Shown: positions 1 through 64,000 of the stretch, in pieces
Layout: every line of letters starts with the position of its first letter
Position numbering within the stretch: the first letter of the stretch is position 1
From: Hyalangium minutum
GTDB lineage: Bacteria > Myxococcota > Myxococcia > Myxococcales > Myxococcaceae
DNA: 64,000 bases
Reading direction: 5' to 3'
Assembly (NCBI RefSeq): GCF_000737315.1
Contig: NZ_JMCB01000017.1
Span: forward strand, 1-64,000
Position numbers and translations under genes: made by a program
Notes under the pieces: model-generated
Seen by the model: the letters and a program-made list of their open reading frames with translations, nothing else
Databases searched by the model: none
What the model was told of the DNA's origin: nothing

Positions 1-262
1 CATCGGGCAAGTAACCAAAGGCGCGCGGCTTCACGATGTTGGGATGGTCCAGCATCAGAAGCACCAGCACCTCGCGCAGCGTGCGGGCGTGCGTCCGCCC
101 ATGGTCGCTGCTCTCCTGCCGGTGCAGCGCGAGTTTGAGCGCGAATGGCTGGCCGTCCTTCTCCACATGGTGGACAGCCCCAAAGCCGCCCTTGCCCATG
201 GCCCCCACCACTTGCCAGCCGTCCACGACGGTGCCGGGCGGTAACTCGACTGTTCCGATCAT
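1..262 (-). CDS. Ser/Thr protein kinase, N-terminal part (continues off the left edge)
   Basis: My translation: MIGTVELPPGTVVDGWQVVGAMGKGGFGAVHHV...FALKLA...REVLVLLMLDHPNIVK. Shows the Gly-rich loop, the subdomain II Lys, the alphaC Glu and the HPNIV motif. The ATG at 262 overlaps the upstream stop (ATGA). Confidence 0.85.
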   Translation of the reverse strand, partial: MIGTVELPPGTVVDGWQVVGAMGKGGFGAVHHVEKDGQPFALKLALHRQESSDHGRTHARTLREVLVLLMLDHPNIVKPRAFGYLPD

Positions 263-1137
263 GGCTTGCCCTCCACCTTTGTCGGCACGCGCACGGCGGG
301 AATCGAAAAGCTCCGGCCATCTTTCCCTCCGAGTTCCAGCACGTATTCTCCCCCAGCACCCTTTGGCGGTGCCTCCGCTTCCACGAGGATTCGTCCCTTT
401 TGCCCGGATGGAATCGCCTCTGGGATTGCTGTCATCGCCCGCACCGTCACCTGTCTTCCCGCCTTGCTCGTCAGCGTCGCCCCCTGCGGTGCCCAAGGCT
501 GGCTGGACCCGTTGATGATTCTGACATCCAGCAGCAACCAGCCGGGGCCAAGATGGGAAACGCCGCGTTCCGCCTCGAAGCCGCCCGCCTCGTCCCGGTA
601 GAACTCAAAGGATGTGGTCTTGACGCCGGTCTCGTCCAAGTAGCCGGCCCGAGCGAATTCGAGAGGTCCCATCGCGCGGCACAGGGCTTTGAGCGCCAGC
701 AGTTCGGTCTGGCAGGTGGCTTCCGACGGCTCGAGCCGTATCACGTCGATCCGGGTGTCCACTTCGGAGGAAGCCGGCACGAGAACAAACATTGCTTCAG
801 CCGGAGCCTTCCCATCCGCGAATGAGACGCGCAGAGCCAGGCGCTCGGTGGACCCGAGTTCGAGCAGAGGCTCGAGGAAGAGGGAGCGATCGCCTGCGTC
901 CACCGTGATTCGAGTGCCGCGCCCATCCACCTCGATGGCCTCCCGATTCAGCGGGGACTGGAAGCGGAGCAACGTGGCGACGCCCTGGACGACGCGGATC
1001 TCGTGCGGCGGATCCGCAGGGTTGCCGGTCACGGTGACGGAGCGTGCTCGGCGCTCTTGAGGGGAGCTCGACTGGGCCCGCGCAGCTGTTCCAAGGAGGA
1101 GAACGATGGCGAGGACCCACATAGTAGGTTGGCACAC
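259..1137 (-). CDS. DUF2381-family exported protein (myxobacteria-specific)
   Basis: Signal peptide (WVLAIVLLLGTAARAQ), then IRVVQGVATLLRFQSPL...LFLEP...RLALRVSFADG...EVDTRIDV. Sits next to a kinase as DUF2381 genes typically do. Confidence 0.7.
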   Translation of the reverse strand: MCQPTMWVLAIVLLLGTAARAQSSSPQERRARSVTVTGNPADPPHEIRVVQGVATLLRFQSPLNREAIEVDGRGTRITVDAGDRSLFLEPLLELGSTERLALRVSFADGKAPAEAMFVLVPASSEVDTRIDVIRLEPSEATCQTELLALKALCRAMGPLEFARAGYLDETGVKTTSFEFYRDEAGGFEAERGVSHLGPGWLLLDVRIINGSSQPWAPQGATLTSKAGRQVTVRAMTAIPEAIPSGQKGRILVEAEAPPKGAGGEYVLELGGKDGRSFSIPAVRVPTKVEGKP

Positions 1138-1297
1138 TGAGGGACGACCTCCAAGGTCACCCTACCAGATTGCAACCAGGGATCCTCTCGAAGCGCCCCC
1201 CTCCTGCGGCATGGCGCCAGCGCCTCTGCAGATGGACCGATGATTTCCGCAGGCCTGTGGCGTCAAAGAAGCGCTGAACTTCTTTTTCGGAGACACC

Positions 1298-2176
1298 ATG
1301 AACCTGCTGTGCCGGAACATCCCGTTTTTCGTCCTCTTTCTCGTGGCCCTGGGAACGTCGGCCTTCGCTCAACCCAAGCAGAAGGCGCCCGGCAGCTACG
1401 CGAAGGTCAACGGGCTCGAGCTCTACTATGAGACGCACGGCAAGGGCCGGCCCTTGGTCCTCCTCCACGGTGGACTCGGGTCTACGTCCATGTTCGGCGA
1501 TAACCTCAAGGCACTCGCGAAGCACTACAAGGTCATCGCGGTGGACCTGCAGGGGCATGGGAGGACGGCCGACATCGACCGGCCGCTCAGTGTCGAGCTG
1601 ATGGCCGATGACGTCGCGGCCCTCATCCAGCACCTCAAGCTAGGGAAGGCCGACGTGTTCGGCTACTCCCTGGGCGGTGGCGTCGCGCTGCTGGTGGGCA
1701 TTCGCCATCCGGAGCTCGTGAACAAGCTGGTCATCGTCTCCACGGTGTTCCGCCGCGATGCCTTCTACCCGGAGATCCTCGCCCAGCAGGGACAGGTCAA
1801 TGAGGGAGCCGTTGAGATGATGAAGCAGACGCCCATGTACCAGGGCTATGCCGCTGTCGCTCCCCGCCCCCAGGACTTCCCAAGGCTCCTGAAGAAGATC
1901 GGCGAGGCCATGAAGCAGGACTTCGATTTCTCGAAGCAGATCGCGTCGCTTCAGGCGCCCACACTGGTCATGGCCGCGGACGCAGACCTGTTCCCCGCCT
2001 CGCACGCCGTGGAGTTCTTCGGATTGCTCGGCGGCGGCAAGCGGGACGGTGGCTGGGACGGCTCGGGGCGGCCGAAGTCGAGGCTCGCCATTCTCCCGGG
2101 GCTGACGCACTACAACATCTTCGCCGATCCGCTCATGGTGACCGTCGCCCTGCCGTTCCTGCAGGAAGGCACGTAA
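1298..2176 (+). CDS. alpha/beta hydrolase with signal peptide
   Basis: PLVLLHGG oxyanion motif, GYSLGG nucleophile elbow, C-terminal His (THYN), RBS GGAG. Confidence 0.85.
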   Translation: MNLLCRNIPFFVLFLVALGTSAFAQPKQKAPGSYAKVNGLELYYETHGKGRPLVLLHGGLGSTSMFGDNLKALAKHYKVIAVDLQGHGRTADIDRPLSVELMADDVAALIQHLKLGKADVFGYSLGGGVALLVGIRHPELVNKLVIVSTVFRRDAFYPEILAQQGQVNEGAVEMMKQTPMYQGYAAVAPRPQDFPRLLKKIGEAMKQDFDFSKQIASLQAPTLVMAADADLFPASHAVEFFGLLGGGKRDGGWDGSGRPKSRLAILPGLTHYNIFADPLMVTVALPFLQEGT

Positions 2177-2231
2177 GACACCGGGCAGGCGCGGTGCAGC
2201 TGCGGATCATGAGGATCGCGCGGGTGCGCCG

Positions 2232-2993
2232 CTAGCGGCGTTTGACGTTCATGGGGCCAAAGCCCTGATCGGCGGGCATGACCTCGACCACGTTGAGGTT
2301 CACGTGGGCGGGGCGCGTGATGCAGAACAGGACGATGTCCGCGATGTCATCGGGGGTGAGGGGCTGCATGCCTTCGTAGACCTTGCGGGCGCGCTCGGCG
2401 TCGCCCTTGAAGCGCACGACGGAGAAGCCGGTCTCGACCATGCCGGGCTGCACTTCGGTGACGCGCACACGCGTGCCCACGAGGTCGGCCTTCAGGTTCT
2501 GGGAGAACTGGTGCACGAAGGCCTTGGTGGCGCCGTACACGTTGCCGCCCGGGTACGGGTACGTGGCGGCCACAGAGCCCAGGTTCACCACATGCCCGCG
2601 GTTGCGCTGCACCATGCCCGGCAGGAGCACGCGCGTCACATAGACGAGCCCCTTGCAGTTGGTGTCAATCATCGTCTCCCAGTCATCGAGATCGGCCGTG
2701 TGAGCGGGCTCCATGCCAAGCCCGAGACCCGCGTTGTTGATGAGCAGGTCCACCTCGGAGAACGGGGCGGGCAGCGAGGAGAGCGCGGTCTCGACCGCGG
2801 GGCGCGAGCGGACATCCAGCTCAATGATGTGAGAGGGCGTGGGGAGCCGGGCCGCGAGGGCCTCGAGCCGGTCGCGCCGGCGGCCGGTAAGCACGAGGCG
2901 TGCTCCCGCCTTCGAGAGGGCGACTGCACAGGCCTCGCCGATGCCGGAGCTCGCGCCAGTAATGAGAGCCGTCGATCCATTGAGGGTGTCCAT
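2232..2993 (-). CDS. SDR oxidoreductase (YdfG-like NADP-dependent 3-hydroxy acid dehydrogenase)
   Basis: TGASSGIG, NNAG, YPYPGGNVYGATKAFV, C-terminal P.HVN.N. Confidence 0.85.
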   Translation of the reverse strand: MDTLNGSTALITGASSGIGEACAVALSKAGARLVLTGRRRDRLEALAARLPTPSHIIELDVRSRPAVETALSSLPAPFSEVDLLINNAGLGLGMEPAHTADLDDWETMIDTNCKGLVYVTRVLLPGMVQRNRGHVVNLGSVAATYPYPGGNVYGATKAFVHQFSQNLKADLVGTRVRVTEVQPGMVETGFSVVRFKGDAERARKVYEGMQPLTPDDIADIVLFCITRPAHVNLNVVEVMPADQGFGPMNVKRR

Positions 2994-3024
2994 GGGGCGC
3001 GGACTCTACAGGACATTGGGCTCC

Positions 3025-3052
3025 AGGCCGCGCCCCCGTTCGGGCGCGGCCT
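3025..3052. terminator. GC-rich hairpin between tandem SDR genes
   Basis: AGGCCGCGCCC-ccgttc-GGGCGCGGCCT, 11-bp stem about 10 nt after the stop of the 3062 gene; no U-tract. Confidence 0.4.
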
Positions 3053-3061
3053 CCCGCCCGT

Positions 3062-3799
3062 TCAGAAGTCGCTAGCAGTCGGGCGCACGATGATCTCGCT
3101 GACATCGACGCCATCGGGCTGCTCGATGGCGAAGGCGATGGCCTTGGCGATGGACTCCGCGGGGATCGCGATCCGCCGGAAGTCCTCCATCGCCTTCTGG
3201 GAGAAGGGGTCGGTGATGCTCTCCGCGAGCTCCGACTCTGTGACGCCCGGTGAAATGACCGTCACGCGGATGTCCCCGCCGACCTCCTGACGCAGCCCCT
3301 CGGAGATGGCCATCACGGCGGACTTGGTTGCGCAGTAGACGGCCGCCGTGGGCACGACCTTGTGACCTCCGAGGGACGAGATGTTGATGAACTGCCCGCT
3401 GCGCTGCTTCTTCATCAGCGGCAGGCCCGCGGCGATGCCGTGCAGCACGCCCCGGATGTTCACGTCGATCATCCGGTTCCACTCATCGATCTTCAGCACC
3501 TCCAGCTTGGACAGAGGCATGACGCCCGCGTTGTTGATGATGACATCCACGCGGCCGAAGGCGCCGAGCGCGAACTCGACGAAGGACTGCATGTCCTCGC
3601 GCCGGGTGACATCCAGGGCGCGGTAGCGGGCCGAGCCGCCGTCGGCAGTAATGGCCTTCGTGAGAGCCTCGAGCCTGTCGGTGCGCCGGGCCCCGAGCAC
3701 CACGTGAGCGCCCTGCCTGGCGAGCAGGCGGGCGGTGGCCTCGCCAATGCCGCTGCTGGCGCCGGTGATGACAACGACCTTTCCCTTGATTCCGGACAT
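3062..3799 (-). CDS. SDR oxidoreductase
   Basis: MSGIKGKVVVITGASSGIG, NNAG, YCATK. Start placed at ATG 3799 rather than the ORF-track start. Confidence 0.88.
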   Translation of the reverse strand: MSGIKGKVVVITGASSGIGEATARLLARQGAHVVLGARRTDRLEALTKAITADGGSARYRALDVTRREDMQSFVEFALGAFGRVDVIINNAGVMPLSKLEVLKIDEWNRMIDVNIRGVLHGIAAGLPLMKKQRSGQFINISSLGGHKVVPTAAVYCATKSAVMAISEGLRQEVGGDIRVTVISPGVTESELAESITDPFSQKAMEDFRRIAIPAESIAKAIAFAIEQPDGVDVSEIIVRPTASDF

Positions 3800-3885
3800 G
3801 GGTGTTCCCTCGCTCGTGTGTCGTGAGAGCCCGGGACAGGAGCGCCCCGGGAGCGAGGCAATAAGTACGAGCTGGGGGCTCTCCA

Positions 3886-3925
3886 TCGGTAGACCATTCC
3901 TGGCGCGCTCTTGCCTAATCCTGCA
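3886..3925 (-). promoter_or_regulatory. candidate AraC (YqhC-like) operator
   Basis: Minus strand TGCAGGATTAGGCAAGAGCGCGCCAGGAATGGTCTACCGA, with an imperfect CAGGA direct repeat, in the divergent SDR/AraC gap; resembles YqhC-type sites as I recall them. Confidence 0.35.
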
Positions 3926-3979
3926 AGCCGCTGCGAGAGGGAGAGCATGCCCCTGTGGAAGGCAGTAGTCTGATCCTCC

Positions 3980-4915
3980 ATGGCGATGACCGCATGGAAG
4001 CAGCCCCCGAACTCGAAGCTCCCTGAGCTTCTGGCCGAGCTGGCCTCATGGATCAACCGCTTCAGCCCAGAAGACGGCACGACCCCCACGGAGATCCCGC
4101 ACGTGACACTCCACCGGGCTTCGAGGACGGGGGAGCCGCTGCGCGTGCTCTATCAGCCCTCGGTGTGCCTCATCGCCCAGGGGAGCAAGCAGGTGATGCT
4201 GAGCGACGAGCTCTATACGTATGACGCCTCGACCTACCTCGTGGCCTCCGTGGACCTGCCCGTCACGGGCCAGGTGGCCCAAGCCACGCCCAAGGCGCCA
4301 TACCTCTGCATCCAGCTCGACTTGGACCCTGTCGAGATCGCCGATCTGGTCCTCAAGGCGGGCGCCCCCAAGCCCAAACAGCAGGGCCCACACCGAGGCC
4401 TGTTCCTCGGGCAGACCTCCAAGGAGCTGCTGGAGGCGGTGCTCCGGTTGGCGCGCTTGCTGGAGACGCCCGAGGACGCTCCCACGCTGGCCCCGCTGGC
4501 CATCCGCGAGATCCTCTACCGCCTGCTCAAGGGAGAGCACGGCTGGAGGCTGGGACAGATCGCCACGGAGAACAGCCAGGCGCAGCGCATCGCCCAGGTC
4601 ATCGGCTGGCTGAAGGCCCACTTCACGGAGCCGCTGAGCATCGAGAAGGTCGCACGCGAGGTGCACATGAGCCCCTCTTCGCTGCACCACCACTTCAAGG
4701 CCGTCACCGCGATGAGCCCGCTGCAGTACCAGAAGCAGCTCCGGCTCCAGGAGGCGCGCCGACTCCTGCTCAGCGCGGACGTCGACGTGGCTACGGCGGG
4801 CTTCCGCGTGGGCTACGAGAGCCCCTCGCAGTTCGGCCGCGAGTACCGGCGCCTGTTTGGAACACCGCCGGGCAAGGACCTGCGGCGGCTCCGGGAGGGT
4901 GGCGCCATCGGATAA
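3980..4915 (+). CDS. AraC-family regulator (AraC_N sensor domain, YqhC-like)
   Basis: LYQPSVCLIAQGSKQV N-domain; C-terminal double HTH (MSPSSLHHHFK...SPLQYQKQLRL...VGYESPSQFGREYRRLFG). Confidence 0.9.
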   Translation: MAMTAWKQPPNSKLPELLAELASWINRFSPEDGTTPTEIPHVTLHRASRTGEPLRVLYQPSVCLIAQGSKQVMLSDELYTYDASTYLVASVDLPVTGQVAQATPKAPYLCIQLDLDPVEIADLVLKAGAPKPKQQGPHRGLFLGQTSKELLEAVLRLARLLETPEDAPTLAPLAIREILYRLLKGEHGWRLGQIATENSQAQRIAQVIGWLKAHFTEPLSIEKVAREVHMSPSSLHHHFKAVTAMSPLQYQKQLRLQEARRLLLSADVDVATAGFRVGYESPSQFGREYRRLFGTPPGKDLRRLREGGAIG

Positions 4916-4994
4916 TTCTTTGGCGCGATCGGATTCGCATGGCGAGGGCCCACCTCGCATCTTGGAGTCAGCCGAATCCCCGGCGAGGAAGAGG

Positions 4995-5888
4995 ATGACT
5001 CACATGACCAAGGTTTGGTTGATCACGGGAAGCTCACGCGGCCTGGGCCGCCAGCTCGCGAAGGCCGTGCTGGACGCCGGTCACCGCGTGGTGGCCACTG
5101 CGCGGAAGGCGGAGGATCTTCGCGACCTCCTGGCCCCTTACGGAGAGCGGGCCCGAGCAGTCGCACTGGATGTCACGAATCCGGTGGCGGCGCGCGCGGC
5201 GGTGGCCGAGGCCACGGCGGCGTTTGGCCGGTTGGATGTGGTCATCAACAACGCGGGCTATGCCAACGTCGCGCCGATCGAGACCATGGCGGAAGACGAC
5301 TTCCGCGCGCAGTTCGAGACGAACTTCTTCGGCGTCGTGAACGTGACGCGCGCCGCACTGCCGGTCCTTCGCGCCCAACGCGATGGGCACATCATCCAGA
5401 TCTCCTCGATCGGCGGCCGCGGTTCGTCGCCTGGGCTCGCTGCCTACCAGTCCGCCAAGTGGGCTGTTGGCGGCTTCTCGGAGGTCCTGGCGAAGGAGGT
5501 AGGTCCGCTGGGCATCCGGGTGACGGTCGTGGAGCCCGGAGGGATGCGCACCGACTGGGCGGGCTCATCGATGCGGGTTGACCCGGTCCCGAGCGATTAC
5601 GAACAGACGGTGAGCACCTTCAGCCAAAACGTGCGAGGGCGCGCCGACGTCATGCGCGGCGATCCGGCAAAGATCGCGAAGGTGCTGGTGGATCTGGCCT
5701 CGAATCCGAAGCCGCCGCTGCGCCTCTTGATTGGCACGGACGCCGTGTTCCTGGCGGGAGTGCTCGCGGAGACGCGCGCCCAGGAAGATGCTCAGTGGAG
5801 GTCCGTGAGCGTGTCGACGGACTTCGATGGGTTGGTAGACTTCGCGGAGACGCCCGTCGCGCAGATGCTCAAGGCCCAGCGGAGCTGA
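4995..5888 (+). CDS. SDR oxidoreductase
   Basis: KVWLITGSSRGLG, NNAG, YQSAK, VEPGGMRTDW; RBS GAGG before ATG 4995. Confidence 0.88.
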   Translation: MTHMTKVWLITGSSRGLGRQLAKAVLDAGHRVVATARKAEDLRDLLAPYGERARAVALDVTNPVAARAAVAEATAAFGRLDVVINNAGYANVAPIETMAEDDFRAQFETNFFGVVNVTRAALPVLRAQRDGHIIQISSIGGRGSSPGLAAYQSAKWAVGGFSEVLAKEVGPLGIRVTVVEPGGMRTDWAGSSMRVDPVPSDYEQTVSTFSQNVRGRADVMRGDPAKIAKVLVDLASNPKPPLRLLIGTDAVFLAGVLAETRAQEDAQWRSVSVSTDFDGLVDFAETPVAQMLKAQRS

Positions 5889-5889
5889 C

Positions 5890-6900
5890 GTGCCCACCGA
5901 ACTCGTTCCCATCCCCAGCGTCGTGCTTGATCGCCTGACCCGGCTGGGCGTCGACGTGGCCCAGGTGCTGCGACAGGCGGGCATCCTGCCCTCCCGGTTC
6001 CAGCCCCCGAGGGCCAAGCTGACGGTGGCCGAGTTCTTCGCGTTCTGGCGAGCGCTGGAGCAGGTCAGCGCGCGGCCAGACGTCGGCGTGCGCATGGGAA
6101 CCGAGGCTCTCCCCCATCAATTCGATGTCGCGTCGCTCGCGGCGCTGCACTCGGCCAACCTGGGGGAGGCCCTCCGGAAGTTCTCGCGCTACAAGCGGGT
6201 GGTCTGCTCGGAGCAGGTGTCCATCGACGTGACTCGCCGCGAGGCCCGGGTGAGCTTCCATTGGCTGCATGTCGAGGAAACGCTGCCCCTGCGGCTCGTG
6301 GATGCCACGTTCTCTTCCCTGGTCGCCCTCGCGCGCCGGGGGACCGGACAGCCTGTGCCGCCCTTGCGGCTCGAGCTGGCGCGGAGCCGCGCGGACGAGG
6401 CCCTCCTCCGGCAGCACTTCGGCTGCAAGATTCGCTTCGACGCGCCAGTCGACCTCCTCGTGTTCGAAGAGGCGGCGCTCGCCCTGCCCTTCATCACCCA
6501 CAACGCCGAGCTCCTCGAGACCATGCTGCCAGGGCTGGAGGCAGCCTTGACCGAGAGCCTGAGCTCCACGTCCGTGGCGGACGACCTGCGAGCCCTTCTG
6601 GGGCGGCAGATGAGCGGTGAGCGGCCCAGTGTCGACAAGGCCGCCCAGGAGATGCGGATGAGCCCGCGCACCCTCCAGCGCCGGCTCCAGCAGCTCGGCA
6701 CCTCCTATCAGAGCGTGCTGGATCAGGTCCGCCACGACACCTCGCGCCGCCTGCTGGAGAACACGCAGCTCGACACGGGCGAGGTCGCGTTCCTCCTCGG
6801 CTTCGAGGAACTCAACTCCTTCACCCGTGCCTTCCATGGTTGGGAGGGCGTCGCGCCCAACGCGTGGCGGAAGTCCCGGCGCGGCCAGCCCTCCACGTGA
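5890..6900 (+). CDS. AraC-family regulator (Arabinose_bd_2-type N-domain)
   Basis: MSPRTLQRRL and LLGFEELNSFTRAF HTH motifs; starts 1 nt after the SDR stop. Confidence 0.88.
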   Translation: MPTELVPIPSVVLDRLTRLGVDVAQVLRQAGILPSRFQPPRAKLTVAEFFAFWRALEQVSARPDVGVRMGTEALPHQFDVASLAALHSANLGEALRKFSRYKRVVCSEQVSIDVTRREARVSFHWLHVEETLPLRLVDATFSSLVALARRGTGQPVPPLRLELARSRADEALLRQHFGCKIRFDAPVDLLVFEEAALALPFITHNAELLETMLPGLEAALTESLSSTSVADDLRALLGRQMSGERPSVDKAAQEMRMSPRTLQRRLQQLGTSYQSVLDQVRHDTSRRLLENTQLDTGEVAFLLGFEELNSFTRAFHGWEGVAPNAWRKSRRGQPST

Positions 6901-6912
6901 GCGGAGCGCTGC

Positions 6913-7689
6913 CTACGCCCGGCGGTGCACGGGAGCTCCGTGCGGGGCGCCGATGGTGCCGCCGTCGACGACAATCTCGGCCGCGACGACATTCGAGGAC
7001 GCATCGGAGGCCAGGAAGAGAACGGCCTGAGCAACCTCGTCCGCCTCGCCCATTCGCCCCAGCGGAATGGACGTGGCGAGCCTCTGCTCTAGAGCCGCCA
7101 TCTGGTCGGAGGTGGAGGCCAGCGGGGACCAGACCGGCGTGCGCGCCGCCCCCGGCGTCACCTGATTGACGCGGATGCCTCGGGGAGCGAACTCCGAAGC
7201 CAGGACGCGTGTCATGGACCGGACCGCGCCCTTGGTGGCGGCGTAGGCGGACCAGCCGGGCGCTCCCAGCACGGCATGGACGGAGCCATTGAGGATGATC
7301 GAGGCCTTGTCCTTCAGATGAGGCGCCGCCGCCTGGATCGTGAAGAACACTCCCGTCAGGTTCGTCTGGATGATGTCATCGAACACCTGGAAGCTCGTCT
7401 GCCCCACCGGCGTCACCCCTCCGATGCCGGCGTTTGCGAAGACGATGTCGAGCTTGCCGAAAGCCTTCACCGCCTCACCCACGGCTCGCTCAATCGACGC
7501 GACGTCCTTCAGATCGGCCTGAAGCGTCAGCAGGTTGGCACCCAGCTCCGCCCTCGCGGCGTCGAGCGTCTCGGGATTGCGGCCGGTGATGGCCACCCTC
7601 GCGCCCTCGGCGATGAAGAGACGGGCCGTCGCCAGCCCGATGCCGCTGTTGCCGCCCGTGATGAAAGCCGTCTTCCCCTGGAGCCTCAT
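6913..7689 (-). CDS. SDR oxidoreductase
   Basis: ITGGNSGIG, FANAG, YAATK, PLGRMGEADEVA. Confidence 0.88.
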   Translation of the reverse strand: MRLQGKTAFITGGNSGIGLATARLFIAEGARVAITGRNPETLDAARAELGANLLTLQADLKDVASIERAVGEAVKAFGKLDIVFANAGIGGVTPVGQTSFQVFDDIIQTNLTGVFFTIQAAAPHLKDKASIILNGSVHAVLGAPGWSAYAATKGAVRSMTRVLASEFAPRGIRVNQVTPGAARTPVWSPLASTSDQMAALEQRLATSIPLGRMGEADEVAQAVLFLASDASSNVVAAEIVVDGGTIGAPHGAPVHRRA

Positions 7690-7703
7690 GGTGTCCTCCC
7701 AGA

Positions 7704-7760
7704 ACTGGTTTAATGATGAAACCGTCTAGGATATAGCCGCACTGGTTTCATGATTCAACC
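7704..7760. promoter_or_regulatory. two tandem near-palindromic operator boxes, probably for the HxlR regulator
   Basis: ACTGGTTTAATGATGAAACC (7704-7723) and ACTGGTTTCATGATTCAACC (7741-7760): 17/20 identical to each other, each an imperfect GGTT...AACC dyad. Confidence 0.6.
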
Positions 7761-7802
7761 ACTTTGGGGTATGAATCGGGTGGGAGAGAAACGGAGCCGG
7801 CT

Positions 7803-8249
7803 GTGGTGAAACGAAAGAGCCTTGAAGGAAACGTCTGCCCGGTGGCCAGAGCGCTCGATCTCATTGGCGACTGGTGGTCGCTGCTCATCATTCGCGACGC
7901 GCTCGCGGGCACGAGGCGGTTCAGCGAGTTTCAGCGGAGCCTGGGCGCGGCCAAGAACATCCTGACCACACGCCTGAGGACGCTCGTGGCGCAAGGGATT
8001 CTAGAGGTCGCGCCTGCCTCGGATGGCAGCGCCTATCAGGAGTATGTCCCGACCGAGAAAGGCCGGGCCCTGCTCCCCGTTCTCGTGGCGCTGGGACAAT
8101 GGGGCAGGGAGTACCTCTTCGAGCCGGACGAGCCCTGCTCGATCCTGGTCGACACCAAGAAGCAGCGGCCGCTCAGCAAGCTTCAGCTTCGCGCCGAGGA
8201 CGGCCGCCCCCTTCAATCGGATGAAGTCGTGTTCCGGACTCCGTCCTGA
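7803..8249 (+). CDS. HxlR-family winged-helix regulator
   Basis: CPVARALDLIGDWWSLLIIRD...RRFSEFQRSLG...L.TRL..LV..GIL...Y..TEKG. Start GTG 7803 or 7806 with GGAG upstream. Confidence 0.88.
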   Translation: MVKRKSLEGNVCPVARALDLIGDWWSLLIIRDALAGTRRFSEFQRSLGAAKNILTTRLRTLVAQGILEVAPASDGSAYQEYVPTEKGRALLPVLVALGQWGREYLFEPDEPCSILVDTKKQRPLSKLQLRAEDGRPLQSDEVVFRTPS

Positions 8250-8252
8250 GGG

Positions 8253-9437
8253 TTAGAACGCCTCGCGGAGCATCATGAGCAGGTCCGCCTCGGCGCACTT
8301 GCGCGGGTTGGTCAGGTGCGAGGCATCCTCGAAGGCCTTGGCGGCGATGCGCGGCAGGTCCTTCTCCTGGACGTTCGCGTCCCGGAGCCGGGCCGGAATG
8401 CCGATGGCCGCGTTCAGCTTGCGCACCCGCTCGATGGCGTGGCCGGCGAGCACGTCCTCACGCATGTTGAAGAACTCGCCCAGCGCCACCGCCACGCGGG
8501 CCAGCCGGGCCGTCGTCATCGGGCGGTTGAACTCCATCACCACGGGCAGGACGATGGCGTTCGCCAGACCGTGGTGCACGCCGGAGATCGGCGTCAGCGC
8601 GTGCGCCAGCGCGTGGCAGGCCCCGAGGCCCTTCTGGAAGGCCATGGCGCCCTCCATCGCGGCGACCATCATGTCCGCGCGAGCCGAGACATTGCTGCCC
8701 TCTTTCACCGCCGTCACCAGCGAGCGCCCCACGCGGGCAATGCCGTCGATGGCCACCGCGTCCGCCAGCGGGTGGACGCCGCTGGCGATGTACGCCTCCA
8801 GGCAGTGTGTGAAGGCGTCCATGCCGGTGGCGGCCGTCACTCCCGGCGGCAGCCCCAGCGTCAGCTCTGGATCGCAGATGGCCGCCTTGGGCAGCAGGTG
8901 CGGGCTGAAGATGACCGTCTTGCGGCCGGTGTCCTCCAGCGTCGCCACGCCCGAGCGGCTCACCTCCGAGCCCGTCCCCGCCGTGGTGGGAATCGCGATG
9001 AGCGGCGGCAGGTCGTCACGCACGTACTGGTCGCCCCCCTTGGCATCGTCGTAGCGGGACAGCGGCGGCTCGTGCGTGGTGAGCAGTTGCACCAGCTTCG
9101 CCGCGTCCAGCGGGCTCCCGCCCCCGAGCGCCACGATGCCGTCACAGTCACCGCGCCGGTAGGCCTCCAGCCCCGCGAAGACGTCCTTCTCCGTGGGGTT
9201 GGGCTCCACGCGGTCGAACACCGCGAAGTCCACACCGGCGTTCTTCAGCTCGTCGAAGACGCGCTGGGCGAGCCCGGCCTTCACCACGCCCGCGTCCGTC
9301 ACCACCAACGGGCGCTTCATCTTCAGGCGGGCCACCTGCGCGGGCAGGCGCTTCAGGGCGCCCACCCCGAAGACGATCTTCGTGGGCCAGGACATCTCGG
9401 TGACACGGACATCGTGCGGCATATCGAAGGGCTGCAT
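8253..9437 (-). CDS. iron-containing alcohol dehydrogenase
   Basis: GGGSPLD, IPTTAGTGSE, DAFTHCLE, HALAH and HHGLANA metal ligands. Confidence 0.92.
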   Translation of the reverse strand: MQPFDMPHDVRVTEMSWPTKIVFGVGALKRLPAQVARLKMKRPLVVTDAGVVKAGLAQRVFDELKNAGVDFAVFDRVEPNPTEKDVFAGLEAYRRGDCDGIVALGGGSPLDAAKLVQLLTTHEPPLSRYDDAKGGDQYVRDDLPPLIAIPTTAGTGSEVSRSGVATLEDTGRKTVIFSPHLLPKAAICDPELTLGLPPGVTAATGMDAFTHCLEAYIASGVHPLADAVAIDGIARVGRSLVTAVKEGSNVSARADMMVAAMEGAMAFQKGLGACHALAHALTPISGVHHGLANAIVLPVVMEFNRPMTTARLARVAVALGEFFNMREDVLAGHAIERVRKLNAAIGIPARLRDANVQEKDLPRIAAKAFEDASHLTNPRKCAEADLLMMLREAF

Positions 9438-9447
9438 GTCGACCCTC

Positions 9448-10905
9448 TCAGATGAGTTCCAAGTAGCGTTCGAGCTCCCAGTTCGTCACGGCGCGCTCGT
9501 ACTGTCGCACCTCCCACTTCCGAGTGCGAACGTAGTGGTCCACGAAATCGTCGCCGAGCAACTCCCGGGCCCGCTCGGAGCGCTCCAGGAGGGTGACGGC
9601 CTCCTTCAGGTTGCGCGGCAGGGGCCGCGCGTTGGCCTCATAGCCGTTGCCCGAGCACATGGGCGGCGGCTCCACCTCGTTTTGAATGCCCCACAGGCCC
9701 GCGGCGAGGCTCACCGCCATGCCGACGTATGCGTTCATGTCCGCGCCGAGCTGCCGGTACTCCAGCCGCATGGACTTGGGGCTGTCGCCGATGACGCGGA
9801 TGGCGGTGGTGCGGTTCTCCCGGCCCCAAGTGGCGGTGGTGGGCGCCCACGTGTTCTCCACGCTGCGCTTGTAGCTGTTCACCGTGGGCCAGTAGAGCGC
9901 CGTCAGCTCCGGCATCAGCTCCACCTGCCCACCGAGGTAGTGCCGCATCGTCTCGCTGATGCCGTCCGGCGAGTCCTCGTCATGGAACAGGTTCGTCCCA
10001 CCCTTGAGGTTCCACAGTGACTGGTGCACGTGTCCCGAGCACCCCGGCAGTTTCGCGTTCACCTTCGCCATGAAGCACGCGGTGAGGCCGTGTCGGGCGC
10101 AGATCTCCTTCGCCACCGTCTTGAAGAGCACCGCCTTGTCCGCGGCCTTCTCCACCTCGTCGTAGCGGATGGCGGCCTCGAAGACACCGGGGCCTGTCTC
10201 CGTGTGGAAACCCTCGATGTCCACCCCGAAGCCGTTACACCCGTCGATAAGGGCGTGCACCAGCGGCGAGTTCAGTGACGTGCGCAGCCACGAGTAGCCG
10301 AACATGCCCGGTGTCAGCGGTGTGAGCCCCTGGAACCCCTTCTCGTGCAGCGAGTGCGGCGTCTCCTTGAAGATGTAGAACTCGTACTCAGCACCGAACT
10401 TGGGCAGGTAGCCCAGATCCCTCGCACGGCGGGCGATCTTCTGCAGCAGCTGGCGCGGGCTCGGGCCGAACGGCGTGCCGTCCGCGTTCACGAAGTCCAG
10501 CAGGAACGCGGCGGTGTCCGGCTCCCACGGGATGATGCGGCCGGTGGACACGTCCACGCGCGCCTGCGCGTCCGGGTAGCCCGTGTGCCAGCCCGTCACC
10601 TGCGTGTTGTCGAGCAGCTCGTCGGCCAGGTCCCAGCCGAAGACGACGTCACAGAAACCCAGCCCGCCCTTCACGGCAGAGAAGAACTTGTCCGTGGAGA
10701 TGTACTTGCCGCGCCAGACGCCATCGAGGTCCACCGCGCCCACCTTCACCTTGCGGACGCCCTTCTCCTCGAACCACTTGCGCAGGAAGTCCACGCCGCC
10801 AGGCTCACGCATCAGCGCGTCGACGGTCTCGCCCTTGTCCTTCGCGCGGGCGCGCCGCGCCATCACCGGGTGAGAGATGACCTTCGCCTTCGACCGAGTC
10901 CCCAT
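9448..10905 (-). CDS. glutamine synthetase-like gamma-glutamyl:amine ligase (PuuA/GlnA3-4 type)
   Basis: DLDGVWRGK, EYEF, HTETGPGVFE, GCSGHVHQSLW, RLEYR. ATG 10905 overlaps the ALDH stop (TGATG). Confidence 0.85.
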   Translation of the reverse strand: MGTRSKAKVISHPVMARRARAKDKGETVDALMREPGGVDFLRKWFEEKGVRKVKVGAVDLDGVWRGKYISTDKFFSAVKGGLGFCDVVFGWDLADELLDNTQVTGWHTGYPDAQARVDVSTGRIIPWEPDTAAFLLDFVNADGTPFGPSPRQLLQKIARRARDLGYLPKFGAEYEFYIFKETPHSLHEKGFQGLTPLTPGMFGYSWLRTSLNSPLVHALIDGCNGFGVDIEGFHTETGPGVFEAAIRYDEVEKAADKAVLFKTVAKEICARHGLTACFMAKVNAKLPGCSGHVHQSLWNLKGGTNLFHDEDSPDGISETMRHYLGGQVELMPELTALYWPTVNSYKRSVENTWAPTTATWGRENRTTAIRVIGDSPKSMRLEYRQLGADMNAYVGMAVSLAAGLWGIQNEVEPPPMCSGNGYEANARPLPRNLKEAVTLLERSERARELLGDDFVDHYVRTRKWEVRQYERAVTNWELERYLELI

Positions 10906-12395
10906 CACACGCCCTCCGGAAGCTTCGTCCACACGGCCTTGTACTGGAGGTAGCCCTCCAGCGCGTGGTGGGACAGGTCCCGGCCCCAACCGGACTCCTT
11001 GTACCCACCGAACGGCGCCGCGTTGTCGAACTCGTTGAAGCAGTTGATCCACACCACGCCGCTCTTCACCTTGCGCGCCATCGCGTGCGCCTTGGCCACG
11101 TCGCGCGTCCAGATGGACGCCGCCAGTCCGTAGGTGGTGCTGTTGGCGATCTCGAGCGCATGCGCCTCGTCGCGGAAGCGGAGGCAGCTCAGCACCGGGC
11201 CGAAGATCTCCTCCTGGGCGATCTTCATCTCCGGCTTCACGTCCCCGAAGATGGTCGGCTTGACGAAGTAGCCCTTGGCCTTGACGCCCTGCGTGTCGCG
11301 CTCGCCGCCAGTCAGCAGCTTCGCGCCCTGCTTCCTGCCGCTCTCGATGTAGCTCAGGATGGTGTCGAGCTGGCGCGCGCTGATCTGCGAGCCCATCTCC
11401 GTCTCGGGATCCAGCGGATCGCCCACCTTCATCTTCTGGGCGCGCTCGACGAGCCGGCCAACGAAGGCGTCATAGGCCTTCTCGTGGACGAGCACGCGGC
11501 TGCCCGCGTTGCAGATCTCCCCCTTGTTGCCGAAGATGCCCCAGAAGCACGCCTCGGTGGCCGTGTCGAAGTCTGCATCCGGGAGGATGATCTGCGGGCT
11601 CTTGCCGCCCAGCTCCAACGTCAGCTTCTTGAGGTTGCTGCCCGCCGAGGCCTGCAGCAGCCGGCGCGCCGTGCGCCCCGAGCCAGTGAAGGAAATCTTG
11701 TCCACGTCCGGGTGCCGAGCCAGGGCCTCTCCCGTGGGGTCGCCATAGCCCGTCACCACGTTGAGCACGCCGGGCGGGAAGCCCGCCTCCAGGGCGAGCG
11801 TTCCCAGCTTGAGCGCGGTGAGCGGTGTGAGCTCCGAGGGCTTCACCACCACGGTGCAGCCCGCCGCGAGCGCCGGGCCCAGCTTCCAGCACAGCAGGCA
11901 CGTGGGGTAGTTCCACGGAACGATGGCGGCCACCACGCCCACTGGCTCCTTGAGGCAGTAGGTGAGGAAGGGTCCGTCTACCGGGAGCACCTCGCCGGTG
12001 ATCTTGTTCGCCCAGTCGGAGAAGTAGGCCAGCGTGCCAGCGCCCGGGCCGACATCGCCGCGGATGGCCTCGCGGAACGTCTTGCCGTTGTTCATCGACT
12101 CGACGAGGGCAAACTCCTCGCGCCGTTCCCACAACAGCTCCGAGAGCTTGCGGATGAGCTTGCCGCGCTCGCTCGGGTTCATCTTGCTCCAGGGGCCGGA
12201 CTCGAAGGCGCGGCGCGCGGCCTTCACCGCCTTGTCCACGTCCGCCCCATTGGCCGAGGGCACGTCGCAGATCTTCTGCCCGGTGGCAGGGTTCACCACT
12301 GGAAGGGTGCCTCCTTCCACGGGGTCCACAGGCTGGCCATCGATGACCAGCTTGGGAGCAGGCAGTTGAGGAGCGAGCGTGCGAGCGTCGGTCAT
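10905..12395 (-). CDS. NAD-dependent aldehyde dehydrogenase (PuuC/BADH-like)
   Basis: IVPWNYP, FTGS, LELGGKSP, catalytic Cys in GEICNAG, EEIFGPV, PFGGYKESG. Confidence 0.93.
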   Translation of the reverse strand: MTDARTLAPQLPAPKLVIDGQPVDPVEGGTLPVVNPATGQKICDVPSANGADVDKAVKAARRAFESGPWSKMNPSERGKLIRKLSELLWERREEFALVESMNNGKTFREAIRGDVGPGAGTLAYFSDWANKITGEVLPVDGPFLTYCLKEPVGVVAAIVPWNYPTCLLCWKLGPALAAGCTVVVKPSELTPLTALKLGTLALEAGFPPGVLNVVTGYGDPTGEALARHPDVDKISFTGSGRTARRLLQASAGSNLKKLTLELGGKSPQIILPDADFDTATEACFWGIFGNKGEICNAGSRVLVHEKAYDAFVGRLVERAQKMKVGDPLDPETEMGSQISARQLDTILSYIESGRKQGAKLLTGGERDTQGVKAKGYFVKPTIFGDVKPEMKIAQEEIFGPVLSCLRFRDEAHALEIANSTTYGLAASIWTRDVAKAHAMARKVKSGVVWINCFNEFDNAAPFGGYKESGWGRDLSHHALEGYLQYKAVWTKLPEGV

Positions 12396-12475
12396 GGAGA
12401 CTCCTGGAGAAGACCCGAGCGACGAACGGTAGGGATGGCTCCCAGAGGCGGCAACCCGGCAGGGAGAGACGTGAG

Positions 12476-13213
12476 ATGAAGAACGTTCTGTTGCTGAAAG
12501 CGGGAGAGGCTGCGGCCTCGGTGCGTCTCTCGGTGGGCGACTATGACCGGTGGTTTCTCCAGACCGTGGGACTGTCCGGTTATCGATTCGACATCCTCCC
12601 TGTGCATCAAGGCGCGCAGCCGCCCGCGGAGGGGAACGGCTATGACGCGGTGATGATGACGGGCTCGCCCGCGTCAGTGACCCAGCTGGAGCCCTGGATG
12701 GAGCGCGCGGCGGAGTTCATGGTGAACGCGGCGGAGCGAGGCATCCCCGTGCTCGGCGTGTGCTTCGGCCACCAGCTCCTGGCGCATGCCTACGGAGGAC
12801 GCGTGGCGCGCAGCCCGCTCGGGCGGGAGATCGGCACGGTGGAGGTGGACCTGACCGAGGCGGGCCGCGCGGATCCGCTCTTCCGAGGGCTGGGGCCGCG
12901 CCTCTCCGTGCAGACCACGCACGAGGACATGGTGGCCGAGACCCCTCAGGGGACAGTGGTGCTCGCGGGCAACGGCCACACCGCGGTCCAGGCCTTGGCT
13001 TTCCGGCCGTGCTCCCGAGGCGTCCAGTTCCACCCCGAGGTGCAGGCGGACGCGATGCGGGCGCTCATCCAAGCCCGAGCCGAGAAGCTCGAGGCGGAGG
13101 CCACCTCGCGCGGCCTCATCCCGGGAGAGCGCGTGCCACGGCTGCTGGCGGGCATCGCTCCGACTCCCTCCGGCCGGCAGATCCTGGTCAACTTCCTGGA
13201 GCACTTCACCTGA
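12476..13213 (+). CDS. class I glutamine amidotransferase-like hydrolase (candidate gamma-glutamyl-amide hydrolase)
   Basis: GVCFGHQ nucleophile Cys, QFHPE His-Glu; divergent from the ligase operon. Confidence 0.85.
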   Translation: MKNVLLLKAGEAAASVRLSVGDYDRWFLQTVGLSGYRFDILPVHQGAQPPAEGNGYDAVMMTGSPASVTQLEPWMERAAEFMVNAAERGIPVLGVCFGHQLLAHAYGGRVARSPLGREIGTVEVDLTEAGRADPLFRGLGPRLSVQTTHEDMVAETPQGTVVLAGNGHTAVQALAFRPCSRGVQFHPEVQADAMRALIQARAEKLEAEATSRGLIPGERVPRLLAGIAPTPSGRQILVNFLEHFT

Positions 13214-13225
13214 TACGAGGCCCCC

Positions 13226-13684
13226 GTGAACCGCGCCCTGCTGCTCGCACCGCTCTTCCTGCTGCTCTCCTGCTCCGACCGGGACTACTGCGCCGAGGCT
13301 CCCAGCTGCGACAAGGACCAGGCCATCAACTGTGAGCCCTCCTGCACGGTGGGGCCCTGCTCCACGGGGCCGCACCTGCTGGAGTGCGGCGACTCCGCGA
13401 CCTGCACCGTGGTGGTGGGGGACACCAGCTCTCCGCGCTTCTTCCGCTCGCGGGCGCTCTGCGTGGAGGATGGCTCGGCGTCGTGCGATCCCTCCACGGC
13501 GGGCGCGCCGGTGTGTGACGGACAGGGCCTCATCACCGGCTGCAGCGGCTACAACCGCGTCATCCGCGCTCCGTGCGGACAGGCGGCGCTCTACTTCACG
13601 AGCTCGGCGTGCTGCCGGAACACGAGCCCGCCCGACGGTGGCACGGATGGCGGTACGGGCGGCTCCACGGACGGTGGACGCTGA
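13226..13684 (+). CDS. Cys-rich lipoprotein, unknown function
   Basis: Lipobox LLSC, 14 further Cys, DGG-repeat tail. Confidence 0.7.
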   Translation: MNRALLLAPLFLLLSCSDRDYCAEAPSCDKDQAINCEPSCTVGPCSTGPHLLECGDSATCTVVVGDTSSPRFFRSRALCVEDGSASCDPSTAGAPVCDGQGLITGCSGYNRVIRAPCGQAALYFTSSACCRNTSPPDGGTDGGTGGSTDGGR

Positions 13685-13698
13685 GCTAGGGTGCACGC

Positions 13699-14169
13699 AT
13701 GCCTTCGCGCTGGGACTACCTCCTCGAAACCAAGCCTGTTCCCATCCTGGACCAGCTCCTGGAGGAAGTATCGAAGCTGCTGGCGAAGGATCTCGCGCAG
13801 TGGCCTCCGCCGGTGGAGGAGCTCGACCTGGACGTCGGCGGCACGTTCGCGCCGCTCTTCCTGGAGCGCCCGCCGCGCCCCTCCGCCCACGTCTATGGCG
13901 AGGCGCTCCGGCTGTCGCACTGGGAGCTGGAGCGCGAGTTCGAAGCCTACGACGACTACATGCGCAACAAGCGCTACCTGGAGCGAGGGCTGGCGCCCAC
14001 GGACCGGCTGGCGCTGCTCTTCCTCAACCGCTGGCTGGTGGAGCAGATGCTGGGCCTGGGCGAGGCCACCGAGAGCCGCATCAAGCGCACGCACATGCGG
14101 CAGATCCTCGACAAGGTGGAGGCGCGGCTGCGCCTGGTTCAGTCGCCTCCCTCCGGACTCATCCTCTGA
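13699..14169 (+). CDS. hypothetical protein
   Basis: Strong GC3 bias, fills the gap between same-strand genes, no family recognised. Confidence 0.7.
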   Translation: MPSRWDYLLETKPVPILDQLLEEVSKLLAKDLAQWPPPVEELDLDVGGTFAPLFLERPPRPSAHVYGEALRLSHWELEREFEAYDDYMRNKRYLERGLAPTDRLALLFLNRWLVEQMLGLGEATESRIKRTHMRQILDKVEARLRLVQSPPSGLIL

Positions 14170-14289
14170 GCCGCGCCAGGCTCCTGCATCAACTGGTAGG
14201 GGTCCCAACCACCGGGCTCTACCTCCCACGGCCCACCCACCGGGTGAAGCCTTGTCCCCGGGCTGAAACCTCTGCCATAAGCCGCGCCC

Positions 14290-15459
14290 ATGCAGCCGCC
14301 CCCTGAAGCCTTCGAACGGACCGAGCGCCGCAAGCGGCTCATCATCCTCGCCTGCCTGTGGGGGACCATTCTCGCGGTCCTCTTGCTCTTCCGCTCGGTG
14401 GTCATGCCCTTCGCGGGAGCGGCGCTTATCGCCTACCTGGTGCAGCCGCTGGTGGCGCGCATTACCCGGCTCCGGGTCGCGGGCCGGGCCATTCCCCACT
14501 GGGTGGCCATCCTGCTCATCTATGCGCTCTTCTTCGTGGGCGTGTACCTGTTCTTCATCGCGCTGGTGCCGCAGCTCTACCGGGAGCTGGCGCGCATCAG
14601 CCGGGACGGCGTGGCCTTCGTCAACTCGCTCACGCCGGACTACCTCCAGAAGAGCGCCCAGCGCCTGGAGGAGTGGCTCGGCGCCTATGGAATCCCCGTG
14701 GCGCTCTCCAACCGGGGCGTGGAGGGCGAAGACGCGGTGCCTGCCTTCAGCTTCGCGGTGGATCTGGCGCAGCTGCTCAAGGACTCGGTGGCGCGGCTCT
14801 CCGTGCTGGTGCGCGAGAACCTGGGCAACATCGTCGGCGTCTCGCGCAGCATCATCGCCGGGGTGCTGGCGACCATCTTCGGCTTGTTCTTCATGCTGAT
14901 GGTGGCGGCGTTCTTCTCCATCGACGCAGTGGCCATCCGCCGCTACTTCGGCACGCTCATCCCTCCCGAGTACGCCAACGACGCGCGCACGCTGCTGCAT
15001 CGCATCGACCGCTCCCTGTCCGGCGTGGTGCGCGGACAGGTGACGATCTGCGTGGTGAACGGCGCGCTGACCGCGATTGGCCTGCTGGTGTTCGGGGTGA
15101 AGTTCGCCTTCCTGCTGGCCACCATCGCCACGTTCTTCAGCCTGATCCCCATCTTCGGCACCATCATCAGCTCGGTGCCCATCGTCCTCATCGCCATGGC
15201 GGACGGGTTCCAGAAGGGACTGGCCATCCTGGTGTGGATCATCGGCATCCACGCGCTGGAGGCATACTTCCTCAACCCGAAGATCATGGGTCAGGCGGCG
15301 CGCATCCACCCGGTCATCGTGGCCTTCAGCCTGATTGCCGGCGAGCGCCTCTACGGGCTGGTGGGCGCGCTGTTCGCGGTGCCCATCGCGGCGATGTTCG
15401 TGGCGTGCTTCGACTTCGCGCGCATCAAGGCCCAGCCCGCTCCGCCTCCGGCGCCCTGA
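14290..15459 (+). CDS. AI-2E (PerM/TqsA) family transporter
   Basis: AYLVQPLV, GQVTIC, LIPIFG, LNPKIMG...IHPV...G..LYG.VGALFAVP. Confidence 0.88.
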   Translation: MQPPPEAFERTERRKRLIILACLWGTILAVLLLFRSVVMPFAGAALIAYLVQPLVARITRLRVAGRAIPHWVAILLIYALFFVGVYLFFIALVPQLYRELARISRDGVAFVNSLTPDYLQKSAQRLEEWLGAYGIPVALSNRGVEGEDAVPAFSFAVDLAQLLKDSVARLSVLVRENLGNIVGVSRSIIAGVLATIFGLFFMLMVAAFFSIDAVAIRRYFGTLIPPEYANDARTLLHRIDRSLSGVVRGQVTICVVNGALTAIGLLVFGVKFAFLLATIATFFSLIPIFGTIISSVPIVLIAMADGFQKGLAILVWIIGIHALEAYFLNPKIMGQAARIHPVIVAFSLIAGERLYGLVGALFAVPIAAMFVACFDFARIKAQPAPPPAP

Positions 15460-15465
15460 AGCGCC

Positions 15466-15777
15466 TCACTGGCAGGCAGAGGCGCAGCGCGAGTCCCGGC
15501 ACACGGCGATGCAGCGCCCACAGTCAATCGTGTTGGGCGCGCAGGTGCCATCACAGCGCACACCCACGCAGCTCGGGGCCTCCGAGACGTGCGTGGGGTT
15601 GGTGGCCTCGCCGCAGCACCCGTTGGGAGCGCAGTCGCTGTCCCGGTAGCACGTCGTATCGGAGAGCCCCAGGGGGTTCTCCAAATCGGCCACATCAATG
15701 GGCTCGCACCCGGCCCCGAGTCCGAGAACGGCCCCCAGCAGGAAGACCACCAGGGGACCACGTCGGGTGCGGCGCAT
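15466..15777 (-). CDS. small Cys-rich lipoprotein
   Basis: Lipobox GAGC, 12 further Cys in about 80 aa; starts 10 nt after the rho stop. Confidence 0.7.
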   Translation of the reverse strand: MRRTRRGPLVVFLLGAVLGLGAGCEPIDVADLENPLGLSDTTCYRDSDCAPNGCCGEATNPTHVSEAPSCVGVRCDGTCAPNTIDCGRCIAVCRDSRCASACQ

Positions 15778-15787
15778 AGAGCTCCTC

Positions 15788-17401
15788 CTATCGGTTCATG
15801 GACCCCAGGAAGTCGACGTTCGACGGCGTGGGGCGCATGTGCTTGAGCACGAACTCCATCGCGTCGATCGGCGTGAACGGATGGAGCACCTGCCGAAGCG
15901 CAGTGATGCGGATGAGGTCCGTCTGCGACAAGAGCAGCTCCTCCTTGCGGGTACCGGACTTGTTGATGTCCAGACACGGGAAGATGCGCTTTTCGAAGAG
16001 CTTGCGGTCCAGGACGATTTCCGAGTTACCGGTGCCCTTGAACTCTTCGAAGATCACTTCATCCATGCGGCTGCCGGTGTCGATGAGCGCCGTGCCGATG
16101 ATGGTGAGGCTGCCACCCTCCTCGATGTTGCGGGCGGCACCGAAGAAGCGCTTGGGCTTGTGGAGCGCGTTGGCGTCCACACCGCCGGAGAGGATCTTTC
16201 CGGAGGCGGGCACCACGGTGTTGTAGGCGCGCGCCAGGCGGGTGATGGAGTCCAGGAGGATGCAGACGTCGTACTTCTGCTCGACCAGGCGCTTGGCCTT
16301 GTCGATGACCATCTCCGCCACCTGCACGTGGCGCGTGGCGGGCTCGTCGAAGGTGGAGGAGACCACCTCGCCGCGCACGCTGCGCTCCATGTCCGTCACT
16401 TCCTCGGGGCGCTCGTCCACGAGCAGCACCATGAGGTAGACGTCCGGGTGGTTCTTGGCGATGGCGTGCGCGATGTTCTGCAGCAGCACCGTCTTACCGG
16501 CCTTCGGCGGAGCGACGATGAGGCAGCGCTGGCCCAGGCCGATGGGGCAGAACATGTCGATGATGCGGGTCGTCATCTCCGACCCCTCGTGCTCCAGCTT
16601 CAGCTTGCGCGTGGGGTAGAGCGGCGTGAGGTTGTCGAAGAGGATGCGCTCGCGGGCCGCCTCGGAGAGCGGATCCACGAAGTTGACCCGGTCCACCTTC
16701 TGCAGCGCGAAGAAGCGCTCGCCCTCGCGGGGCTGGCGGATGGGGCCAGTGATGGTGTCGCCGGGCCGCAGGTTGAAGCGGCGCACCTGCGACGGAGAGA
16801 CGTAGATGTCGTCCGGGCTCGGCTGGTAGTCGCTGTCGGAGCTGCGCAGGAAGCCGAAGCCATCGCTCAGCAGCTCCAGCACGCCCTCGGCGTGGACCTC
16901 GAAGCGCTTGTCGGCGATGCCCGACAGCAGCGCGAAGATCAGGTCCTGCTTCTTCAGGCCCTGGTAACCCTCGATGTTGAAGTCGTGGGCCATCTTCGCC
17001 AGCTCGGTGATCTTCATCCGCTTCAGGTCATTGAGCTTGATGACCTGCATCGGAGCGCCATCGCGCGTCACCTCGGTGACAGAGGGCGTCTCCACGGGCT
17101 CGGGAGCGGCGACGGGGGCGGCGGCGGGCTCGGCGGCCTCGACAGCGCGGGCCTCCTGGAACTCCTCGTCGCGCACCGGACGCGGCATGGGCGTCAGCAC
17201 GGGGCGCGGAGTCTCGGCGGCCTGCTCCTCCACCTCGGGCTCGGGGGCCTCCTCCTCGCGGCGGGCGGCGGTCCGGCGGCGCGCGGGGCGCTCGGGCTCT
17301 TCCCGCTCCACGCTCTTCGCCGCGGTCTTGCGGCCGCGCTTGGGGCGCTCGTCGGTCAGATCTGTCTCAGCCTTCTCTTTGGTGGAACGTGCTTTGCGCA
17401 T
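15788..17401 (-). CDS. rho: transcription termination factor Rho with charged N-terminal extension
   Basis: [22 protein letters not shown], Walker [30 protein letters not shown]. Start inferred at ATG 17401. Confidence 0.97.
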
Positions 17402-17600
17402 GATGAGGGAATCGATGCTGTGGGATGCGCCCGAAGGCCCGAGCGCGTGGCGGTTGTCGGAAGATTTCGCGGGGTGCGAGAAAGCACCATCCGGGCGACA
17501 TTGACCGACCCGCCCGAGTCCGGGGAGGACGGTGGGAGAGTCGAAGGTTGCTTGGGAAGAAGGGCACCAGGGGAACCCTGACGCCTTGAAACCGCCGGGC

Positions 17601-20046
<2,446 letters not shown>

Positions 20047-20059
20047 GGAGGCCAGGACC

Positions 20060-20344
20060 ATGGGCACACGTCGGGTGAGCCTGCGCATCCGCGGCAAGGT
20101 GCAGGGCGTCTTCTTCCGCGAGAGCACCCGTCAGGAGGCCACCCGCTTGGGCCTCACCGGCTGGGTGCGCAACCGCGACGACGGCTCCGTGGAGGCCGTC
20201 GCCGAGGGCGAGCCCGCCGTGCTCGAAGAGTTCATCCGCTGGTGCCACCGGGGCCCCCAGGCCGCGCGCGTGACGGACGTCGAGCGCACGGACGTCGAGC
20301 CCACCGGTGAGTTCCGCACTTTCTCCGTGGAGCACTTCTCATGA
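20060..20344 (+). CDS. acyP: acylphosphatase
   Basis: [29 protein letters not shown]. Confidence 0.93.
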
Positions 20345-20787
20345 CGCCGTACGCGATGGGCTCGTTACCCGCGATGCTGGGCATCAAGGCGGGCTCCAAA
20401 GTCTCCGTCATCAATCCCCCGCGCGGCTTCGTCCAGAAGCTCAACCCCCTGCCCGACGGCGTCGAGTTCCTCATCACCGCCCAGTCCGGCCTGGACGTCA
20501 TCCTGTTCTTCACCTCGGATGCCCACGAGCTCGTCCAGCGCCTGCCTGCCCTCTCGCGCGCCATGGCACTCACCGGGGGCATCTGGATCTGCTGGCCCAG
20601 CGGCGAGGGCATCAAGAGCTCTCTCTCCGAGGAGTTCGTCCGCCATGCCGCGCTCGACATCGGTCTGGTAGACAACAAGATCTGCCTCATCGACGAGACG
20701 TGGACCGGCCTGCGCCTGGTGCGCCGCCCCAGGGGCCGTATCGACAAGCCGGACCACCGCAAGCAAGCGCCTACTGCCCAGGCCTGA
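20341..20787 (+). CDS. DUF3052-like protein
   Basis: LGIKAG...IWICWP...[18 protein letters not shown]; ATGA overlap with acyP. Confidence 0.7.
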
Positions 20788-21322
20788 AACCCGGGAAGCC
20801 CGGTGCGACCTGTGACATCGGGTCGACAATCGACACTTCTCGGCTTTACAGGGCCGTCAAAGGCGTGAAAAACTCCACGTGTTTCTGGACGGTTGTGTGA
20901 CGCCCCGCGTCGGCGGGTCGTTGGGTCCAGGTGACTTTTTGAGACGGGTTGCGTTCTCGGGCTCCTCCGGGCGCGCCGGCTGCACCGATGTCTCCTGTCG
21001 CCCCCCCAAGGCGCCCGCTGATGGGCACCGACCGGGTGCGGAGGGCAGGAGCGGGCAGCCCGCGCGAGTGGAGGGACGAGAACGCTCGGAAGAAAAGGCC
21101 TCTCCCGGCACGGTGCCGGTCTTCAGTGAGGCGCAATGAACTCGGAGGAGCAGGCGGTGTCCCCCTCAACCCCCACCCGCGAGACGCGAGCGACATCTGG
21201 CTCCGCCCTAGCGGGACTTGAGTGGGCCCTCTCTCCCCTTGCAGCGCGCGTGGAAGCGCGAGGCCTCGTCGCCTCCCGTCCGGTGGGGCACGCCCGTCCG
21301 CGCGCGCGTCCAGGATTCGCCT

Positions 21323-24094
21323 ATGGGCAGCATCCTTGTCATCAACACCTCGGGTCGGGAGACCCGGGTCGCTCTCGTCGAGGGCGGCCACATCGCGGAG
21401 TTCTATCTCGAGCGTAAGAAGGACAAAGGCGTCGTCGGTAACATCTACAAAGGCCGTGTCGTCCGGGTGCTCCCGGGCATGCAGGCGGCCTTCGTGGACA
21501 TCGGCCTCGAGAAGGCCGCCTTCCTCTACGTCAGTGACGTTGTCTACGACCCGGACTTCGCCCGCTCGCAGTTCGAGCTGACCGAGGGCGAGCACGAGGA
21601 CTTCCCGGACGTGCCCTCGGAGTCCGAGGCCGAGGCCGCCGAGGCTGCCACCGGAGGCCCAGAGACCGCCACCGCCGCCACCCACGAGGTGGAGTTGGAG
21701 GTGCAGGAACTGGCCCCGGGTGAGCTGGCCCCGCCGCCCCAGGGTGAGCCTGTGACTCCGGTGGAGGCGAAGCCCGCAGCTCCGTCTTCCGAGACGCCTC
21801 CGGGTGGGACGATCATTGCTCCGGTGGACTCGGGTGTTGTCGCCGCCGCGGCGGTGATGACCGTTCCTCCCGTGGTCGATGAGGGCTCGCGGCCCGTTCC
21901 CCCGCCCCTCCCTCCTGCCGCAACGGCCTCCGAGCCCGCCGCGGTGGCTGCGGCTCCGGAGGAGCCCGGCAGCGCTCCCGTGGCCGGCGTTCCTGTGGAA
22001 GCCAGCCCTGTGGCTTCTGTCCAGGAGGCTCTGCCCCCGACCGCGGCTTCGGCGGAGCCTGTGGCGTCCGAGACCGCTCCCGCGGCTCCGGGCTCCGAGA
22101 CTGCTCCCGCCGCTCAGCTCCAGCCCGAGCCGCCGCCGCACGCGGCCACCGCGCTGGGAGAGATCATCCCTTCGCCTCACGCTGCGGAGACTCCTGGCGC
22201 CGCGCCCCGCTCTGACGTCACCACCGGTGAGCGCCGGGCGCCTCGCGAGGGCCGGGACGCCCGTGAGGCCCGCCACCGCGAGCGCGAGAAGGAGCGCGAG
22301 CAGCGGGACAAGGACAAGGCCCGGCGCCAGCGCGACGAGCAGCAGCGCCGCGACAAGGAGGAGAAGTCCAAGGCTCGGAAGAGCTCGCGCATCGAGGACC
22401 TGCTGAAGGTGGGCCAGGAGGTGGTGGTCCAGATCTCGAAGGACCCGATCGGCACCAAGGGCGCCCGCCTCACCTCGCACATCTCCATCCCCGGCCGTCA
22501 CCTGGTGTTCATGCCCACGGTGGACCACGTGGGCATCAGCCGCCGCATCTCCAACGAGAAGGAGCGCAAGCGGCTGCGTGAAATCGTCGACCGCATGCGC
22601 CCGGCGGGCACGGGCTTCATCGTCCGCACCGTGGCGGAGAACGTCCCGCAGGAGAAGCTCGAGACGGACATCCGGTTCCTCATCGAGGTGTGGAACCAGG
22701 TGGTGCGCCGCAACGAGAAGCGCGGCGGCCCGGGCCTGCTGCACCCGGACCTGGACCTCATCCTCCGCGCCACGCGTGACTTGTTCGCGCATGACGTGGA
22801 GAAGCTCGTGGTGGACGACCGCGAGGAGTACGAGCGCATCCTCGCCTTCGTGAACGCGCAGGATCCGGCTCTGAAGGACCGCGTGGTGCTCCACGACACC
22901 GAGGAGCCCATCTTCGACGCGTACGGCATCGAGCAGGAGCTGCAGCGCGCCACCCAGCGCAAGGTGTGGCTCAAGAGCGGCGGCTACCTGATCATCGATC
23001 AGGCCGAGGCGCTCACGGCGATCGACGTCAACTCGGGCCGGTACGTGGGCAAGAAGAGCCTCGAGGAGACGATCACCAAGATCAACGTCGAGGCGGCCAA
23101 GGAGATCGTCTACCAGCTCCGGCTGCGGAACATCGGCGGCATCATCATCTGCGACTTCATCGACATGGAGAAGGCGCAGAACCGCGACAAGGTCTTCAAG
23201 TCGCTCCAGGAGGCGCTGGGGCGCGACAAGGCGAAGACGAACGTGCTGCGCATCTCCGAGCTGGGCTTGGTGGAGATGACGCGCAAGCGCGTGCGCGAGT
23301 CCATCGGCCGCGTGCTCCACGAGGACTGCCCGTACTGCGACGGCAAGGGCTTCGTGAAGACGGCCACCACGGTCTGCTACGAGATCTTCCGGGAGATCCG
23401 CCGCGAGGCCCCCGGCTACAAGGACTCGACGCTGGTCATCAACTGCAGCGCGGACGTGGCGCGGCTGCTCCAGGGCGAGGAGCGCAACGAGCTGCGCCAC
23501 CTGATGGACCGCTACAACAAGTCCATCCAAGTTAAAGCGCAGCAGAACTACCACCGCGAGCAGTACGACATCTACGGCCGCTCTGCCCAGGGCCCCGAGC
23601 ACAAGGTGGCCTCGTCGCCGGGCTCTGGTGATGGAGAGCTGGCGCTGCAGCGCCGCCCGGACAGCGGTGGATCCGGCGATCGGTACCGCCAGGACCAGGG
23701 CCGCCGAGGCGGTGGCCGGGACCGCGACCGGGGCGAGCGCAGTGACCGGGGCGAGCGCAGTGACCGGGGCGAGCGCAGTGACCGGGGCGAGCGCAATGAC
23801 CGGGGCGAGCGCAGTGACCGGGGCGAGCGCAGTGACCGGGGCGAGCGCGGTGACCGGGGCGACCGAGGCCGGCGTCCGGATCAGAACCGGGGCGACCGGA
23901 ACCGCGGAGGTGATCAGCGCCGGGATGATCGCCGGGGTGACCGCGGCGAGCACTCCCAGCGCCCGCCTCAAGCGCCTGCGGGCAACGCGCCCTCGGCCAG
24001 CAGCGAGCCCTCTTCGCCTCCTCCTCCGCCCAGCAATGGCGGTGGGACGAGCAACGGGGGCAACGGCTCGAGCTCGGGTGGCTCCGAGTCCTGA
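21323..24094 (+). CDS. rne: Rne/Rng family ribonuclease (RNase E) with a large S1 insertion and disordered C-terminus
   Basis: GNIYKGRVVRVLPGMQAAFVDIG, KGARLT, IDVNSG, GGIIICDFIDM, Zn-link CPYCDG. Confidence 0.93.
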   Translation: MGSILVINTSGRETRVALVEGGHIAEFYLERKKDKGVVGNIYKGRVVRVLPGMQAAFVDIGLEKAAFLYVSDVVYDPDFARSQFELTEGEHEDFPDVPSESEAEAAEAATGGPETATAATHEVELEVQELAPGELAPPPQGEPVTPVEAKPAAPSSETPPGGTIIAPVDSGVVAAAAVMTVPPVVDEGSRPVPPPLPPAATASEPAAVAAAPEEPGSAPVAGVPVEASPVASVQEALPPTAASAEPVASETAPAAPGSETAPAAQLQPEPPPHAATALGEIIPSPHAAETPGAAPRSDVTTGERRAPREGRDAREARHREREKEREQRDKDKARRQRDEQQRRDKEEKSKARKSSRIEDLLKVGQEVVVQISKDPIGTKGARLTSHISIPGRHLVFMPTVDHVGISRRISNEKERKRLREIVDRMRPAGTGFIVRTVAENVPQEKLETDIRFLIEVWNQVVRRNEKRGGPGLLHPDLDLILRATRDLFAHDVEKLVVDDREEYERILAFVNAQDPALKDRVVLHDTEEPIFDAYGIEQELQRATQRKVWLKSGGYLIIDQAEALTAIDVNSGRYVGKKSLEETITKINVEAAKEIVYQLRLRNIGGIIICDFIDMEKAQNRDKVFKSLQEALGRDKAKTNVLRISELGLVEMTRKRVRESIGRVLHEDCPYCDGKGFVKTATTVCYEIFREIRREAPGYKDSTLVINCSADVARLLQGEERNELRHLMDRYNKSIQVKAQQNYHREQYDIYGRSAQGPEHKVASSPGSGDGELALQRRPDSGGSGDRYRQDQGRRGGGRDRDRGERSDRGERSDRGERSDRGERNDRGERSDRGERSDRGERGDRGDRGRRPDQNRGDRNRGGDQRRDDRRGDRGEHSQRPPQAPAGNAPSASSEPSSPPPPPSNGGGTSNGGNGSSSGGSES
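23726..23860 (+). repeat. in-frame 18-bp tandem repeat (7 copies plus a partial one) encoding (DRGERS)n
   Basis: Unit GACCGGGGCGAGCGCAGT; copy 4 ends in AAT and copy 7 in GGT. Confidence 0.95.
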
Positions 24095-24215
24095 GCGGAC
24101 GCTGAGTGAACCGTCTGCCGGAAGGACTGTCCGGCAGGCGGCCAAGCGAGCGTGTACCCCTGCGGGAGGCTGGCCGAAGGGGCGCTGGATTGGCTAGCCT
24201 TCCCGGCCGCCCCGC

Positions 24216-25598
24216 ATGACCCGACTTCACGCTCTGCTGCAGACCCTGCGCATGATGTTGCTCGGCTCGGCCCAGAGGCTCTGGAAGCCGGTGTCCGAGA
24301 CGTCCGTGGGCCGCTTCGCGACGGACGTGTATCTCGCTGCGCGGGCCTTGGTGCGCGACTTCATGGGGGAGGACATCAGCCTCCGGGCCGCCGCGCTGAC
24401 CTACATCAGCGTCTTCTCGCTCGTCCCGCTGATGACCGTGGGTCTGGCGCTCCTGCGCACCCTCCATCAAGAGGGCTTCGAGCGGCGCATGCGCAGTGCC
24501 ATCTACATGGCGCTCGCCCCGGGCTTGCAGGATGCCTCCACCGAGTTCCTGGACCGCTTCCTCACCCCCACCAACTCGATCGCCATCGGAAGCGTGGGCT
24601 TCGCGGCGCTGCTGTTCTCCGCGTCCTCGCTGTTGCGCAACATCGACGGGGCCGTGAACGAGGTCTGGGGCATCCGGCGCCAGCGCCCCATCTACATCCG
24701 CGCGCTCATCTACCTGGGGCTGCTGCTGCTCGGGCCGCTCTTCCTGGCTGCCTCCTTCTCAGGCACGGGCGCGGTGCGGACGCTGATCGTGAACGCGGGC
24801 TTCTCCATTGCGCCGCAGATCGTCCTGGTCACCACGGCGGGAATGGCCATCGTGGGCCTCACCTTCCTCTACTACTGGACGCCCTATGCCCAGGTGGCGG
24901 TGCGCTCGGCCCTCGCCGGGGGCATCGTCGCGGGCCTGGGCTGGGTCATCACGAAGGAGCTCTACCAGCAGTTCGCCGAGCAGATCTTCCGGTACGACAA
25001 GCTGTGGGGCTCACTGAGCGTGGTGCCGTTGTTCCTCGCGTGGATCCACATCAGTTGGTTGCTCGTGCTCACGGGTGCGCGCTTGTCCTACGCGGTGGAG
25101 CATGCTTCCTTCCGTGACTCGCTCTGGGCCTTTGGCAATCACCCGCGAGCCCTGGAGCTGGTCGCCACGCGCATCGCCACCGAGGCCACCTTGGCCTGGA
25201 CGGACGGACTGCCGGCACCCACCCCGCAGGAGCTGGCCCGGAGGCTGCGCGTCCCCGAGTCTTTCGTCTTCGACGCCATCGACCGCATGACGGAGGCCAA
25301 GCTCCTGGAGCGCGGCCGGAAGGGGGGCGTCCAGCCGGCCAGGGATCCGTCCGACCTTTCCCTGGCGGAGATCTCCAGCTGCATCCACGGCGTCACCATC
25401 CTGGGGGGACCGGAGACCTGGACGGGCCCCCGAGGGGCTTCGGGCTTCGAGCACGTGGAGACCCTCTTCCATTCGGCCGACGCCGCGACCGCGGACGTGC
25501 TGCGCAAGACGAAGTGGAGCGACCTGATCGCCCACCTGCGCCCCGCTCCTGCAACCGCGGCGGCCCCTGGCCCCTCGGCGAACGTGGCCAACGGCTGA
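24216..25598 (+). CDS. YihY/BrkB-family membrane protein with C-terminal Rrf2-like wHTH
   Basis: AAALTYISVFSLVP, AVNEVWG, YDKLWGSLSVVPLFLAWIHISW; soluble HTH-like tail. Confidence 0.8.
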   Translation: MTRLHALLQTLRMMLLGSAQRLWKPVSETSVGRFATDVYLAARALVRDFMGEDISLRAAALTYISVFSLVPLMTVGLALLRTLHQEGFERRMRSAIYMALAPGLQDASTEFLDRFLTPTNSIAIGSVGFAALLFSASSLLRNIDGAVNEVWGIRRQRPIYIRALIYLGLLLLGPLFLAASFSGTGAVRTLIVNAGFSIAPQIVLVTTAGMAIVGLTFLYYWTPYAQVAVRSALAGGIVAGLGWVITKELYQQFAEQIFRYDKLWGSLSVVPLFLAWIHISWLLVLTGARLSYAVEHASFRDSLWAFGNHPRALELVATRIATEATLAWTDGLPAPTPQELARRLRVPESFVFDAIDRMTEAKLLERGRKGGVQPARDPSDLSLAEISSCIHGVTILGGPETWTGPRGASGFEHVETLFHSADAATADVLRKTKWSDLIAHLRPAPATAAAPGPSANVANG

Positions 25599-25637
25599 AA
25601 TCCGTAAGATTTCCAAGAGCTTCGCCATCGTGGCTGC

Positions 25638-25665
25638 TTGCAACAGCGGTTCGTTCTGTTATGTT
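25638..25665 (+). promoter_or_regulatory. candidate SigA promoter of the IHF/HU gene
   Basis: TTGCAA-N16-TATGTT with an extended -10 TG. Confidence 0.4.
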
Positions 25666-25732
25666 TTCTGGATTCGATCACGGGCCTAAGCGCCCTCTAT
25701 CCGAGGGGTCACGCGGTTTGCCGGAGCGTCCG

Positions 25733-26068
25733 ATGCTCAAGTCCGATTTGATCAACATCCTCGTCGCCAAGCGGGGCGTGACGCAGAAGCAGGCCGAGGC
25801 CACCATCGAGACGATCTTCGAATCGATGAAAGAGGCCCTCTGCCGCGGCGAGAACATCGAGATCCGCGGACTTGGCGCCTTCCACGTCAAGAACTACCAG
25901 GGATATCAAGGCCGTAACCCGAAGACGGGTCAGGTCATCCCAGTGAAACCCAAGCGCGGCCTGCTGTTCCGGACGGGCAAGGAGCTGAGGGACCGGGTGA
26001 ACCGGCCGGCTCCGCAGACCGCCCAGCCGGACCTGTCGGATCCGACCAAGGGCAACACCGGCACCTGA
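25733..26068 (+). CDS. IHF/HU family DNA-binding protein (IHF-beta-like)
   Basis: MLKSDLI...IEIRGLGAF...GRNPKTG...F.TGKELRDRVN. Confidence 0.9.
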   Translation: MLKSDLINILVAKRGVTQKQAEATIETIFESMKEALCRGENIEIRGLGAFHVKNYQGYQGRNPKTGQVIPVKPKRGLLFRTGKELRDRVNRPAPQTAQPDLSDPTKGNTGT

Positions 26069-26083
26069 AGCCCTTGATTTCTC

Positions 26084-28174
26084 TCAGGCAGTGACGGCCA
26101 CGGGGGCCAGGCGTCCCAGGGGCCGGATCTGCAGGTCCACGTCCAATTCGGCGTAGGTGAGCACGGCCACCTGGGGGAAGGATCCCTCGATGAGGCGCCG
26201 GAGCGCCCTGCGCACATCGGGCGCCGTGAGGAGCACCGCCTTTCCCTCGGTGGCGATCCGCCGCACCCCCTCGAGGATCTCCGCGACACGTTCGGGCGAA
26301 GGAGCCGGCCCGCGTGGCCCCCCTCCCCGCAGCGCTTCTTCCAGCTCGGGGTCCACGAGGTAGGCGAACAGCGGCCCCGAGGGCGCGAACTTGTGGCTCA
26401 GGTAGCGGTGCAGCGCCTGGCGGCAGCGCTCCGCGAGGGCCGTCGCATCGCCCTCGGTCGTAGGCGAGACGAGCGCCTCCAGGATGACGCGCATGTTCCG
26501 GATGCTCACCTGCTCCTGCACGAGCTTGCGCAGCACCTCAGTGAGCAGCGGCAGCGGGACCTTCTGGAGGGCCTCCTTCGTCAGCATCGGGGCCTGGGTC
26601 TCCAGTCCCTCCAGGAGCCCCTGCACCTCCTGAATGCCCAGGAGGCTCGCGGCGCGGGACCGCAGGATGCTCCGGAAGTGCTCCACGATGAGCTCTCCGG
26701 GCCGGAGGCAGGGAACCTGCGCCATCTCCAGCCGCTCGCGCCCGGACTCCGCCAGGCGGCTGATCGGACGGCCCGTCCAAGGCTCCACTGTAGGCTCCAG
26801 CTTGAGGTCGAGAAACGACAGCTCATCCGGCGGAGAGCGCACGTAGAGGTGGCCCGGCACCACCTGCCCTGCTCCAGCGGGGACCTCATCCAGGAGGATG
26901 GCGTAGCCGCCCTCGGGCAGGTACGCCACGTGGGTCCTGACCCGGATGCCCGGAACCCGGACGCCAAGCTCGTAGAAGAACTCGTCCCGGAGCTGGTTGA
27001 GCAGCTGATGGACAAACGCCCCACCCTGCTCCTGCGCGAGCGCCGTCAAATCCGGCGAGAGGTCCACCGTCAGCGGAGACACGCCAACCGGAGCCGCTGC
27101 GCTCGCGGGCGCCGCTCCTACTCCTCCGCCCTTCGCACCCGCTCCCTCCTCGGGCGCCTGGGACTGGGCCTCCGCTGCCTCCGCCTTCTCTGCGGCCACC
27201 TTCTGCATCTTCCCAAGCACATGCGCGAGCCCACCGAGCAGCCCCCCCAGCCCGAGGAAGGTGAGGAACGGCATGCCCGGCATCAGCGCGAGCGCCAGGC
27301 ACAACCCCGCGACCACCCAAAGGGCCCGGGCCTGCCCGAAGAACTGGGAGCCAATCTCCGAGCCAAGCGAGTCCTCCTCCTTCTCCGACGCCACGCGCGT
27401 GACAACGAGCCCTGCGGCCACCGCGATGCACAGCGAGGGAATCTGGGACACGAGCCCATCCCCGATGGCAATCAGCGCGAAGGTCGAAGCGGCATCAGAG
27501 ACGCTCAGGCCTTGCTGGAAGACACCGATGAGCGTGCCACCCAGCAGGTTCACGGCCACAATGACGAGGCCCGCGATGACATCCCCCTTCACGAACTTCA
27601 TCGCGCCGTCCATGGCGCCGAACATCTGGGACTCGCGCTCGAGGTTGCGCCGGCGCTGGCGAGCCTGTGCCTGATCGATGGCACCCGCGCGCAGGTCTGC
27701 GTCAATGGACATCTGCTTGCCCGGCATCGCATCCAGCGTGAAGCGAGCGGAGACCTCCGCGACGCGCTCGGCGCCCTTGGCCACCACGAGGAACTGGACC
27801 AGCGTGAGGATGGCGAACACCACCGCGCCCACGACGTAGTCCCCGCGCACGACGAACTCGCCGAATGCCTGGATGACCTCACCGGCATGGCCCTCGGCGA
27901 GCGCGAGCCGCGTCGACGACACGTTGAGCGAGAGCCGGAAGAGCGTGGTGAACAGCAACAGCGTGGGGAACGCCGTCACCTTGAGCGCGTCCTGGGCGTA
28001 GAGCGCCGCGACCAGCAGCGCCACCGCCGCCGCCAGATTGAGCGCCAGTCCCATGTCCAGAAGCCAGGGCGGCAGGGGAATGATCAAGGCCCCCAGGACC
28101 GCGGCCATGGCCACTGCGAGCACCACATCCGAAGACTTCCGGGCCTTCGAGAGGATCTTCATCAACTGGTTCAT
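26084..28174 (-). CDS. sctV: type III export gate protein SctV (FlhA/LcrD family)
   Basis: FPTLLLFTTLFRL, EVSARFTLDAMPGKQMSIDADL, GAMDGAMKFVKGD; ATGA overlap with sctU. Confidence 0.95.
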   Translation of the reverse strand: MNQLMKILSKARKSSDVVLAVAMAAVLGALIIPLPPWLLDMGLALNLAAAVALLVAALYAQDALKVTAFPTLLLFTTLFRLSLNVSSTRLALAEGHAGEVIQAFGEFVVRGDYVVGAVVFAILTLVQFLVVAKGAERVAEVSARFTLDAMPGKQMSIDADLRAGAIDQAQARQRRRNLERESQMFGAMDGAMKFVKGDVIAGLVIVAVNLLGGTLIGVFQQGLSVSDAASTFALIAIGDGLVSQIPSLCIAVAAGLVVTRVASEKEEDSLGSEIGSQFFGQARALWVVAGLCLALALMPGMPFLTFLGLGGLLGGLAHVLGKMQKVAAEKAEAAEAQSQAPEEGAGAKGGGVGAAPASAAAPVGVSPLTVDLSPDLTALAQEQGGAFVHQLLNQLRDEFFYELGVRVPGIRVRTHVAYLPEGGYAILLDEVPAGAGQVVPGHLYVRSPPDELSFLDLKLEPTVEPWTGRPISRLAESGRERLEMAQVPCLRPGELIVEHFRSILRSRAASLLGIQEVQGLLEGLETQAPMLTKEALQKVPLPLLTEVLRKLVQEQVSIRNMRVILEALVSPTTEGDATALAERCRQALHRYLSHKFAPSGPLFAYLVDPELEEALRGGGPRGPAPSPERVAEILEGVRRIATEGKAVLLTAPDVRRALRRLIEGSFPQVAVLTYAELDVDLQIRPLGRLAPVAVTA

Positions 28175-29217
28175 GACGTCCGACTCCGTGGACTCCCGTC
28201 CGTGTCTTGAGACTCCATCGCCACCCTCAGCACGACAGCCGCCGCCTGGTAGAGCTCTTCGGGGATCTGCTCCCCGACGTCGTAGTGGATGAGGCTGCGC
28301 GCCAACGGAACGTCCCGAACCACTGGGATTCCGCGGCGTTGCGCCTCCCGCCGGAGCGCGAGCGCATCCGCCTCCTGGCCCTTGGCAACGAGGTAGGGCG
28401 CCTCGCACTCTTGGGTGTCGTAGCGAAGCGCGACCGCGATGTGCGCAGGGTTAACGACCACGGCCGTGGCCTTCTGCACTCCACGTGCCGGGCCCCCCTG
28501 CGCGAGCTGCCGGTGGAGCGCCTTCCGCTGGGCCTTGTGGTGCGGATCGCCTTCGCTCTCCTTGTACTCCCGCTTCACCTCCTCGCGGGTCATCATCAAG
28601 TCCTGGATGTGCCGCCGCCGAGCCAGCGCGTAGTCCGTCACTCCCAAGAGGAGCAGCACCCATGCCAGGCGCATCGCCAGCGGCGCGAGCTGCCCCACAA
28701 GCTGACTGAAGCCCGCGGTTCCCTCGAGCCACACCGCGAGCAGAGCGTCCGGGCCGGTCTTCTCCACCTCGTTCCACACCAGCGCGACGACTACGCCCAT
28801 CACCGCCAGCGCCTTCGCCACCTCGATGAGCGACCGGACGCTAAAGAGTCGCTTCAGGCCCGCGGCCAAGCTGATGCGCTCCAGCTTGGGCGTCACGTGG
28901 TCCAGGTTCAGCTCGAAGCCCACCGTGGCCACGGACACCGTGAAGGACGCAACCAGCGCCCCCCCCAGAGCGGGGCCCGCCAGCCGCGCCCACATCCACA
29001 GTCCCTCTTCCATCCAGGTGGAGGAACTCGGATTCCGCAGCAACTGGGTGGTCCATTCCTTCAGCCGCTCGAAGCCCTCGGGCGCGAAGGCGGTGAGGGC
29101 GAGCAACCCTCCCAGGGTCACCGCGCTGGCGGACAGCAACCGGCTCTTGGGAATCTGTCCCTTACGGCGTGCATCGCGCAGGCGCTTTGCCGAGGGTTTC
29201 TCCGTCTTCTCACTCAT
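28171..29217 (-). CDS. sctU: type III export switch protein SctU (FlhB family); cleavage loop reads NPAH
   Basis: SEKTEKPSAKRL, MTREEVKREYKESEGDP, VVVNPAHIAVALRY, IPEELYQAAA. Confidence 0.93.
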   Translation of the reverse strand: MSEKTEKPSAKRLRDARRKGQIPKSRLLSASAVTLGGLLALTAFAPEGFERLKEWTTQLLRNPSSSTWMEEGLWMWARLAGPALGGALVASFTVSVATVGFELNLDHVTPKLERISLAAGLKRLFSVRSLIEVAKALAVMGVVVALVWNEVEKTGPDALLAVWLEGTAGFSQLVGQLAPLAMRLAWVLLLLGVTDYALARRRHIQDLMMTREEVKREYKESEGDPHHKAQRKALHRQLAQGGPARGVQKATAVVVNPAHIAVALRYDTQECEAPYLVAKGQEADALALRREAQRRGIPVVRDVPLARSLIHYDVGEQIPEELYQAAAVVLRVAMESQDTDGSPRSRTS

Positions 29218-30008
29218 CGCGCCGCATCCCCCATCCACCGCAGCGCCTCATCCACCCCCACCACTCCCGCCAACAGCCGTTCGCAGAGCACCCCGACCCC
29301 GAGCCACACGAGCGCGCCGCCTCCCAGAATCCGCAGCGGCGCGCCCAGGTCCTGGAGATTCACCTGAGGAGCCGCACGCGACGCCATGCCCATCAGGCAA
29401 TCGACGGTCAGCACCGCTGCGGCGATGGGCGCCCCAACCGCCAGCCCTGTCGCCATCGCGCCGCCCGCCAGTGTCACGACATACAGCGCCGCAGCCTCCG
29501 AGGGCACAGCCGCTCCCAACCGCACCACTCCAAAGCCCCGCAGCACCCCGGAGAGAACGAGAGGAAACAGTCCTCCCGTCACCACCAGCGTCACGAGGAG
29601 TTGGTACAGGCCATCGCCAGTGGCCGACTCGCGACTCCCAGCCATGGGCAAGCTGGCTTCAGCGGAGGTGCCTCGAAAGAGATCGATGAACCTCCCACCC
29701 ATCCTCGCCGCATCGAACGGCAGCGCAGCGATGAGCCCCACCGAGGTCCCGTAGACCATCTCCTTGAGCACGAGCGCCCCCAGCGTCACCGGCGTCTCCA
29801 CGGGCGCATCCACTCCCACTCCCGCAACGAGATGCAGGAAGAGCGAGAGGCTCAGCACCAGGGCCAGCTTGACGGTGGTAGGCGCGGACTGCCCGCCCAA
29901 GAGCGGACAGAGAAAGACCACGGGCAGCAAGCGCGACGCACACAGCGCCACCGAGACAATGTGCGGTCCCAGCAGTTCAATCTGGGCACGAAGAAGCTCG
30001 AGGTTCAT
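29214..30008 (-). CDS. sctT: type III export protein SctT (FliR family)
   Basis: Polytopic hydrophobic protein, GRFIDLFRG, RAAPQVN; position in the R-S-T-U-V run. Confidence 0.88.
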   Translation of the reverse strand: MNLELLRAQIELLGPHIVSVALCASRLLPVVFLCPLLGGQSAPTTVKLALVLSLSLFLHLVAGVGVDAPVETPVTLGALVLKEMVYGTSVGLIAALPFDAARMGGRFIDLFRGTSAEASLPMAGSRESATGDGLYQLLVTLVVTGGLFPLVLSGVLRGFGVVRLGAAVPSEAAALYVVTLAGGAMATGLAVGAPIAAAVLTVDCLMGMASRAAPQVNLQDLGAPLRILGGGALVWLGVGVLCERLLAGVVGVDEALRWMGDAAR

Positions 30009-30274
30009 ATCGCCACCTCGGCAATGGCCATGAGCAGCTGGTGGGTGAACCGCGTGAGCTGCCCGGCAATCCATGGCCCTGCGAGCACCAGCGCCAGCAC
30101 CGCAGCGCACAGCTTGGGCACCACGGACAGGGTGCTCTCCTGAATCTGCGTGGTGGCCTGGAACAGGCTCATGACGAAGCCCACCGCCAAGCTCGCACCG
30201 ATGGGAGGCAGGGAGGCGAGGACCATCAGGAGCAGGGCCTCACGGCCGAGCGACAGCAGCACATCCTGGGTCAT
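30005..30274 (-). CDS. sctS: type III export protein SctS (FliQ family)
   Basis: 89 aa, FQATTQIQESTLSVVPKL, GPW. Confidence 0.92.
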   Translation of the reverse strand: MTQDVLLSLGREALLLMVLASLPPIGASLAVGFVMSLFQATTQIQESTLSVVPKLCAAVLALVLAGPWIAGQLTRFTHQLLMAIAEVAI

Positions 30275-30278
30275 GGCA

Positions 30279-31004
30279 TTACCGGTAGCCGAGGATGAGC
30301 CCACGGGCGAGCAGCGACCAGCCATCCACGGCGACGAAAAGGAGGATCTTGAAAGGCAGACTCACCTGGCTCGGCGACAACGTCTGCATGCCCAGGGCGA
30401 GCAGGACGTTGGCGATGACCATGTCGAGCACGAGGAACGGCAGGAAGATGAGGAAGCCAATCTGAAACGCCTCCTTCAGCTCGGTGATGACGAAGGCGGG
30501 GATGACCACGAAGAGGTCGCCCTCATGGACTTGTTCCATCTCCTCGGGAGGCCGCAGCTCTCGCGCAAGCTCCACGAAGAGCGCCCGCTCCTCGGCGCTC
30601 CCATGCTTCACCAGGAAGGCGCGCAGCGGGTCCGTCACCTGGACCGCCCCGTCGAAAATCTGTGCCCCTGATTCCATCTGTGGGTAGACGCGCTGGCCCG
30701 CGTCGTACATGCGCTCCATCACCGGAGACATGATGTGCGCCGAGAGCACCGCCGCGAGCCCCGTCAGCACGATGGTCGGTGGAGCCTGCTGCGTCCCCAT
30801 CGCCGAGCGCGCGAACGACAGCACCACGGCGATCTTCGAGAAGCTCGTCAGCAGCATTACCGCGAAGGGCACCAGCGACAGCACCGCGAGCATCGCCATC
30901 ATCGCCAGCGGATTGCCGGCAGAGGAGGCCTGCAAGAGGGTCTTCTCGCCAGCCAACGCCCACGCCGGCGTCAGGAGGCAGCCCACCCAAAGTCCCCGCT
31001 TCAT
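30279..31004 (-). CDS. sctR: type III export protein SctR (FliP family) with N-terminal signal peptide
   Basis: TSFSKIAVVL, QQAPP, PAFVITELKEAFQIGF, LPFKILLFV.VDGW. Confidence 0.95.
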   Translation of the reverse strand: MKRGLWVGCLLTPAWALAGEKTLLQASSAGNPLAMMAMLAVLSLVPFAVMLLTSFSKIAVVLSFARSAMGTQQAPPTIVLTGLAAVLSAHIMSPVMERMYDAGQRVYPQMESGAQIFDGAVQVTDPLRAFLVKHGSAEERALFVELARELRPPEEMEQVHEGDLFVVIPAFVITELKEAFQIGFLIFLPFLVLDMVIANVLLALGMQTLSPSQVSLPFKILLFVAVDGWSLLARGLILGYR

Positions 31005-31372
31005 CGCTCCACCCCCTCTGGCTGCATCGAGGGCGACTCGTGGATCTGGGCGAACGAGTCCCCAAAGGCCACGAGGAAGCTGCGGCCATCTGCCTCCACC
31101 AGCGCAATGCCACAGCGCTGGGAGAGTCCTGCACGGGAAACCACCTTCAAGCGTTCGGGGAGCGCGAACTGGGAGCTTGCTCCACCACGGCGCCACAGCC
31201 ACCACCCCAAGCCCCCGAGCGCCACGGCCCCCAGAAGCCACCGAGCCACCCCCGCGACAGACAGGCCCCCTAGAGGTGCCAATGCCGCGAGCCCCAGAAT
31301 GAGCCCGCTCGCAAGCAACAAGCGGTGCCGAGGAGAGAGAGAAGCAAGCATGACGTTTCTCCGAGCACTCAC
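31001..31372 (-). CDS. FliO-like small bitopic membrane protein
   Basis: TM segment(s), then LKVVSRAGLSQRCGIALVEADGRSFLVAFG, which resembles the FliO cytoplasmic motif; lies between sctQ and sctR with overlapping start/stop codons. Confidence 0.65.
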   Translation of the reverse strand: MSARRNVMLASLSPRHRLLLASGLILGLAALAPLGGLSVAGVARWLLGAVALGGLGWWLWRRGGASSQFALPERLKVVSRAGLSQRCGIALVEADGRSFLVAFGDSFAQIHESPSMQPEGVER

Positions 31373-32520
31373 GGCAGCAGGTTAAGGATGCGAGCACCGA
31401 CCTCGCCGTCGATGTCGACCAGCTCGGCGCGGGCCACCGCCCGCTCACCGATGCGCAGCAGCACCGGCTCGCTGGCGTTGATGCGCAGCGGAAGCAGCGC
31501 GCCCGGCTTCAGCCCGGCCAACTCCGAGAGCGGCAGCATCAGCCGCGTCAGCTCGATCTCCACATCCACGGGGAGCGGAGGCATTCCTCCGCTCTGCTCA
31601 GTGACGGTTGCCATCTTCGACTCCAAGGGAAGTGCGCGCCTGCGCGCGCGGGTCAGGGAAAAACCTTCGGGGGTGAACTCACCCATCAGCTCAAAGCCGT
31701 GTGTGACCAGGCGGCCCTCACCGAGGAGGTACTCGCCGCCATGCCGGGCGGCCTCGAAGACGACGACATCGCCCACCGACAGCCTCTTGAGCGACGAAGG
31801 TGGAAGCTGGGTGTGGCCCAGGAAGCACCTCGCACCGAGAGCTGCCGCGAGGATCTCCGAAGCGATGAAGGCCTCCCGCTCCACGGGCAGGTCCTTGAAA
31901 GCGGACTCGAAGAGCACAGCAGGGACGAGCAACCGACCTCCAGCCGTCACCTCTCCCACCGACAGAGACAGCTCCACTCCGAGGTGGGGCCGCCGGCTCT
32001 CCAGCCGCCCCAGCGCCTCCACCCGGCTCATCGTCACCCCTGCCAGCCGAGGTCCCAGCCGGCGGTGGAGCTCGGACCTCCCCCGAAGCGCCGCGAGTGC
32101 AGAGAGGACCAAAAAGGCGAAGGTCGCTTCTTCCAGGCGCGTGAACCGCCTCACGGGGCTCGGCCGCGGGTTGCTGCCCGCGAGGCGCTCCAGCGCGGCG
32201 AAGAGCACCGGCACCTCCAACTCCAGCACCGCACAGCCCCCTGTCGCGGACAGGTCCAGCAGGACGAAGGCCGTCGCATGGGCCAGCCCTGCGTTGGGAA
32301 TCACCGTGGACTCTGAGAGCCGGCCTGTGATGCGGACGGTGCTCCCGAGTTCCTTTCCCAAGACCTCGCAGAGGCTCTGGAGCGCTTGCGTTCCCCAGCC
32401 TGCCACTTGGGGACGCTCGCTCAGCATCACATGTGCCCGGGCCAGTCGGCGCGTGCCGAGCCGGTTCAGCTTGGCGATCTTTTGAAGCGATGACGGGGTA
32501 CTGCGGGGTTCGGTGTGCAT
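31369..32520 (-). CDS. sctQ: SctQ/FliM-FliN-like C-ring (sorting platform) protein
   Basis: Two SPOA-like segments (LSVGDVVVF; LPVDVEIELTR...LKPGALL...AELVDIDGEVGARI). Confidence 0.8.
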   Translation of the reverse strand: MHTEPRSTPSSLQKIAKLNRLGTRRLARAHVMLSERPQVAGWGTQALQSLCEVLGKELGSTVRITGRLSESTVIPNAGLAHATAFVLLDLSATGGCAVLELEVPVLFAALERLAGSNPRPSPVRRFTRLEEATFAFLVLSALAALRGRSELHRRLGPRLAGVTMSRVEALGRLESRRPHLGVELSLSVGEVTAGGRLLVPAVLFESAFKDLPVEREAFIASEILAAALGARCFLGHTQLPPSSLKRLSVGDVVVFEAARHGGEYLLGEGRLVTHGFELMGEFTPEGFSLTRARRRALPLESKMATVTEQSGGMPPLPVDVEIELTRLMLPLSELAGLKPGALLPLRINASEPVLLRIGERAVARAELVDIDGEVGARILNLLP

Positions 32521-32538
32521 GGGAAACTCAGAGACGGG

Positions 32539-33048
32539 TCAGCGCGTGGCCTCGCGAACCAAGCGCTCAGCCAGGGTGCTCATCGCTGGAGAAACCGAGG
32601 CGTCCGGAGCCTCCAGTCGACGCTGGGGAAAGAGGGTGCGGTGGTACGGTGGCAGCTTGCGGAAGATCTCCCGCCTCAGAGCTTCGGGGGCCTCCGCCAT
32701 CAGCTCACGAAGTTGCTCCGCAGGGTCACTCCGCAGCCCGAACTCCAGTGCTACCCGGGCCTGCCGCTGTGCCGAGGTCATCGCCGCGAAGTGGGCCAGG
32801 TGCTCCTTTGCCCGCGCGGCCTCGCTCTCGCCCAGTCCCTCGAGCAGCTCCGAGGCCCGCTCCTTGCCGAACACCCGCGCCACCAGCGCGAACCGCGCCA
32901 GCGGCAAGAAGGTGGGAGGGGCCTTCACAGCCCGCACAGGTGTGGGCGGCGACTTCTGCTTGGGCAGTGGCCTGCGGGTGATGCGAGTGGCTTGCTCGGA
33001 GCGGTTCTTCGCCACCGGCCTCCGCACGATCCGTGTGACCTCCTCCAT
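32539..33048 (-). CDS. hypothetical helical protein in the sctK position (SctK/FliG-like candidate)
   Basis: Directly downstream of sctJ, predicted helical; homology not demonstrated. Confidence 0.5.
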   Translation of the reverse strand: MEEVTRIVRRPVAKNRSEQATRITRRPLPKQKSPPTPVRAVKAPPTFLPLARFALVARVFGKERASELLEGLGESEAARAKEHLAHFAAMTSAQRQARVALEFGLRSDPAEQLRELMAEAPEALRREIFRKLPPYHRTLFPQRRLEAPDASVSPAMSTLAERLVREATR

Positions 33049-33068
33049 GGAGCATCCTCCCCAGCAGC

Positions 33069-33872
33069 TCAAGCCACACGGCGTGCCGCATTTGCGGCGA
33101 CCACGGGCCGGGCAGGAACAGGCGGAGCGACCGGCGGCGTCATCGCCTCGGACTGGTCGTTCCGCAGCCGCAATGCGAGGAACACCAGCGCCACCGCCAG
33201 GGCGGTGAGCACCACGCCCATCACCACCAGCAGCACCCGCAACCTCATGAGGGGTGAGCTTCCGGGAACGGTCACCTCCACACGCGTGGATGCCTCATCC
33301 ACCATCAGTGCCACGGAGTCCGGTGACAGCCCCTCCACGCCTCCCGCGATGAGCGCCCTCAGCTGCTCCTGGGCCTGGCGGATCCGCGCCGCCTGCCCCG
33401 GTGCCGTGCGCAGCATCGCCGAAGCCTTCGCGGGCGCCGACGCCTGTCCCGGGCGCGGCGGGGGCGGCACCATCAGATGAACCCGCGCCAGGAGCACCCC
33501 ATCCACGCCCTGGAGCGTCTTCTCCACGCCCCGCTCGAGCACCCGGCCCCGGCAGAGCTGCTCCTCGACGGGAGAGCGGATGAGCCCGCCCCCTCCAAAT
33601 ACATCACAGCCCATCTCCTCCGCGGGCCTCGGCAATCCCAGCTCCGCCAGGATGCGGACGGCGTCCGAGGCCTGGGCCTCTTCCACCTCGATGGCCCAAG
33701 TGGGCTTCTTGCCCGCCTCCGGGACCTTGCGTGCATCCAGTCCCCGCTCGGCGAGGACTGTCTGCAGCTCGTTGGCCTGGCGCTCATCGAGCCCATGCTG
33801 AATGCGCTCCCGGCACGCGGCGGTGCACAGGAGCATGAAGAGACAGAGACAGCGGCGAACAGCGAACGTCAT
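33069..33872 (-). CDS. sctJ: SctJ (YscJ/PrgK/FliF-N) inner-membrane ring lipoprotein
   Basis: Lipobox TAAC, GLDERQANE, L.ELGLPR, VDGVLLARVHL, ASAML, C-terminal TM. Confidence 0.9.
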   Translation of the reverse strand: MTFAVRRCLCLFMLLCTAACRERIQHGLDERQANELQTVLAERGLDARKVPEAGKKPTWAIEVEEAQASDAVRILAELGLPRPAEEMGCDVFGGGGLIRSPVEEQLCRGRVLERGVEKTLQGVDGVLLARVHLMVPPPPRPGQASAPAKASAMLRTAPGQAARIRQAQEQLRALIAGGVEGLSPDSVALMVDEASTRVEVTVPGSSPLMRLRVLLVVMGVVLTALAVALVFLALRLRNDQSEAMTPPVAPPVPARPVVAANAARRVA

Positions 33873-33883
33873 GGCGAAGCTCC

Positions 33884-34369
33884 TCAAATCTGGGTCTGAA
33901 GCACCTGCTTCACGCCGCTCGTCGCCTTCTCGACGACCTTCCCAGCCAAATCGAGCTGCTGGCTGGCGGCGTACACGTGGGCCTGGAACGCGAGCAGCTC
34001 GGCCGGAGTGAACGTCCGGCCCGACTCCGCCAGCGCGAGGACGAGGTCCAGCCGCTTCTGCGCCTGGCTCACCCGATCCAGCACCTGCACGACCTGCTGA
34101 GCCCTCGCTGACTGCACCGAGTCCACCCGCGCCCCAGGCGTCACCTCCGCCCGGCCCGCGGCTGCTCGCTCCACGCTCTGGACATGGCGCGGCCCTCGCA
34201 CCGCTTCCGAGGGAAACGGACGCTGCGCTCCCTCCGTGGACACGGGAATGCCTGGCCCTCGCTCCGGGCCCTTCACCCCTTGAAGCACCTTGCCGAACTG
34301 CTGCTTGCCGGTCTCCAGCGCGGGAGTGGCTCCCGCACCGCCGACCGAACCCACCTTGTCGATCGCCAT
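33884..34369 (-). CDS. SctI-like inner rod protein
   Basis: C-terminus PAELLAFQAHVY...LDLAGKVVEKATSGVKQVLQTQ fits the YscI/HrpB2/EscI pattern; gene lies directly before sctJ. Confidence 0.65.
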   Translation of the reverse strand: MAIDKVGSVGGAGATPALETGKQQFGKVLQGVKGPERGPGIPVSTEGAQRPFPSEAVRGPRHVQSVERAAAGRAEVTPGARVDSVQSARAQQVVQVLDRVSQAQKRLDLVLALAESGRTFTPAELLAFQAHVYAASQQLDLAGKVVEKATSGVKQVLQTQI

Positions 34370-34379
34370 GACGCCGCCC

Positions 34380-34883
34380 CTACCGGATGTTGTTGATGGC
34401 GGCCTTCGCCGAGTCGTGGCGGACCTTCATGATGTTGGAGACCGCGTTGTGCTCACGGCTCTCCCGCTGCATCTCGTTCTGGAGCTGCAGGTACGCCATG
34501 TTGAACTTCTGCCCCTCGGCCGCCATGAGCTTCTGAGCCTCGAGCAGGTCCCACGCCTCGCCCTTCCCCGCCGTCCCCCCGGCCGTTCCCGTGCCACTGG
34601 TGCCTCCCGAGGCACCGCCGACGCCTGGGATCGGCACGGTGGCGCCACCCGTTGATGGCACGGTCGTCGGCACCGAGCTCACGGTCGACGCCACAGAGCT
34701 GACGCTCGAGACCGCCGCGCTCAGCACCGGTCCTCCGGGAAGCACCCTGCCAACGAGGCCTGCTCCCGTCGTCACGATCTCTTGAGCGGTGCGCGCGAGC
34801 ACGGCACCGAACTCGTTCTTCGGTGTTTGCCGCAGCTGGGTGGGGGTGATGGACAGCGACGCGATACGGTTGTTGTTCTCCAC
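34380..34883 (-). CDS. putative SctF-like needle/filament subunit with N-terminal extension
   Basis: Last 33 aa align ungapped to the PrgI C-terminus (12 identities, PrgI sequence from memory); GTG start with AGGAGG RBS; lies directly before the sctI-like gene and sctJ. Confidence 0.6.
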   Translation of the reverse strand: MENNNRIASLSITPTQLRQTPKNEFGAVLARTAQEIVTTGAGLVGRVLPGGPVLSAAVSSVSSVASTVSSVPTTVPSTGGATVPIPGVGGASGGTSGTGTAGGTAGKGEAWDLLEAQKLMAAEGQKFNMAYLQLQNEMQRESREHNAVSNIMKVRHDSAKAAINNIR

Positions 34884-34919
34884 GAAAAGCCTCCTGGTTG
34901 AGCTGCGCCAGGAGCCCTT

Positions 34920-34936
34920 TGCGCTTCCCGTGCCAA
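34920..34936 (-). promoter_or_regulatory. sigma54 (-24/-12) promoter of the T3SS operon
   Basis: Minus strand TTGGCACG-GGAA-GCGCA: perfect -24 element, GG-N10-GC spacing, predicted start near 34909, 26 nt before the GTG. Confidence 0.6.
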
Positions 34937-35113
34937 CACCCGTTCTCAGGAAAGTCGCGGGTTTATCCGCACCGCCCCCCGTGAGGGAGTCCACCGAGCC
35001 CCATGGACCGTCCATGGCGCGAGACGGTACCCGTCCGCAGGTTCCGCCCTCAGGTACGAACGAGAGGCCGCCTCCTCCCAGGACCGGGCAGGAGCAGGCC
35101 GGATCTCTGCTTT

Positions 35114-35470
35114 CTACGCGGACATGGCGGCCAACAGCAGGTCGATGTCGAGCGGCTTATGGAGGTAGGTGCGGGCGGCGAGACTTTCGCGGTGGTTGTC
35201 GAGATGGGGATCGGCGCTCATCACCACCACCGGGATGTGGGCGATTCGCGGGTTGGCTTGCTGCTCGGAGCGGAACTGAAAGCCGTCCTTCACGGGCATC
35301 ATCAAGTCCAGGAGGATGACGTCCGGAGGCTGCCGCATCGCTTCGAGCTCCGTGAGCGCGTGGGCACCGTTCTCCGCGGAGAACACGGTGTGGCCCTCGC
35401 CCTCGAGCAGCTCGCGAACGGACTCGCGTATGTAGAGGTCATCCTCCACCACGAGGATGCGCCGGCTCAT
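35114..35470 (-). CDS. single-domain response regulator
   Basis: ILVVEDD, LLDLMMP (phospho-Asp), VMSA, LHKP; ATGA overlap with the kinase. Confidence 0.9.
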   Translation of the reverse strand: MSRRILVVEDDLYIRESVRELLEGEGHTVFSAENGAHALTELEAMRQPPDVILLDLMMPVKDGFQFRSEQQANPRIAHIPVVVMSADPHLDNHRESLAARTYLHKPLDIDLLLAAMSA

Positions 35471-38400
35471 GCCGGGACTCCTGAAGCGCTGGGGAGGCTC
35501 CCGGACCACGCGTGCGAGGCATCCCTCGGCAGGCGGACGACGAAACGAGCGCCGCCTCCCTGAGGGCTCTCCACCGTGATCATCCCGCCGTGGGCACGCA
35601 CGATCTGCCGGGAAATGAAGAGGCCGAGCCCGAGCCCGCCGACGTTGCGCGAGGCGATACCACGATCGAAGCGGTCGAAGATGGTGTCGTGCTGCGCCTC
35701 CGGAACCCCAGGCCCAAAGTCGCGCACCTCGATGCGGACATGGTCCCCGTCCTCCAAGAGGCGGACATCGAGGGGCACGCCCGGCGCGTACTTCATCGCG
35801 TTGGAGATGAGGTTGGTCAGCACCTGCTCGAGCCGGCGCGCATCCCATACCCCCAGGAGCCTGGGCGGAACCTCGAGCTGTATCCGGCAACCCGCCTGGG
35901 TAAGCTGGCCCGAGAGGTGCTCCAGCACGTCGCGTGCGAGCTGGGCGAGGTCAGCCGGCGCGAAGGCAAGGTCGATGTTCCCCGAGCGGATCCTCGCCAC
36001 GTCGAGCAGATCGTTGATGAGGCCCGTCAGCCGGTCCACCTGGATGGACGCGATGCGCAGCACCTTCGCGAGCTTCTCCGGGCTCGGGGCGCGGCCCTCC
36101 TCGGGCTTCACGCTCCGCTCGGTCATCTGGAGCTGCATCCGGAGCGAGGTGATGGGTGTCTTCAGCTCGTGCGAGGCGATGGAGAGGAACTCGTCTCGCG
36201 AGACCAGCAGGCTCTTCAGCTCCCGCTCGACCCGCTTGAGGCGCGAGACGTCTTGGAAGGTGATGACGGACCGCGGCGGCTGCTGCCCGATGGCAGGAAC
36301 GAAGCCAGAGTCAACGACGAGGTTGAACCGCCCCGCTTGCGAGTGCCAGACCACCTCCATGTCGCGGACTCGCTCACCGCGCAGGACACGGCCCCCCGGC
36401 GACTGCTCCAGATCCATCGGGCGATCGGCCTCGTCGGTCAGGCGGAACGCCTGGCTACGCTCTGCGGCGTCGATGTTGACGGGAAAGCGTCCGCCGGCGA
36501 GCTGGTGGGCAGCGCGATTGGCGAAGGTGAACTGCCCCGAGCCCGGATCGACGAGGAGGGTTGGGGCGGGAATGTGGTCGAGCACCGCCTCGAGCCACTG
36601 CTGCTGCTCCGCGAGGTTCGCCATCCGCGCCTGCTGCTCCGCCGCCTGCATCCGCAAGGCCGCCATGCTGAGCTGGGCGTGCACCCGGGCGAGGAGCTCC
36701 TTGGCCGCGAACGGCTTCGTCAGGTAGTCATCCGCCCCGAGCTCGAGCCCGCTCGCGGTGGCCTCCTCTCCTGCGCGAGCCGACAGCAAGATGACCGGTA
36801 GCGTGTGCAGCGCGTCGTCCGCCCGCAGCCGCCGCACGAGCTCGGTGCCATCCATCACCGGCATCATCACATCCGAGAGCACGAGGTCCGGCCGCGACGC
36901 CCGAGCCGCCTGGAGCGCCTCCGCCCCATTCGTCACCGCTGTCACCTGGTAGCGCCCTTCCAGGAGGCGGCGGACGTAATCGCGCATGTCGGCGTTGTCG
37001 TCGGCGAGCAGGATTCGCGGGCGTGGGCCCTCCGTCACGATCCTTCCCTCAGGCTCCTGATCGGGGAGCCAGCGCAGCGCTTCCTCGACGAAAGCCTCGG
37101 CGCGGACCTCGGTGGAGGCCAACCGCTGTGCATGAATGGGCGCCGGACCCAGCCCCCGGGGGACCTCTCCCAGTGGGACGCGCACCAAGAAGGTCGAGCC
37201 TTCACCGACGACGCTCCGCACCTCGACCGAGCCACCGTGGAGCTTGGCAAGGTCCTGCACGAGTGCGAGGCCAATGCCGCTGCCCTCGTGGGTGCGCCCC
37301 TGTGCTCCCTGCACCCGGTGAAAGCGCTGGAACACCCGTCCCAGCTCGCTCTCTGGAATGCCAATGCCCGTGTCCCGCACCGACAGCTCCGCGAACCCAC
37401 CCGCCCGGCTCAGGCTCACCCGGATCTCGCCCGCCTGAGTGAACTTGAACGCGTTCGACATGAGGTTGAGGACGATCTTCTCCCACATGTCTCGGTCGAC
37501 GAACACCGGCTCCCCGAGCGGCTGAATCTCCACCACGAGACTCATGCCCGCGCGCTCGATGGCCGAGCGGAATGCGCTCGCGAGGTCGCGGGTCATCGCG
37601 GCCAGGTCAATGGGCTCGAAGGTGGCCTGGGCTCGGCCCGCCTCGATGCGCGAGAAGTCGAGCAGCGAGTTCACCAGCTTGAGCAAGCGGAGCGCATTGC
37701 GGTGCACCGTCTCGAGCTCGCCCCGCGCGGCGTCCGGCAGCGCCCCACGGCGGCCCGAGAGGAGATCCTCCACCGGCCCGAGCAACAGCGTGAGCGGCGT
37801 CCGGAACTCGTGGCTCACATTGCTGAAGAAGGCGGTCTTCGCCCGGTCGATCTCGGCGAGCGCCTCGGCCCTGAGACGCTCCTCCTCGTACGCACGGGCG
37901 TTGCCGAGCGCCGCGCTGGCCGCCGCGCCCAGCATCTCCACGAATGCCTGATATGCCTCATCGAGCGGCAGCCGCGGGCTTGCTGCGACGACGAGGAAGC
38001 CCAGCGGCGCGGCCACCCCGGCGACCCGGATCTGCAGGACGAAAGCCTTCGCCACCGGCTCCGGATAAGCCCCTGCGGGGACTGGCCCGAACCGAGTCTC
38101 CAGGTTCGTGACCAGCTCGGCCCGGCTGCTGCGCGCCGCCTCCGCGAGGGGCCATCCCCCGCTCCCGTTGCCCTCCGCGAGGTGAATCACCTCCGGCGCG
38201 AGGGGCCCACCCGCCGGCGTCCCACACGCGCCTCGAAGCCGTGCCTGGGTCCCGTCCGGGCTCGTCACGTAGAGAAGCGCGAACGGCAGATCAAAGGCGT
38301 ACTCACCGAGCGTCGAGAGGAGAAGCTCACACGCCTCGTCGAACACCGACGCCTGGCCCGCGCGATTCGCGATGTCCCGCAGCGCCCGCGTCCGCCGCTG

Positions 38401-38883
38401 GGCGAGCATCGTGGTGGTCGTCTCGGTCACTGGGTGAAAGAGCCCCACCACCTTCCCGGACTCGTCGCGGATGGGGCTCAACGAGAAGGTGAAGAACGTC
38501 TCCTCCGGGTAGCCGTTGCGCTCGAGGAACATCCGCTGGTTCTCGAGGAACGTCGTCTCCCCGGCGAGCGCACGCTCGAAGGGTCCGCCGATGGCTGGCC
38601 AGGCGGACGCCCAGGTGACACGGTAGTCCTCGCCCATCGCGCGTGGATGCGCTGCGCCACACGCCACGCGGTACCCATCGTTGTAGATCTGGTTGTGGCC
38701 GTCGCCCCAGATGATGTTGATTGGAAAATTCGAGGCGAGGCAGAGACTGACGGTGGTCCGCAGGCTCAGGGGCCAGGCCTCAATGGGTCCGAGGGGCGAG
38801 CGCGACCAGTCGAGCGACGCGATAAGCGCCGCCATTTCGCCGCCTCCGGCGAGCCATTCGAGACTCCTCGGGCCTGTGCGCAT
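35467..38883 (-). CDS. hybrid sensor kinase: PAS-like, GAF, HisKA/HATPase, REC, PAS, second HisKA/HATPase
   Basis: SHEFRTP and SHELKTP H-boxes, two N/G-box sets, receiver LSDVMMP. Confidence 0.92.
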   Translation of the reverse strand: MRTGPRSLEWLAGGGEMAALIASLDWSRSPLGPIEAWPLSLRTTVSLCLASNFPINIIWGDGHNQIYNDGYRVACGAAHPRAMGEDYRVTWASAWPAIGGPFERALAGETTFLENQRMFLERNGYPEETFFTFSLSPIRDESGKVVGLFHPVTETTTTMLAQRRTRALRDIANRAGQASVFDEACELLLSTLGEYAFDLPFALLYVTSPDGTQARLRGACGTPAGGPLAPEVIHLAEGNGSGGWPLAEAARSSRAELVTNLETRFGPVPAGAYPEPVAKAFVLQIRVAGVAAPLGFLVVAASPRLPLDEAYQAFVEMLGAAASAALGNARAYEEERLRAEALAEIDRAKTAFFSNVSHEFRTPLTLLLGPVEDLLSGRRGALPDAARGELETVHRNALRLLKLVNSLLDFSRIEAGRAQATFEPIDLAAMTRDLASAFRSAIERAGMSLVVEIQPLGEPVFVDRDMWEKIVLNLMSNAFKFTQAGEIRVSLSRAGGFAELSVRDTGIGIPESELGRVFQRFHRVQGAQGRTHEGSGIGLALVQDLAKLHGGSVEVRSVVGEGSTFLVRVPLGEVPRGLGPAPIHAQRLASTEVRAEAFVEEALRWLPDQEPEGRIVTEGPRPRILLADDNADMRDYVRRLLEGRYQVTAVTNGAEALQAARASRPDLVLSDVMMPVMDGTELVRRLRADDALHTLPVILLSARAGEEATASGLELGADDYLTKPFAAKELLARVHAQLSMAALRMQAAEQQARMANLAEQQQWLEAVLDHIPAPTLLVDPGSGQFTFANRAAHQLAGGRFPVNIDAAERSQAFRLTDEADRPMDLEQSPGGRVLRGERVRDMEVVWHSQAGRFNLVVDSGFVPAIGQQPPRSVITFQDVSRLKRVERELKSLLVSRDEFLSIASHELKTPITSLRMQLQMTERSVKPEEGRAPSPEKLAKVLRIASIQVDRLTGLINDLLDVARIRSGNIDLAFAPADLAQLARDVLEHLSGQLTQAGCRIQLEVPPRLLGVWDARRLEQVLTNLISNAMKYAPGVPLDVRLLEDGDHVRIEVRDFGPGVPEAQHDTIFDRFDRGIASRNVGGLGLGLFISRQIVRAHGGMITVESPQGGGARFVVRLPRDASHAWSGSLPSASGVPA

Positions 38884-39046
38884 ATCGAGTTCCGCTCACG
38901 GAGGCTATGCATCCAGCGCTGGGCCCGCAAGGCGGCCAGGAGCAAGTCAATACGGCCCAGGGGTGAACCCGCGCCCGAAAAGTTGCGTCCTCGGCTCCCT
39001 GCCTCAGACTGGTTGCGACCTGTTGCACCGAGGAGAGACCCCGAAC

Positions 39047-39370
39047 ATGACGCCCGCCCCCAATCCCCGTCAGGCTGAGCGCTTCCACCCTCGCGTGGAG
39101 GCCAACCTCGTGGTGAAGGTCCTCCTGCCGGGCCGCACCGTCGTCGCCAAGGCCCGCGACCTGTCCATGGCCGGCCTCTTCCTCCACGCCCAGCCCGCGG
39201 ACGCGCTGCGCGAGCTCACGCTCTCCCTCCCCCTGAACGGAGACCGGGAGATCGTCGTCAACTGCACCATCCTCCGCCGCGAGGCGAATGGCGTGGCGCT
39301 CGAGTTCGGCACGCTCGACTGGGATGACTTCCTCGCCCTGGCGCGCTTCCTCCACCCGCGCCTGCCCTGA
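39047..39370 (+). CDS. stand-alone PilZ-domain protein
   Basis: RFHPR (RxxxR) and DLSMAG (DxSxxG) c-di-GMP motifs; RBS GAGGAG. Confidence 0.85.
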   Translation: MTPAPNPRQAERFHPRVEANLVVKVLLPGRTVVAKARDLSMAGLFLHAQPADALRELTLSLPLNGDREIVVNCTILRREANGVALEFGTLDWDDFLALARFLHPRLP

Positions 39371-39382
39371 GCGGGCCGGGGC

Positions 39383-39781
39383 TCAGCTGGGCAGCAGAGC
39401 CGCGCGCAGCCGGTCCACCAGCTCCATCAGCTCCGAGCTTCGGAAGGGCTTGTGGATATAGCCGTCCGCGCCCGCCTTCGTGGCGATCTCCACATCCGCT
39501 TTGTTCGCCTTGCCGGTGAGCATGTAGACCGGGACGCTCGCCGTGGTCGGCTCGCTCTTGAGGATGCGGCACACCGTCACCCCATCCATCTTCGGCAGCA
39601 CCACGTCCATCAGGATGAGCTGGAAGGCGCGCGTCTTCGCCAGCTTCAGCCCCTCGATGCCGTCCTCCGCGCACACCACATTCACGGTGTCATCGCTCAG
39701 CATCGAGCTGACGAGCTCCCGGATGACGGGCTCGTCCTCGACGAGCAGGATGTGGAACTTGGTGGTGGATTCAGCGGCCAT
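39383..39781 (-). CDS. single-domain response regulator
   Basis: ILLVEDE, LMDVVLPKMDG, MLTG, IHKPF. Confidence 0.9.
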   Translation of the reverse strand: MAAESTTKFHILLVEDEPVIRELVSSMLSDDTVNVVCAEDGIEGLKLAKTRAFQLILMDVVLPKMDGVTVCRILKSEPTTASVPVYMLTGKANKADVEIATKAGADGYIHKPFRSSELMELVDRLRAALLPS

Positions 39782-39815
39782 GGCTCGGATCACCTGCACT
39801 ATGACAGATGGGGGG

Positions 39816-42383
39816 CTACTCGTAGGCGAGTGCCTCGACGACGTCCAGCGCCGCCGCCCTTCTTGCGGGATACAGACCTGCGACCGCAGCACACAATGTG
39901 GCCGTTAGGGACATCTGCAGCGCGACTCCTGTCGGGAAGACATACGGAAAGCTCCACCCCAGGGATTGCTCGCTCACCATTTGAGTGATGATCCCCCCCA
40001 GCACCGTGCCCGATAGGACTCCAATGAGTCCTCCTGACAGGCCGATGAAGGTGGCCTCACCCACGAAGAGCCACAGCACGTGGGACTTCGCCGCCCCCAC
40101 CGCCCGGAGCAGGCCAATCTCCCGCGTCCGGTCCAGCACCGCCGCCAGCAGCGTGTTGATGACCCCGAGCAGCGCCAGCAGCACCGCCACGGCCTCCATC
40201 GCGTAGGTCACCGTGAACGCGTCGTCGACGAGCGAGGTGGCCTCGTGGCGAAGCTCACTGTGGGACAGCACGTAGAGGTTGTACTGGCGCCCGTGGGCCT
40301 CGGTGATGGCGCGGCGCACTTCCTCCAACCTGCTCAGGTCCGTCAGGTACGTCTCGAAGATGTCCACCTGCCGGTCCTGGAAGTGCGCCATGTAGACGTC
40401 CCGCGAGAGCACCAGGGTGCCCTGGTCCGAGGTGTAGTCCATCGCCACGGCGCCCACCGTATAGGTGCGGACACCCGTGGGCGTGGACATCTCCACGGTG
40501 CTCCCCACGTGCAGGCCGCGGCGGCGCGACAGGTTCTCGGAGATGATGACGCGCCCCTGGCGCCACTCCTCCGGCGTCAGCATGCGGCCCTCGAGGAAGA
40601 GGGGCTTCGCCCGCTGCTCGTAGATCTCGGGAATGAGCGAGATGACGTAGGCCCGCAGGCCCAGCACGTCGTGAGGAAGGATGCGCACGCGATCCACTCG
40701 GTCCACGCCCGGCAGCTTCTCGATGGCGTCGCCCAGTTCGGGCCGCATCGGCTGGTTCTGCACGCCCGCTGTCCTCGCGGACGAGGTGACGAAGAGATCC
40801 GCTGGCACCGCCTGGTTGATCCACCGCTGCGTCGACTCGTGGAACGAGCCCACGAACCCCGCGATGCACACCGCCATGGACACGCCCACGGCGAGCGCCG
40901 ACACGGGCACCGAGGTCCGCACCGGCGCCCGGGCGAAGTTGTCCGCCGCGAGCCTTCCGCTCACGCCCAGCAGCCGCTCGCCCGGCCCTCGGTAGACGTA
41001 CCAGAGCCCGCGGAGCAGCGTGGGCGCCAGCAGCGTGGAGCCCATGAGCACCAGGAAGATGCCCAGGTAGCCTCCCACCGGCAGGTTCTCCACCGGAGGT
41101 GGCAGCCGCGCCAGCGGATACACCGCCGCGAGGCACCCCAGCCCGGCCCATTGCGCCCAGGACTTCGTGCTGCCCACCTGCACGCCCGCCGCCGCGTCCT
41201 TGCGCAGCGCCTCCACCGGCTGCACCCGCGAAGCGTGCAGGGCCGGCCACAGCGCCGCGAACGCACTGCCCAGGACCCCGAGCGCGATGCCCAGCCCCAG
41301 CTCGAGCGCGGTGATTGTCACGTCTCGCGCGTTCACCTTCACATAAAGGCTGGAGATGGACTGGGAGACGGCACCGATGGCGCCCCGCCCCACCAGCGCC
41401 CCCAGTGGCAGCCCAAGCGCCGTACCCAGGGCGCCCAGCATCATCGCCTCCAGGGTGAACAAGGCCCGGATGCGCAGGCGCGAGGCTCCCAGCGCTCGCA
41501 GCGTGCCGATCTCCCGCCGACGCTGCACCACGCTGATGGAGATCGTGTTGTAGACGAGGAACACCCCGACCAGCAGCGCCACCCCAGAGCCCAGGTTGAG
41601 CCCCATCTGGAAGCTGCGGACCATGGTCTCCACCGAGCTGCCACGCCGCGAGGGACGCTCCACCTCGAACGCCGGCCCCAGCGCCTTGCGAAGCCCCTCA
41701 CGCACCGCCTCCACGCCCTGCTTCGGGTCCACCGCCACGTCGATGCGGTCCAGCACCCGGTCCCGCCCGAACGCCGCCTGGGCCGAGGCCACGTCCATCA
41801 CCGCCACCGAGCCACCGAACGCCTTGATGGGCCCGGACTCGCGGATCAGCGCGTGCACGATGAAGTCCTGCGCCCCGCTGGAGGTCATCAGCCCGAAGGT
41901 GTCTCCCACCTTCAGCTGGTGCTCGCGGGCAAAGCGCTCGGACACCAGCAGCCGATCCGTCGAGTTGAGGAACTCCAGGTCCTCCGTCAGCGCGCGGAGG
42001 TCTTTATCCACGCCCTCGTAGGTGCGGAAGTAGCCGTCATCCAGCAGGTCCACGCCCATGACGTAGAGGGACTCGCCCGGAGCGTTCTGCACCGGCGCGA
42101 CAACGGAGAGGCCACCCGACGCATGCAACACCCCGGGCACTTTCCGGACTCGCTGGAGGACCTCCTCGGGAAAGCCGACCTGCGAGCCTGCCACCGTGAG
42201 GTCCGCCTTCCCGGCGATGGTGTCCACCGTGGAGCGGAACGCCTCCATCACCGAGCGGTTGATGGCGGTGACGCCCACCATCGTCGCCACGCCCACGGCC
42301 ACTCCCACCAGGGTCAGGGCGGTGCGCAGCGGAGCCTGCAGCAGGTGCCGCAGCGAGACGAGTCTCAGCAGAGGGAGGAACAC
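39816..42383 (-). CDS. ABC transporter permease, MacB/FtsX type (duplicated architecture)
   Basis: LRTALTLVGVAVGVA; two RRREIGTLRALGA / RTREIGLLRAVGA FtsX motifs; YPARRAA..D.VEAL.YE. Confidence 0.92.
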   Translation of the reverse strand: MFLPLLRLVSLRHLLQAPLRTALTLVGVAVGVATMVGVTAINRSVMEAFRSTVDTIAGKADLTVAGSQVGFPEEVLQRVRKVPGVLHASGGLSVVAPVQNAPGESLYVMGVDLLDDGYFRTYEGVDKDLRALTEDLEFLNSTDRLLVSERFAREHQLKVGDTFGLMTSSGAQDFIVHALIRESGPIKAFGGSVAVMDVASAQAAFGRDRVLDRIDVAVDPKQGVEAVREGLRKALGPAFEVERPSRRGSSVETMVRSFQMGLNLGSGVALLVGVFLVYNTISISVVQRRREIGTLRALGASRLRIRALFTLEAMMLGALGTALGLPLGALVGRGAIGAVSQSISSLYVKVNARDVTITALELGLGIALGVLGSAFAALWPALHASRVQPVEALRKDAAAGVQVGSTKSWAQWAGLGCLAAVYPLARLPPPVENLPVGGYLGIFLVLMGSTLLAPTLLRGLWYVYRGPGERLLGVSGRLAADNFARAPVRTSVPVSALAVGVSMAVCIAGFVGSFHESTQRWINQAVPADLFVTSSARTAGVQNQPMRPELGDAIEKLPGVDRVDRVRILPHDVLGLRAYVISLIPEIYEQRAKPLFLEGRMLTPEEWRQGRVIISENLSRRRGLHVGSTVEMSTPTGVRTYTVGAVAMDYTSDQGTLVLSRDVYMAHFQDRQVDIFETYLTDLSRLEEVRRAITEAHGRQYNLYVLSHSELRHEATSLVDDAFTVTYAMEAVAVLLALLGVINTLLAAVLDRTREIGLLRAVGAAKSHVLWLFVGEATFIGLSGGLIGVLSGTVLGGIITQMVSEQSLGWSFPYVFPTGVALQMSLTATLCAAVAGLYPARRAAALDVVEALAYE

Positions 42384-42453
42384 GCGGCGTCAGCTTAACC
42401 CGCTGCCTCTGCTCGCGCCCGGGCAGCGGGCTCGGTACGGCCGCGAGGCGGCC

Positions 42454-42825
42454 TCAGGGCAGCTCACCGTCCAGCCACCGCTCCGCCTCCTCGCGGGAGA
42501 AGGCCAGGTGAGGCTCGTGCTGGGCCTCCTTGCTGGTACGCGCGAGCTGGAGCGCGGTGTGCGGCGAGCGGCCCACGATTCGCACGGCGCGTCCGAACTT
42601 CCGCGCACGCTGCGCCTCCACGATCCGCTTGAACTCGGCCATGCTCTCGGGGCCTAGCGCCTCGGCGTTCGACAGGTCCGACACCACATCGAACCCCGGC
42701 CGCAGACGATCCATCTCCTTGATGATGGCATCGGCGACGGCCTTCGCCTGGGCGTTGTCGACCTGGCCTTCAATGCGGATGAAGATCCGGTTCTTGCCTA
42801 CATCGGCATGAATATCGACGACCAC
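42454..42825 (-). CDS. small STAS/SEC14 (SpoIIAA-like) protein candidate
   Basis: 123 aa alpha/beta pattern, VVSDLS, C-terminal FSREEAERWL. Confidence 0.55.
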   Translation of the reverse strand: MVVDIHADVGKNRIFIRIEGQVDNAQAKAVADAIIKEMDRLRPGFDVVSDLSNAEALGPESMAEFKRIVEAQRARKFGRAVRIVGRSPHTALQLARTSKEAQHEPHLAFSREEAERWLDGELP

Positions 42826-42901
42826 GTGCGGTGACCCCCAGGCATGGGATGGCAGGCCCCCCGGCTTCCTTCTTCTTCAGTCTACCTGCTTCTTGCTCCT
42901 G

Positions 42902-43594
42902 TCAAGCAGCCTGACTGCTGACTCGCTCATCTCCTACGACGAGACCATCCGCCAACCGGACGATCCGGTCTCCCACCTCCGCCGCCCGGGGGTCATGGGT
43001 GACCATCACCACCGTCAGCTGGCGCTCGCGTGTCGCCTCCCTGAGCAGGCGGAGGACCTCGGTGCCCGTCTTCGAGTCCAGGTTCCCGGTGGGCTCATCG
43101 GCCAGCAGCAGGGCCGGCTCCGTCAGGAGGGCCCGGGCCACCGCCACGCGCTGCATCTCCCCTCCGGACAGCTCGTCCGGCCGGTGCTGGGAGCGCCCGC
43201 GCAGGCCTACCGTCTCCAGCAGCGCCTCGGCGCGCGAGAGCATCTCCGCCCGAGGCCGGCCCGCCAGCAGACCCGGCAACATCACGTTCTCCACCGCCGT
43301 CAGGGTGGGCATCAGGTTGAAGAACTGGAACACGAAGCCCAGCCGCTCCCGCCGGAAGGCCGAGAGCGAGGTGTCATCCATCCGCGCCAGCTCCTGACCG
43401 CCAATCCGGATGCTCCCACCCGTAGGCACATCCAGCGCGCCCAGCAGGTTGAGCAGCGTGCTCTTCCCGGAGCCCGAGGGCCCCATCACCGAGAGGAACT
43501 CCCCCCGAGGCACCGTCAAGGACACGCCCGCCAGCGCCCGCACCTCCGTGCGGCCTCGGCGGTACACCTTCGTTGCCTCGTGGACCTCGATCAT
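42902..43594 (-). CDS. ABC transporter ATP-binding protein (LolD/MacB type)
   Basis: GPSGSGKS, LSGGEMQRVAVARAL, LLADEPTGNLDS, VTHD; ATGA overlap with the BatE-like gene. Confidence 0.95.
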   Translation of the reverse strand: MIEVHEATKVYRRGRTEVRALAGVSLTVPRGEFLSVMGPSGSGKSTLLNLLGALDVPTGGSIRIGGQELARMDDTSLSAFRRERLGFVFQFFNLMPTLTAVENVMLPGLLAGRPRAEMLSRAEALLETVGLRGRSQHRPDELSGGEMQRVAVARALLTEPALLLADEPTGNLDSKTGTEVLRLLREATRERQLTVVMVTHDPRAAEVGDRIVRLADGLVVGDERVSSQAA

Positions 43595-44340
43595 ATCTCC
43601 GCTACACCCTCTCGCTCGACCCACCCCTCCAGCCCGTTGGGCAGGCGGATGCGCACGTAGCGCCCCGCGTCCTCTAGCAGCCGGATCTTCAGGCCCTCAT
43701 GCACGTCGAAGAGCACCTTGGCGTCACCCTTGGGGAGCTCGCGCGCCACCAGCGTCCGAGAGAGCACCACCGCCTCATGGAGCGTGCGCGCCACCCACAC
43801 GTGCGCTCCCAGCAGCGCCCCCGAGGGCAGCGCCACCACGAGCGCCAGCCCCGCGAGCACTGCCGCCCACGTGCGGCGGCCGGGCTTCAGGAAGTAGAAG
43901 AGCAGCAGCAGCGCGAAGGCCGCCACCCACGCTCCGAGGAACACCCCAGCCACCACCGTCTCGGGCGTGGCCTTCACCAGCCGGGTGACGAAGTCCTCCT
44001 CCACGGCGGCGCCCTCGACCTTGTCCTTCTGCTGAGCGCGGGCGAGCGCGAGGTTGGCCTCCAGGTCCGGGGCCCGGCCACCTGCCTTCCACGCGCGCTC
44101 CAGCGAGAGCACCGCACGGCCCAGGTCTCCCTGCGCCAGGTACGTGGTGCCCAGGTTGTAGAGCACGTCCGGGCCACCCTGGCCGTGGGAGATCAGCTTC
44201 TCGTAGCCCTCCCGGGCCGTGGCGTAGTCCTCGCGGGTGTAGGCCTCGTTGGCCTGGGTGAAGAGCTCCTGGGCCTCCTCGGGCGTGTAGTAGCCCTGGC
44301 CCAGCAGCGTGGCGACGAGCATGGCGGTGATGGCGCTCAC
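43591..44340 (-). CDS. BatE-like TPR + TM + SH3 protein
   Basis: N-terminal TPRs (YNLGTTY), two TM helices, SH3-like tail (HEGLKIRLLE...GWVER). Confidence 0.75.
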   Translation of the reverse strand: MSAITAMLVATLLGQGYYTPEEAQELFTQANEAYTREDYATAREGYEKLISHGQGGPDVLYNLGTTYLAQGDLGRAVLSLERAWKAGGRAPDLEANLALARAQQKDKVEGAAVEEDFVTRLVKATPETVVAGVFLGAWVAAFALLLLFYFLKPGRRTWAAVLAGLALVVALPSGALLGAHVWVARTLHEAVVLSRTLVARELPKGDAKVLFDVHEGLKIRLLEDAGRYVRIRLPNGLEGWVEREGVAEI

Positions 44341-46193
44341 TTCTCCCAGCCCTCCATCACGGCCTCGGCGTCGTCGAGGACCCGGTTGCGCTCGGACAGC
44401 TCCGAGCCGCCGCCAAAGCGCCCCATGTCACAGGCCTCCAGCACGAACAGCACCTTCGAGCGCCGCTCCGGAGCCACTCCCGCCGCCACCATCTTCTCGC
44501 TCAGCACCTCGCGGGTGAGCCCCACCACCGGGATGTGCAGCCGGGCCTCCAGGAAGCCCATGAGCGCCTTCTCCACCTCGGCGTAGAAGGCGCTGGTGCT
44601 GCCCTCGCCCACCAGCTTCTCCGCCGCGGCCAGCCGCTTGCGCGCGGCCCGGGCCTGCTGCTTCTTGCGGCCCGCCTCGGACTGCGTGAGGAGCCGTCCG
44701 CGCACCTGGCCCACCCCCATCACCCCGAGCAGCAGCCCCACCGGCGCCAGCACCGCGGGCAGGAAGAAACCCCGCTCCCACAGCGGCGTGGAGGGCGCCA
44801 TGAAGCGCGCCTGGTAGCGCAGCGGACGCAGGCCGCTGGCGGTGAGCACGTTCTTCTGCTCGTTGGCCGCGTCATGCGATGGAGGGGACAGCGGTCCCGT
44901 CGAAGTGGCCCCACCCGAGCCCGCCTCCACCGTGATGGTGACCGGGTCCGTGCGCGTCACGTCGTACTCGCGGCGGCGCGGGTCGAAGTACGGGAACTCC
45001 AGCGCCGGCAGCGTGAAGGTCCCCGTGCGCTGCGGCATCACCAGGTACTCCATCATCCGGCGGCCCTGGATCTTGTTCTTGTTGGGGGTGACCTTGTCCG
45101 TCGTCGTCGGGTCGTAGACCTTGAGCGCCGCGGGCGCCGTCAGCTTCGGCGGGGTGACGTTCTTCACGTTGCCCGTGCCCTCGAGGATCACCTTCACGGT
45201 GATGGGCTGGCCCAGCTCCACGCTCGTGGGGCTCACGTCCAGGGTCAGCTGCCAGCTCCCCACGTGGGCGTTGGCGATGCCCGCGGGTCCACCCGGCGGC
45301 AGCGGCTTCACCTTCACCTTGAGCCCGTTGGCCACGCGGTGCACCCGGTGGCCCGCGAACAGGAAGCCCGTGGTGATGTCCGCCTCGGCCGGGGTGATGT
45401 TGAGCGTGCCCGCCTTCACCGGGAACAGGGCCCGGCGGCGCAGCAGGTAGGCGCGATAGGGAATGCCGTTGACGATCTTCTGCTCTCCCGAGAGCTGCGT
45501 GGGGCTCTCCACGTCCTCGCTCCAGAAGCCCTCCAGCTTGGGCATGGTGACCGCATCCACGCTGGACAGATCCACCCGCGAGTAGATGTAGAGCGACAGC
45601 GTCGTCTGCTCGCCCACGTAGATCTCGTCCCGGTCGAGGCTCGCGCGCAGGAACAGGTCCGAGTCGCCTCGGGGGATGACGGGCTCGTCATCCATCTCCA
45701 TGCCCTCGAAGGGGTCCTGCCCCCCGGGGAAGTTCTGGAACGGATCCGGCAGCGATGGGCGCGAGGCCTGTCCTGGAGCGGGTCCCAGCCGGCCCTGCTT
45801 CACCGTCAGCTCAATGGGGTCCGTCTTATAGGTGCGGCCCGCGGTGGTGAGCACGGCGGGTGGGATGGTGATCCTGCCCGTGCGCGTGGCGCGGAGGATG
45901 AGCGTGTGGGTGGTGACGTCCTGGATGACGGCGGGGCCACCGCCAGAGAGCTGAATGGAGCGCTGGCTGCTGCGCGAGGAGGAGAGGACCTCGAAGTCCC
46001 TCGGGGCGGGCAGCTGGACCTGGGCGGAGGGCGGAGCATCCGCCACCACCACCGAGAGGCGCACGGTGTCCTCGGTGCCGACCTCGGTGCGATCCACCTT
46101 TTGGTAGAACTCGATGTCCGCCCACGCTGGCGCAGAGGCCAGCAGGGCCAACCCAGCGAGCAGCGCTGTCCAGCCGCTACCAGTCCTTCTCAT
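44337..46193 (-). CDS. BatD-family protein
   Basis: Signal peptide, Ig-like repeats, YVGEQ, G.GN, LPALEFPYFDP, single TM, C-terminal helical domain. Confidence 0.8.
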   Translation of the reverse strand: MRRTGSGWTALLAGLALLASAPAWADIEFYQKVDRTEVGTEDTVRLSVVVADAPPSAQVQLPAPRDFEVLSSSRSSQRSIQLSGGGPAVIQDVTTHTLILRATRTGRITIPPAVLTTAGRTYKTDPIELTVKQGRLGPAPGQASRPSLPDPFQNFPGGQDPFEGMEMDDEPVIPRGDSDLFLRASLDRDEIYVGEQTTLSLYIYSRVDLSSVDAVTMPKLEGFWSEDVESPTQLSGEQKIVNGIPYRAYLLRRRALFPVKAGTLNITPAEADITTGFLFAGHRVHRVANGLKVKVKPLPPGGPAGIANAHVGSWQLTLDVSPTSVELGQPITVKVILEGTGNVKNVTPPKLTAPAALKVYDPTTTDKVTPNKNKIQGRRMMEYLVMPQRTGTFTLPALEFPYFDPRRREYDVTRTDPVTITVEAGSGGATSTGPLSPPSHDAANEQKNVLTASGLRPLRYQARFMAPSTPLWERGFFLPAVLAPVGLLLGVMGVGQVRGRLLTQSEAGRKKQQARAARKRLAAAEKLVGEGSTSAFYAEVEKALMGFLEARLHIPVVGLTREVLSEKMVAAGVAPERRSKVLFVLEACDMGRFGGGSELSERNRVLDDAEAVMEGWEK

Positions 46194-47109
46194 TGGGCTT
46201 CCTCTGCTTCTTCTTCTGCTGGAAACGCCACAGCTGCAGATTCTTCTCGTTCTGCTTCATCGCATCCAGCAGGCGCTCCGCCTCCTGCCGATCGATGTCC
46301 TCGGGGCTCACGCCCGCATCCACCTCGTACTCGGTCTGCTCCTCGGCGTCGCCGGTGCCACCGTCCGACCCGCCATCGCCCTGCTCGGGCTCACCTTCGC
46401 CCGAACCGCCATCGGAGCCACCATCCGAGCCGCCATCCCCCTGGCCCTGTCCCTGCCCACCATCCCCGCCGCCATCCTGGCCTCCGTCCGAGCCTCCATC
46501 GCCCTGCGGCCCGCCGTCGGCGCCGCCATCCGTCCCTCCGTCCACGGGACGGCCACCATCCTGCGGCTTGCCACCATCCGCCCCACCATCCGTCCGGCCA
46601 CCGTCTGAACCCCCATCGCTGCCGCCGTCCGTGCCGCCGTCCGCCCCGTTCTGCTGCGGCGGAGGCAGGTTGCGCAGCACCACCTCATAGTTGTGGCGGG
46701 CGAGCTCGTCGTTGGGGTCCAGCTTGAGGGCGCGCCGGTACGCCTGCAGCGCCTCCTTGCGCTCGCCCGTGGTGGCGTGGATGTTGCCCAGGTTGTACCA
46801 GGCCTTCTCCTGCAGATCGGGCCGGGTGGACTCGGTGACGCGCTGGAAGGCCGACTTCGCCTCCGCCACGCGCCCGAGCTGCGCCAGGGCGACGCCGCGG
46901 TTGTACTCCACCGCCGGATCCTGGGGCCGGTCCTGCTTGGCCTCCTCGAAGGCCGCGAGCGCTCCCTCGTAGTCCTTCGCGTCGTACGCCGCGCGGCCCT
47001 TGGCCACGAGCGGGTGATCCACCTCCAGCGGGCCCGCGGCCCACGCCGGAGCGGAGAGCCCCACGACGAGCACCCATGCCAACACGCGCATGCCCAGGCC
47101 CCGGCTCAT
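46177..47109 (-). CDS. BatC-like TPR protein with acidic DGG-repeat linker
   Basis: Signal peptide, TPRs (YNRGVAL, WYNLGN, ARHNYE), AERLLDAMKQNEK, C-terminal KDW. Confidence 0.8.
   Translation of the reverse strand: MSRGLGMRVLAWVLVVGLSAPAWAAGPLEVDHPLVAKGRAAYDAKDYEGALAAFEEAKQDRPQDPAVEYNRGVALAQLGRVAEAKSAFQRVTESTRPDLQEKAWYNLGNIHATTGERKEALQAYRRALKLDPNDELARHNYEVVLRNLPPPQQNGADGGTDGGSDGGSDGGRTDGGADGGKPQDGGRPVDGGTDGGADGGPQGDGGSDGGQDGGGDGGQGQGQGDGGSDGGSDGGSGEGEPEQGDGGSDGGTGDAEEQTEYEVDAGVSPEDIDRQEAERLLDAMKQNEKNLQLWRFQQKKKQRKPNEKDW
46340..46660 (-). repeat. low-complexity (x-DGG)n coding repeat, about 19 DGG units
   Basis: ADGGTDGGSDGGSDGG... in the BatC-like protein. Confidence 0.85.
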
Positions 47110-48164
47110 GACGGCCTCCTGCGCGAGGGCAGCAGCAGCATCCCCGCCACGAGCAGCGCCAGTCCCGCCACCGCGTACTCCTGGAAGCGCTCGTTGTAGC
47201 GCATGGTCACGCGGCTCTCGAGCTCGCTCTTCTGCATCTGATCGATGCGCTCCACCACCTGCCCCATGGCCACGCCACGAGGCTGATAGAAGAACGTGCC
47301 GCCGGTGGCCTCCGCGATGGCCGTCAGCCCTGCCCGATCCAGGCGGGTGATGACGGTCTCCCCGTTGGTGTCCTTCTTGTAGTCCACGAACTCGCCGCGC
47401 CGGTTGAAGATGGGGATGGGCTCGCCGCCCTCCGAGCCGACGCCAATCGCCAGCACCTGGACGTTGCCGTCCTTGAGCGCATCCACGGCCTCGTTCACCT
47501 CGCCGAAGAGGTCCTCACCGTCCGAGAGCAGGACGATGACGCGCTCCTTGGCGCCACGGTCCGCGTTGTCCAGCACCTGCTTGGACAGCTTCAGCGCCGC
47601 GCCGATGTTGCTGCCGCCCTGAGGCATCTGCTCCGGATCCACCGCGCGGAGGAACAGCTTCACCGCCGAGTAGTCCGAGGTGAGCGGCGACTGGATGAAG
47701 GCATCGCCCGCGAAGACGATGAGCCCCACCCGGTCTCCCTTCAGCTCGTCCAGCAGCGTGGAGAGCTCCAGCTTGGCGCGCTCCAGGCGGCTCGGCTGGA
47801 CGTCCCGGGCGAGCATGGACTTGGAGGCATCCAGCACCACCACCACGTCGATGCCCTTGCGCTTCATCAGCTCGCTCTTGCTGCCGCACTGGGGCTGCGC
47901 GAGCGCGAAGCCGAAGAGCAACAGCCCCAGCCCGTAGAGGCCGCCCTGCACGGCCGGACGCCACTCGGAGACACCGGGGGTCAGCTTCGGCGACAAGCGC
48001 TCATTGAGCACCGCGCGCACCCGCGAGCGGCGGCGCAGCGCCAGCACCAGCGCCAGCAGTCCCAGCACCACCCCCACCAGGCACAGCAACAGGAAGAGCG
48101 GCTGCGCCAGGCGCACCGGATAGCCCAGCGGGCTGAAGTCCCAGGGGCCCACGTGCGGAATCAT
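47106..48164 (-). CDS. vWA-domain protein (BatB-like)
   Basis: MIDAS DASKS, DRVGLIVFAG, LLSDGE. Confidence 0.88.
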   Translation of the reverse strand: MIPHVGPWDFSPLGYPVRLAQPLFLLLCLVGVVLGLLALVLALRRRSRVRAVLNERLSPKLTPGVSEWRPAVQGGLYGLGLLLFGFALAQPQCGSKSELMKRKGIDVVVVLDASKSMLARDVQPSRLERAKLELSTLLDELKGDRVGLIVFAGDAFIQSPLTSDYSAVKLFLRAVDPEQMPQGGSNIGAALKLSKQVLDNADRGAKERVIVLLSDGEDLFGEVNEAVDALKDGNVQVLAIGVGSEGGEPIPIFNRRGEFVDYKKDTNGETVITRLDRAGLTAIAEATGGTFFYQPRGVAMGQVVERIDQMQKSELESRVTMRYNERFQEYAVAGLALLVAGMLLLPSRRRPS

Positions 48165-49171
48165 GGGAACACCCGCAGGAAGGTGGCGCGCAGGAGCAGC
48201 TCCAGCGCGGCGAGGCCGAACGCCAACAACAGGAACTCGTGGTAGTCCTCGCGGTACGTGGCCGAGGCCCCGCCCTCCATGATCTTCGAGCGCTCCAGCG
48301 AGTCGAGCACTTGCTGGAGGCCCTGCTTGAGACCCTCGGGGTCTGTGGCGCGGTAGTACTCGCCGCCGGTGGACGCCGCGATATCCTGCAGCAGCTCGGG
48401 GTTGATGGGGATCTCCGTGTCACGCCACACGGTGTTGCCAAAGAGGTCCTGCCCCTGGGGGAACGGCACCTTGCCGCCCTTGCCCACGAGGATGGTGTAG
48501 ATGGGGATCTTCAGCGCCTTGCCCATGTTGGCGGCATCGAGCGGAGAGATCTTCCCGGCGTTGTTGTCGCCGTCGGTGATGAGCACCACCACGCGGCTCT
48601 TGGCTTCCGAGTCCCTCAGGCGGTTGAGCGAGGTGGCGAGCGCGTCACCAATCGCGGTGCCGTCCTCGAGCACGCGGGTGCGCAGCTGCTTGATGACCTC
48701 GCGGAGCACGCCGTAGTCCAGGGTGAGCGGGGACTGCGTGTACGCGGCGCCGGCGAACACCACCAAGCCGATGCGATCGTTGACGCGGTTGGTGATGAAC
48801 TCGGAGAGAACTTCCTTGGCCACGTGGAGGCGGTTCTGCGGGCGGAAGTCGCCGGCCTCCATGGAGGTGGAGAGGTCCAGGGCGACGACGATGTCGATGC
48901 CCTCCACGTTCAGGTCCTTCACGCGCTGGTCGCGCACCTGGGGCCGGGCGATGGCGATGACCGCGGCGGCCACGGCGATGACGCGCATGAGGGGCAGCAG
49001 CGGCAGCAGGTAGGTGCGCAGGCCGCGGCCTTGCTTGGCGAAGACGTGCGCGGCGGAGAAGCGCAGCACGGCGCGGCGGCGGCGCTCGCGCCAGGCCTGG
49101 GCCAGCAGCAAGGGCACCAGCAGGAGCCCCCAGAGCGCCTGGGGGCTATGAAACGCGAGGTCCAGGGGCAT
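48161..49171 (-). CDS. vWA-domain protein (BatA-like)
   Basis: MIDAS DLSTS, DRIGLVVFAG, GTAIGDAL, LITDG. Confidence 0.9.
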   Translation of the reverse strand: MPLDLAFHSPQALWGLLLVPLLLAQAWRERRRRAVLRFSAAHVFAKQGRGLRTYLLPLLPLMRVIAVAAAVIAIARPQVRDQRVKDLNVEGIDIVVALDLSTSMEAGDFRPQNRLHVAKEVLSEFITNRVNDRIGLVVFAGAAYTQSPLTLDYGVLREVIKQLRTRVLEDGTAIGDALATSLNRLRDSEAKSRVVVLITDGDNNAGKISPLDAANMGKALKIPIYTILVGKGGKVPFPQGQDLFGNTVWRDTEIPINPELLQDIAASTGGEYYRATDPEGLKQGLQQVLDSLERSKIMEGGASATYREDYHEFLLLAFGLAALELLLRATFLRVFP

Positions 49172-50189
49172 GGGGAGGGGGTTGGGCAGGGGCAGGCGCG
49201 GGCGGGACGTAGGTCTTCTCGACCAGCTGGAAGCCGAAGGCGAGCGACTGCGAGCAGGACTCCGGGCTGGCCTCGGCCTTGGCGTACTTCACCATGTCCG
49301 ACTCGGAGATGAAGCGCAGGAGGTCCTCCTCGGGCAGGTTCGGCGTGCGCAGCTTGCGCAGCGAGGCGATCAGCTCCGGGGTGGTGCACTCCAGTGCCTC
49401 GAAGGAGTACCGCTCACCGAGGTAGCCGCGGATGATCTCCGAGAGGCGGAAGTAGAACTCCTTCACCTGGCCCTTGGCGGGCAGGTTCTCCTTGCCAAGC
49501 GCGTTGAGCGCCTCACGGGTGCGGACATCCAGCGGCGCGAGCGGCTTGGTCACCACCACTTGAGGACGCGGGCGGCGGATCCACTTGATGAGGCCCCACG
49601 CGAGCAGGCCCGCCACGAGCACACCGGCCAGGATGTAGAGCAGCCGCCAGGAGCGGATGGGGACCTCGGCGGGCGGCTGGAAGTCGAAGAGGTTGGCCCC
49701 CTGCTCGTCCGCGTCCTTGGGCAGCGTGGGGATGACCTCTACCTGCATGCCGGGCACGGAAATGGACTGGATCGCGTTGGGCGAGGTCAGCTCGAAGGTG
49801 AGGTCCGGGAGCGTGAGCACGCCCAGCTCGAAGGCGGACATCTTCAGCTTGAAGGTGGTGACGGAGCCGCCCGGCCCATCCTGGCGCTGGCGGGCCTGCT
49901 CCAGGATCTCGAACTTCTCCAGCTCCTTGGGCGCCACCAGCTCGAAGCGCTGGTCCCTCGCGTGCGTGAAGGTGAGCTCGTAGACGAAGGGATCGCCAAT
50001 CTTGGCTTGCTGCGGGAGGACACGGCCCTTCACGCCCCAGTCCTCCACCTCCGGGGCCTTGCCATCCACGGGCACGCCAGCGTCCAGCACCTGGGCCTGG
50101 AGCGACTGGCCCTCGCCAGCGGGCCCTTCCTTGGGACCGCCACAGGCAGCCAGCCCGAGCACGAGCGCGAAGAGGAGCAGCCGCCTCAT
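49146..50189 (-). CDS. lipoprotein with Ig-like domain, internal TM helix and cytoplasmic helical domain
   Basis: Lipobox LAAC, IGDPF..EL, TM WRLLYILAGVLVAGLLAWGL, RGYLGERY..ALE.TT.EL. Confidence 0.7.
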   Translation of the reverse strand: MRRLLLFALVLGLAACGGPKEGPAGEGQSLQAQVLDAGVPVDGKAPEVEDWGVKGRVLPQQAKIGDPFVYELTFTHARDQRFELVAPKELEKFEILEQARQRQDGPGGSVTTFKLKMSAFELGVLTLPDLTFELTSPNAIQSISVPGMQVEVIPTLPKDADEQGANLFDFQPPAEVPIRSWRLLYILAGVLVAGLLAWGLIKWIRRPRPQVVVTKPLAPLDVRTREALNALGKENLPAKGQVKEFYFRLSEIIRGYLGERYSFEALECTTPELIASLRKLRTPNLPEEDLLRFISESDMVKYAKAEASPESCSQSLAFGFQLVEKTYVPPAPAPAQPPPHAPGPRVS

Positions 50190-51067
50190 GCCGCCATCCT
50201 CCGGGCCCGGGCGCGGAAGAACTGCGCGAGCGCCTTGCCGTGGTCATCGTCGGCGCGCAGCTCCACGTGGTCCAGCTCCAGCTTCTTGAAGAGGCGCAGG
50301 CGGTCCTGGCGCTGGGCCTGCATGGCGCGGGCGAAGCGGCCGCGGATGCGCGGGTCGCTCGTGTCCACGACGAAGCGCTCGCCCGTCTCGGGGTCCTCCA
50401 TCTCCACGAGGCCCATCTTGGGGAACTGCACCTCCAGCGGGTCGGCGATGACGACGGGCACCAGGTCGTGCTTGCGGCCCACGAGCCGGAGCGGCTTCTC
50501 GTAGTCGCGCGCGAGGAAGTCCGAGATGAGGAACGTCACGGCTTTCCGCTTGGCCACCTGGCGCAGGTAGGTGAGGCCCGCGCCGAGGTCCGTGCCGCGG
50601 CCCTGCGGCTGGAAGGTGAGGATGTCGCTGATGAGGCGCAGCACGTGGCTGCGGCCCTTGCGCGGCGGCACCACCTTCTCCACCCGGTCCGAGAAGAGAA
50701 TAAGCCCCACCCGGTCGTTGTTGGAGATGGCGCTGAAGGCGATCTGCGCAGCCACTTCGGCGGCGATCTCGGCCTTGGAGCGCTCGGCCGATCCGAACTC
50801 CTTGGAGGCGGACACGTCCACCACGAGCATCACGGTGAGCTCACGCTCCTCGGTGAAGACCTTGACGTAGGCCTCGTTCATGCGCGCGGTGACGTTCCAG
50901 TCGATGATGCGGATCTCGTCGCCGGGCTGGTACTGGCGCACCTCGGAGAAGGCCATGCCGCGGCCCTTGAAGACCGAGTGGTACTGACCCGCGAGCATGT
51001 CCGAGACCACCTTGCGGGTCCGGATCTCCAGCTTGCGGATGCGGCGAATGAGGTCCTTGGGGAGCAC
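50186..51067 (-). CDS. DUF58 protein
   Basis: GRGMAFSEVRQYQPGDEIRIIDWNVTAR, VDVSAS, FLISDF. Confidence 0.93.
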   Translation of the reverse strand: MLPKDLIRRIRKLEIRTRKVVSDMLAGQYHSVFKGRGMAFSEVRQYQPGDEIRIIDWNVTARMNEAYVKVFTEERELTVMLVVDVSASKEFGSAERSKAEIAAEVAAQIAFSAISNNDRVGLILFSDRVEKVVPPRKGRSHVLRLISDILTFQPQGRGTDLGAGLTYLRQVAKRKAVTFLISDFLARDYEKPLRLVGRKHDLVPVVIADPLEVQFPKMGLVEMEDPETGERFVVDTSDPRIRGRFARAMQAQRQDRLRLFKKLELDHVELRADDDHGKALAQFFRARARRMAA

Positions 51068-51092
51068 GGGGCGTTCGGGACGGTGGCCAGGG

Positions 51093-52082
<990 letters not shown>

Positions 52083-52130
52083 GTCCCCTCGGTGGGCGGC
52101 AACGGCCGGCAAAGCCGGAAACGGCCGGGC

Positions 52131-52159
52131 AGACTAGGGTTTCAGGCCGAACGTCTCAA
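52131..52159 (-). promoter_or_regulatory. SigA-type promoter of the moxR-bat operon
   Basis: Minus strand TTGAGA-N17-TAGTCT. Confidence 0.5.
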
Positions 52160-52290
52160 CACCGCAGAAGGACGGACATTCCGGTAAGGTGGGCGTCCCT
52201 GTTCTCCGGAGTCTCCATGCCCGTGAGTTCCCGGCCGTCCCGCGCGCCGTATCCCACACGCCCGAGCCCATCCGGGAGGGGGGTTCCGGC

Positions 52291-53190
52291 GTGACTCCGT
52301 CCGGGCCTGGGCCGGTGGAGGCCTACATCCTAGGGCAGCTCGCCCCGATGGTGCAGGCCCGCACGCACTGGCTGAAGAGTGGAGGGGCGCTCCGGGTGCT
52401 GGAGGGGGGCGAGGGCCCCCCGGTGGTGCTGCTGCACGGGCGAGGGCACGCGGCGGCGATGTGGTTCTCCTACCTCACGGTGCTGGCGAGGGGCCGGAGG
52501 GTGCTTGCGCTGGACCTGCCGGGGTTCGGCCTGTCCTCCTCTCCCGAGGGGGCACTGAGGACGGGGGAGAACGGGGTGCGGTTCTTCACCGAACCGGTGG
52601 AGGAACTGCTGGAGACGCTGGCGCCGGGGCCAGTGGCGGTGGTGGGGCACTCGCTGGGGGGGTTGGTGGCGCTGGAGCTGGCGCTGCGGGGGAAGGTGCC
52701 AGTGGAGCGGCTGGTGCTGATCGACTCGATGGGGCTGGGGCCAGAGATGACGCCCCTGGCCCGGACCTTCTTTAGAGCCGGCCCGGAGCGGGTAGCGCGA
52801 ACATTGGGACAGCAACTGTTCGACCGGCTGTTGCCGCCGCCGGAGACGCCACTGGGCCGGAGGTTAGGGGCGCTGGGGTACGAGCTGCTGGCGGTGCCCG
52901 GAGGCCGTCCCCGGGCGGCCAAGGCCTTCAACACGCTCGTGCCGCTGATGGGCGGAGTGTTCCACCGGGGTGAACAGCTCGCATCGGTGAAGCAGCCGGT
53001 GCTGCTGGTGTGGGGAGAGAAGGAGGACACCCTCCCCGTCTCACTGGCGGTCGAGGCCTCGAAGCGGCTGCCCGAGGCACGGCTGCTGCGCGTAGTGGCC
53101 GGGCACAGCCCTCACCTGGAACGCCCCGAGGTAGTGCTCCCGGCGCTCAAGGCGTTCCTAGAGGATGTCCCTGAGAAGACGGCGCCCTGA
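52291..53190 (+). CDS. alpha/beta hydrolase
   Basis: VLLHGRG, DLPGFG, GHSLGG, AGHSPHLE; GTG start inferred. Confidence 0.85.
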   Translation: MTPSGPGPVEAYILGQLAPMVQARTHWLKSGGALRVLEGGEGPPVVLLHGRGHAAAMWFSYLTVLARGRRVLALDLPGFGLSSSPEGALRTGENGVRFFTEPVEELLETLAPGPVAVVGHSLGGLVALELALRGKVPVERLVLIDSMGLGPEMTPLARTFFRAGPERVARTLGQQLFDRLLPPPETPLGRRLGALGYELLAVPGGRPRAAKAFNTLVPLMGGVFHRGEQLASVKQPVLLVWGEKEDTLPVSLAVEASKRLPEARLLRVVAGHSPHLERPEVVLPALKAFLEDVPEKTAP

Positions 53191-53290
53191 GCGCGTGCGC
53201 TCACTGTGCCTCTACTCCCTGGGTGGTATCGATTCGGAAGGGAGCGCTGGGTAGGTACTCCCATCACCCGAATCACCGCCAGGCGAGTCC

Positions 53291-56200
53291 ATGCACCGAG
53301 CCTTGACGACGGCCCTGCTCATCACCCTGAGCGGAGCATGTGCGACGGTAGAGCGGCCACGCACGGATTCCCGCCTGGAGGAGGCCCAGAAGGCCTGGGA
53401 TGAAGGGCAGCGGCTGAACGCGGCGGGGAAATATGCCGACGCCCTCCCGCTCATCCAGCAGGCACTGCGTCTCCGAGAGGAGGCGCTCACCGAGCAGCAC
53501 CCCTCCGTCGCCGACTGCATCAACCTGCTGGGCGAGCTGCACGTGCAGCAGGGGGACCTGTCCCAGGCGGAGCCCCTGCTGACCCGCGCGCTCCAGTTGC
53601 GAGAGAGGCTCCTCGGGGAGCGCCACCCGGACGTCGCCCGCACCCTCAACAGCATGGCGGCCCTCCACTTCTACCGGGGGCGCCACACCGAGGCGGTGGC
53701 GCTGTCAGAGCGCGCCCTGCGCATCCAGGAGGAGACCCTCGGCCCCCACCACCCAGACGTCGCCGAGTCCCTCAACAACCTCGCCGCGCTCTACCACACG
53801 CAAGGCCTCTTTACCCAGGCCATCCCCCTGTTCGAGCGCGCGCTGGCGATCTGGGTGCCGGCCCTCGGTGAGAGACACCCGCTCGTGGCCAACACCCTCA
53901 ACAACCTCGCGATGATCTACGTCTCGCAAGGGCACTTCGCGCGCGCCGAGCCCCTGTTCAAGCGCGCCCTCGAGATCCGCGAGGCCCTCCTCGGAAAGAA
54001 CCACCCGGACATCGCCCTGACGCTCCAGAGCCTGGCCCTCCTCTATAGCGCGCAAGGGCTCTACGCACGCGCCGCCCCTCTGGCCGAGCGAGCCCTGGCC
54101 ATCCGCGAGGCGGCGCTCGGTCCCACCCACCCCGAGGTGGCCCTCGCCCTCGCCAACCTCGCCATCAACTACCAGTACCTCGGGCTCGACACGCGCGCCG
54201 AGGAACTCCACCTGCGCGCGCTCGCGCTGCGCGAGAAGAGCCTGGGCCCGAACCACCCGGACGTCGCCCACTCGCTCTCCAACCTCGCCGCCCTCTACAT
54301 GGAGCAGGGCCTCCATGAGCGCGCCGAGCCCCTCCAGCTGCGCGCGCTCCAGATCCGTGAGGCCGCGCTCGGCGCGGACCACCTCGATGTCGCTCGATCG
54401 CTCCAGAAGCTGGCCGCGCTCTACTTGGAGCAGGGGCTCTACGAACGCGCCGAGCCGCTGCTGCTGCGCGCGCTCAAGCTGGGGGAAGCAGCGCTCGGCG
54501 AGACCCACCCCAGCCTCGCCAACTGGCGCGCGACCCTCGCCAGGCTCTACACGCTTCAGGGGCGTTATGCGCAGGCACTTTCCCTGTATCAGCGCGTCCT
54601 CTCCATCCAGCGGGCGGCCCTGGGAGAGGCCCACCCGGATCTCGCCAACTCGCTCCACGGCACCGCCCTGTTGCGGCTGGCCGAAGGACGCTTCGATGAG
54701 GCCGTGCCGCTGTTCGAGCAGGCGTTCACCGCCTCGGAGCAGCATCTGCGCCAGCAGGTGCTCGGCCTCTCCGAGCAGCGCCTGGCCTCCTTCCTCAACG
54801 AGCTCCGCGCCCACGAGGCGGAGCTCTACGCGTTCGTCCGGGCCCACCGCGGCGACAGGCGCGTGCTCCGCCTGGCCCTGTCCTCCGCGCTGCTGCGCAA
54901 GGGCCGCTCCGTCCAGGAGATCGCGCAGACCTCTCACATCATCTCCCGCTCCCTGAACCCGGCGGATCGCGAGGCCTTCGAGCGTCTCCGCACCCTGCGG
55001 ACCCATTTCGCCACCCTCTCGCTGGCCGGGCCCGGCAACCTCCCGCTGGACCGCTACCAGCAGCGCCTCAAGGAGCTCTCCCGCGAGGGTGACACGCTGG
55101 AGGCCGAGCTGGCCGAGCGCTCCGCGCCTCTTCGCAGACTCCAAGCCCTGCCCTCCCGCGAGCAGTTGCTGCCGCGCGTGGCGGAAGCCCTGCCCCCTGA
55201 GAGCGCGCTGATCGAGCTGGTCGCCTACCAGGATCACCCCCTGCAGCCCCCGCCCGGCGTGGCCCTCCAGCAGGTGCCCAGCCACCTGCGCTATCTGGCG
55301 CTCCTGCTCTTCCCCGACGGAGCCACTCAGGCGGTGGATCTCGGACCGGCGGAGCCCATCGACCGCGCCGCCCAGCGGCTGCACGACGCGCTCTCCCACG
55401 AATCCACCTCCTACCTGCCTGCCGCCCGGGCCCTCTACACGCTCGCGTTCCGCCCCCTGGAGCCCCACCTGCGCAAGGCGCGCCGGCTCTTCCTCTCTCC
55501 GGATGGCCGGCTCAACCTCGTGCCCTTCGCCGCGCTCCACGATGGCCAGCGCTACCTCGTGGATACCTTTCACATCACCTACCTCACCTCCGGCAAGGAC
55601 TTGCTGGCTCGCGCGGAGGACCGCCCCTCCAGCACCTCGGTGGTCATCCTGGCGGACCCCGCCTTCAGCGCCGCGCTGGACATAGCTTCCCCGGGCGATT
55701 CCTCTCCGCCGAAGCCCACGGAGCGCTCCGTGGGCCTGCAGCGGCTCTTCTCCACCCTGCGCTCGGAAGAGGCGGACGTTCCCTGGACGCCGCTGCCAGG
55801 CACTCGCGTGGAGGCCGAAACCCTTCACCGCCTGTTGCCCCAGGCTCAGTTGCTCCTGGGCGCGGATGCCACCAAGCAGGCCCTGCTCAACCTCTCCACT
55901 CCGGGAGTGCTGCACATCGCCACCCATGGCTTCTTTCTCGAAGACGCCCACGCCTCGCCGGGCTCGCGCGCGGTGGGCCACTTCGGAGCCGTGGGCGCCA
56001 GCCTCCCAGAGCCTCCCAGCGACCCCCTGCTGCGCTCCGGGCTGGTGCTGGCTGGCATCCGCCCCGCCACGGCTCCTTCTGGCGCGCCTCGGCCCGAGGA
56101 TTCCCTGGCTACGGCGCTCGAGCTGACAGGGCTCAACCTGTGGGGCACCCAGCTGGTGGTCCTGTCGGCCTGTGACACAGGCCGCGGAAAGATCAGCCTG

Positions 56201-56485
56201 GGAGACGGCGTCTACGGCCTGCGCCGGGCGTTCCTCGTGGCGGGCGCCGAGACGCTGGTCACCAGCCTCTGGAAGATTCGTGACGAGGTGACGCACCAGC
56301 TCATGGAGGGCTACTACCGTCACCTGCTGGCGGGCGAGGACCGCTCCGCCGCGCTCCGCGAGGCGATGAGGGAGTTCCGGCAGAAGCACCCCCATCCCCA
56401 CTTCTGGGCCCCGTTCATCTCCCTGGGCCGAGATGCGCCGCTGCAGGGGCTGGCGCCGTCTCCTCCGGCGGCGTCAGCCCCCTGA
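53291..56485 (+). CDS. TPR-CHAT caspase-like protease with lipoprotein signal
   Basis: Lipobox SGAC, 10 x 42-aa TPRs, CHAT His (HIATHG) and Cys (LSACDTG), HPHFWAPF. Confidence 0.92.
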   Translation: MHRALTTALLITLSGACATVERPRTDSRLEEAQKAWDEGQRLNAAGKYADALPLIQQALRLREEALTEQHPSVADCINLLGELHVQQGDLSQAEPLLTRALQLRERLLGERHPDVARTLNSMAALHFYRGRHTEAVALSERALRIQEETLGPHHPDVAESLNNLAALYHTQGLFTQAIPLFERALAIWVPALGERHPLVANTLNNLAMIYVSQGHFARAEPLFKRALEIREALLGKNHPDIALTLQSLALLYSAQGLYARAAPLAERALAIREAALGPTHPEVALALANLAINYQYLGLDTRAEELHLRALALREKSLGPNHPDVAHSLSNLAALYMEQGLHERAEPLQLRALQIREAALGADHLDVARSLQKLAALYLEQGLYERAEPLLLRALKLGEAALGETHPSLANWRATLARLYTLQGRYAQALSLYQRVLSIQRAALGEAHPDLANSLHGTALLRLAEGRFDEAVPLFEQAFTASEQHLRQQVLGLSEQRLASFLNELRAHEAELYAFVRAHRGDRRVLRLALSSALLRKGRSVQEIAQTSHIISRSLNPADREAFERLRTLRTHFATLSLAGPGNLPLDRYQQRLKELSREGDTLEAELAERSAPLRRLQALPSREQLLPRVAEALPPESALIELVAYQDHPLQPPPGVALQQVPSHLRYLALLLFPDGATQAVDLGPAEPIDRAAQRLHDALSHESTSYLPAARALYTLAFRPLEPHLRKARRLFLSPDGRLNLVPFAALHDGQRYLVDTFHITYLTSGKDLLARAEDRPSSTSVVILADPAFSAALDIASPGDSSPPKPTERSVGLQRLFSTLRSEEADVPWTPLPGTRVEAETLHRLLPQAQLLLGADATKQALLNLSTPGVLHIATHGFFLEDAHASPGSRAVGHFGAVGASLPEPPSDPLLRSGLVLAGIRPATAPSGAPRPEDSLATALELTGLNLWGTQLVVLSACDTGRGKISLGDGVYGLRRAFLVAGAETLVTSLWKIRDEVTHQLMEGYYRHLLAGEDRSAALREAMREFRQKHPHPHFWAPFISLGRDAPLQGLAPSPPAASAP
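53450..54730 (+). repeat. ten 42-aa (126-bp period) TPR_10/12-type repeats
   Basis: RAL.IRE..LG..HP.VA..L.NLA.LY..QG....AEPL. Confidence 0.9.
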
Positions 56486-56506
56486 CTCAGAAGGGAGAGC
56501 CCTCGA

Positions 56507-57349
56507 TCACTGGTAGGCGATGCGCAGGCTGTACGAGGGATACGACGTGTCGTATTCGCGGTAGTCCACCGTCATCGCGTTCGTGATGCGGACGAAGTAC
56601 GCCGTGTTCGCGGCCACGGGGAGCACGACTCGCGAGGCCTGACAGCTGGCCAGCCAGTAGTATTGCGGGCAGATGTCATCGTTCGAGCCCACCAGGGCCC
56701 CTGGCGCGCCATTCTGGTATTGGTAGACGCGCAGGTAGGTGTCGGCCGTCAGCTCCACCACGTCGAACGTCTCGAAGACCACCGTCCCCGCAGTGCTCAT
56801 GTACACGAGCACCCAGTCCTCATCCCCGTTGCGATGGAAGTTGTGCGCGTACTGCGGCGTTCCCAGGTACGCCTTGGCCTGGGAGTAGGAATTGTCGGCT
56901 TCGTAGGCGTCCAGCAACGGCAAGTGGCAATCGGTCGCGGAGCCTGTCGGCCGGCAGGTCCCGCTGCTACACGCGCAACCCGACCTGCAGCTACTCGACG
57001 AGGTGCAGGAGCGGACAGGGGGCTCGCTGCAATAGTCTCCTTCCGGCGGAGGGCCAAAGCCGTCCGGGACACAGGTGCCGCTGGAGCAGATGCAGGCACC
57101 CCTGCAGTTGTAATTGCTGGAGCAATACCGAACGCTCGTGGTCTGGATGCCTCCCATCGCCGCGACGTCGGCATCACCGGCCGCGGAGGCATTCGGGTGG
57201 TCCGTGCCATAGGGGGACGTGTAGTCCGTGAGGGCGTGCCGTGGCGCTGGGGTGCCCACGGCCGGTGACTCCTCGCCCAGCCCCTCGTCCAGGGTCCCTC
57301 CGCACGCGGCAATCACGGGTAGCAGGAACAGCAGGAAGCGGCGCAGCAT
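56507..57349 (-). CDS. lipoprotein with two Cys-rich repeats and a PPC-like (pre-peptidase C-terminal) domain
   Basis: Lipobox IAAC, 2 x CxxxxxCxxxCxCxxGxC, DAYEADNS...DEDW...DTYLRVY...SNDD. Confidence 0.75.
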   Translation of the reverse strand: MLRRFLLFLLPVIAACGGTLDEGLGEESPAVGTPAPRHALTDYTSPYGTDHPNASAAGDADVAAMGGIQTTSVRYCSSNYNCRGACICSSGTCVPDGFGPPPEGDYCSEPPVRSCTSSSSCRSGCACSSGTCRPTGSATDCHLPLLDAYEADNSYSQAKAYLGTPQYAHNFHRNGDEDWVLVYMSTAGTVVFETFDVVELTADTYLRVYQYQNGAPGALVGSNDDICPQYYWLASCQASRVVLPVAANTAYFVRITNAMTVDYREYDTSYPSYSLRIAYQ

Positions 57350-57421
57350 GATCTTCTCCTTGGTGAAGCGAGGGCATCAGGCCCTCGTCTCGGCTCCGGC
57401 TCACGAGAGGTGACCGGTTCC

Positions 57422-57457
57422 TCACACCCAGGAGGCATTGACCGCGCAAGCTATGCA
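57422..57457 (-). promoter_or_regulatory. shared upstream motif, copy 1 (TGCATAGC-N13-GCCTCC-N4-TGTGA)
   Basis: About 73 nt upstream of the 57349 start; same spacing as the copy at 62224-62257. Confidence 0.5.
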
Positions 57458-57470
57458 TGAACCTGTCTCA

Positions 57471-57501
57471 GGGCCGGAGTTCCCACCGGCGACTCCGGCC
57501 C
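57471..57501. terminator. GC-rich hairpin downstream of the Kelch gene
   Basis: GGGCCGGAGT-N11-ACTCCGGCCC, 10-bp stem, no U-tract. Confidence 0.4.
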
Positions 57502-57526
57502 CAGGAGTCATCTCCAGCGCTCGGGC

Positions 57527-60500
57527 TCAAGGCGTATACAAATCTGCGGTGCCCACCGTGCGATAGGTGGCGCCCCCCAGCCCGCCCACGACGAGCACGC
57601 GGCCGTTGTGCAACAGCGTCGCCGTGTGGAAGATGTTGGAAGAGAACATGGAGCCAGCCGCGCTCAGCTTCCTCGAGGACGGGTCATACAGCTCGGCCGT
57701 CGTCGGCAAGCCGAAGTAGTGCATCCCGCCTGTGAGAAGCACCCGGCCATCCGTCAGCAGCGTGGCCGTGTGCCTTTCGATGCTCATGCGGAGATGGCCC
57801 ACGGCGCTCCACGTGTTGGCCTGCGGGTCGTACACCTCCGCGGAGCCACTGCCCACAGCGAGCACCTGGCCGCCAGGTAGCGCCGTGAGTGTGAGGAGGG
57901 AGCGCGGCGTGCCCATGGGAGCCACTGCGCTCCAGGAGTCTGTCCCGGGGTCATACACCTCCGCCGAAGCGAGTACCCCCTGGATATTATTGGCCCCTCC
58001 CACGACGAGCACCTTGCCTCCGGGCAACAGCACCGCGCCGTGGGATTCGCGGGGCATTGCCATGGAAGCGGCCGCGCTCCAGGTGTTTGTCACCGGGTCG
58101 TAGAGTTCCACGGAGGATAAGGGCACGCTGCTGTCCCTTCCTCCCGCAGCCAGCACGCGGCCATCCGGGAGCATTGTCGCCGTGTGGGAGATACGACCCG
58201 CGGCCATGGCGCCCGCAGAGCTCCAAATGCCCGTGGCCGGGTCGTACCGCTCCGCCGTGGACAGCACCTCCTCATTGTTGGCTCCCCCGGCGACGAGCAC
58301 CTGGCCGTCGCGCAGCAGTGTGGCGGAGTGGTCCACGTGAGCCACCGCCATGCTTCCGGTCTGGCGCCAGACGCCCGCGGCGACGTCGTACACCTCCGCG
58401 CTGGACGCAGCGATCTCGGCATCGGGGCCTGTCGCGCCTCCCGCGACGAGCACCCGGCCGTCGCGCAACAGTGTCGCCGAGTGCATCATGCGCGCCATCG
58501 ACAGTGGGCTGGCAGGACTCCAGAACCCCGGAGCGGGGCCGTAGACCTCCGCGGACACACCGCTGCTGCTGCCATGGCCCCCGGCCACGAGTACCCGGCC
58601 GTCGCGCAGCAGCGTCAGCGTCGGCCGCATACGGACCCGCTCAATTCCGATCTCGGACAGGCTCCAGGAACCCGCCGCCGGGTTATAGATTTCCGGGGGA
58701 GTGTTCGAGGACACATGCGCCACGAGCACCCGGCCATCCGACAGCAGCGTCGCCTTGGGCCGATAGAAAGACACGCGCATGGAGGAAGCTTGACCCCAGG
58801 TGCCAGCCACCGGGTCGTACACCTGCGAGGGATTGCCTGGGAGGAGCACCCGGCCCGTCCGCAGCAGGATCGCTGCATGTTGGGACCAGGATCCGGCCAC
58901 GGAGCCCGTCTCGCGCCAGGTGCCCGTGGCGGAGTCATACAGCTCCGCTGACGAGGAGGACCCACTGTCCCCTCCTACGACCAACACCTGGCCGTTGAGC
59001 AACACCGTCGCCGTGTGGTCATTCCGCCGCATGACCATGGAGCCCGTCTGGCGCCAGGTGCGCGAAGCGGGCTCGTACACCTCCGCCGTGTTACGGCTGG
59101 CAGGGATGGTGCCTCCCCCCATGACCAGCACCTGCCCATTGGGCAGCAGCACCGCCGCGTGCCGATCGCGCGGAACGCTCATGACACCGGCAGAGCTCCA
59201 GGTGCGTGAGACGGGATCGTACACCTCCGCGGATGCGAGCCGGCTCGAGTTGGAGAGCCCTCCCGTGACGAGCACCTGGCCATTGGGGAGCAGCGTCGCC
59301 GTGTGGCCAACACGAGGCGTGGCCATGGAACCCGTGGCACTCCAGCTGTCCGTCGCCGGGTTGAACAGCTCCGCCGAGGCGAGCTCACTGCCATGGGCTC
59401 CGCCCGCGACGAGCACCTGCCCATCGGGCAGCAGCGTCGCCGTGTGGCCGTCTCGAACAGCCACCATGGGCTCCGTGGCGTTCCATCTCCACTGCACGGA
59501 GGCACAGCCTTCACTCACGCCATTGCAGTTCTCATCCGCGGGCGTCGAGCAGTCCTCGGGCTGGGGAAGCTGCTGGCCCTCACAGCTCACATTGCCGAAC
59601 AGATCACACGCCACGGTCCCCCCATGGCAGATGCCCACACCCTGGGTCGACGGTGAGCCGCCGTAGCAGGGCTGGCCTTGCAGAAGGGAGCAGGAGCAGT
59701 CCTCGTTCACCGCCCCATCGCAGTTCTCATCAAAGGGGCCCTGGCAGCTCTCGGCCGCCGGCAGCACCTCTCCCTGGCAGGCACTCCATCCCGACCCGAA
59801 GACGTTGCACTGCCGACGCCCCGCCCGGCACACCCCCTGGCCCTCGGTTCCCGCAGGCCCTGAATACGCGCAGGGCTCATAAGCCCCCGGTGCACAGTCG
59901 TCACGGAAGTCCAGCGTGAGCGAGACCTCGGAGCACGCGCCACCGCCGCACACCGCTGCTTCAGCCGAGCCCGTCACCCTCACCGTGTCCGAGGCGAACC
60001 CGCCAGGCCGGCCGGCATAGATGTCGGCCGTGTGGCCCCGCTTGATCTCGACGCACGCCCTGCCCTGGCTGTTCGTGTAGACCGGAAAGCTCTGGCCTGA
60101 ATAGTCGACGCCGCGCGCGGACACCGAGGAATTCTGGACGGGGCTCCCGTCGAGATCCAAGACCAGGACATTCACACAGCTCTTGTCCGTCCACGGCGCA
60201 TCCGTGTTCCACCAGGTGAAGTGGCTCACCTGGAGCCTCCAGACCAGCCGGCCCGGCTGCGTCCGCGAGGCGAACAGGGTGCCCACGCCCTCCTCGCGCC
60301 AGATCCCCGCGTCCAGATCAAACCACCATGCGGGCACGGTGCCGCCCACCTCGAGCCGGCCGGACAGGGCCTCCGGCAGCACGAACTCCAGGGTCGCCGA
60401 CTTCCCGGGCGCCAGCTGCGCGGGAGCGCCGTGGCTCCACAGGCTCACCTCGGCCATGAAGAAGCTCTCCAGCTGCACCGGCTCACCACTCGCGGCGGCG

Positions 60501-62158
60501 ATGCCCTCCAGCGGCCCAGGCATGGCGTCCAGTTGCCTCGTAGGGTCCAGCGGGACGATGGTGACCTCTACCGTCCCGGAGACCGGCTGGCCCAGCGCAT
60601 CCACCACGGCGTCGGCCGGGAGGGTGACCCGCACCTCCTCCGTCTGGATGACGCCGCCCTGCTCGGCCTGGAAGGGAATGGGCGCCGGCAGCGGCAGCAG
60701 GACCACTTGGGCTCCCGCGTGTGCTCCCGCCTCCAGCTCCACCACCGCCGAGCCCGAGGTGAAGCCCTGCGCGTCCACCCGAGCCCGCACGCGCCCCGGC
60801 GGCAGGTTCTCCAGCAACAGGTGGCCCGAGCTGTCCACGGGGAACACAGCGCCCTGCGTGGACACGGCGGCCGCCGTCACCGGACTGCCTGTGACATCGA
60901 TGACCTGGAGGAAGAGGCTGGTGCCAGACGGCTCGGTCGGCGGCTGCGGCTCGGAGGGCCGGCCCGGGGGCGTATACACCTCGGCCGAGGCCTGGCTGCC
61001 GTTGCTGAAGCCTCCCGCCACCAGCACCCGGCCTCCCGCCAGCAGCGTCGCGGTGTGCTGGTAGCGGCCCGCCCCCATCGCTCCCGCGGACTGCCACGTG
61101 CCCAGGGCTGGGTCATACACCTCCGCCGCGGCGAGGATGCCTGCGTACTCATGGAAGCCTCCCGCCACCAGCACGTGTCCCGAGGGAAGCAGCACCGCCG
61201 AGTGAGCACGGCGCGGCTGGGCCATGCTGGCGCTCGCCGTCCACGTGCCCGTGGCTGGATCCAACACCTCCACGGAGCGGCTGCCCTCGCTGCTGGAGCC
61301 GCCACCGCCTGCCACGAGCACCTTGCCATCAGCCAGCAGCGTCGCCGTGTGGGAAGCGCGCGGGGTGGCCAGGCTCCCCACGGCGCTCCAGCGGCCCGTG
61401 GCCGCGTCATACACCTCGGCCGAGCCCAGAAGCTGGCCACCGCCGTCCGTGCCTCCCGTCACCAGCACCCGGCCGCCGCTCAACAGCGTCGCCGTGTGGT
61501 TGCGGCGGGCCACGGCCAGCGGCCCCGTCGCGGTCCAGGTGCCGGTAGCCGGGTCATACAGCTCGGCCGAGGACAGCGCGCCTCCCCCGGACTCGCTGTC
61601 CGCCCCTCCCGTCACCAGCACCCGGCCGCCCGGCAGCAACGTGGCCGTGTGGTAGAGCCGGGGCGTCACCATGTTGCCGGAGGGGGCCCAGGTGCCACTC
61701 GTGGGATCGTACACCTCCGAGGAGATGCCGCTGTTCCACTCGGCCCCGCCCACGCCAGCGATCAGCACCCGTCCATTGGGCAGCAGCGTCGCCGTGGCCG
61801 CGCGGTGGGTGTTGAGCGCATCCGCCGTGCGGCTCCAGGTGCCCGAGGTGGGCTCGTAGAGCTCCGCCGAGCGGTTGTAACCGCCCATGGCCAGCACCCG
61901 CCCATCCCCCAGCAGCGTCGCGGTGTGCAGCAGCCGTCCCTGCGCCATGGAGCCTGTCGCACTCCAGGCTCCTTCCAGAGTGGACACCCTCCGCTCCGAG
62001 CGCCCCGCGGTGCTCGGCCGAGGAGAGAAGTGTCCTCCGGAAGGGCCAGCGGCGGCGTCACCGCAGCCCAGGCTTCCGAGGCACAGCCCCCCCAGGAGCA
62101 AGGAAAGAATCAGTCCGGTTGGCCTCCCTAACCTCAGCCACTGCTTGAGCTGGTGCAT
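57527..62158 (-). CDS. giant Kelch-repeat lipoprotein: 7 Kelch repeats, carboxypeptidase-regulatory-like domain, ZU5/CILP-like domain, Cys-rich repeats, 14 Kelch repeats
   Basis: Lipobox SLGC; repeats R..HTATLL.DG.VLV.GG...SAE.YDP..GTW; HFTWWN motif; CDG/CNG Cys-rich units. ATG 62158 preferred as start. Confidence 0.88.
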   Translation of the reverse strand: MHQLKQWLRLGRPTGLILSLLLGGLCLGSLGCGDAAAGPSGGHFSPRPSTAGRSERRVSTLEGAWSATGSMAQGRLLHTATLLGDGRVLAMGGYNRSAELYEPTSGTWSRTADALNTHRAATATLLPNGRVLIAGVGGAEWNSGISSEVYDPTSGTWAPSGNMVTPRLYHTATLLPGGRVLVTGGADSESGGGALSSAELYDPATGTWTATGPLAVARRNHTATLLSGGRVLVTGGTDGGGQLLGSAEVYDAATGRWSAVGSLATPRASHTATLLADGKVLVAGGGGSSSEGSRSVEVLDPATGTWTASASMAQPRRAHSAVLLPSGHVLVAGGFHEYAGILAAAEVYDPALGTWQSAGAMGAGRYQHTATLLAGGRVLVAGGFSNGSQASAEVYTPPGRPSEPQPPTEPSGTSLFLQVIDVTGSPVTAAAVSTQGAVFPVDSSGHLLLENLPPGRVRARVDAQGFTSGSAVVELEAGAHAGAQVVLLPLPAPIPFQAEQGGVIQTEEVRVTLPADAVVDALGQPVSGTVEVTIVPLDPTRQLDAMPGPLEGIAAASGEPVQLESFFMAEVSLWSHGAPAQLAPGKSATLEFVLPEALSGRLEVGGTVPAWWFDLDAGIWREEGVGTLFASRTQPGRLVWRLQVSHFTWWNTDAPWTDKSCVNVLVLDLDGSPVQNSSVSARGVDYSGQSFPVYTNSQGRACVEIKRGHTADIYAGRPGGFASDTVRVTGSAEAAVCGGGACSEVSLTLDFRDDCAPGAYEPCAYSGPAGTEGQGVCRAGRRQCNVFGSGWSACQGEVLPAAESCQGPFDENCDGAVNEDCSCSLLQGQPCYGGSPSTQGVGICHGGTVACDLFGNVSCEGQQLPQPEDCSTPADENCNGVSEGCASVQWRWNATEPMVAVRDGHTATLLPDGQVLVAGGAHGSELASAELFNPATDSWSATGSMATPRVGHTATLLPNGQVLVTGGLSNSSRLASAEVYDPVSRTWSSAGVMSVPRDRHAAVLLPNGQVLVMGGGTIPASRNTAEVYEPASRTWRQTGSMVMRRNDHTATVLLNGQVLVVGGDSGSSSSAELYDSATGTWRETGSVAGSWSQHAAILLRTGRVLLPGNPSQVYDPVAGTWGQASSMRVSFYRPKATLLSDGRVLVAHVSSNTPPEIYNPAAGSWSLSEIGIERVRMRPTLTLLRDGRVLVAGGHGSSSGVSAEVYGPAPGFWSPASPLSMARMMHSATLLRDGRVLVAGGATGPDAEIAASSAEVYDVAAGVWRQTGSMAVAHVDHSATLLRDGQVLVAGGANNEEVLSTAERYDPATGIWSSAGAMAAGRISHTATMLPDGRVLAAGGRDSSVPLSSVELYDPVTNTWSAAASMAMPRESHGAVLLPGGKVLVVGGANNIQGVLASAEVYDPGTDSWSAVAPMGTPRSLLTLTALPGGQVLAVGSGSAEVYDPQANTWSAVGHLRMSIERHTATLLTDGRVLLTGGMHYFGLPTTAELYDPSSRKLSAAGSMFSSNIFHTATLLHNGRVLVVGGLGGATYRTVGTADLYTP

Positions 62159-62223
62159 ATGCGCCCCTGACCTCGTGTGAGACAGAAGCTGCCTGTCCGT
62201 GAGAGCGGAACTGGGGCCTCTGT

Positions 62224-62257
62224 TCACAAGGGAGGCTCCGGGCGCTCGGGCTATGCA
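62224..62257 (-). promoter_or_regulatory. shared upstream motif, copy 2 (TGCATAGC-N13-GCCTCC-N2-TGTGA)
   Basis: About 66 nt upstream of the Kelch ATG 62158. Confidence 0.5.
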
Positions 62258-62280
62258 CACTTTTTTGGCGAGGAGCACCG

Positions 62281-64000
62281 TCAAGGCGAGGGCTGGGCCT
62301 GAGCCTCCAGCCCACGCAAGGGCCCAGCCTGGCCGGCGAGAATGAACGGCGCCCAGAAGTGCGGATGCGGCTGTGTCTGGCGCAGGGTCCGCATCGCCTG
62401 GTGCAGCGCGGCGGAGCGGCCCTCTCCCGCCAGCAGATGCTGGTAGTAGAGCGCCATGAGCTGGTGGGTCACCGTGTCATCGACTTTCCAGAGGCTGGTG
62501 ACCAGCGACTCGGCACCGGCCACCATCAGGGCCCGGCGCAGGCCGTAGACCCCCTGGCCGAGGCGCACCTCCCCCCGTCCCGTGTCGCAGGCCGACAGCA
62601 CCACCAGCTGCGTGCCCCACAAGTCGAGCCCCGCCAGCTCCAGGGCTGTGACAAGGGAGTCCTCACGGGCAAGCGCCCTGGGCGGCCCCGGCGGGGCCCT
62701 CGTGCCCGCGAGCACCAGTCCGGAGCGCAGCAAAGGATCGGCGAGGGGCTGCTGCGGTCCCGCGTCACCGGCGGCACCAAAGTAGCCCACGGCCCGGGTG
62801 GAGCCTGAAGGGGTGGAATCCTCGAGAAAGAAGCCGTGGGTGGCGACGTGAAGGATCCCCGGCGGCTTCAGCGTCAACAGCGCCTCCTTGGTGGCGGCGG
62901 GCCCCAGCAGGAGCCGCGCCTCGGGAAACAGGCGGTGAATGGTCTCGGCCTCCTTGCGTGTGCCGGGCAGCGAAGGCCAGGGCTGATCGCTCCCCTCCGA
63001 GCGCTGCGCGGAGAGGACACGCTCCACGGAGGCAGAGCGCTTCGTGAGGGCGGGCACCCCTCCGCTGTCCAGGGAGGGAGCAGCGAGAGCGGGGACAAAC
63101 TGAGGATCGGCCAGGACGACCACGGAGTTGGCAAGCGGCAGCTCCTCGGGACGCGGCAGCGCCTCCTTGCCCGAGGTGAGATAGGTGATGTCCATGCGCT
63201 CCACCAGGTAGCGGCGGCCGTCGTGGAGCGCGGCGAACGGGACGAGCGCGAGCTGGCCATCGGGTGAGACGAACAGTCGCTGCACCTTGCCGAGGTGTGG
63301 CGCGATGGGACGGAACACGCGCTGGTAGAGGACCTGGGCTGCGGCGGAAGCGTCCGCCGTCCGGCTCTCGAGCGCCTGATGCAAGCGCAGGACAGCGCGA
63401 TCGATGCGCTCCGCAGGGCCGAGATCCACCGCATGGGTGCGGCCATCCGCGAACAGCAGGAGCGCGAGGTAGCGCAGGGACGCAGGCGCCTGCGAGGCGA
63501 GCGCGCCACGCATGGGGATGAGCAGGCTGTCCCGGTAGGCGACGAACTCGACGAGCGCGCTCCCCCGTGGGAGGGCCTTGACCACACGAGGGATGATCTC
63601 CTCGGGAGACGGGAGCGAGGACAGGGCTCGCATCGGCGCCGAGCGCTTGGCGAGACCTGCCTCGAGGGCATCCCCCTCGTCGGCGAGCTGCTGGAGGCGA
63701 AGCTGATGGTCCGCCGGCGAGAGCGTGCCGGGGCCCGAGAGCGCCAGCGTGGAGAGCTGGGTCCGCACGGCGCGCAGGCTCTCGAAGGTCCTGCGATCCT
63801 CCTCCCCCAAGCCGCGGGAGATGAGGTGGGAGAGGTGGGTCAGCTCTTCCACCGAGCGGCCCTTCCGGAGGAGCGCGGCGGCGAGGGCGAGATGGCGCAC
63901 GCGGGGCTCCTCCGGATGCGCGCTGGCGAGCGCATAGAGCTCCTCCTCCTCTCCTCGCAGAAGGCCCAGGTAACGGGTCAGGCGCACCTCCGAGACGCCA
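62281..64000 (-). CDS. second CHAT caspase-like protease, C-terminal part (start beyond the right edge)
   Basis: Frame is open to the window end; ALLRKGRS, HVATHG, LSACDTG, HPHFWAPF; close paralog of the 53291 gene. Confidence 0.9.
   Translation of the reverse strand, partial: GVSEVRLTRYLGLLRGEEEELYALASAHPEEPRVRHLALAAALLRKGRSVEELTHLSHLISRGLGEEDRRTFESLRAVRTQLSTLALSGPGTLSPADHQLRLQQLADEGDALEAGLAKRSAPMRALSSLPSPEEIIPRVVKALPRGSALVEFVAYRDSLLIPMRGALASQAPASLRYLALLLFADGRTHAVDLGPAERIDRAVLRLHQALESRTADASAAAQVLYQRVFRPIAPHLGKVQRLFVSPDGQLALVPFAALHDGRRYLVERMDITYLTSGKEALPRPEELPLANSVVVLADPQFVPALAAPSLDSGGVPALTKRSASVERVLSAQRSEGSDQPWPSLPGTRKEAETIHRLFPEARLLLGPAATKEALLTLKPPGILHVATHGFFLEDSTPSGSTRAVGYFGAAGDAGPQQPLADPLLRSGLVLAGTRAPPGPPRALAREDSLVTALELAGLDLWGTQLVVLSACDTGRGEVRLGQGVYGLRRALMVAGAESLVTSLWKVDDTVTHQLMALYYQHLLAGEGRSAALHQAMRTLRQTQPHPHFWAPFILAGQAGPLRGLEAQAQPSP

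Follow-up and report, generated by a model that had tools for sequence, protein, structure and literature searches.

Does a myxobacterial type III secretion system (T3SS) encode a needle-like subunit? Myxobacterial systems form the root of the injectisome tree and are the standard case of a T3SS that has neither secretin nor needle nor translocon. They are described in the literature as lacking SctF (PMC3459982, PMC10433427, PMC12075869), as an initial sequence-only reading of the DNA analysed here had noted, and Abby & Rocha argued that an existing SctF "should have been found" and concluded that it had been lost (PMC3459982). Predation models, which involve the T3SS* and Kil pilus tips, rest on a needle-less machine, and a needle gene is reportedly missing from the long predatory T3SS* cluster. 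In the literature searched, we found no earlier account that describes an SctF from myxobacteria, and Abby & Rocha (2012) report its absence. The question is raised by the first gene, here called X, of a T3SS operon in Hyalangium minutum. The operon lies within a stretch of 64,000 nucleotides (contig NZ_JMCB01000017.1, positions 1 to 64,000), referred to below as the window.

Gene X and the short T3SS locus

Gene X occupies positions 34380–34883 on the minus strand and encodes 167 amino acids. The ORF begins with a GTG codon (34881–34883) and has an AGGAGG upstream, a ribosome-binding site read from the sequence at 34890–34895, six bases before the GTG; the stop codon is at 34380–34382. An alternative ATG start at 35015, which would yield a protein of 211 residues, was rejected as unlikely because the homologues measure 152–171 residues and because a conserved sigma-54-type element falls within the extension. 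This −24/−12 element, TGGCACGGGAAGCGCA (34920–34935, minus strand), is the putative promoter of the operon and the sole match to the sigma-54-type pattern across the 64-kb window. Nearly all of 63 loci have the pattern TGGCA(C/T)G-N4-(C/G)TG(A/G)A at the same distance upstream of their start codon. A scan of positions 34300–35300 found no sigma-70 promoter and no intrinsic terminator. The homologues of X number 703, every one of them named 'hypothetical protein'.

All genes of the operon lie on the minus strand. X is followed by a sctI-like inner rod/adaptor gene (33884–34369), which starts 10 nucleotides past the X stop codon and matches Pfam T3SS_basalb_I below the curated threshold (E = 3.6e-4). 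At the family level, hhalign gave P = 4.8e-4 for the myxobacterial SctI-like proteins against PrgJ/MxiI/YscI/PscI, and P = 0.13 against SctF. The next genes are sctJ, which encodes the inner-membrane ring lipoprotein (33069–33887; Pfam YscJ_FliF, 2.9e-17), and orf177, a 177-residue ORF in the sctK/sctL position (32539–33072) that is conserved there in most loci and has no match in Pfam or NCBIfam. The remainder of the operon (26084–32520) was assigned using Pfam and comprises sctQ (31369–32520; FliMN_C), sctR (30279–31448 as an ORF; FliP), sctS (30005–30325; Bac_export_3), sctT (29214–30110; Bac_export_1), sctU (28171–29238; Bac_export_2) and sctV (26084–28408; FHIPEP).

The order X, sctI-like, sctJ, sctK-position, which had been noticed from the sequence, is confirmed, with sctQ next. 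The order from X through sctI and sctJ to sctV is kept in 80 of 80 Myxococcota genome loci, drawn from the best 80 of 461 relatives, and in one further locus (L081), that is, in 81 of 81. Among these best 80 of 461 relatives, the closest loci belong to Hyalangium, other Archangiaceae and Myxococcaceae. SPI-1-type loci have the order prgI-prgJ-prgK and Hrp loci the order hrpA-(hrpZ)-hrpB(sctI)-hrcJ; the X-sctI-sctJ arrangement is the same as both.

With X, sctI, J, orf177, Q, R, S, T, U and V, the window matches the 'short' myxobacterial NF-T3SS locus described in Cystobacterineae, which contains the export apparatus, sctJ and sctI without secretin or sctD (Abby & Rocha 2012, PMC3459982). The ATPase reported for the short locus in that study was not found in the 64-kb window. 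Neither sctN nor sctD nor sctL was found there, and outside the locus the search turned up only Rho, a Bat/MoxR operon and housekeeping genes. No secretin, ruler (SctP), tip or cap gene was found in the short locus itself, and the literature searched gave no locus tags of the short cluster in M. xanthus. Prey lysis has been tied to T3SS*, the long cluster MXAN_2434–2464, which includes SctD, SctN and SctL. The sequence-only reading had brought in this system; because the window carries the short type and T3SS* is the long cluster, a link between X and prey lysis is not established.

The C-terminal domain and the needle and pilin families

The C-terminal helical domain of X (residues 109–167; 34383–34559, minus strand) is supported by phmmer, by an AF2 helix and by codon conservation. 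Within it, residues 131–167 (34383–34493, minus strand) form a needle-like segment that aligns without gaps to PrgI 44–80, the lumen-lining C-terminal helix of SctF. The end of X had been quoted correctly at the outset, its 12 identities to PrgI in 33 ungapped positions were reproduced, and the PrgI sequence used for the purpose is identical to PDB 2lpz; 11 identities fall within the last 22 residues. None of 200,000 composition shuffles attained the score of this pair. The match is visible only with short-query BLAST settings (blastp-short, E = 0.005–0.008) or with phmmer (E = 3e-4 with Z = 1), and default BLASTP reported no alignment.

The SctF-invariant Q48, S62 and D70 correspond to Q135, S149 and D157 of X, each conserved in at least 90% of the X family. 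The lumen of the PrgI needle is lined by K66, K69, D70, A73, A74, Q77, N78 and R80 (PMC6625726), whose counterparts in X are K153, H156, D157, K160, A161, N164, N165 and R167. Five of the eight are identical (K66, D70, A74, N78 and R80) and two are conservatively replaced (K69 by H, Q77 by N), and the X counterparts are 76–100% conserved across the X family. Across 60 loci the final 19 residues of X do not vary, although 12 of the 19 codons carry synonymous changes, and the tail is subject to extreme purifying selection.

X shares with the SctF needles (PrgI, MxiH, BsaL, YscF, PscF, EscF and SsaG; PF09392) some 37 C-terminal residues that align to the terminal residue, an extremely conserved tail, the absence of a Sec signal, and the position of its gene directly before sctI and sctJ. 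Unlike SctF, which measures 70–90 residues, X is about twice as long and has an N-terminal extension of about 108 residues that bears its own motifs and a Gly/Thr/Ser linker, and the system to which it belongs is devoid of secretin, tip and translocon. The helix-turn-helix hairpin of SctF is missing from the prediction for X. The PxxP turn is likewise absent, as had been observed from the sequence, since residues 109–167 contain no proline.

For profile–profile comparison using hhalign, 63 C-terminal domains of the X family were aligned with 22 non-redundant SctF sequences. The whole X family matched SctF with a probability of 63% (P = 7.1e-5, score 26.1), and its type A members alone with a probability of 73% (P = 3.2e-5), in a register that places X-family columns 22–58 on PrgI 44–80, end to end. 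Column-shuffled controls (n = 240) reached a mean score of 9.9 (SD 2.05, maximum 19.4), which corresponds to a z of about 8 for the true match, and the reversed alignment scored 7.9. The X–SctF probabilities span 49–73% and are supportive, not conclusive. The likeness first seen in a single pair of sequences is recovered between families, in the correct register and with P values of 3e-5 to 7e-5. When an SctF HMM was run against 13,105 background ORF segments, members of the X family filled all of the top 100 non-SctF ranks; in the reciprocal comparison with an X-family HMM, SctF took 47 of the top 50 non-family ranks.

A Pfam scan of the 63 members against 24,736 models identified T3SS_needle_F (22/63), HrpF (21/63) and HrpA_pilin (13/63) as the most frequently matched families. 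The window domain alone matches T3SS_needle_F with 14.4 bits (E = 0.043; best family member, E = 0.0081), residues 23–57 of the domain falling on profile positions 37–71 of 71; the gathering score of this model (PF09392) is 29.4 bits, which the window domain does not reach, and the 22 matching members are sub-threshold. HrpF (PF06266) is the best-scoring Pfam family both for the window domain (E = 0.0079, residues 13–58 on profile positions 30–74 of 74) and for the X family (best E = 0.0018). The sole NCBIfam match of the whole X protein is T3SS_pilin_HrpA (NF053530; 13.1 bits, E = 0.096, residues 56–165), and the best HrpA_pilin match (PF09589) among the 63 members has E = 0.006; X scores below the cut-offs of both HrpA profiles (34 bits and 25 bits, respectively). 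Every single-sequence profile score of X falls short of the curated threshold. The other weak Pfam matches were to generic helical families, namely Arg_decarb_HB (10/63 members), SrfA (7/63) and Snf7 (2/63).

Two other identities were considered. That of SctI was rejected, as hhalign gave no signal for the X family (P = 0.27) or for type A alone (P = 0.32), and that of FliE, a flagellar rod protein or flagellin was rejected because the FliE, Flg_bb_rod, Flg_bbr_C and flagellin families did not match X in any Pfam scan. Searches of PDB sequences using phmmer with X returned only spurious matches of the WD-repeat and Gly-rich linker kind, and the X-family profile retrieved no needle protein from the same sequences and one chance match (HEN1, E = 0.81).

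These sequence comparisons support the view that the C-terminal domain of X behaves as a remote member of the SctF/HrpA/HrpF needle–pilin family. The Hrp pilins (HrpA of Pseudomonas syringae and Erwinia) resemble X in being longer than a needle protein and in combining a conserved helical C-terminal polymerisation part with a variable N-terminal part; HrpA also lacks the PxxP turn, and its matches in the X family are weak and recurrent. In contrast, Hrp pili cross a secretin and plant cell walls, whereas the X locus contains no secretin and its host is a soil predator. No HrpA counterpart was found for the X motifs RQTP…FGxVL and PGxPV-SAAVS.

The prominence of HrpF suggests a reading in which X belongs to the needle family and does not form a filament: one option is an intracellular partner or regulator comparable to HrpF, another a short adaptor that makes a single turn on the export gate in the manner of SctI or FliE. 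HrpF of P. syringae is a small helical T3SS protein from the neighbourhood of needles and pilins. It is described as stabilising HrpA inside the cell and partnering HrpG (PMC8228185), and as a pilin-stabilising, regulatory protein (PMC8228185, PMC6069116). The composition of the short locus is also consistent with such a role since, with no secretin, SctP or tip gene, a long needle would have no obvious exit or length control. However, HrpF has 74 residues and is not described as a polymer, whereas X is the sole needle-like protein of the operon besides SctI, which leaves no other major-subunit candidate for X to stabilise. X also keeps the lumen-lining residues of SctF, for which a cytoplasmic chaperone has no need, and an N-terminal motif common to X and the SctI-like protein suggests that both are exported. 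As for the adaptor, the sctI-like gene is already a candidate for that role. We consider a non-filamentous X unlikely.

The N-terminal half, predicted structure and a candidate assembly

The N-terminal region of X (residues 1–29; 34797–34883, minus strand) is polar, rich in Ser, Thr, Asn and Ile, and contains no Sec signal. It carries the conserved RQTP…FGxV(L) motif, in which R18, T20, F25 and G26 each reach 90% conservation or more. The F[GAS]xxΦ motif is found in 87 of 89 type A members of the X family and in 53 of 61 SctI-like neighbours. Early substrates of the flagellar export apparatus possess an N-terminal gate-recognition motif (GRM; PMC8983047), which the FGxxL motif of X resembles. 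Residues 1–29 may thus act as a type III export signal with a gate-recognition-like motif.

Residues 25–68 (34680–34811, minus strand) are predicted by AF2 to form amphipathic helices (25–47 and 55–68, both of low confidence) and include the conserved PGxPV-SAAVS motif; A57 is nearly invariant among homologues. The Gly/Thr/Ser/Pro-rich linker (residues 69–108; 34560–34679, minus strand), recognized by composition and alignment, varies in length and sequence among homologues and is predicted to be disordered, with pLDDT below 50. The roughly 110 extra N-terminal residues, the hydrophobic stretch and the Gly/Thr/Ser linker that had been pointed out are all present. The accompanying suggestion that the extra domain might be membrane-active found no support: the highest 19-residue Kyte-Doolittle mean is 1.44, so that X has no transmembrane-grade segment, and the model of the N-terminal half is of low confidence. 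A membrane-spanning or membrane-active N-terminal domain was rejected accordingly.

In the C-terminal half, AF2 with an 89-sequence MSA predicts a helix at residues 109–166 (pLDDT 79–95). With or without an MSA, the prediction is a single continuous helix of 58 residues and no hairpin, and the monomer models from the single sequence and from the 89-sequence MSA are extended and non-compact (pTM 0.27–0.29). Foldseek returned no PDB match for this query, a non-compact, low-pTM monomer; a lone helix carries little structural information, and the fold-based check proposed in the sequence-only reading is uninformative for a monomer. Of the proposal that X is a filament subunit, the needle/pilin homology is supported by profiles, reciprocal ranks and gene order, while polymerisation is an inference.

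We favour the reading, with a probability of roughly 0.58, that X is a very divergent member of the SctF/HrpA/HrpF needle/pilin group and an axial subunit of the short myxobacterial T3SS. As the tail of X resembles a needle or pilus subunit, the short system may build a filament. X would be exported through the SctRSTUV gate by means of its polar N-terminus and the FGxxL motif, which resembles the gate-recognition motif found in subunits of the flagellar rod and hook, and is common to the SctI-like neighbour. It would then stack on the SctI adaptor with its C-terminal helix lining the central channel, and the amphipathic N-terminal helices and Gly/Thr/Ser linker would face outward, as is thought for the variable N-terminal half of Hrp pilins. 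In concept, flagellar axial proteins (FliE, FlgB/C, hook and the D0 domain of flagellin) are built in the same way, with terminal helices forming the channel and variable inserts pointing outward. With no secretin encoded, such a polymer would form a rod-like structure in the periplasm, unless it crosses the envelope by a different conduit. X would then be a concrete candidate for the periplasmic assembly of a secretin-less apparatus, and its deletion would give a simple genetic handle on the role of the short locus in predation or envelope biology.

The N-terminal half also invites another interpretation, namely that X is an exported early substrate that caps, plugs or senses length on the SctI rod, its needle-like tail docking in the channel, and does not form a bulk polymer. 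The long disordered linker and an N-terminal part far larger than that of any needle subunit, the FGxxL motif common to X and the SctI-like proteins, and the failure to find ruler or cap genes in the locus would fit such a role. However, the linker, at about 40 residues and of variable length, is short and unlike a molecular ruler, X has no Pfam or NCBIfam similarity to SctP, FliK, FlgD or the tip families, and on this view the system would contain no filament on which X could act as cap or gauge. We regard this interpretation as very improbable.

If X is instead an axial subunit, a needle/pilin gene heading the short locus would support an SctF-bearing ancestor and argue against secondary loss in the myxobacterial lineage. 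A stronger version of this reading, which we hold to be doubtful, is that myxobacterial T3SSs are not needle-less at all: X would polymerise as an SctF-type filament, with its N-terminal half as decoration, and, since the long T3SS* cluster is reported without a needle gene, might serve T3SS* in trans. Such a filament would revise the model of SctF loss in this lineage.

The X-type domain beyond the T3SS

A phmmer search of 1.84 billion representatives placed the C-terminal domain of X in a family of 1050 clusters at 50% identity. The domain is always at the extreme C-terminus of its host proteins, which range from 48 to 468 residues and join it to unrelated N-termini. In about 1,585 Bacteroidota proteins, it follows a Sec signal peptide and a coiled coil; the genes for these proteins are isolated, with no conserved neighbours and no T3SS. 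The domain also occurs on other contigs with no T3SS genes nearby. The Sec-exported carriers of Bacteroidota indicate that the X-type module is not intrinsically tied to T3SS export. Against the SctF HMM, the Bacteroidota members score like background (median 1.0 bit); compared by hhalign, their subfamily aligns with SctF in the same register as X (P = 0.003).

This distribution is compatible with a convergent origin of the likeness to SctF, in which a general helical oligomerisation module would sit on a T3SS-associated protein that does something else, for example as a secreted substrate or effector. The variety of host proteins, the solitary Bacteroidota genes and their background-like scores are as expected for such a module, as are the weak Pfam matches to generic helical families. 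Convergence would not readily explain the fixed end-to-end register, in which SctF-invariant and lumen residues agree beyond the heptad hydrophobics and which the Bacteroidota subfamily shares. Nor would it explain why SctI, a helical T3SS family of similar size, gives no signal, why the top three Pfam families all represent needles or pilins, or why the position directly before sctI-sctJ is kept across deep Myxococcota lineages. We therefore consider convergence quite unlikely and retain the homology of X with needles and pilins as the preferred reading.

As a further extension of the doubtful proposal that X polymerises into an SctF-type filament, Bacteroidota might have borrowed the polymerising tail for their Sec-exported proteins; needle-like assemblies would then be made without a T3SS. 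X defines, in any case, a large family with no Pfam model or functional annotation and with a second, Sec-exported branch in Bacteroidota.

The locus and its first gene

X is a 167-aa ORF on the minus strand (34380-34883) with a GTG start codon at 34881-34883 and the sequence AGGAGG six bases ahead of it (34890-34895, minus strand). An alternative ATG at 35015, upstream of the GTG, would yield a 211-aa product. We rejected this longer product and prefer the GTG because all 120 homologues among the matches listed are 152-171 aa long and because a conserved promoter-like element falls within the extension. The element, a sigma-54-type -24/-12 sequence TGGCACGGGAAGCGCA (34920-34935, minus strand), lies 37 nt ahead of the GTG and is the sole match to the sigma-54-type pattern in the 64-kb window. 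Of 63 Myxococcota loci, nearly all have a related element, TGGCA(C/T)G-N4-(C/G)TG(A/G)A, some 50 nt ahead of the start codon, and the relative position of the sigma-54-type element is the same in the relatives' loci L001-L077. This conservation suggests that the short T3SS operon is controlled by an enhancer-binding protein.

An SctI-like gene (T3SS_basalb_I E = 3.6e-4, below threshold) starts 10 nt after X and is followed, all on the minus strand, by sctJ, a 177-aa ORF of no detectable family in the sctK/sctL position (32539-33072), sctQ, sctR, sctS, sctT, and then sctU and sctV, where the cluster ends. The locus (26084-34883) is flanked on one side by a BrkB/Rrf2 gene, RNase E/G, DNA ligase and Rho, and on the other by a receiver protein and a hybrid histidine kinase. 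No sctN (ATPase), sctL, sctD or secretin gene was found anywhere in the 64-kb window. The cluster matches what Abby & Rocha (PMC3459982) describe as the "short" Myxo NF-T3SS locus; they name an ATPase among the genes that the two Myxo loci share. It is unlike the long cluster MXAN_2434-2464, the T3SS* linked to prey lysis (PMC10433427, PMC12075869), to which SctD, SctN, SctL and LcrH-type chaperones belong.

The 703 close homologues of X come from Hyalangium, Archangium, Pyxidicoccus, Corallococcus, Myxococcus and Stigmatella, and every one is named "hypothetical protein". The closest of the compared loci, from a Hyalangium MAG (L009), encodes an X that is 84% identical and an SctI-like protein that is 88% identical. 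X sits immediately ahead of the SctI-like gene, with sctJ and the export-gate genes following, in 80/80 loci from Myxococcaceae, Archangiaceae and Anaeromyxobacteraceae (the best 80 of 461 genome relatives), and also in L081. Given this synteny and the conserved upstream element, X is the conserved first gene of the operon. The 434-aa orthologue called in L081 (P0159; 10001-11305) seems to be over-extended at its N-terminus by an Arg/Pro-rich, high-GC read-through; its conserved part of about 150 aa heads an Anaeromyxobacter-like sctI-J-Q-R-S-T-V cluster.

Directly upstream of X are the stand-alone receiver protein and the 1138-aa hybrid kinase, which contains PAS, GAF, two HisKA/HATPase modules and a receiver, with a PilZ-domain protein and another receiver protein beyond it (35114-38883 and 38693-39892 jointly). 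Sequences resembling response regulators or histidine kinases lie upstream of X in most loci, at low identity (29-40%). Further away is a Bat/MoxR-type operon, unrelated to the needle question, which comprises a MoxR AAA ATPase, DUF58, a BatA-like VWA protein, a second VWA protein, a TPR protein, BatD and a TPR-SH3 protein; an ABC ATPase and then a 1064-aa TPR-CHAT protein come after it (42902-52112 and 53291-56485 jointly).

Comparison of the C-terminal domain with needle subunits

The sequence-only reading had proposed X as a needle-like subunit from its C-terminus, …QNEMQRESREHNAVSNIMKVRHDSAKAAINNIR, which it quoted correctly, and from a PrgI sequence that is identical to PDB 2lpz chain A. 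The claimed 12/33 identities in an ungapped, C-terminally anchored alignment were reproduced, with 11/22 over the final 22 residues. The BLOSUM62 score of this pair, 46, was reached by none of 200,000 shuffles; blastp-short gave E = 0.005-0.008 and phmmer, with PrgI as the single target, E = 3e-4, but default BLASTP reported nothing. The pairwise match is therefore real, yet weak on its own.

Aligned by hhalign, the 63 C-terminal domains of the family matched seven SctF sequences at P = 1.7e-4 and 22 non-redundant SctF at a probability of 63% (P = 7.1e-5, score 26.1), placing columns 22-58 on PrgI residues 44-80, the last residue of both included. Shuffling the columns of the SctF alignment 240 times gave a mean score of 9.9 (SD 2.05, maximum 19.4), and the reversed alignment scored 7.9. 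When an SctF HMM was run against 479 family sequences and 13,105 background ORF segments, the first 100 non-SctF ranks went exclusively to family members, as did 196 of the first 200; with the family HMM, SctF took 47 of the first 50 non-family ranks. Each domain was also compared singly with all 24,736 Pfam models. Matched most often were T3SS_needle_F (22/63), HrpF (21/63) and HrpA_pilin (13/63), followed by the generic helical families Arg_decarb_HB (10/63) and SrfA (7/63). For the domain of X itself, the E values were 0.0079 with HrpF and 0.043 with T3SS_needle_F (profile positions 37-71 of 71), and the single NCBIfam match of full-length X was T3SS_pilin_HrpA (E = 0.096). It counts against the needle-like claim that none of the single-sequence scores reaches a curated threshold and that HH probabilities are moderate.

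Gene order in the SPI-1 system is prgI-prgJ-prgK, the same as X, SctI-like gene, sctJ. In a paired hhalign control, for which the PrgJ and MxiI sequences of the SctI set were verified against PDB, the X family gave P = 7.1e-5 against SctF and P = 0.27 against SctI, and the myxobacterial SctI-like family gave P = 0.13 against SctF and P = 4.8e-4 against SctI. In this comparison gene 1 goes with SctF and gene 2 with SctI; gene 3 is SctJ.

The SctF-invariant residues Q48, S62 and D70 align with X Q135, S149 and D157, with conservation of at least 90% for each across the family. The PrgI residues lining the needle lumen, K66, K69, D70, A73, A74, Q77, N78 and R80 (PMC6625726), align with X K153, H156, D157, K160, A161, N164, N165 and R167, respectively; five of the eight are identical and two are conservative changes. 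The final 19 residues of X are identical in 60 loci, with synonymous variation at 12 of the 19 codons.

The wider family and structural predictions

A search of 1.84 billion representatives with the last 62 residues of X returned 1,050 clusters at 50% identity. The matching proteins are 48-468 aa long and always carry the domain at their very C-terminal end; a Pfam scan found no family covering it. Two main architectures carry it. In type A, the myxobacterial one, an N-terminus with NRI…RQTP…FGxV(L) and PGxPV-SAAVS is followed by a Gly/Ser/Thr linker and the domain, with R18, T20, F25, G26 and A57 conserved at 90% or more. In type B (about 1,585 hits; proteins of about 150-165 aa, such as P0172, P0193, P0199 and P0396-P0508), found in Bacteroidota (Chitinophagaceae, Flavisolibacter, Ferruginibacter, Algoriphagus), a Sec signal peptide and a coiled coil precede the domain. 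The two types match each other at P = 2e-32 (hhalign). Type B genes are orphans, with neither conserved neighbours nor T3SS genes found nearby (loci L086-L090). Against SctF, type A alone gave a probability of 73% (P = 3.2e-5) and type B alone P = 0.003 in the same register; the median SctF-HMM score was 9.7 bits in the myxobacterial branch versus 1.0 bit in Bacteroidota members. Two points here count against the needle reading: SctF likeness is concentrated in the myxobacterial branch, and the domain clearly also functions in Sec-pathway proteins.

Some further type A-like genes do not adjoin T3SS core genes (L085 and L082). The metagenome contig L082 (10001-13306) carries a 252-aa X-like gene and, after it, a small chaperone-like TPR protein, a 145-aa ORF, a sigma-70-family gene and an SctI-like gene (160 aa, faint T3SS_needle_F match), with no core T3SS genes within 10 kb.

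AlphaFold2 predicts a single continuous helix for residues 109-166 of X (pLDDT 79-95; overall pTM 0.27); the rest of the model has a disordered linker and, towards the N-terminus, two helices of low confidence. A Foldseek search with this model returned no matches, and the family profile found no needle protein among PDB sequences. The single helix and the missing needle match among PDB sequences speak against the needle reading. A rival reading, in which the domain is a convergent helical module, we regard as quite unlikely.

Proposed role, export and assembly

On our favoured reading (confidence about 0.58), X belongs to the needle/pilin family and serves the short Myxo T3SS as a highly divergent axial subunit. 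Residues 109-167 contain no proline, so the PxxP turn is absent, as had been noted from the sequence; this is a point against the needle reading. In architecture X is closer to Hrp pilins, whose N-terminal part is long and variable and which lack a PxxP turn, than to 80-residue needles. A "membrane-active" extra domain, also suggested earlier, is unsupported, since the N-terminal half has no TM-grade segment (maximum KD19 = 1.44).

In the searchable literature, SctF is mentioned together with Myxococcales only by Abby & Rocha 2012, who report its absence, and the "needle-less" label is repeated in reviews up to 2025 (PMC10433427, PMC12075869). Database entries of the family all carry the name "hypothetical protein". 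The putative needle/pilin-type identity of X is supported by remote-homology statistics and synteny.

The gate-recognition motif has the consensus FxxxΦ. A motif F[GAS]xx[LIVMF] occurs at residues 25-29 of X (FGAVL; 34797-34811) and 23-27 of its SctI-like neighbour (FGKVL; about 34289-34303), and near residue 25 in 87/89 type A proteins and 53/61 SctI-like neighbours. This is reminiscent of the flagellar gate-recognition motif, by which rod/hook subunits dock on FlhB (PMC8983047). Because X has a polar N-terminus, no Sec signal and this motif, it is probably exported by the T3SS. A rival reading, that X is a cap, plug or ruler-type early substrate, we consider highly improbable.

As a needle/pilin-type subunit, X may polymerise on SctI with its tail lining a channel, as its alignment to the PrgI lumen helix suggests. 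The HrpF matches would suit a non-polymerising needle-family protein, HrpF-like or a short adaptor, which we consider unlikely. With no secretin, a polymer of X would remain in the periplasm if no other conduit serves it; for the ancestral system, Abby & Rocha thought such a periplasmic structure conceivable (PMC3459982).
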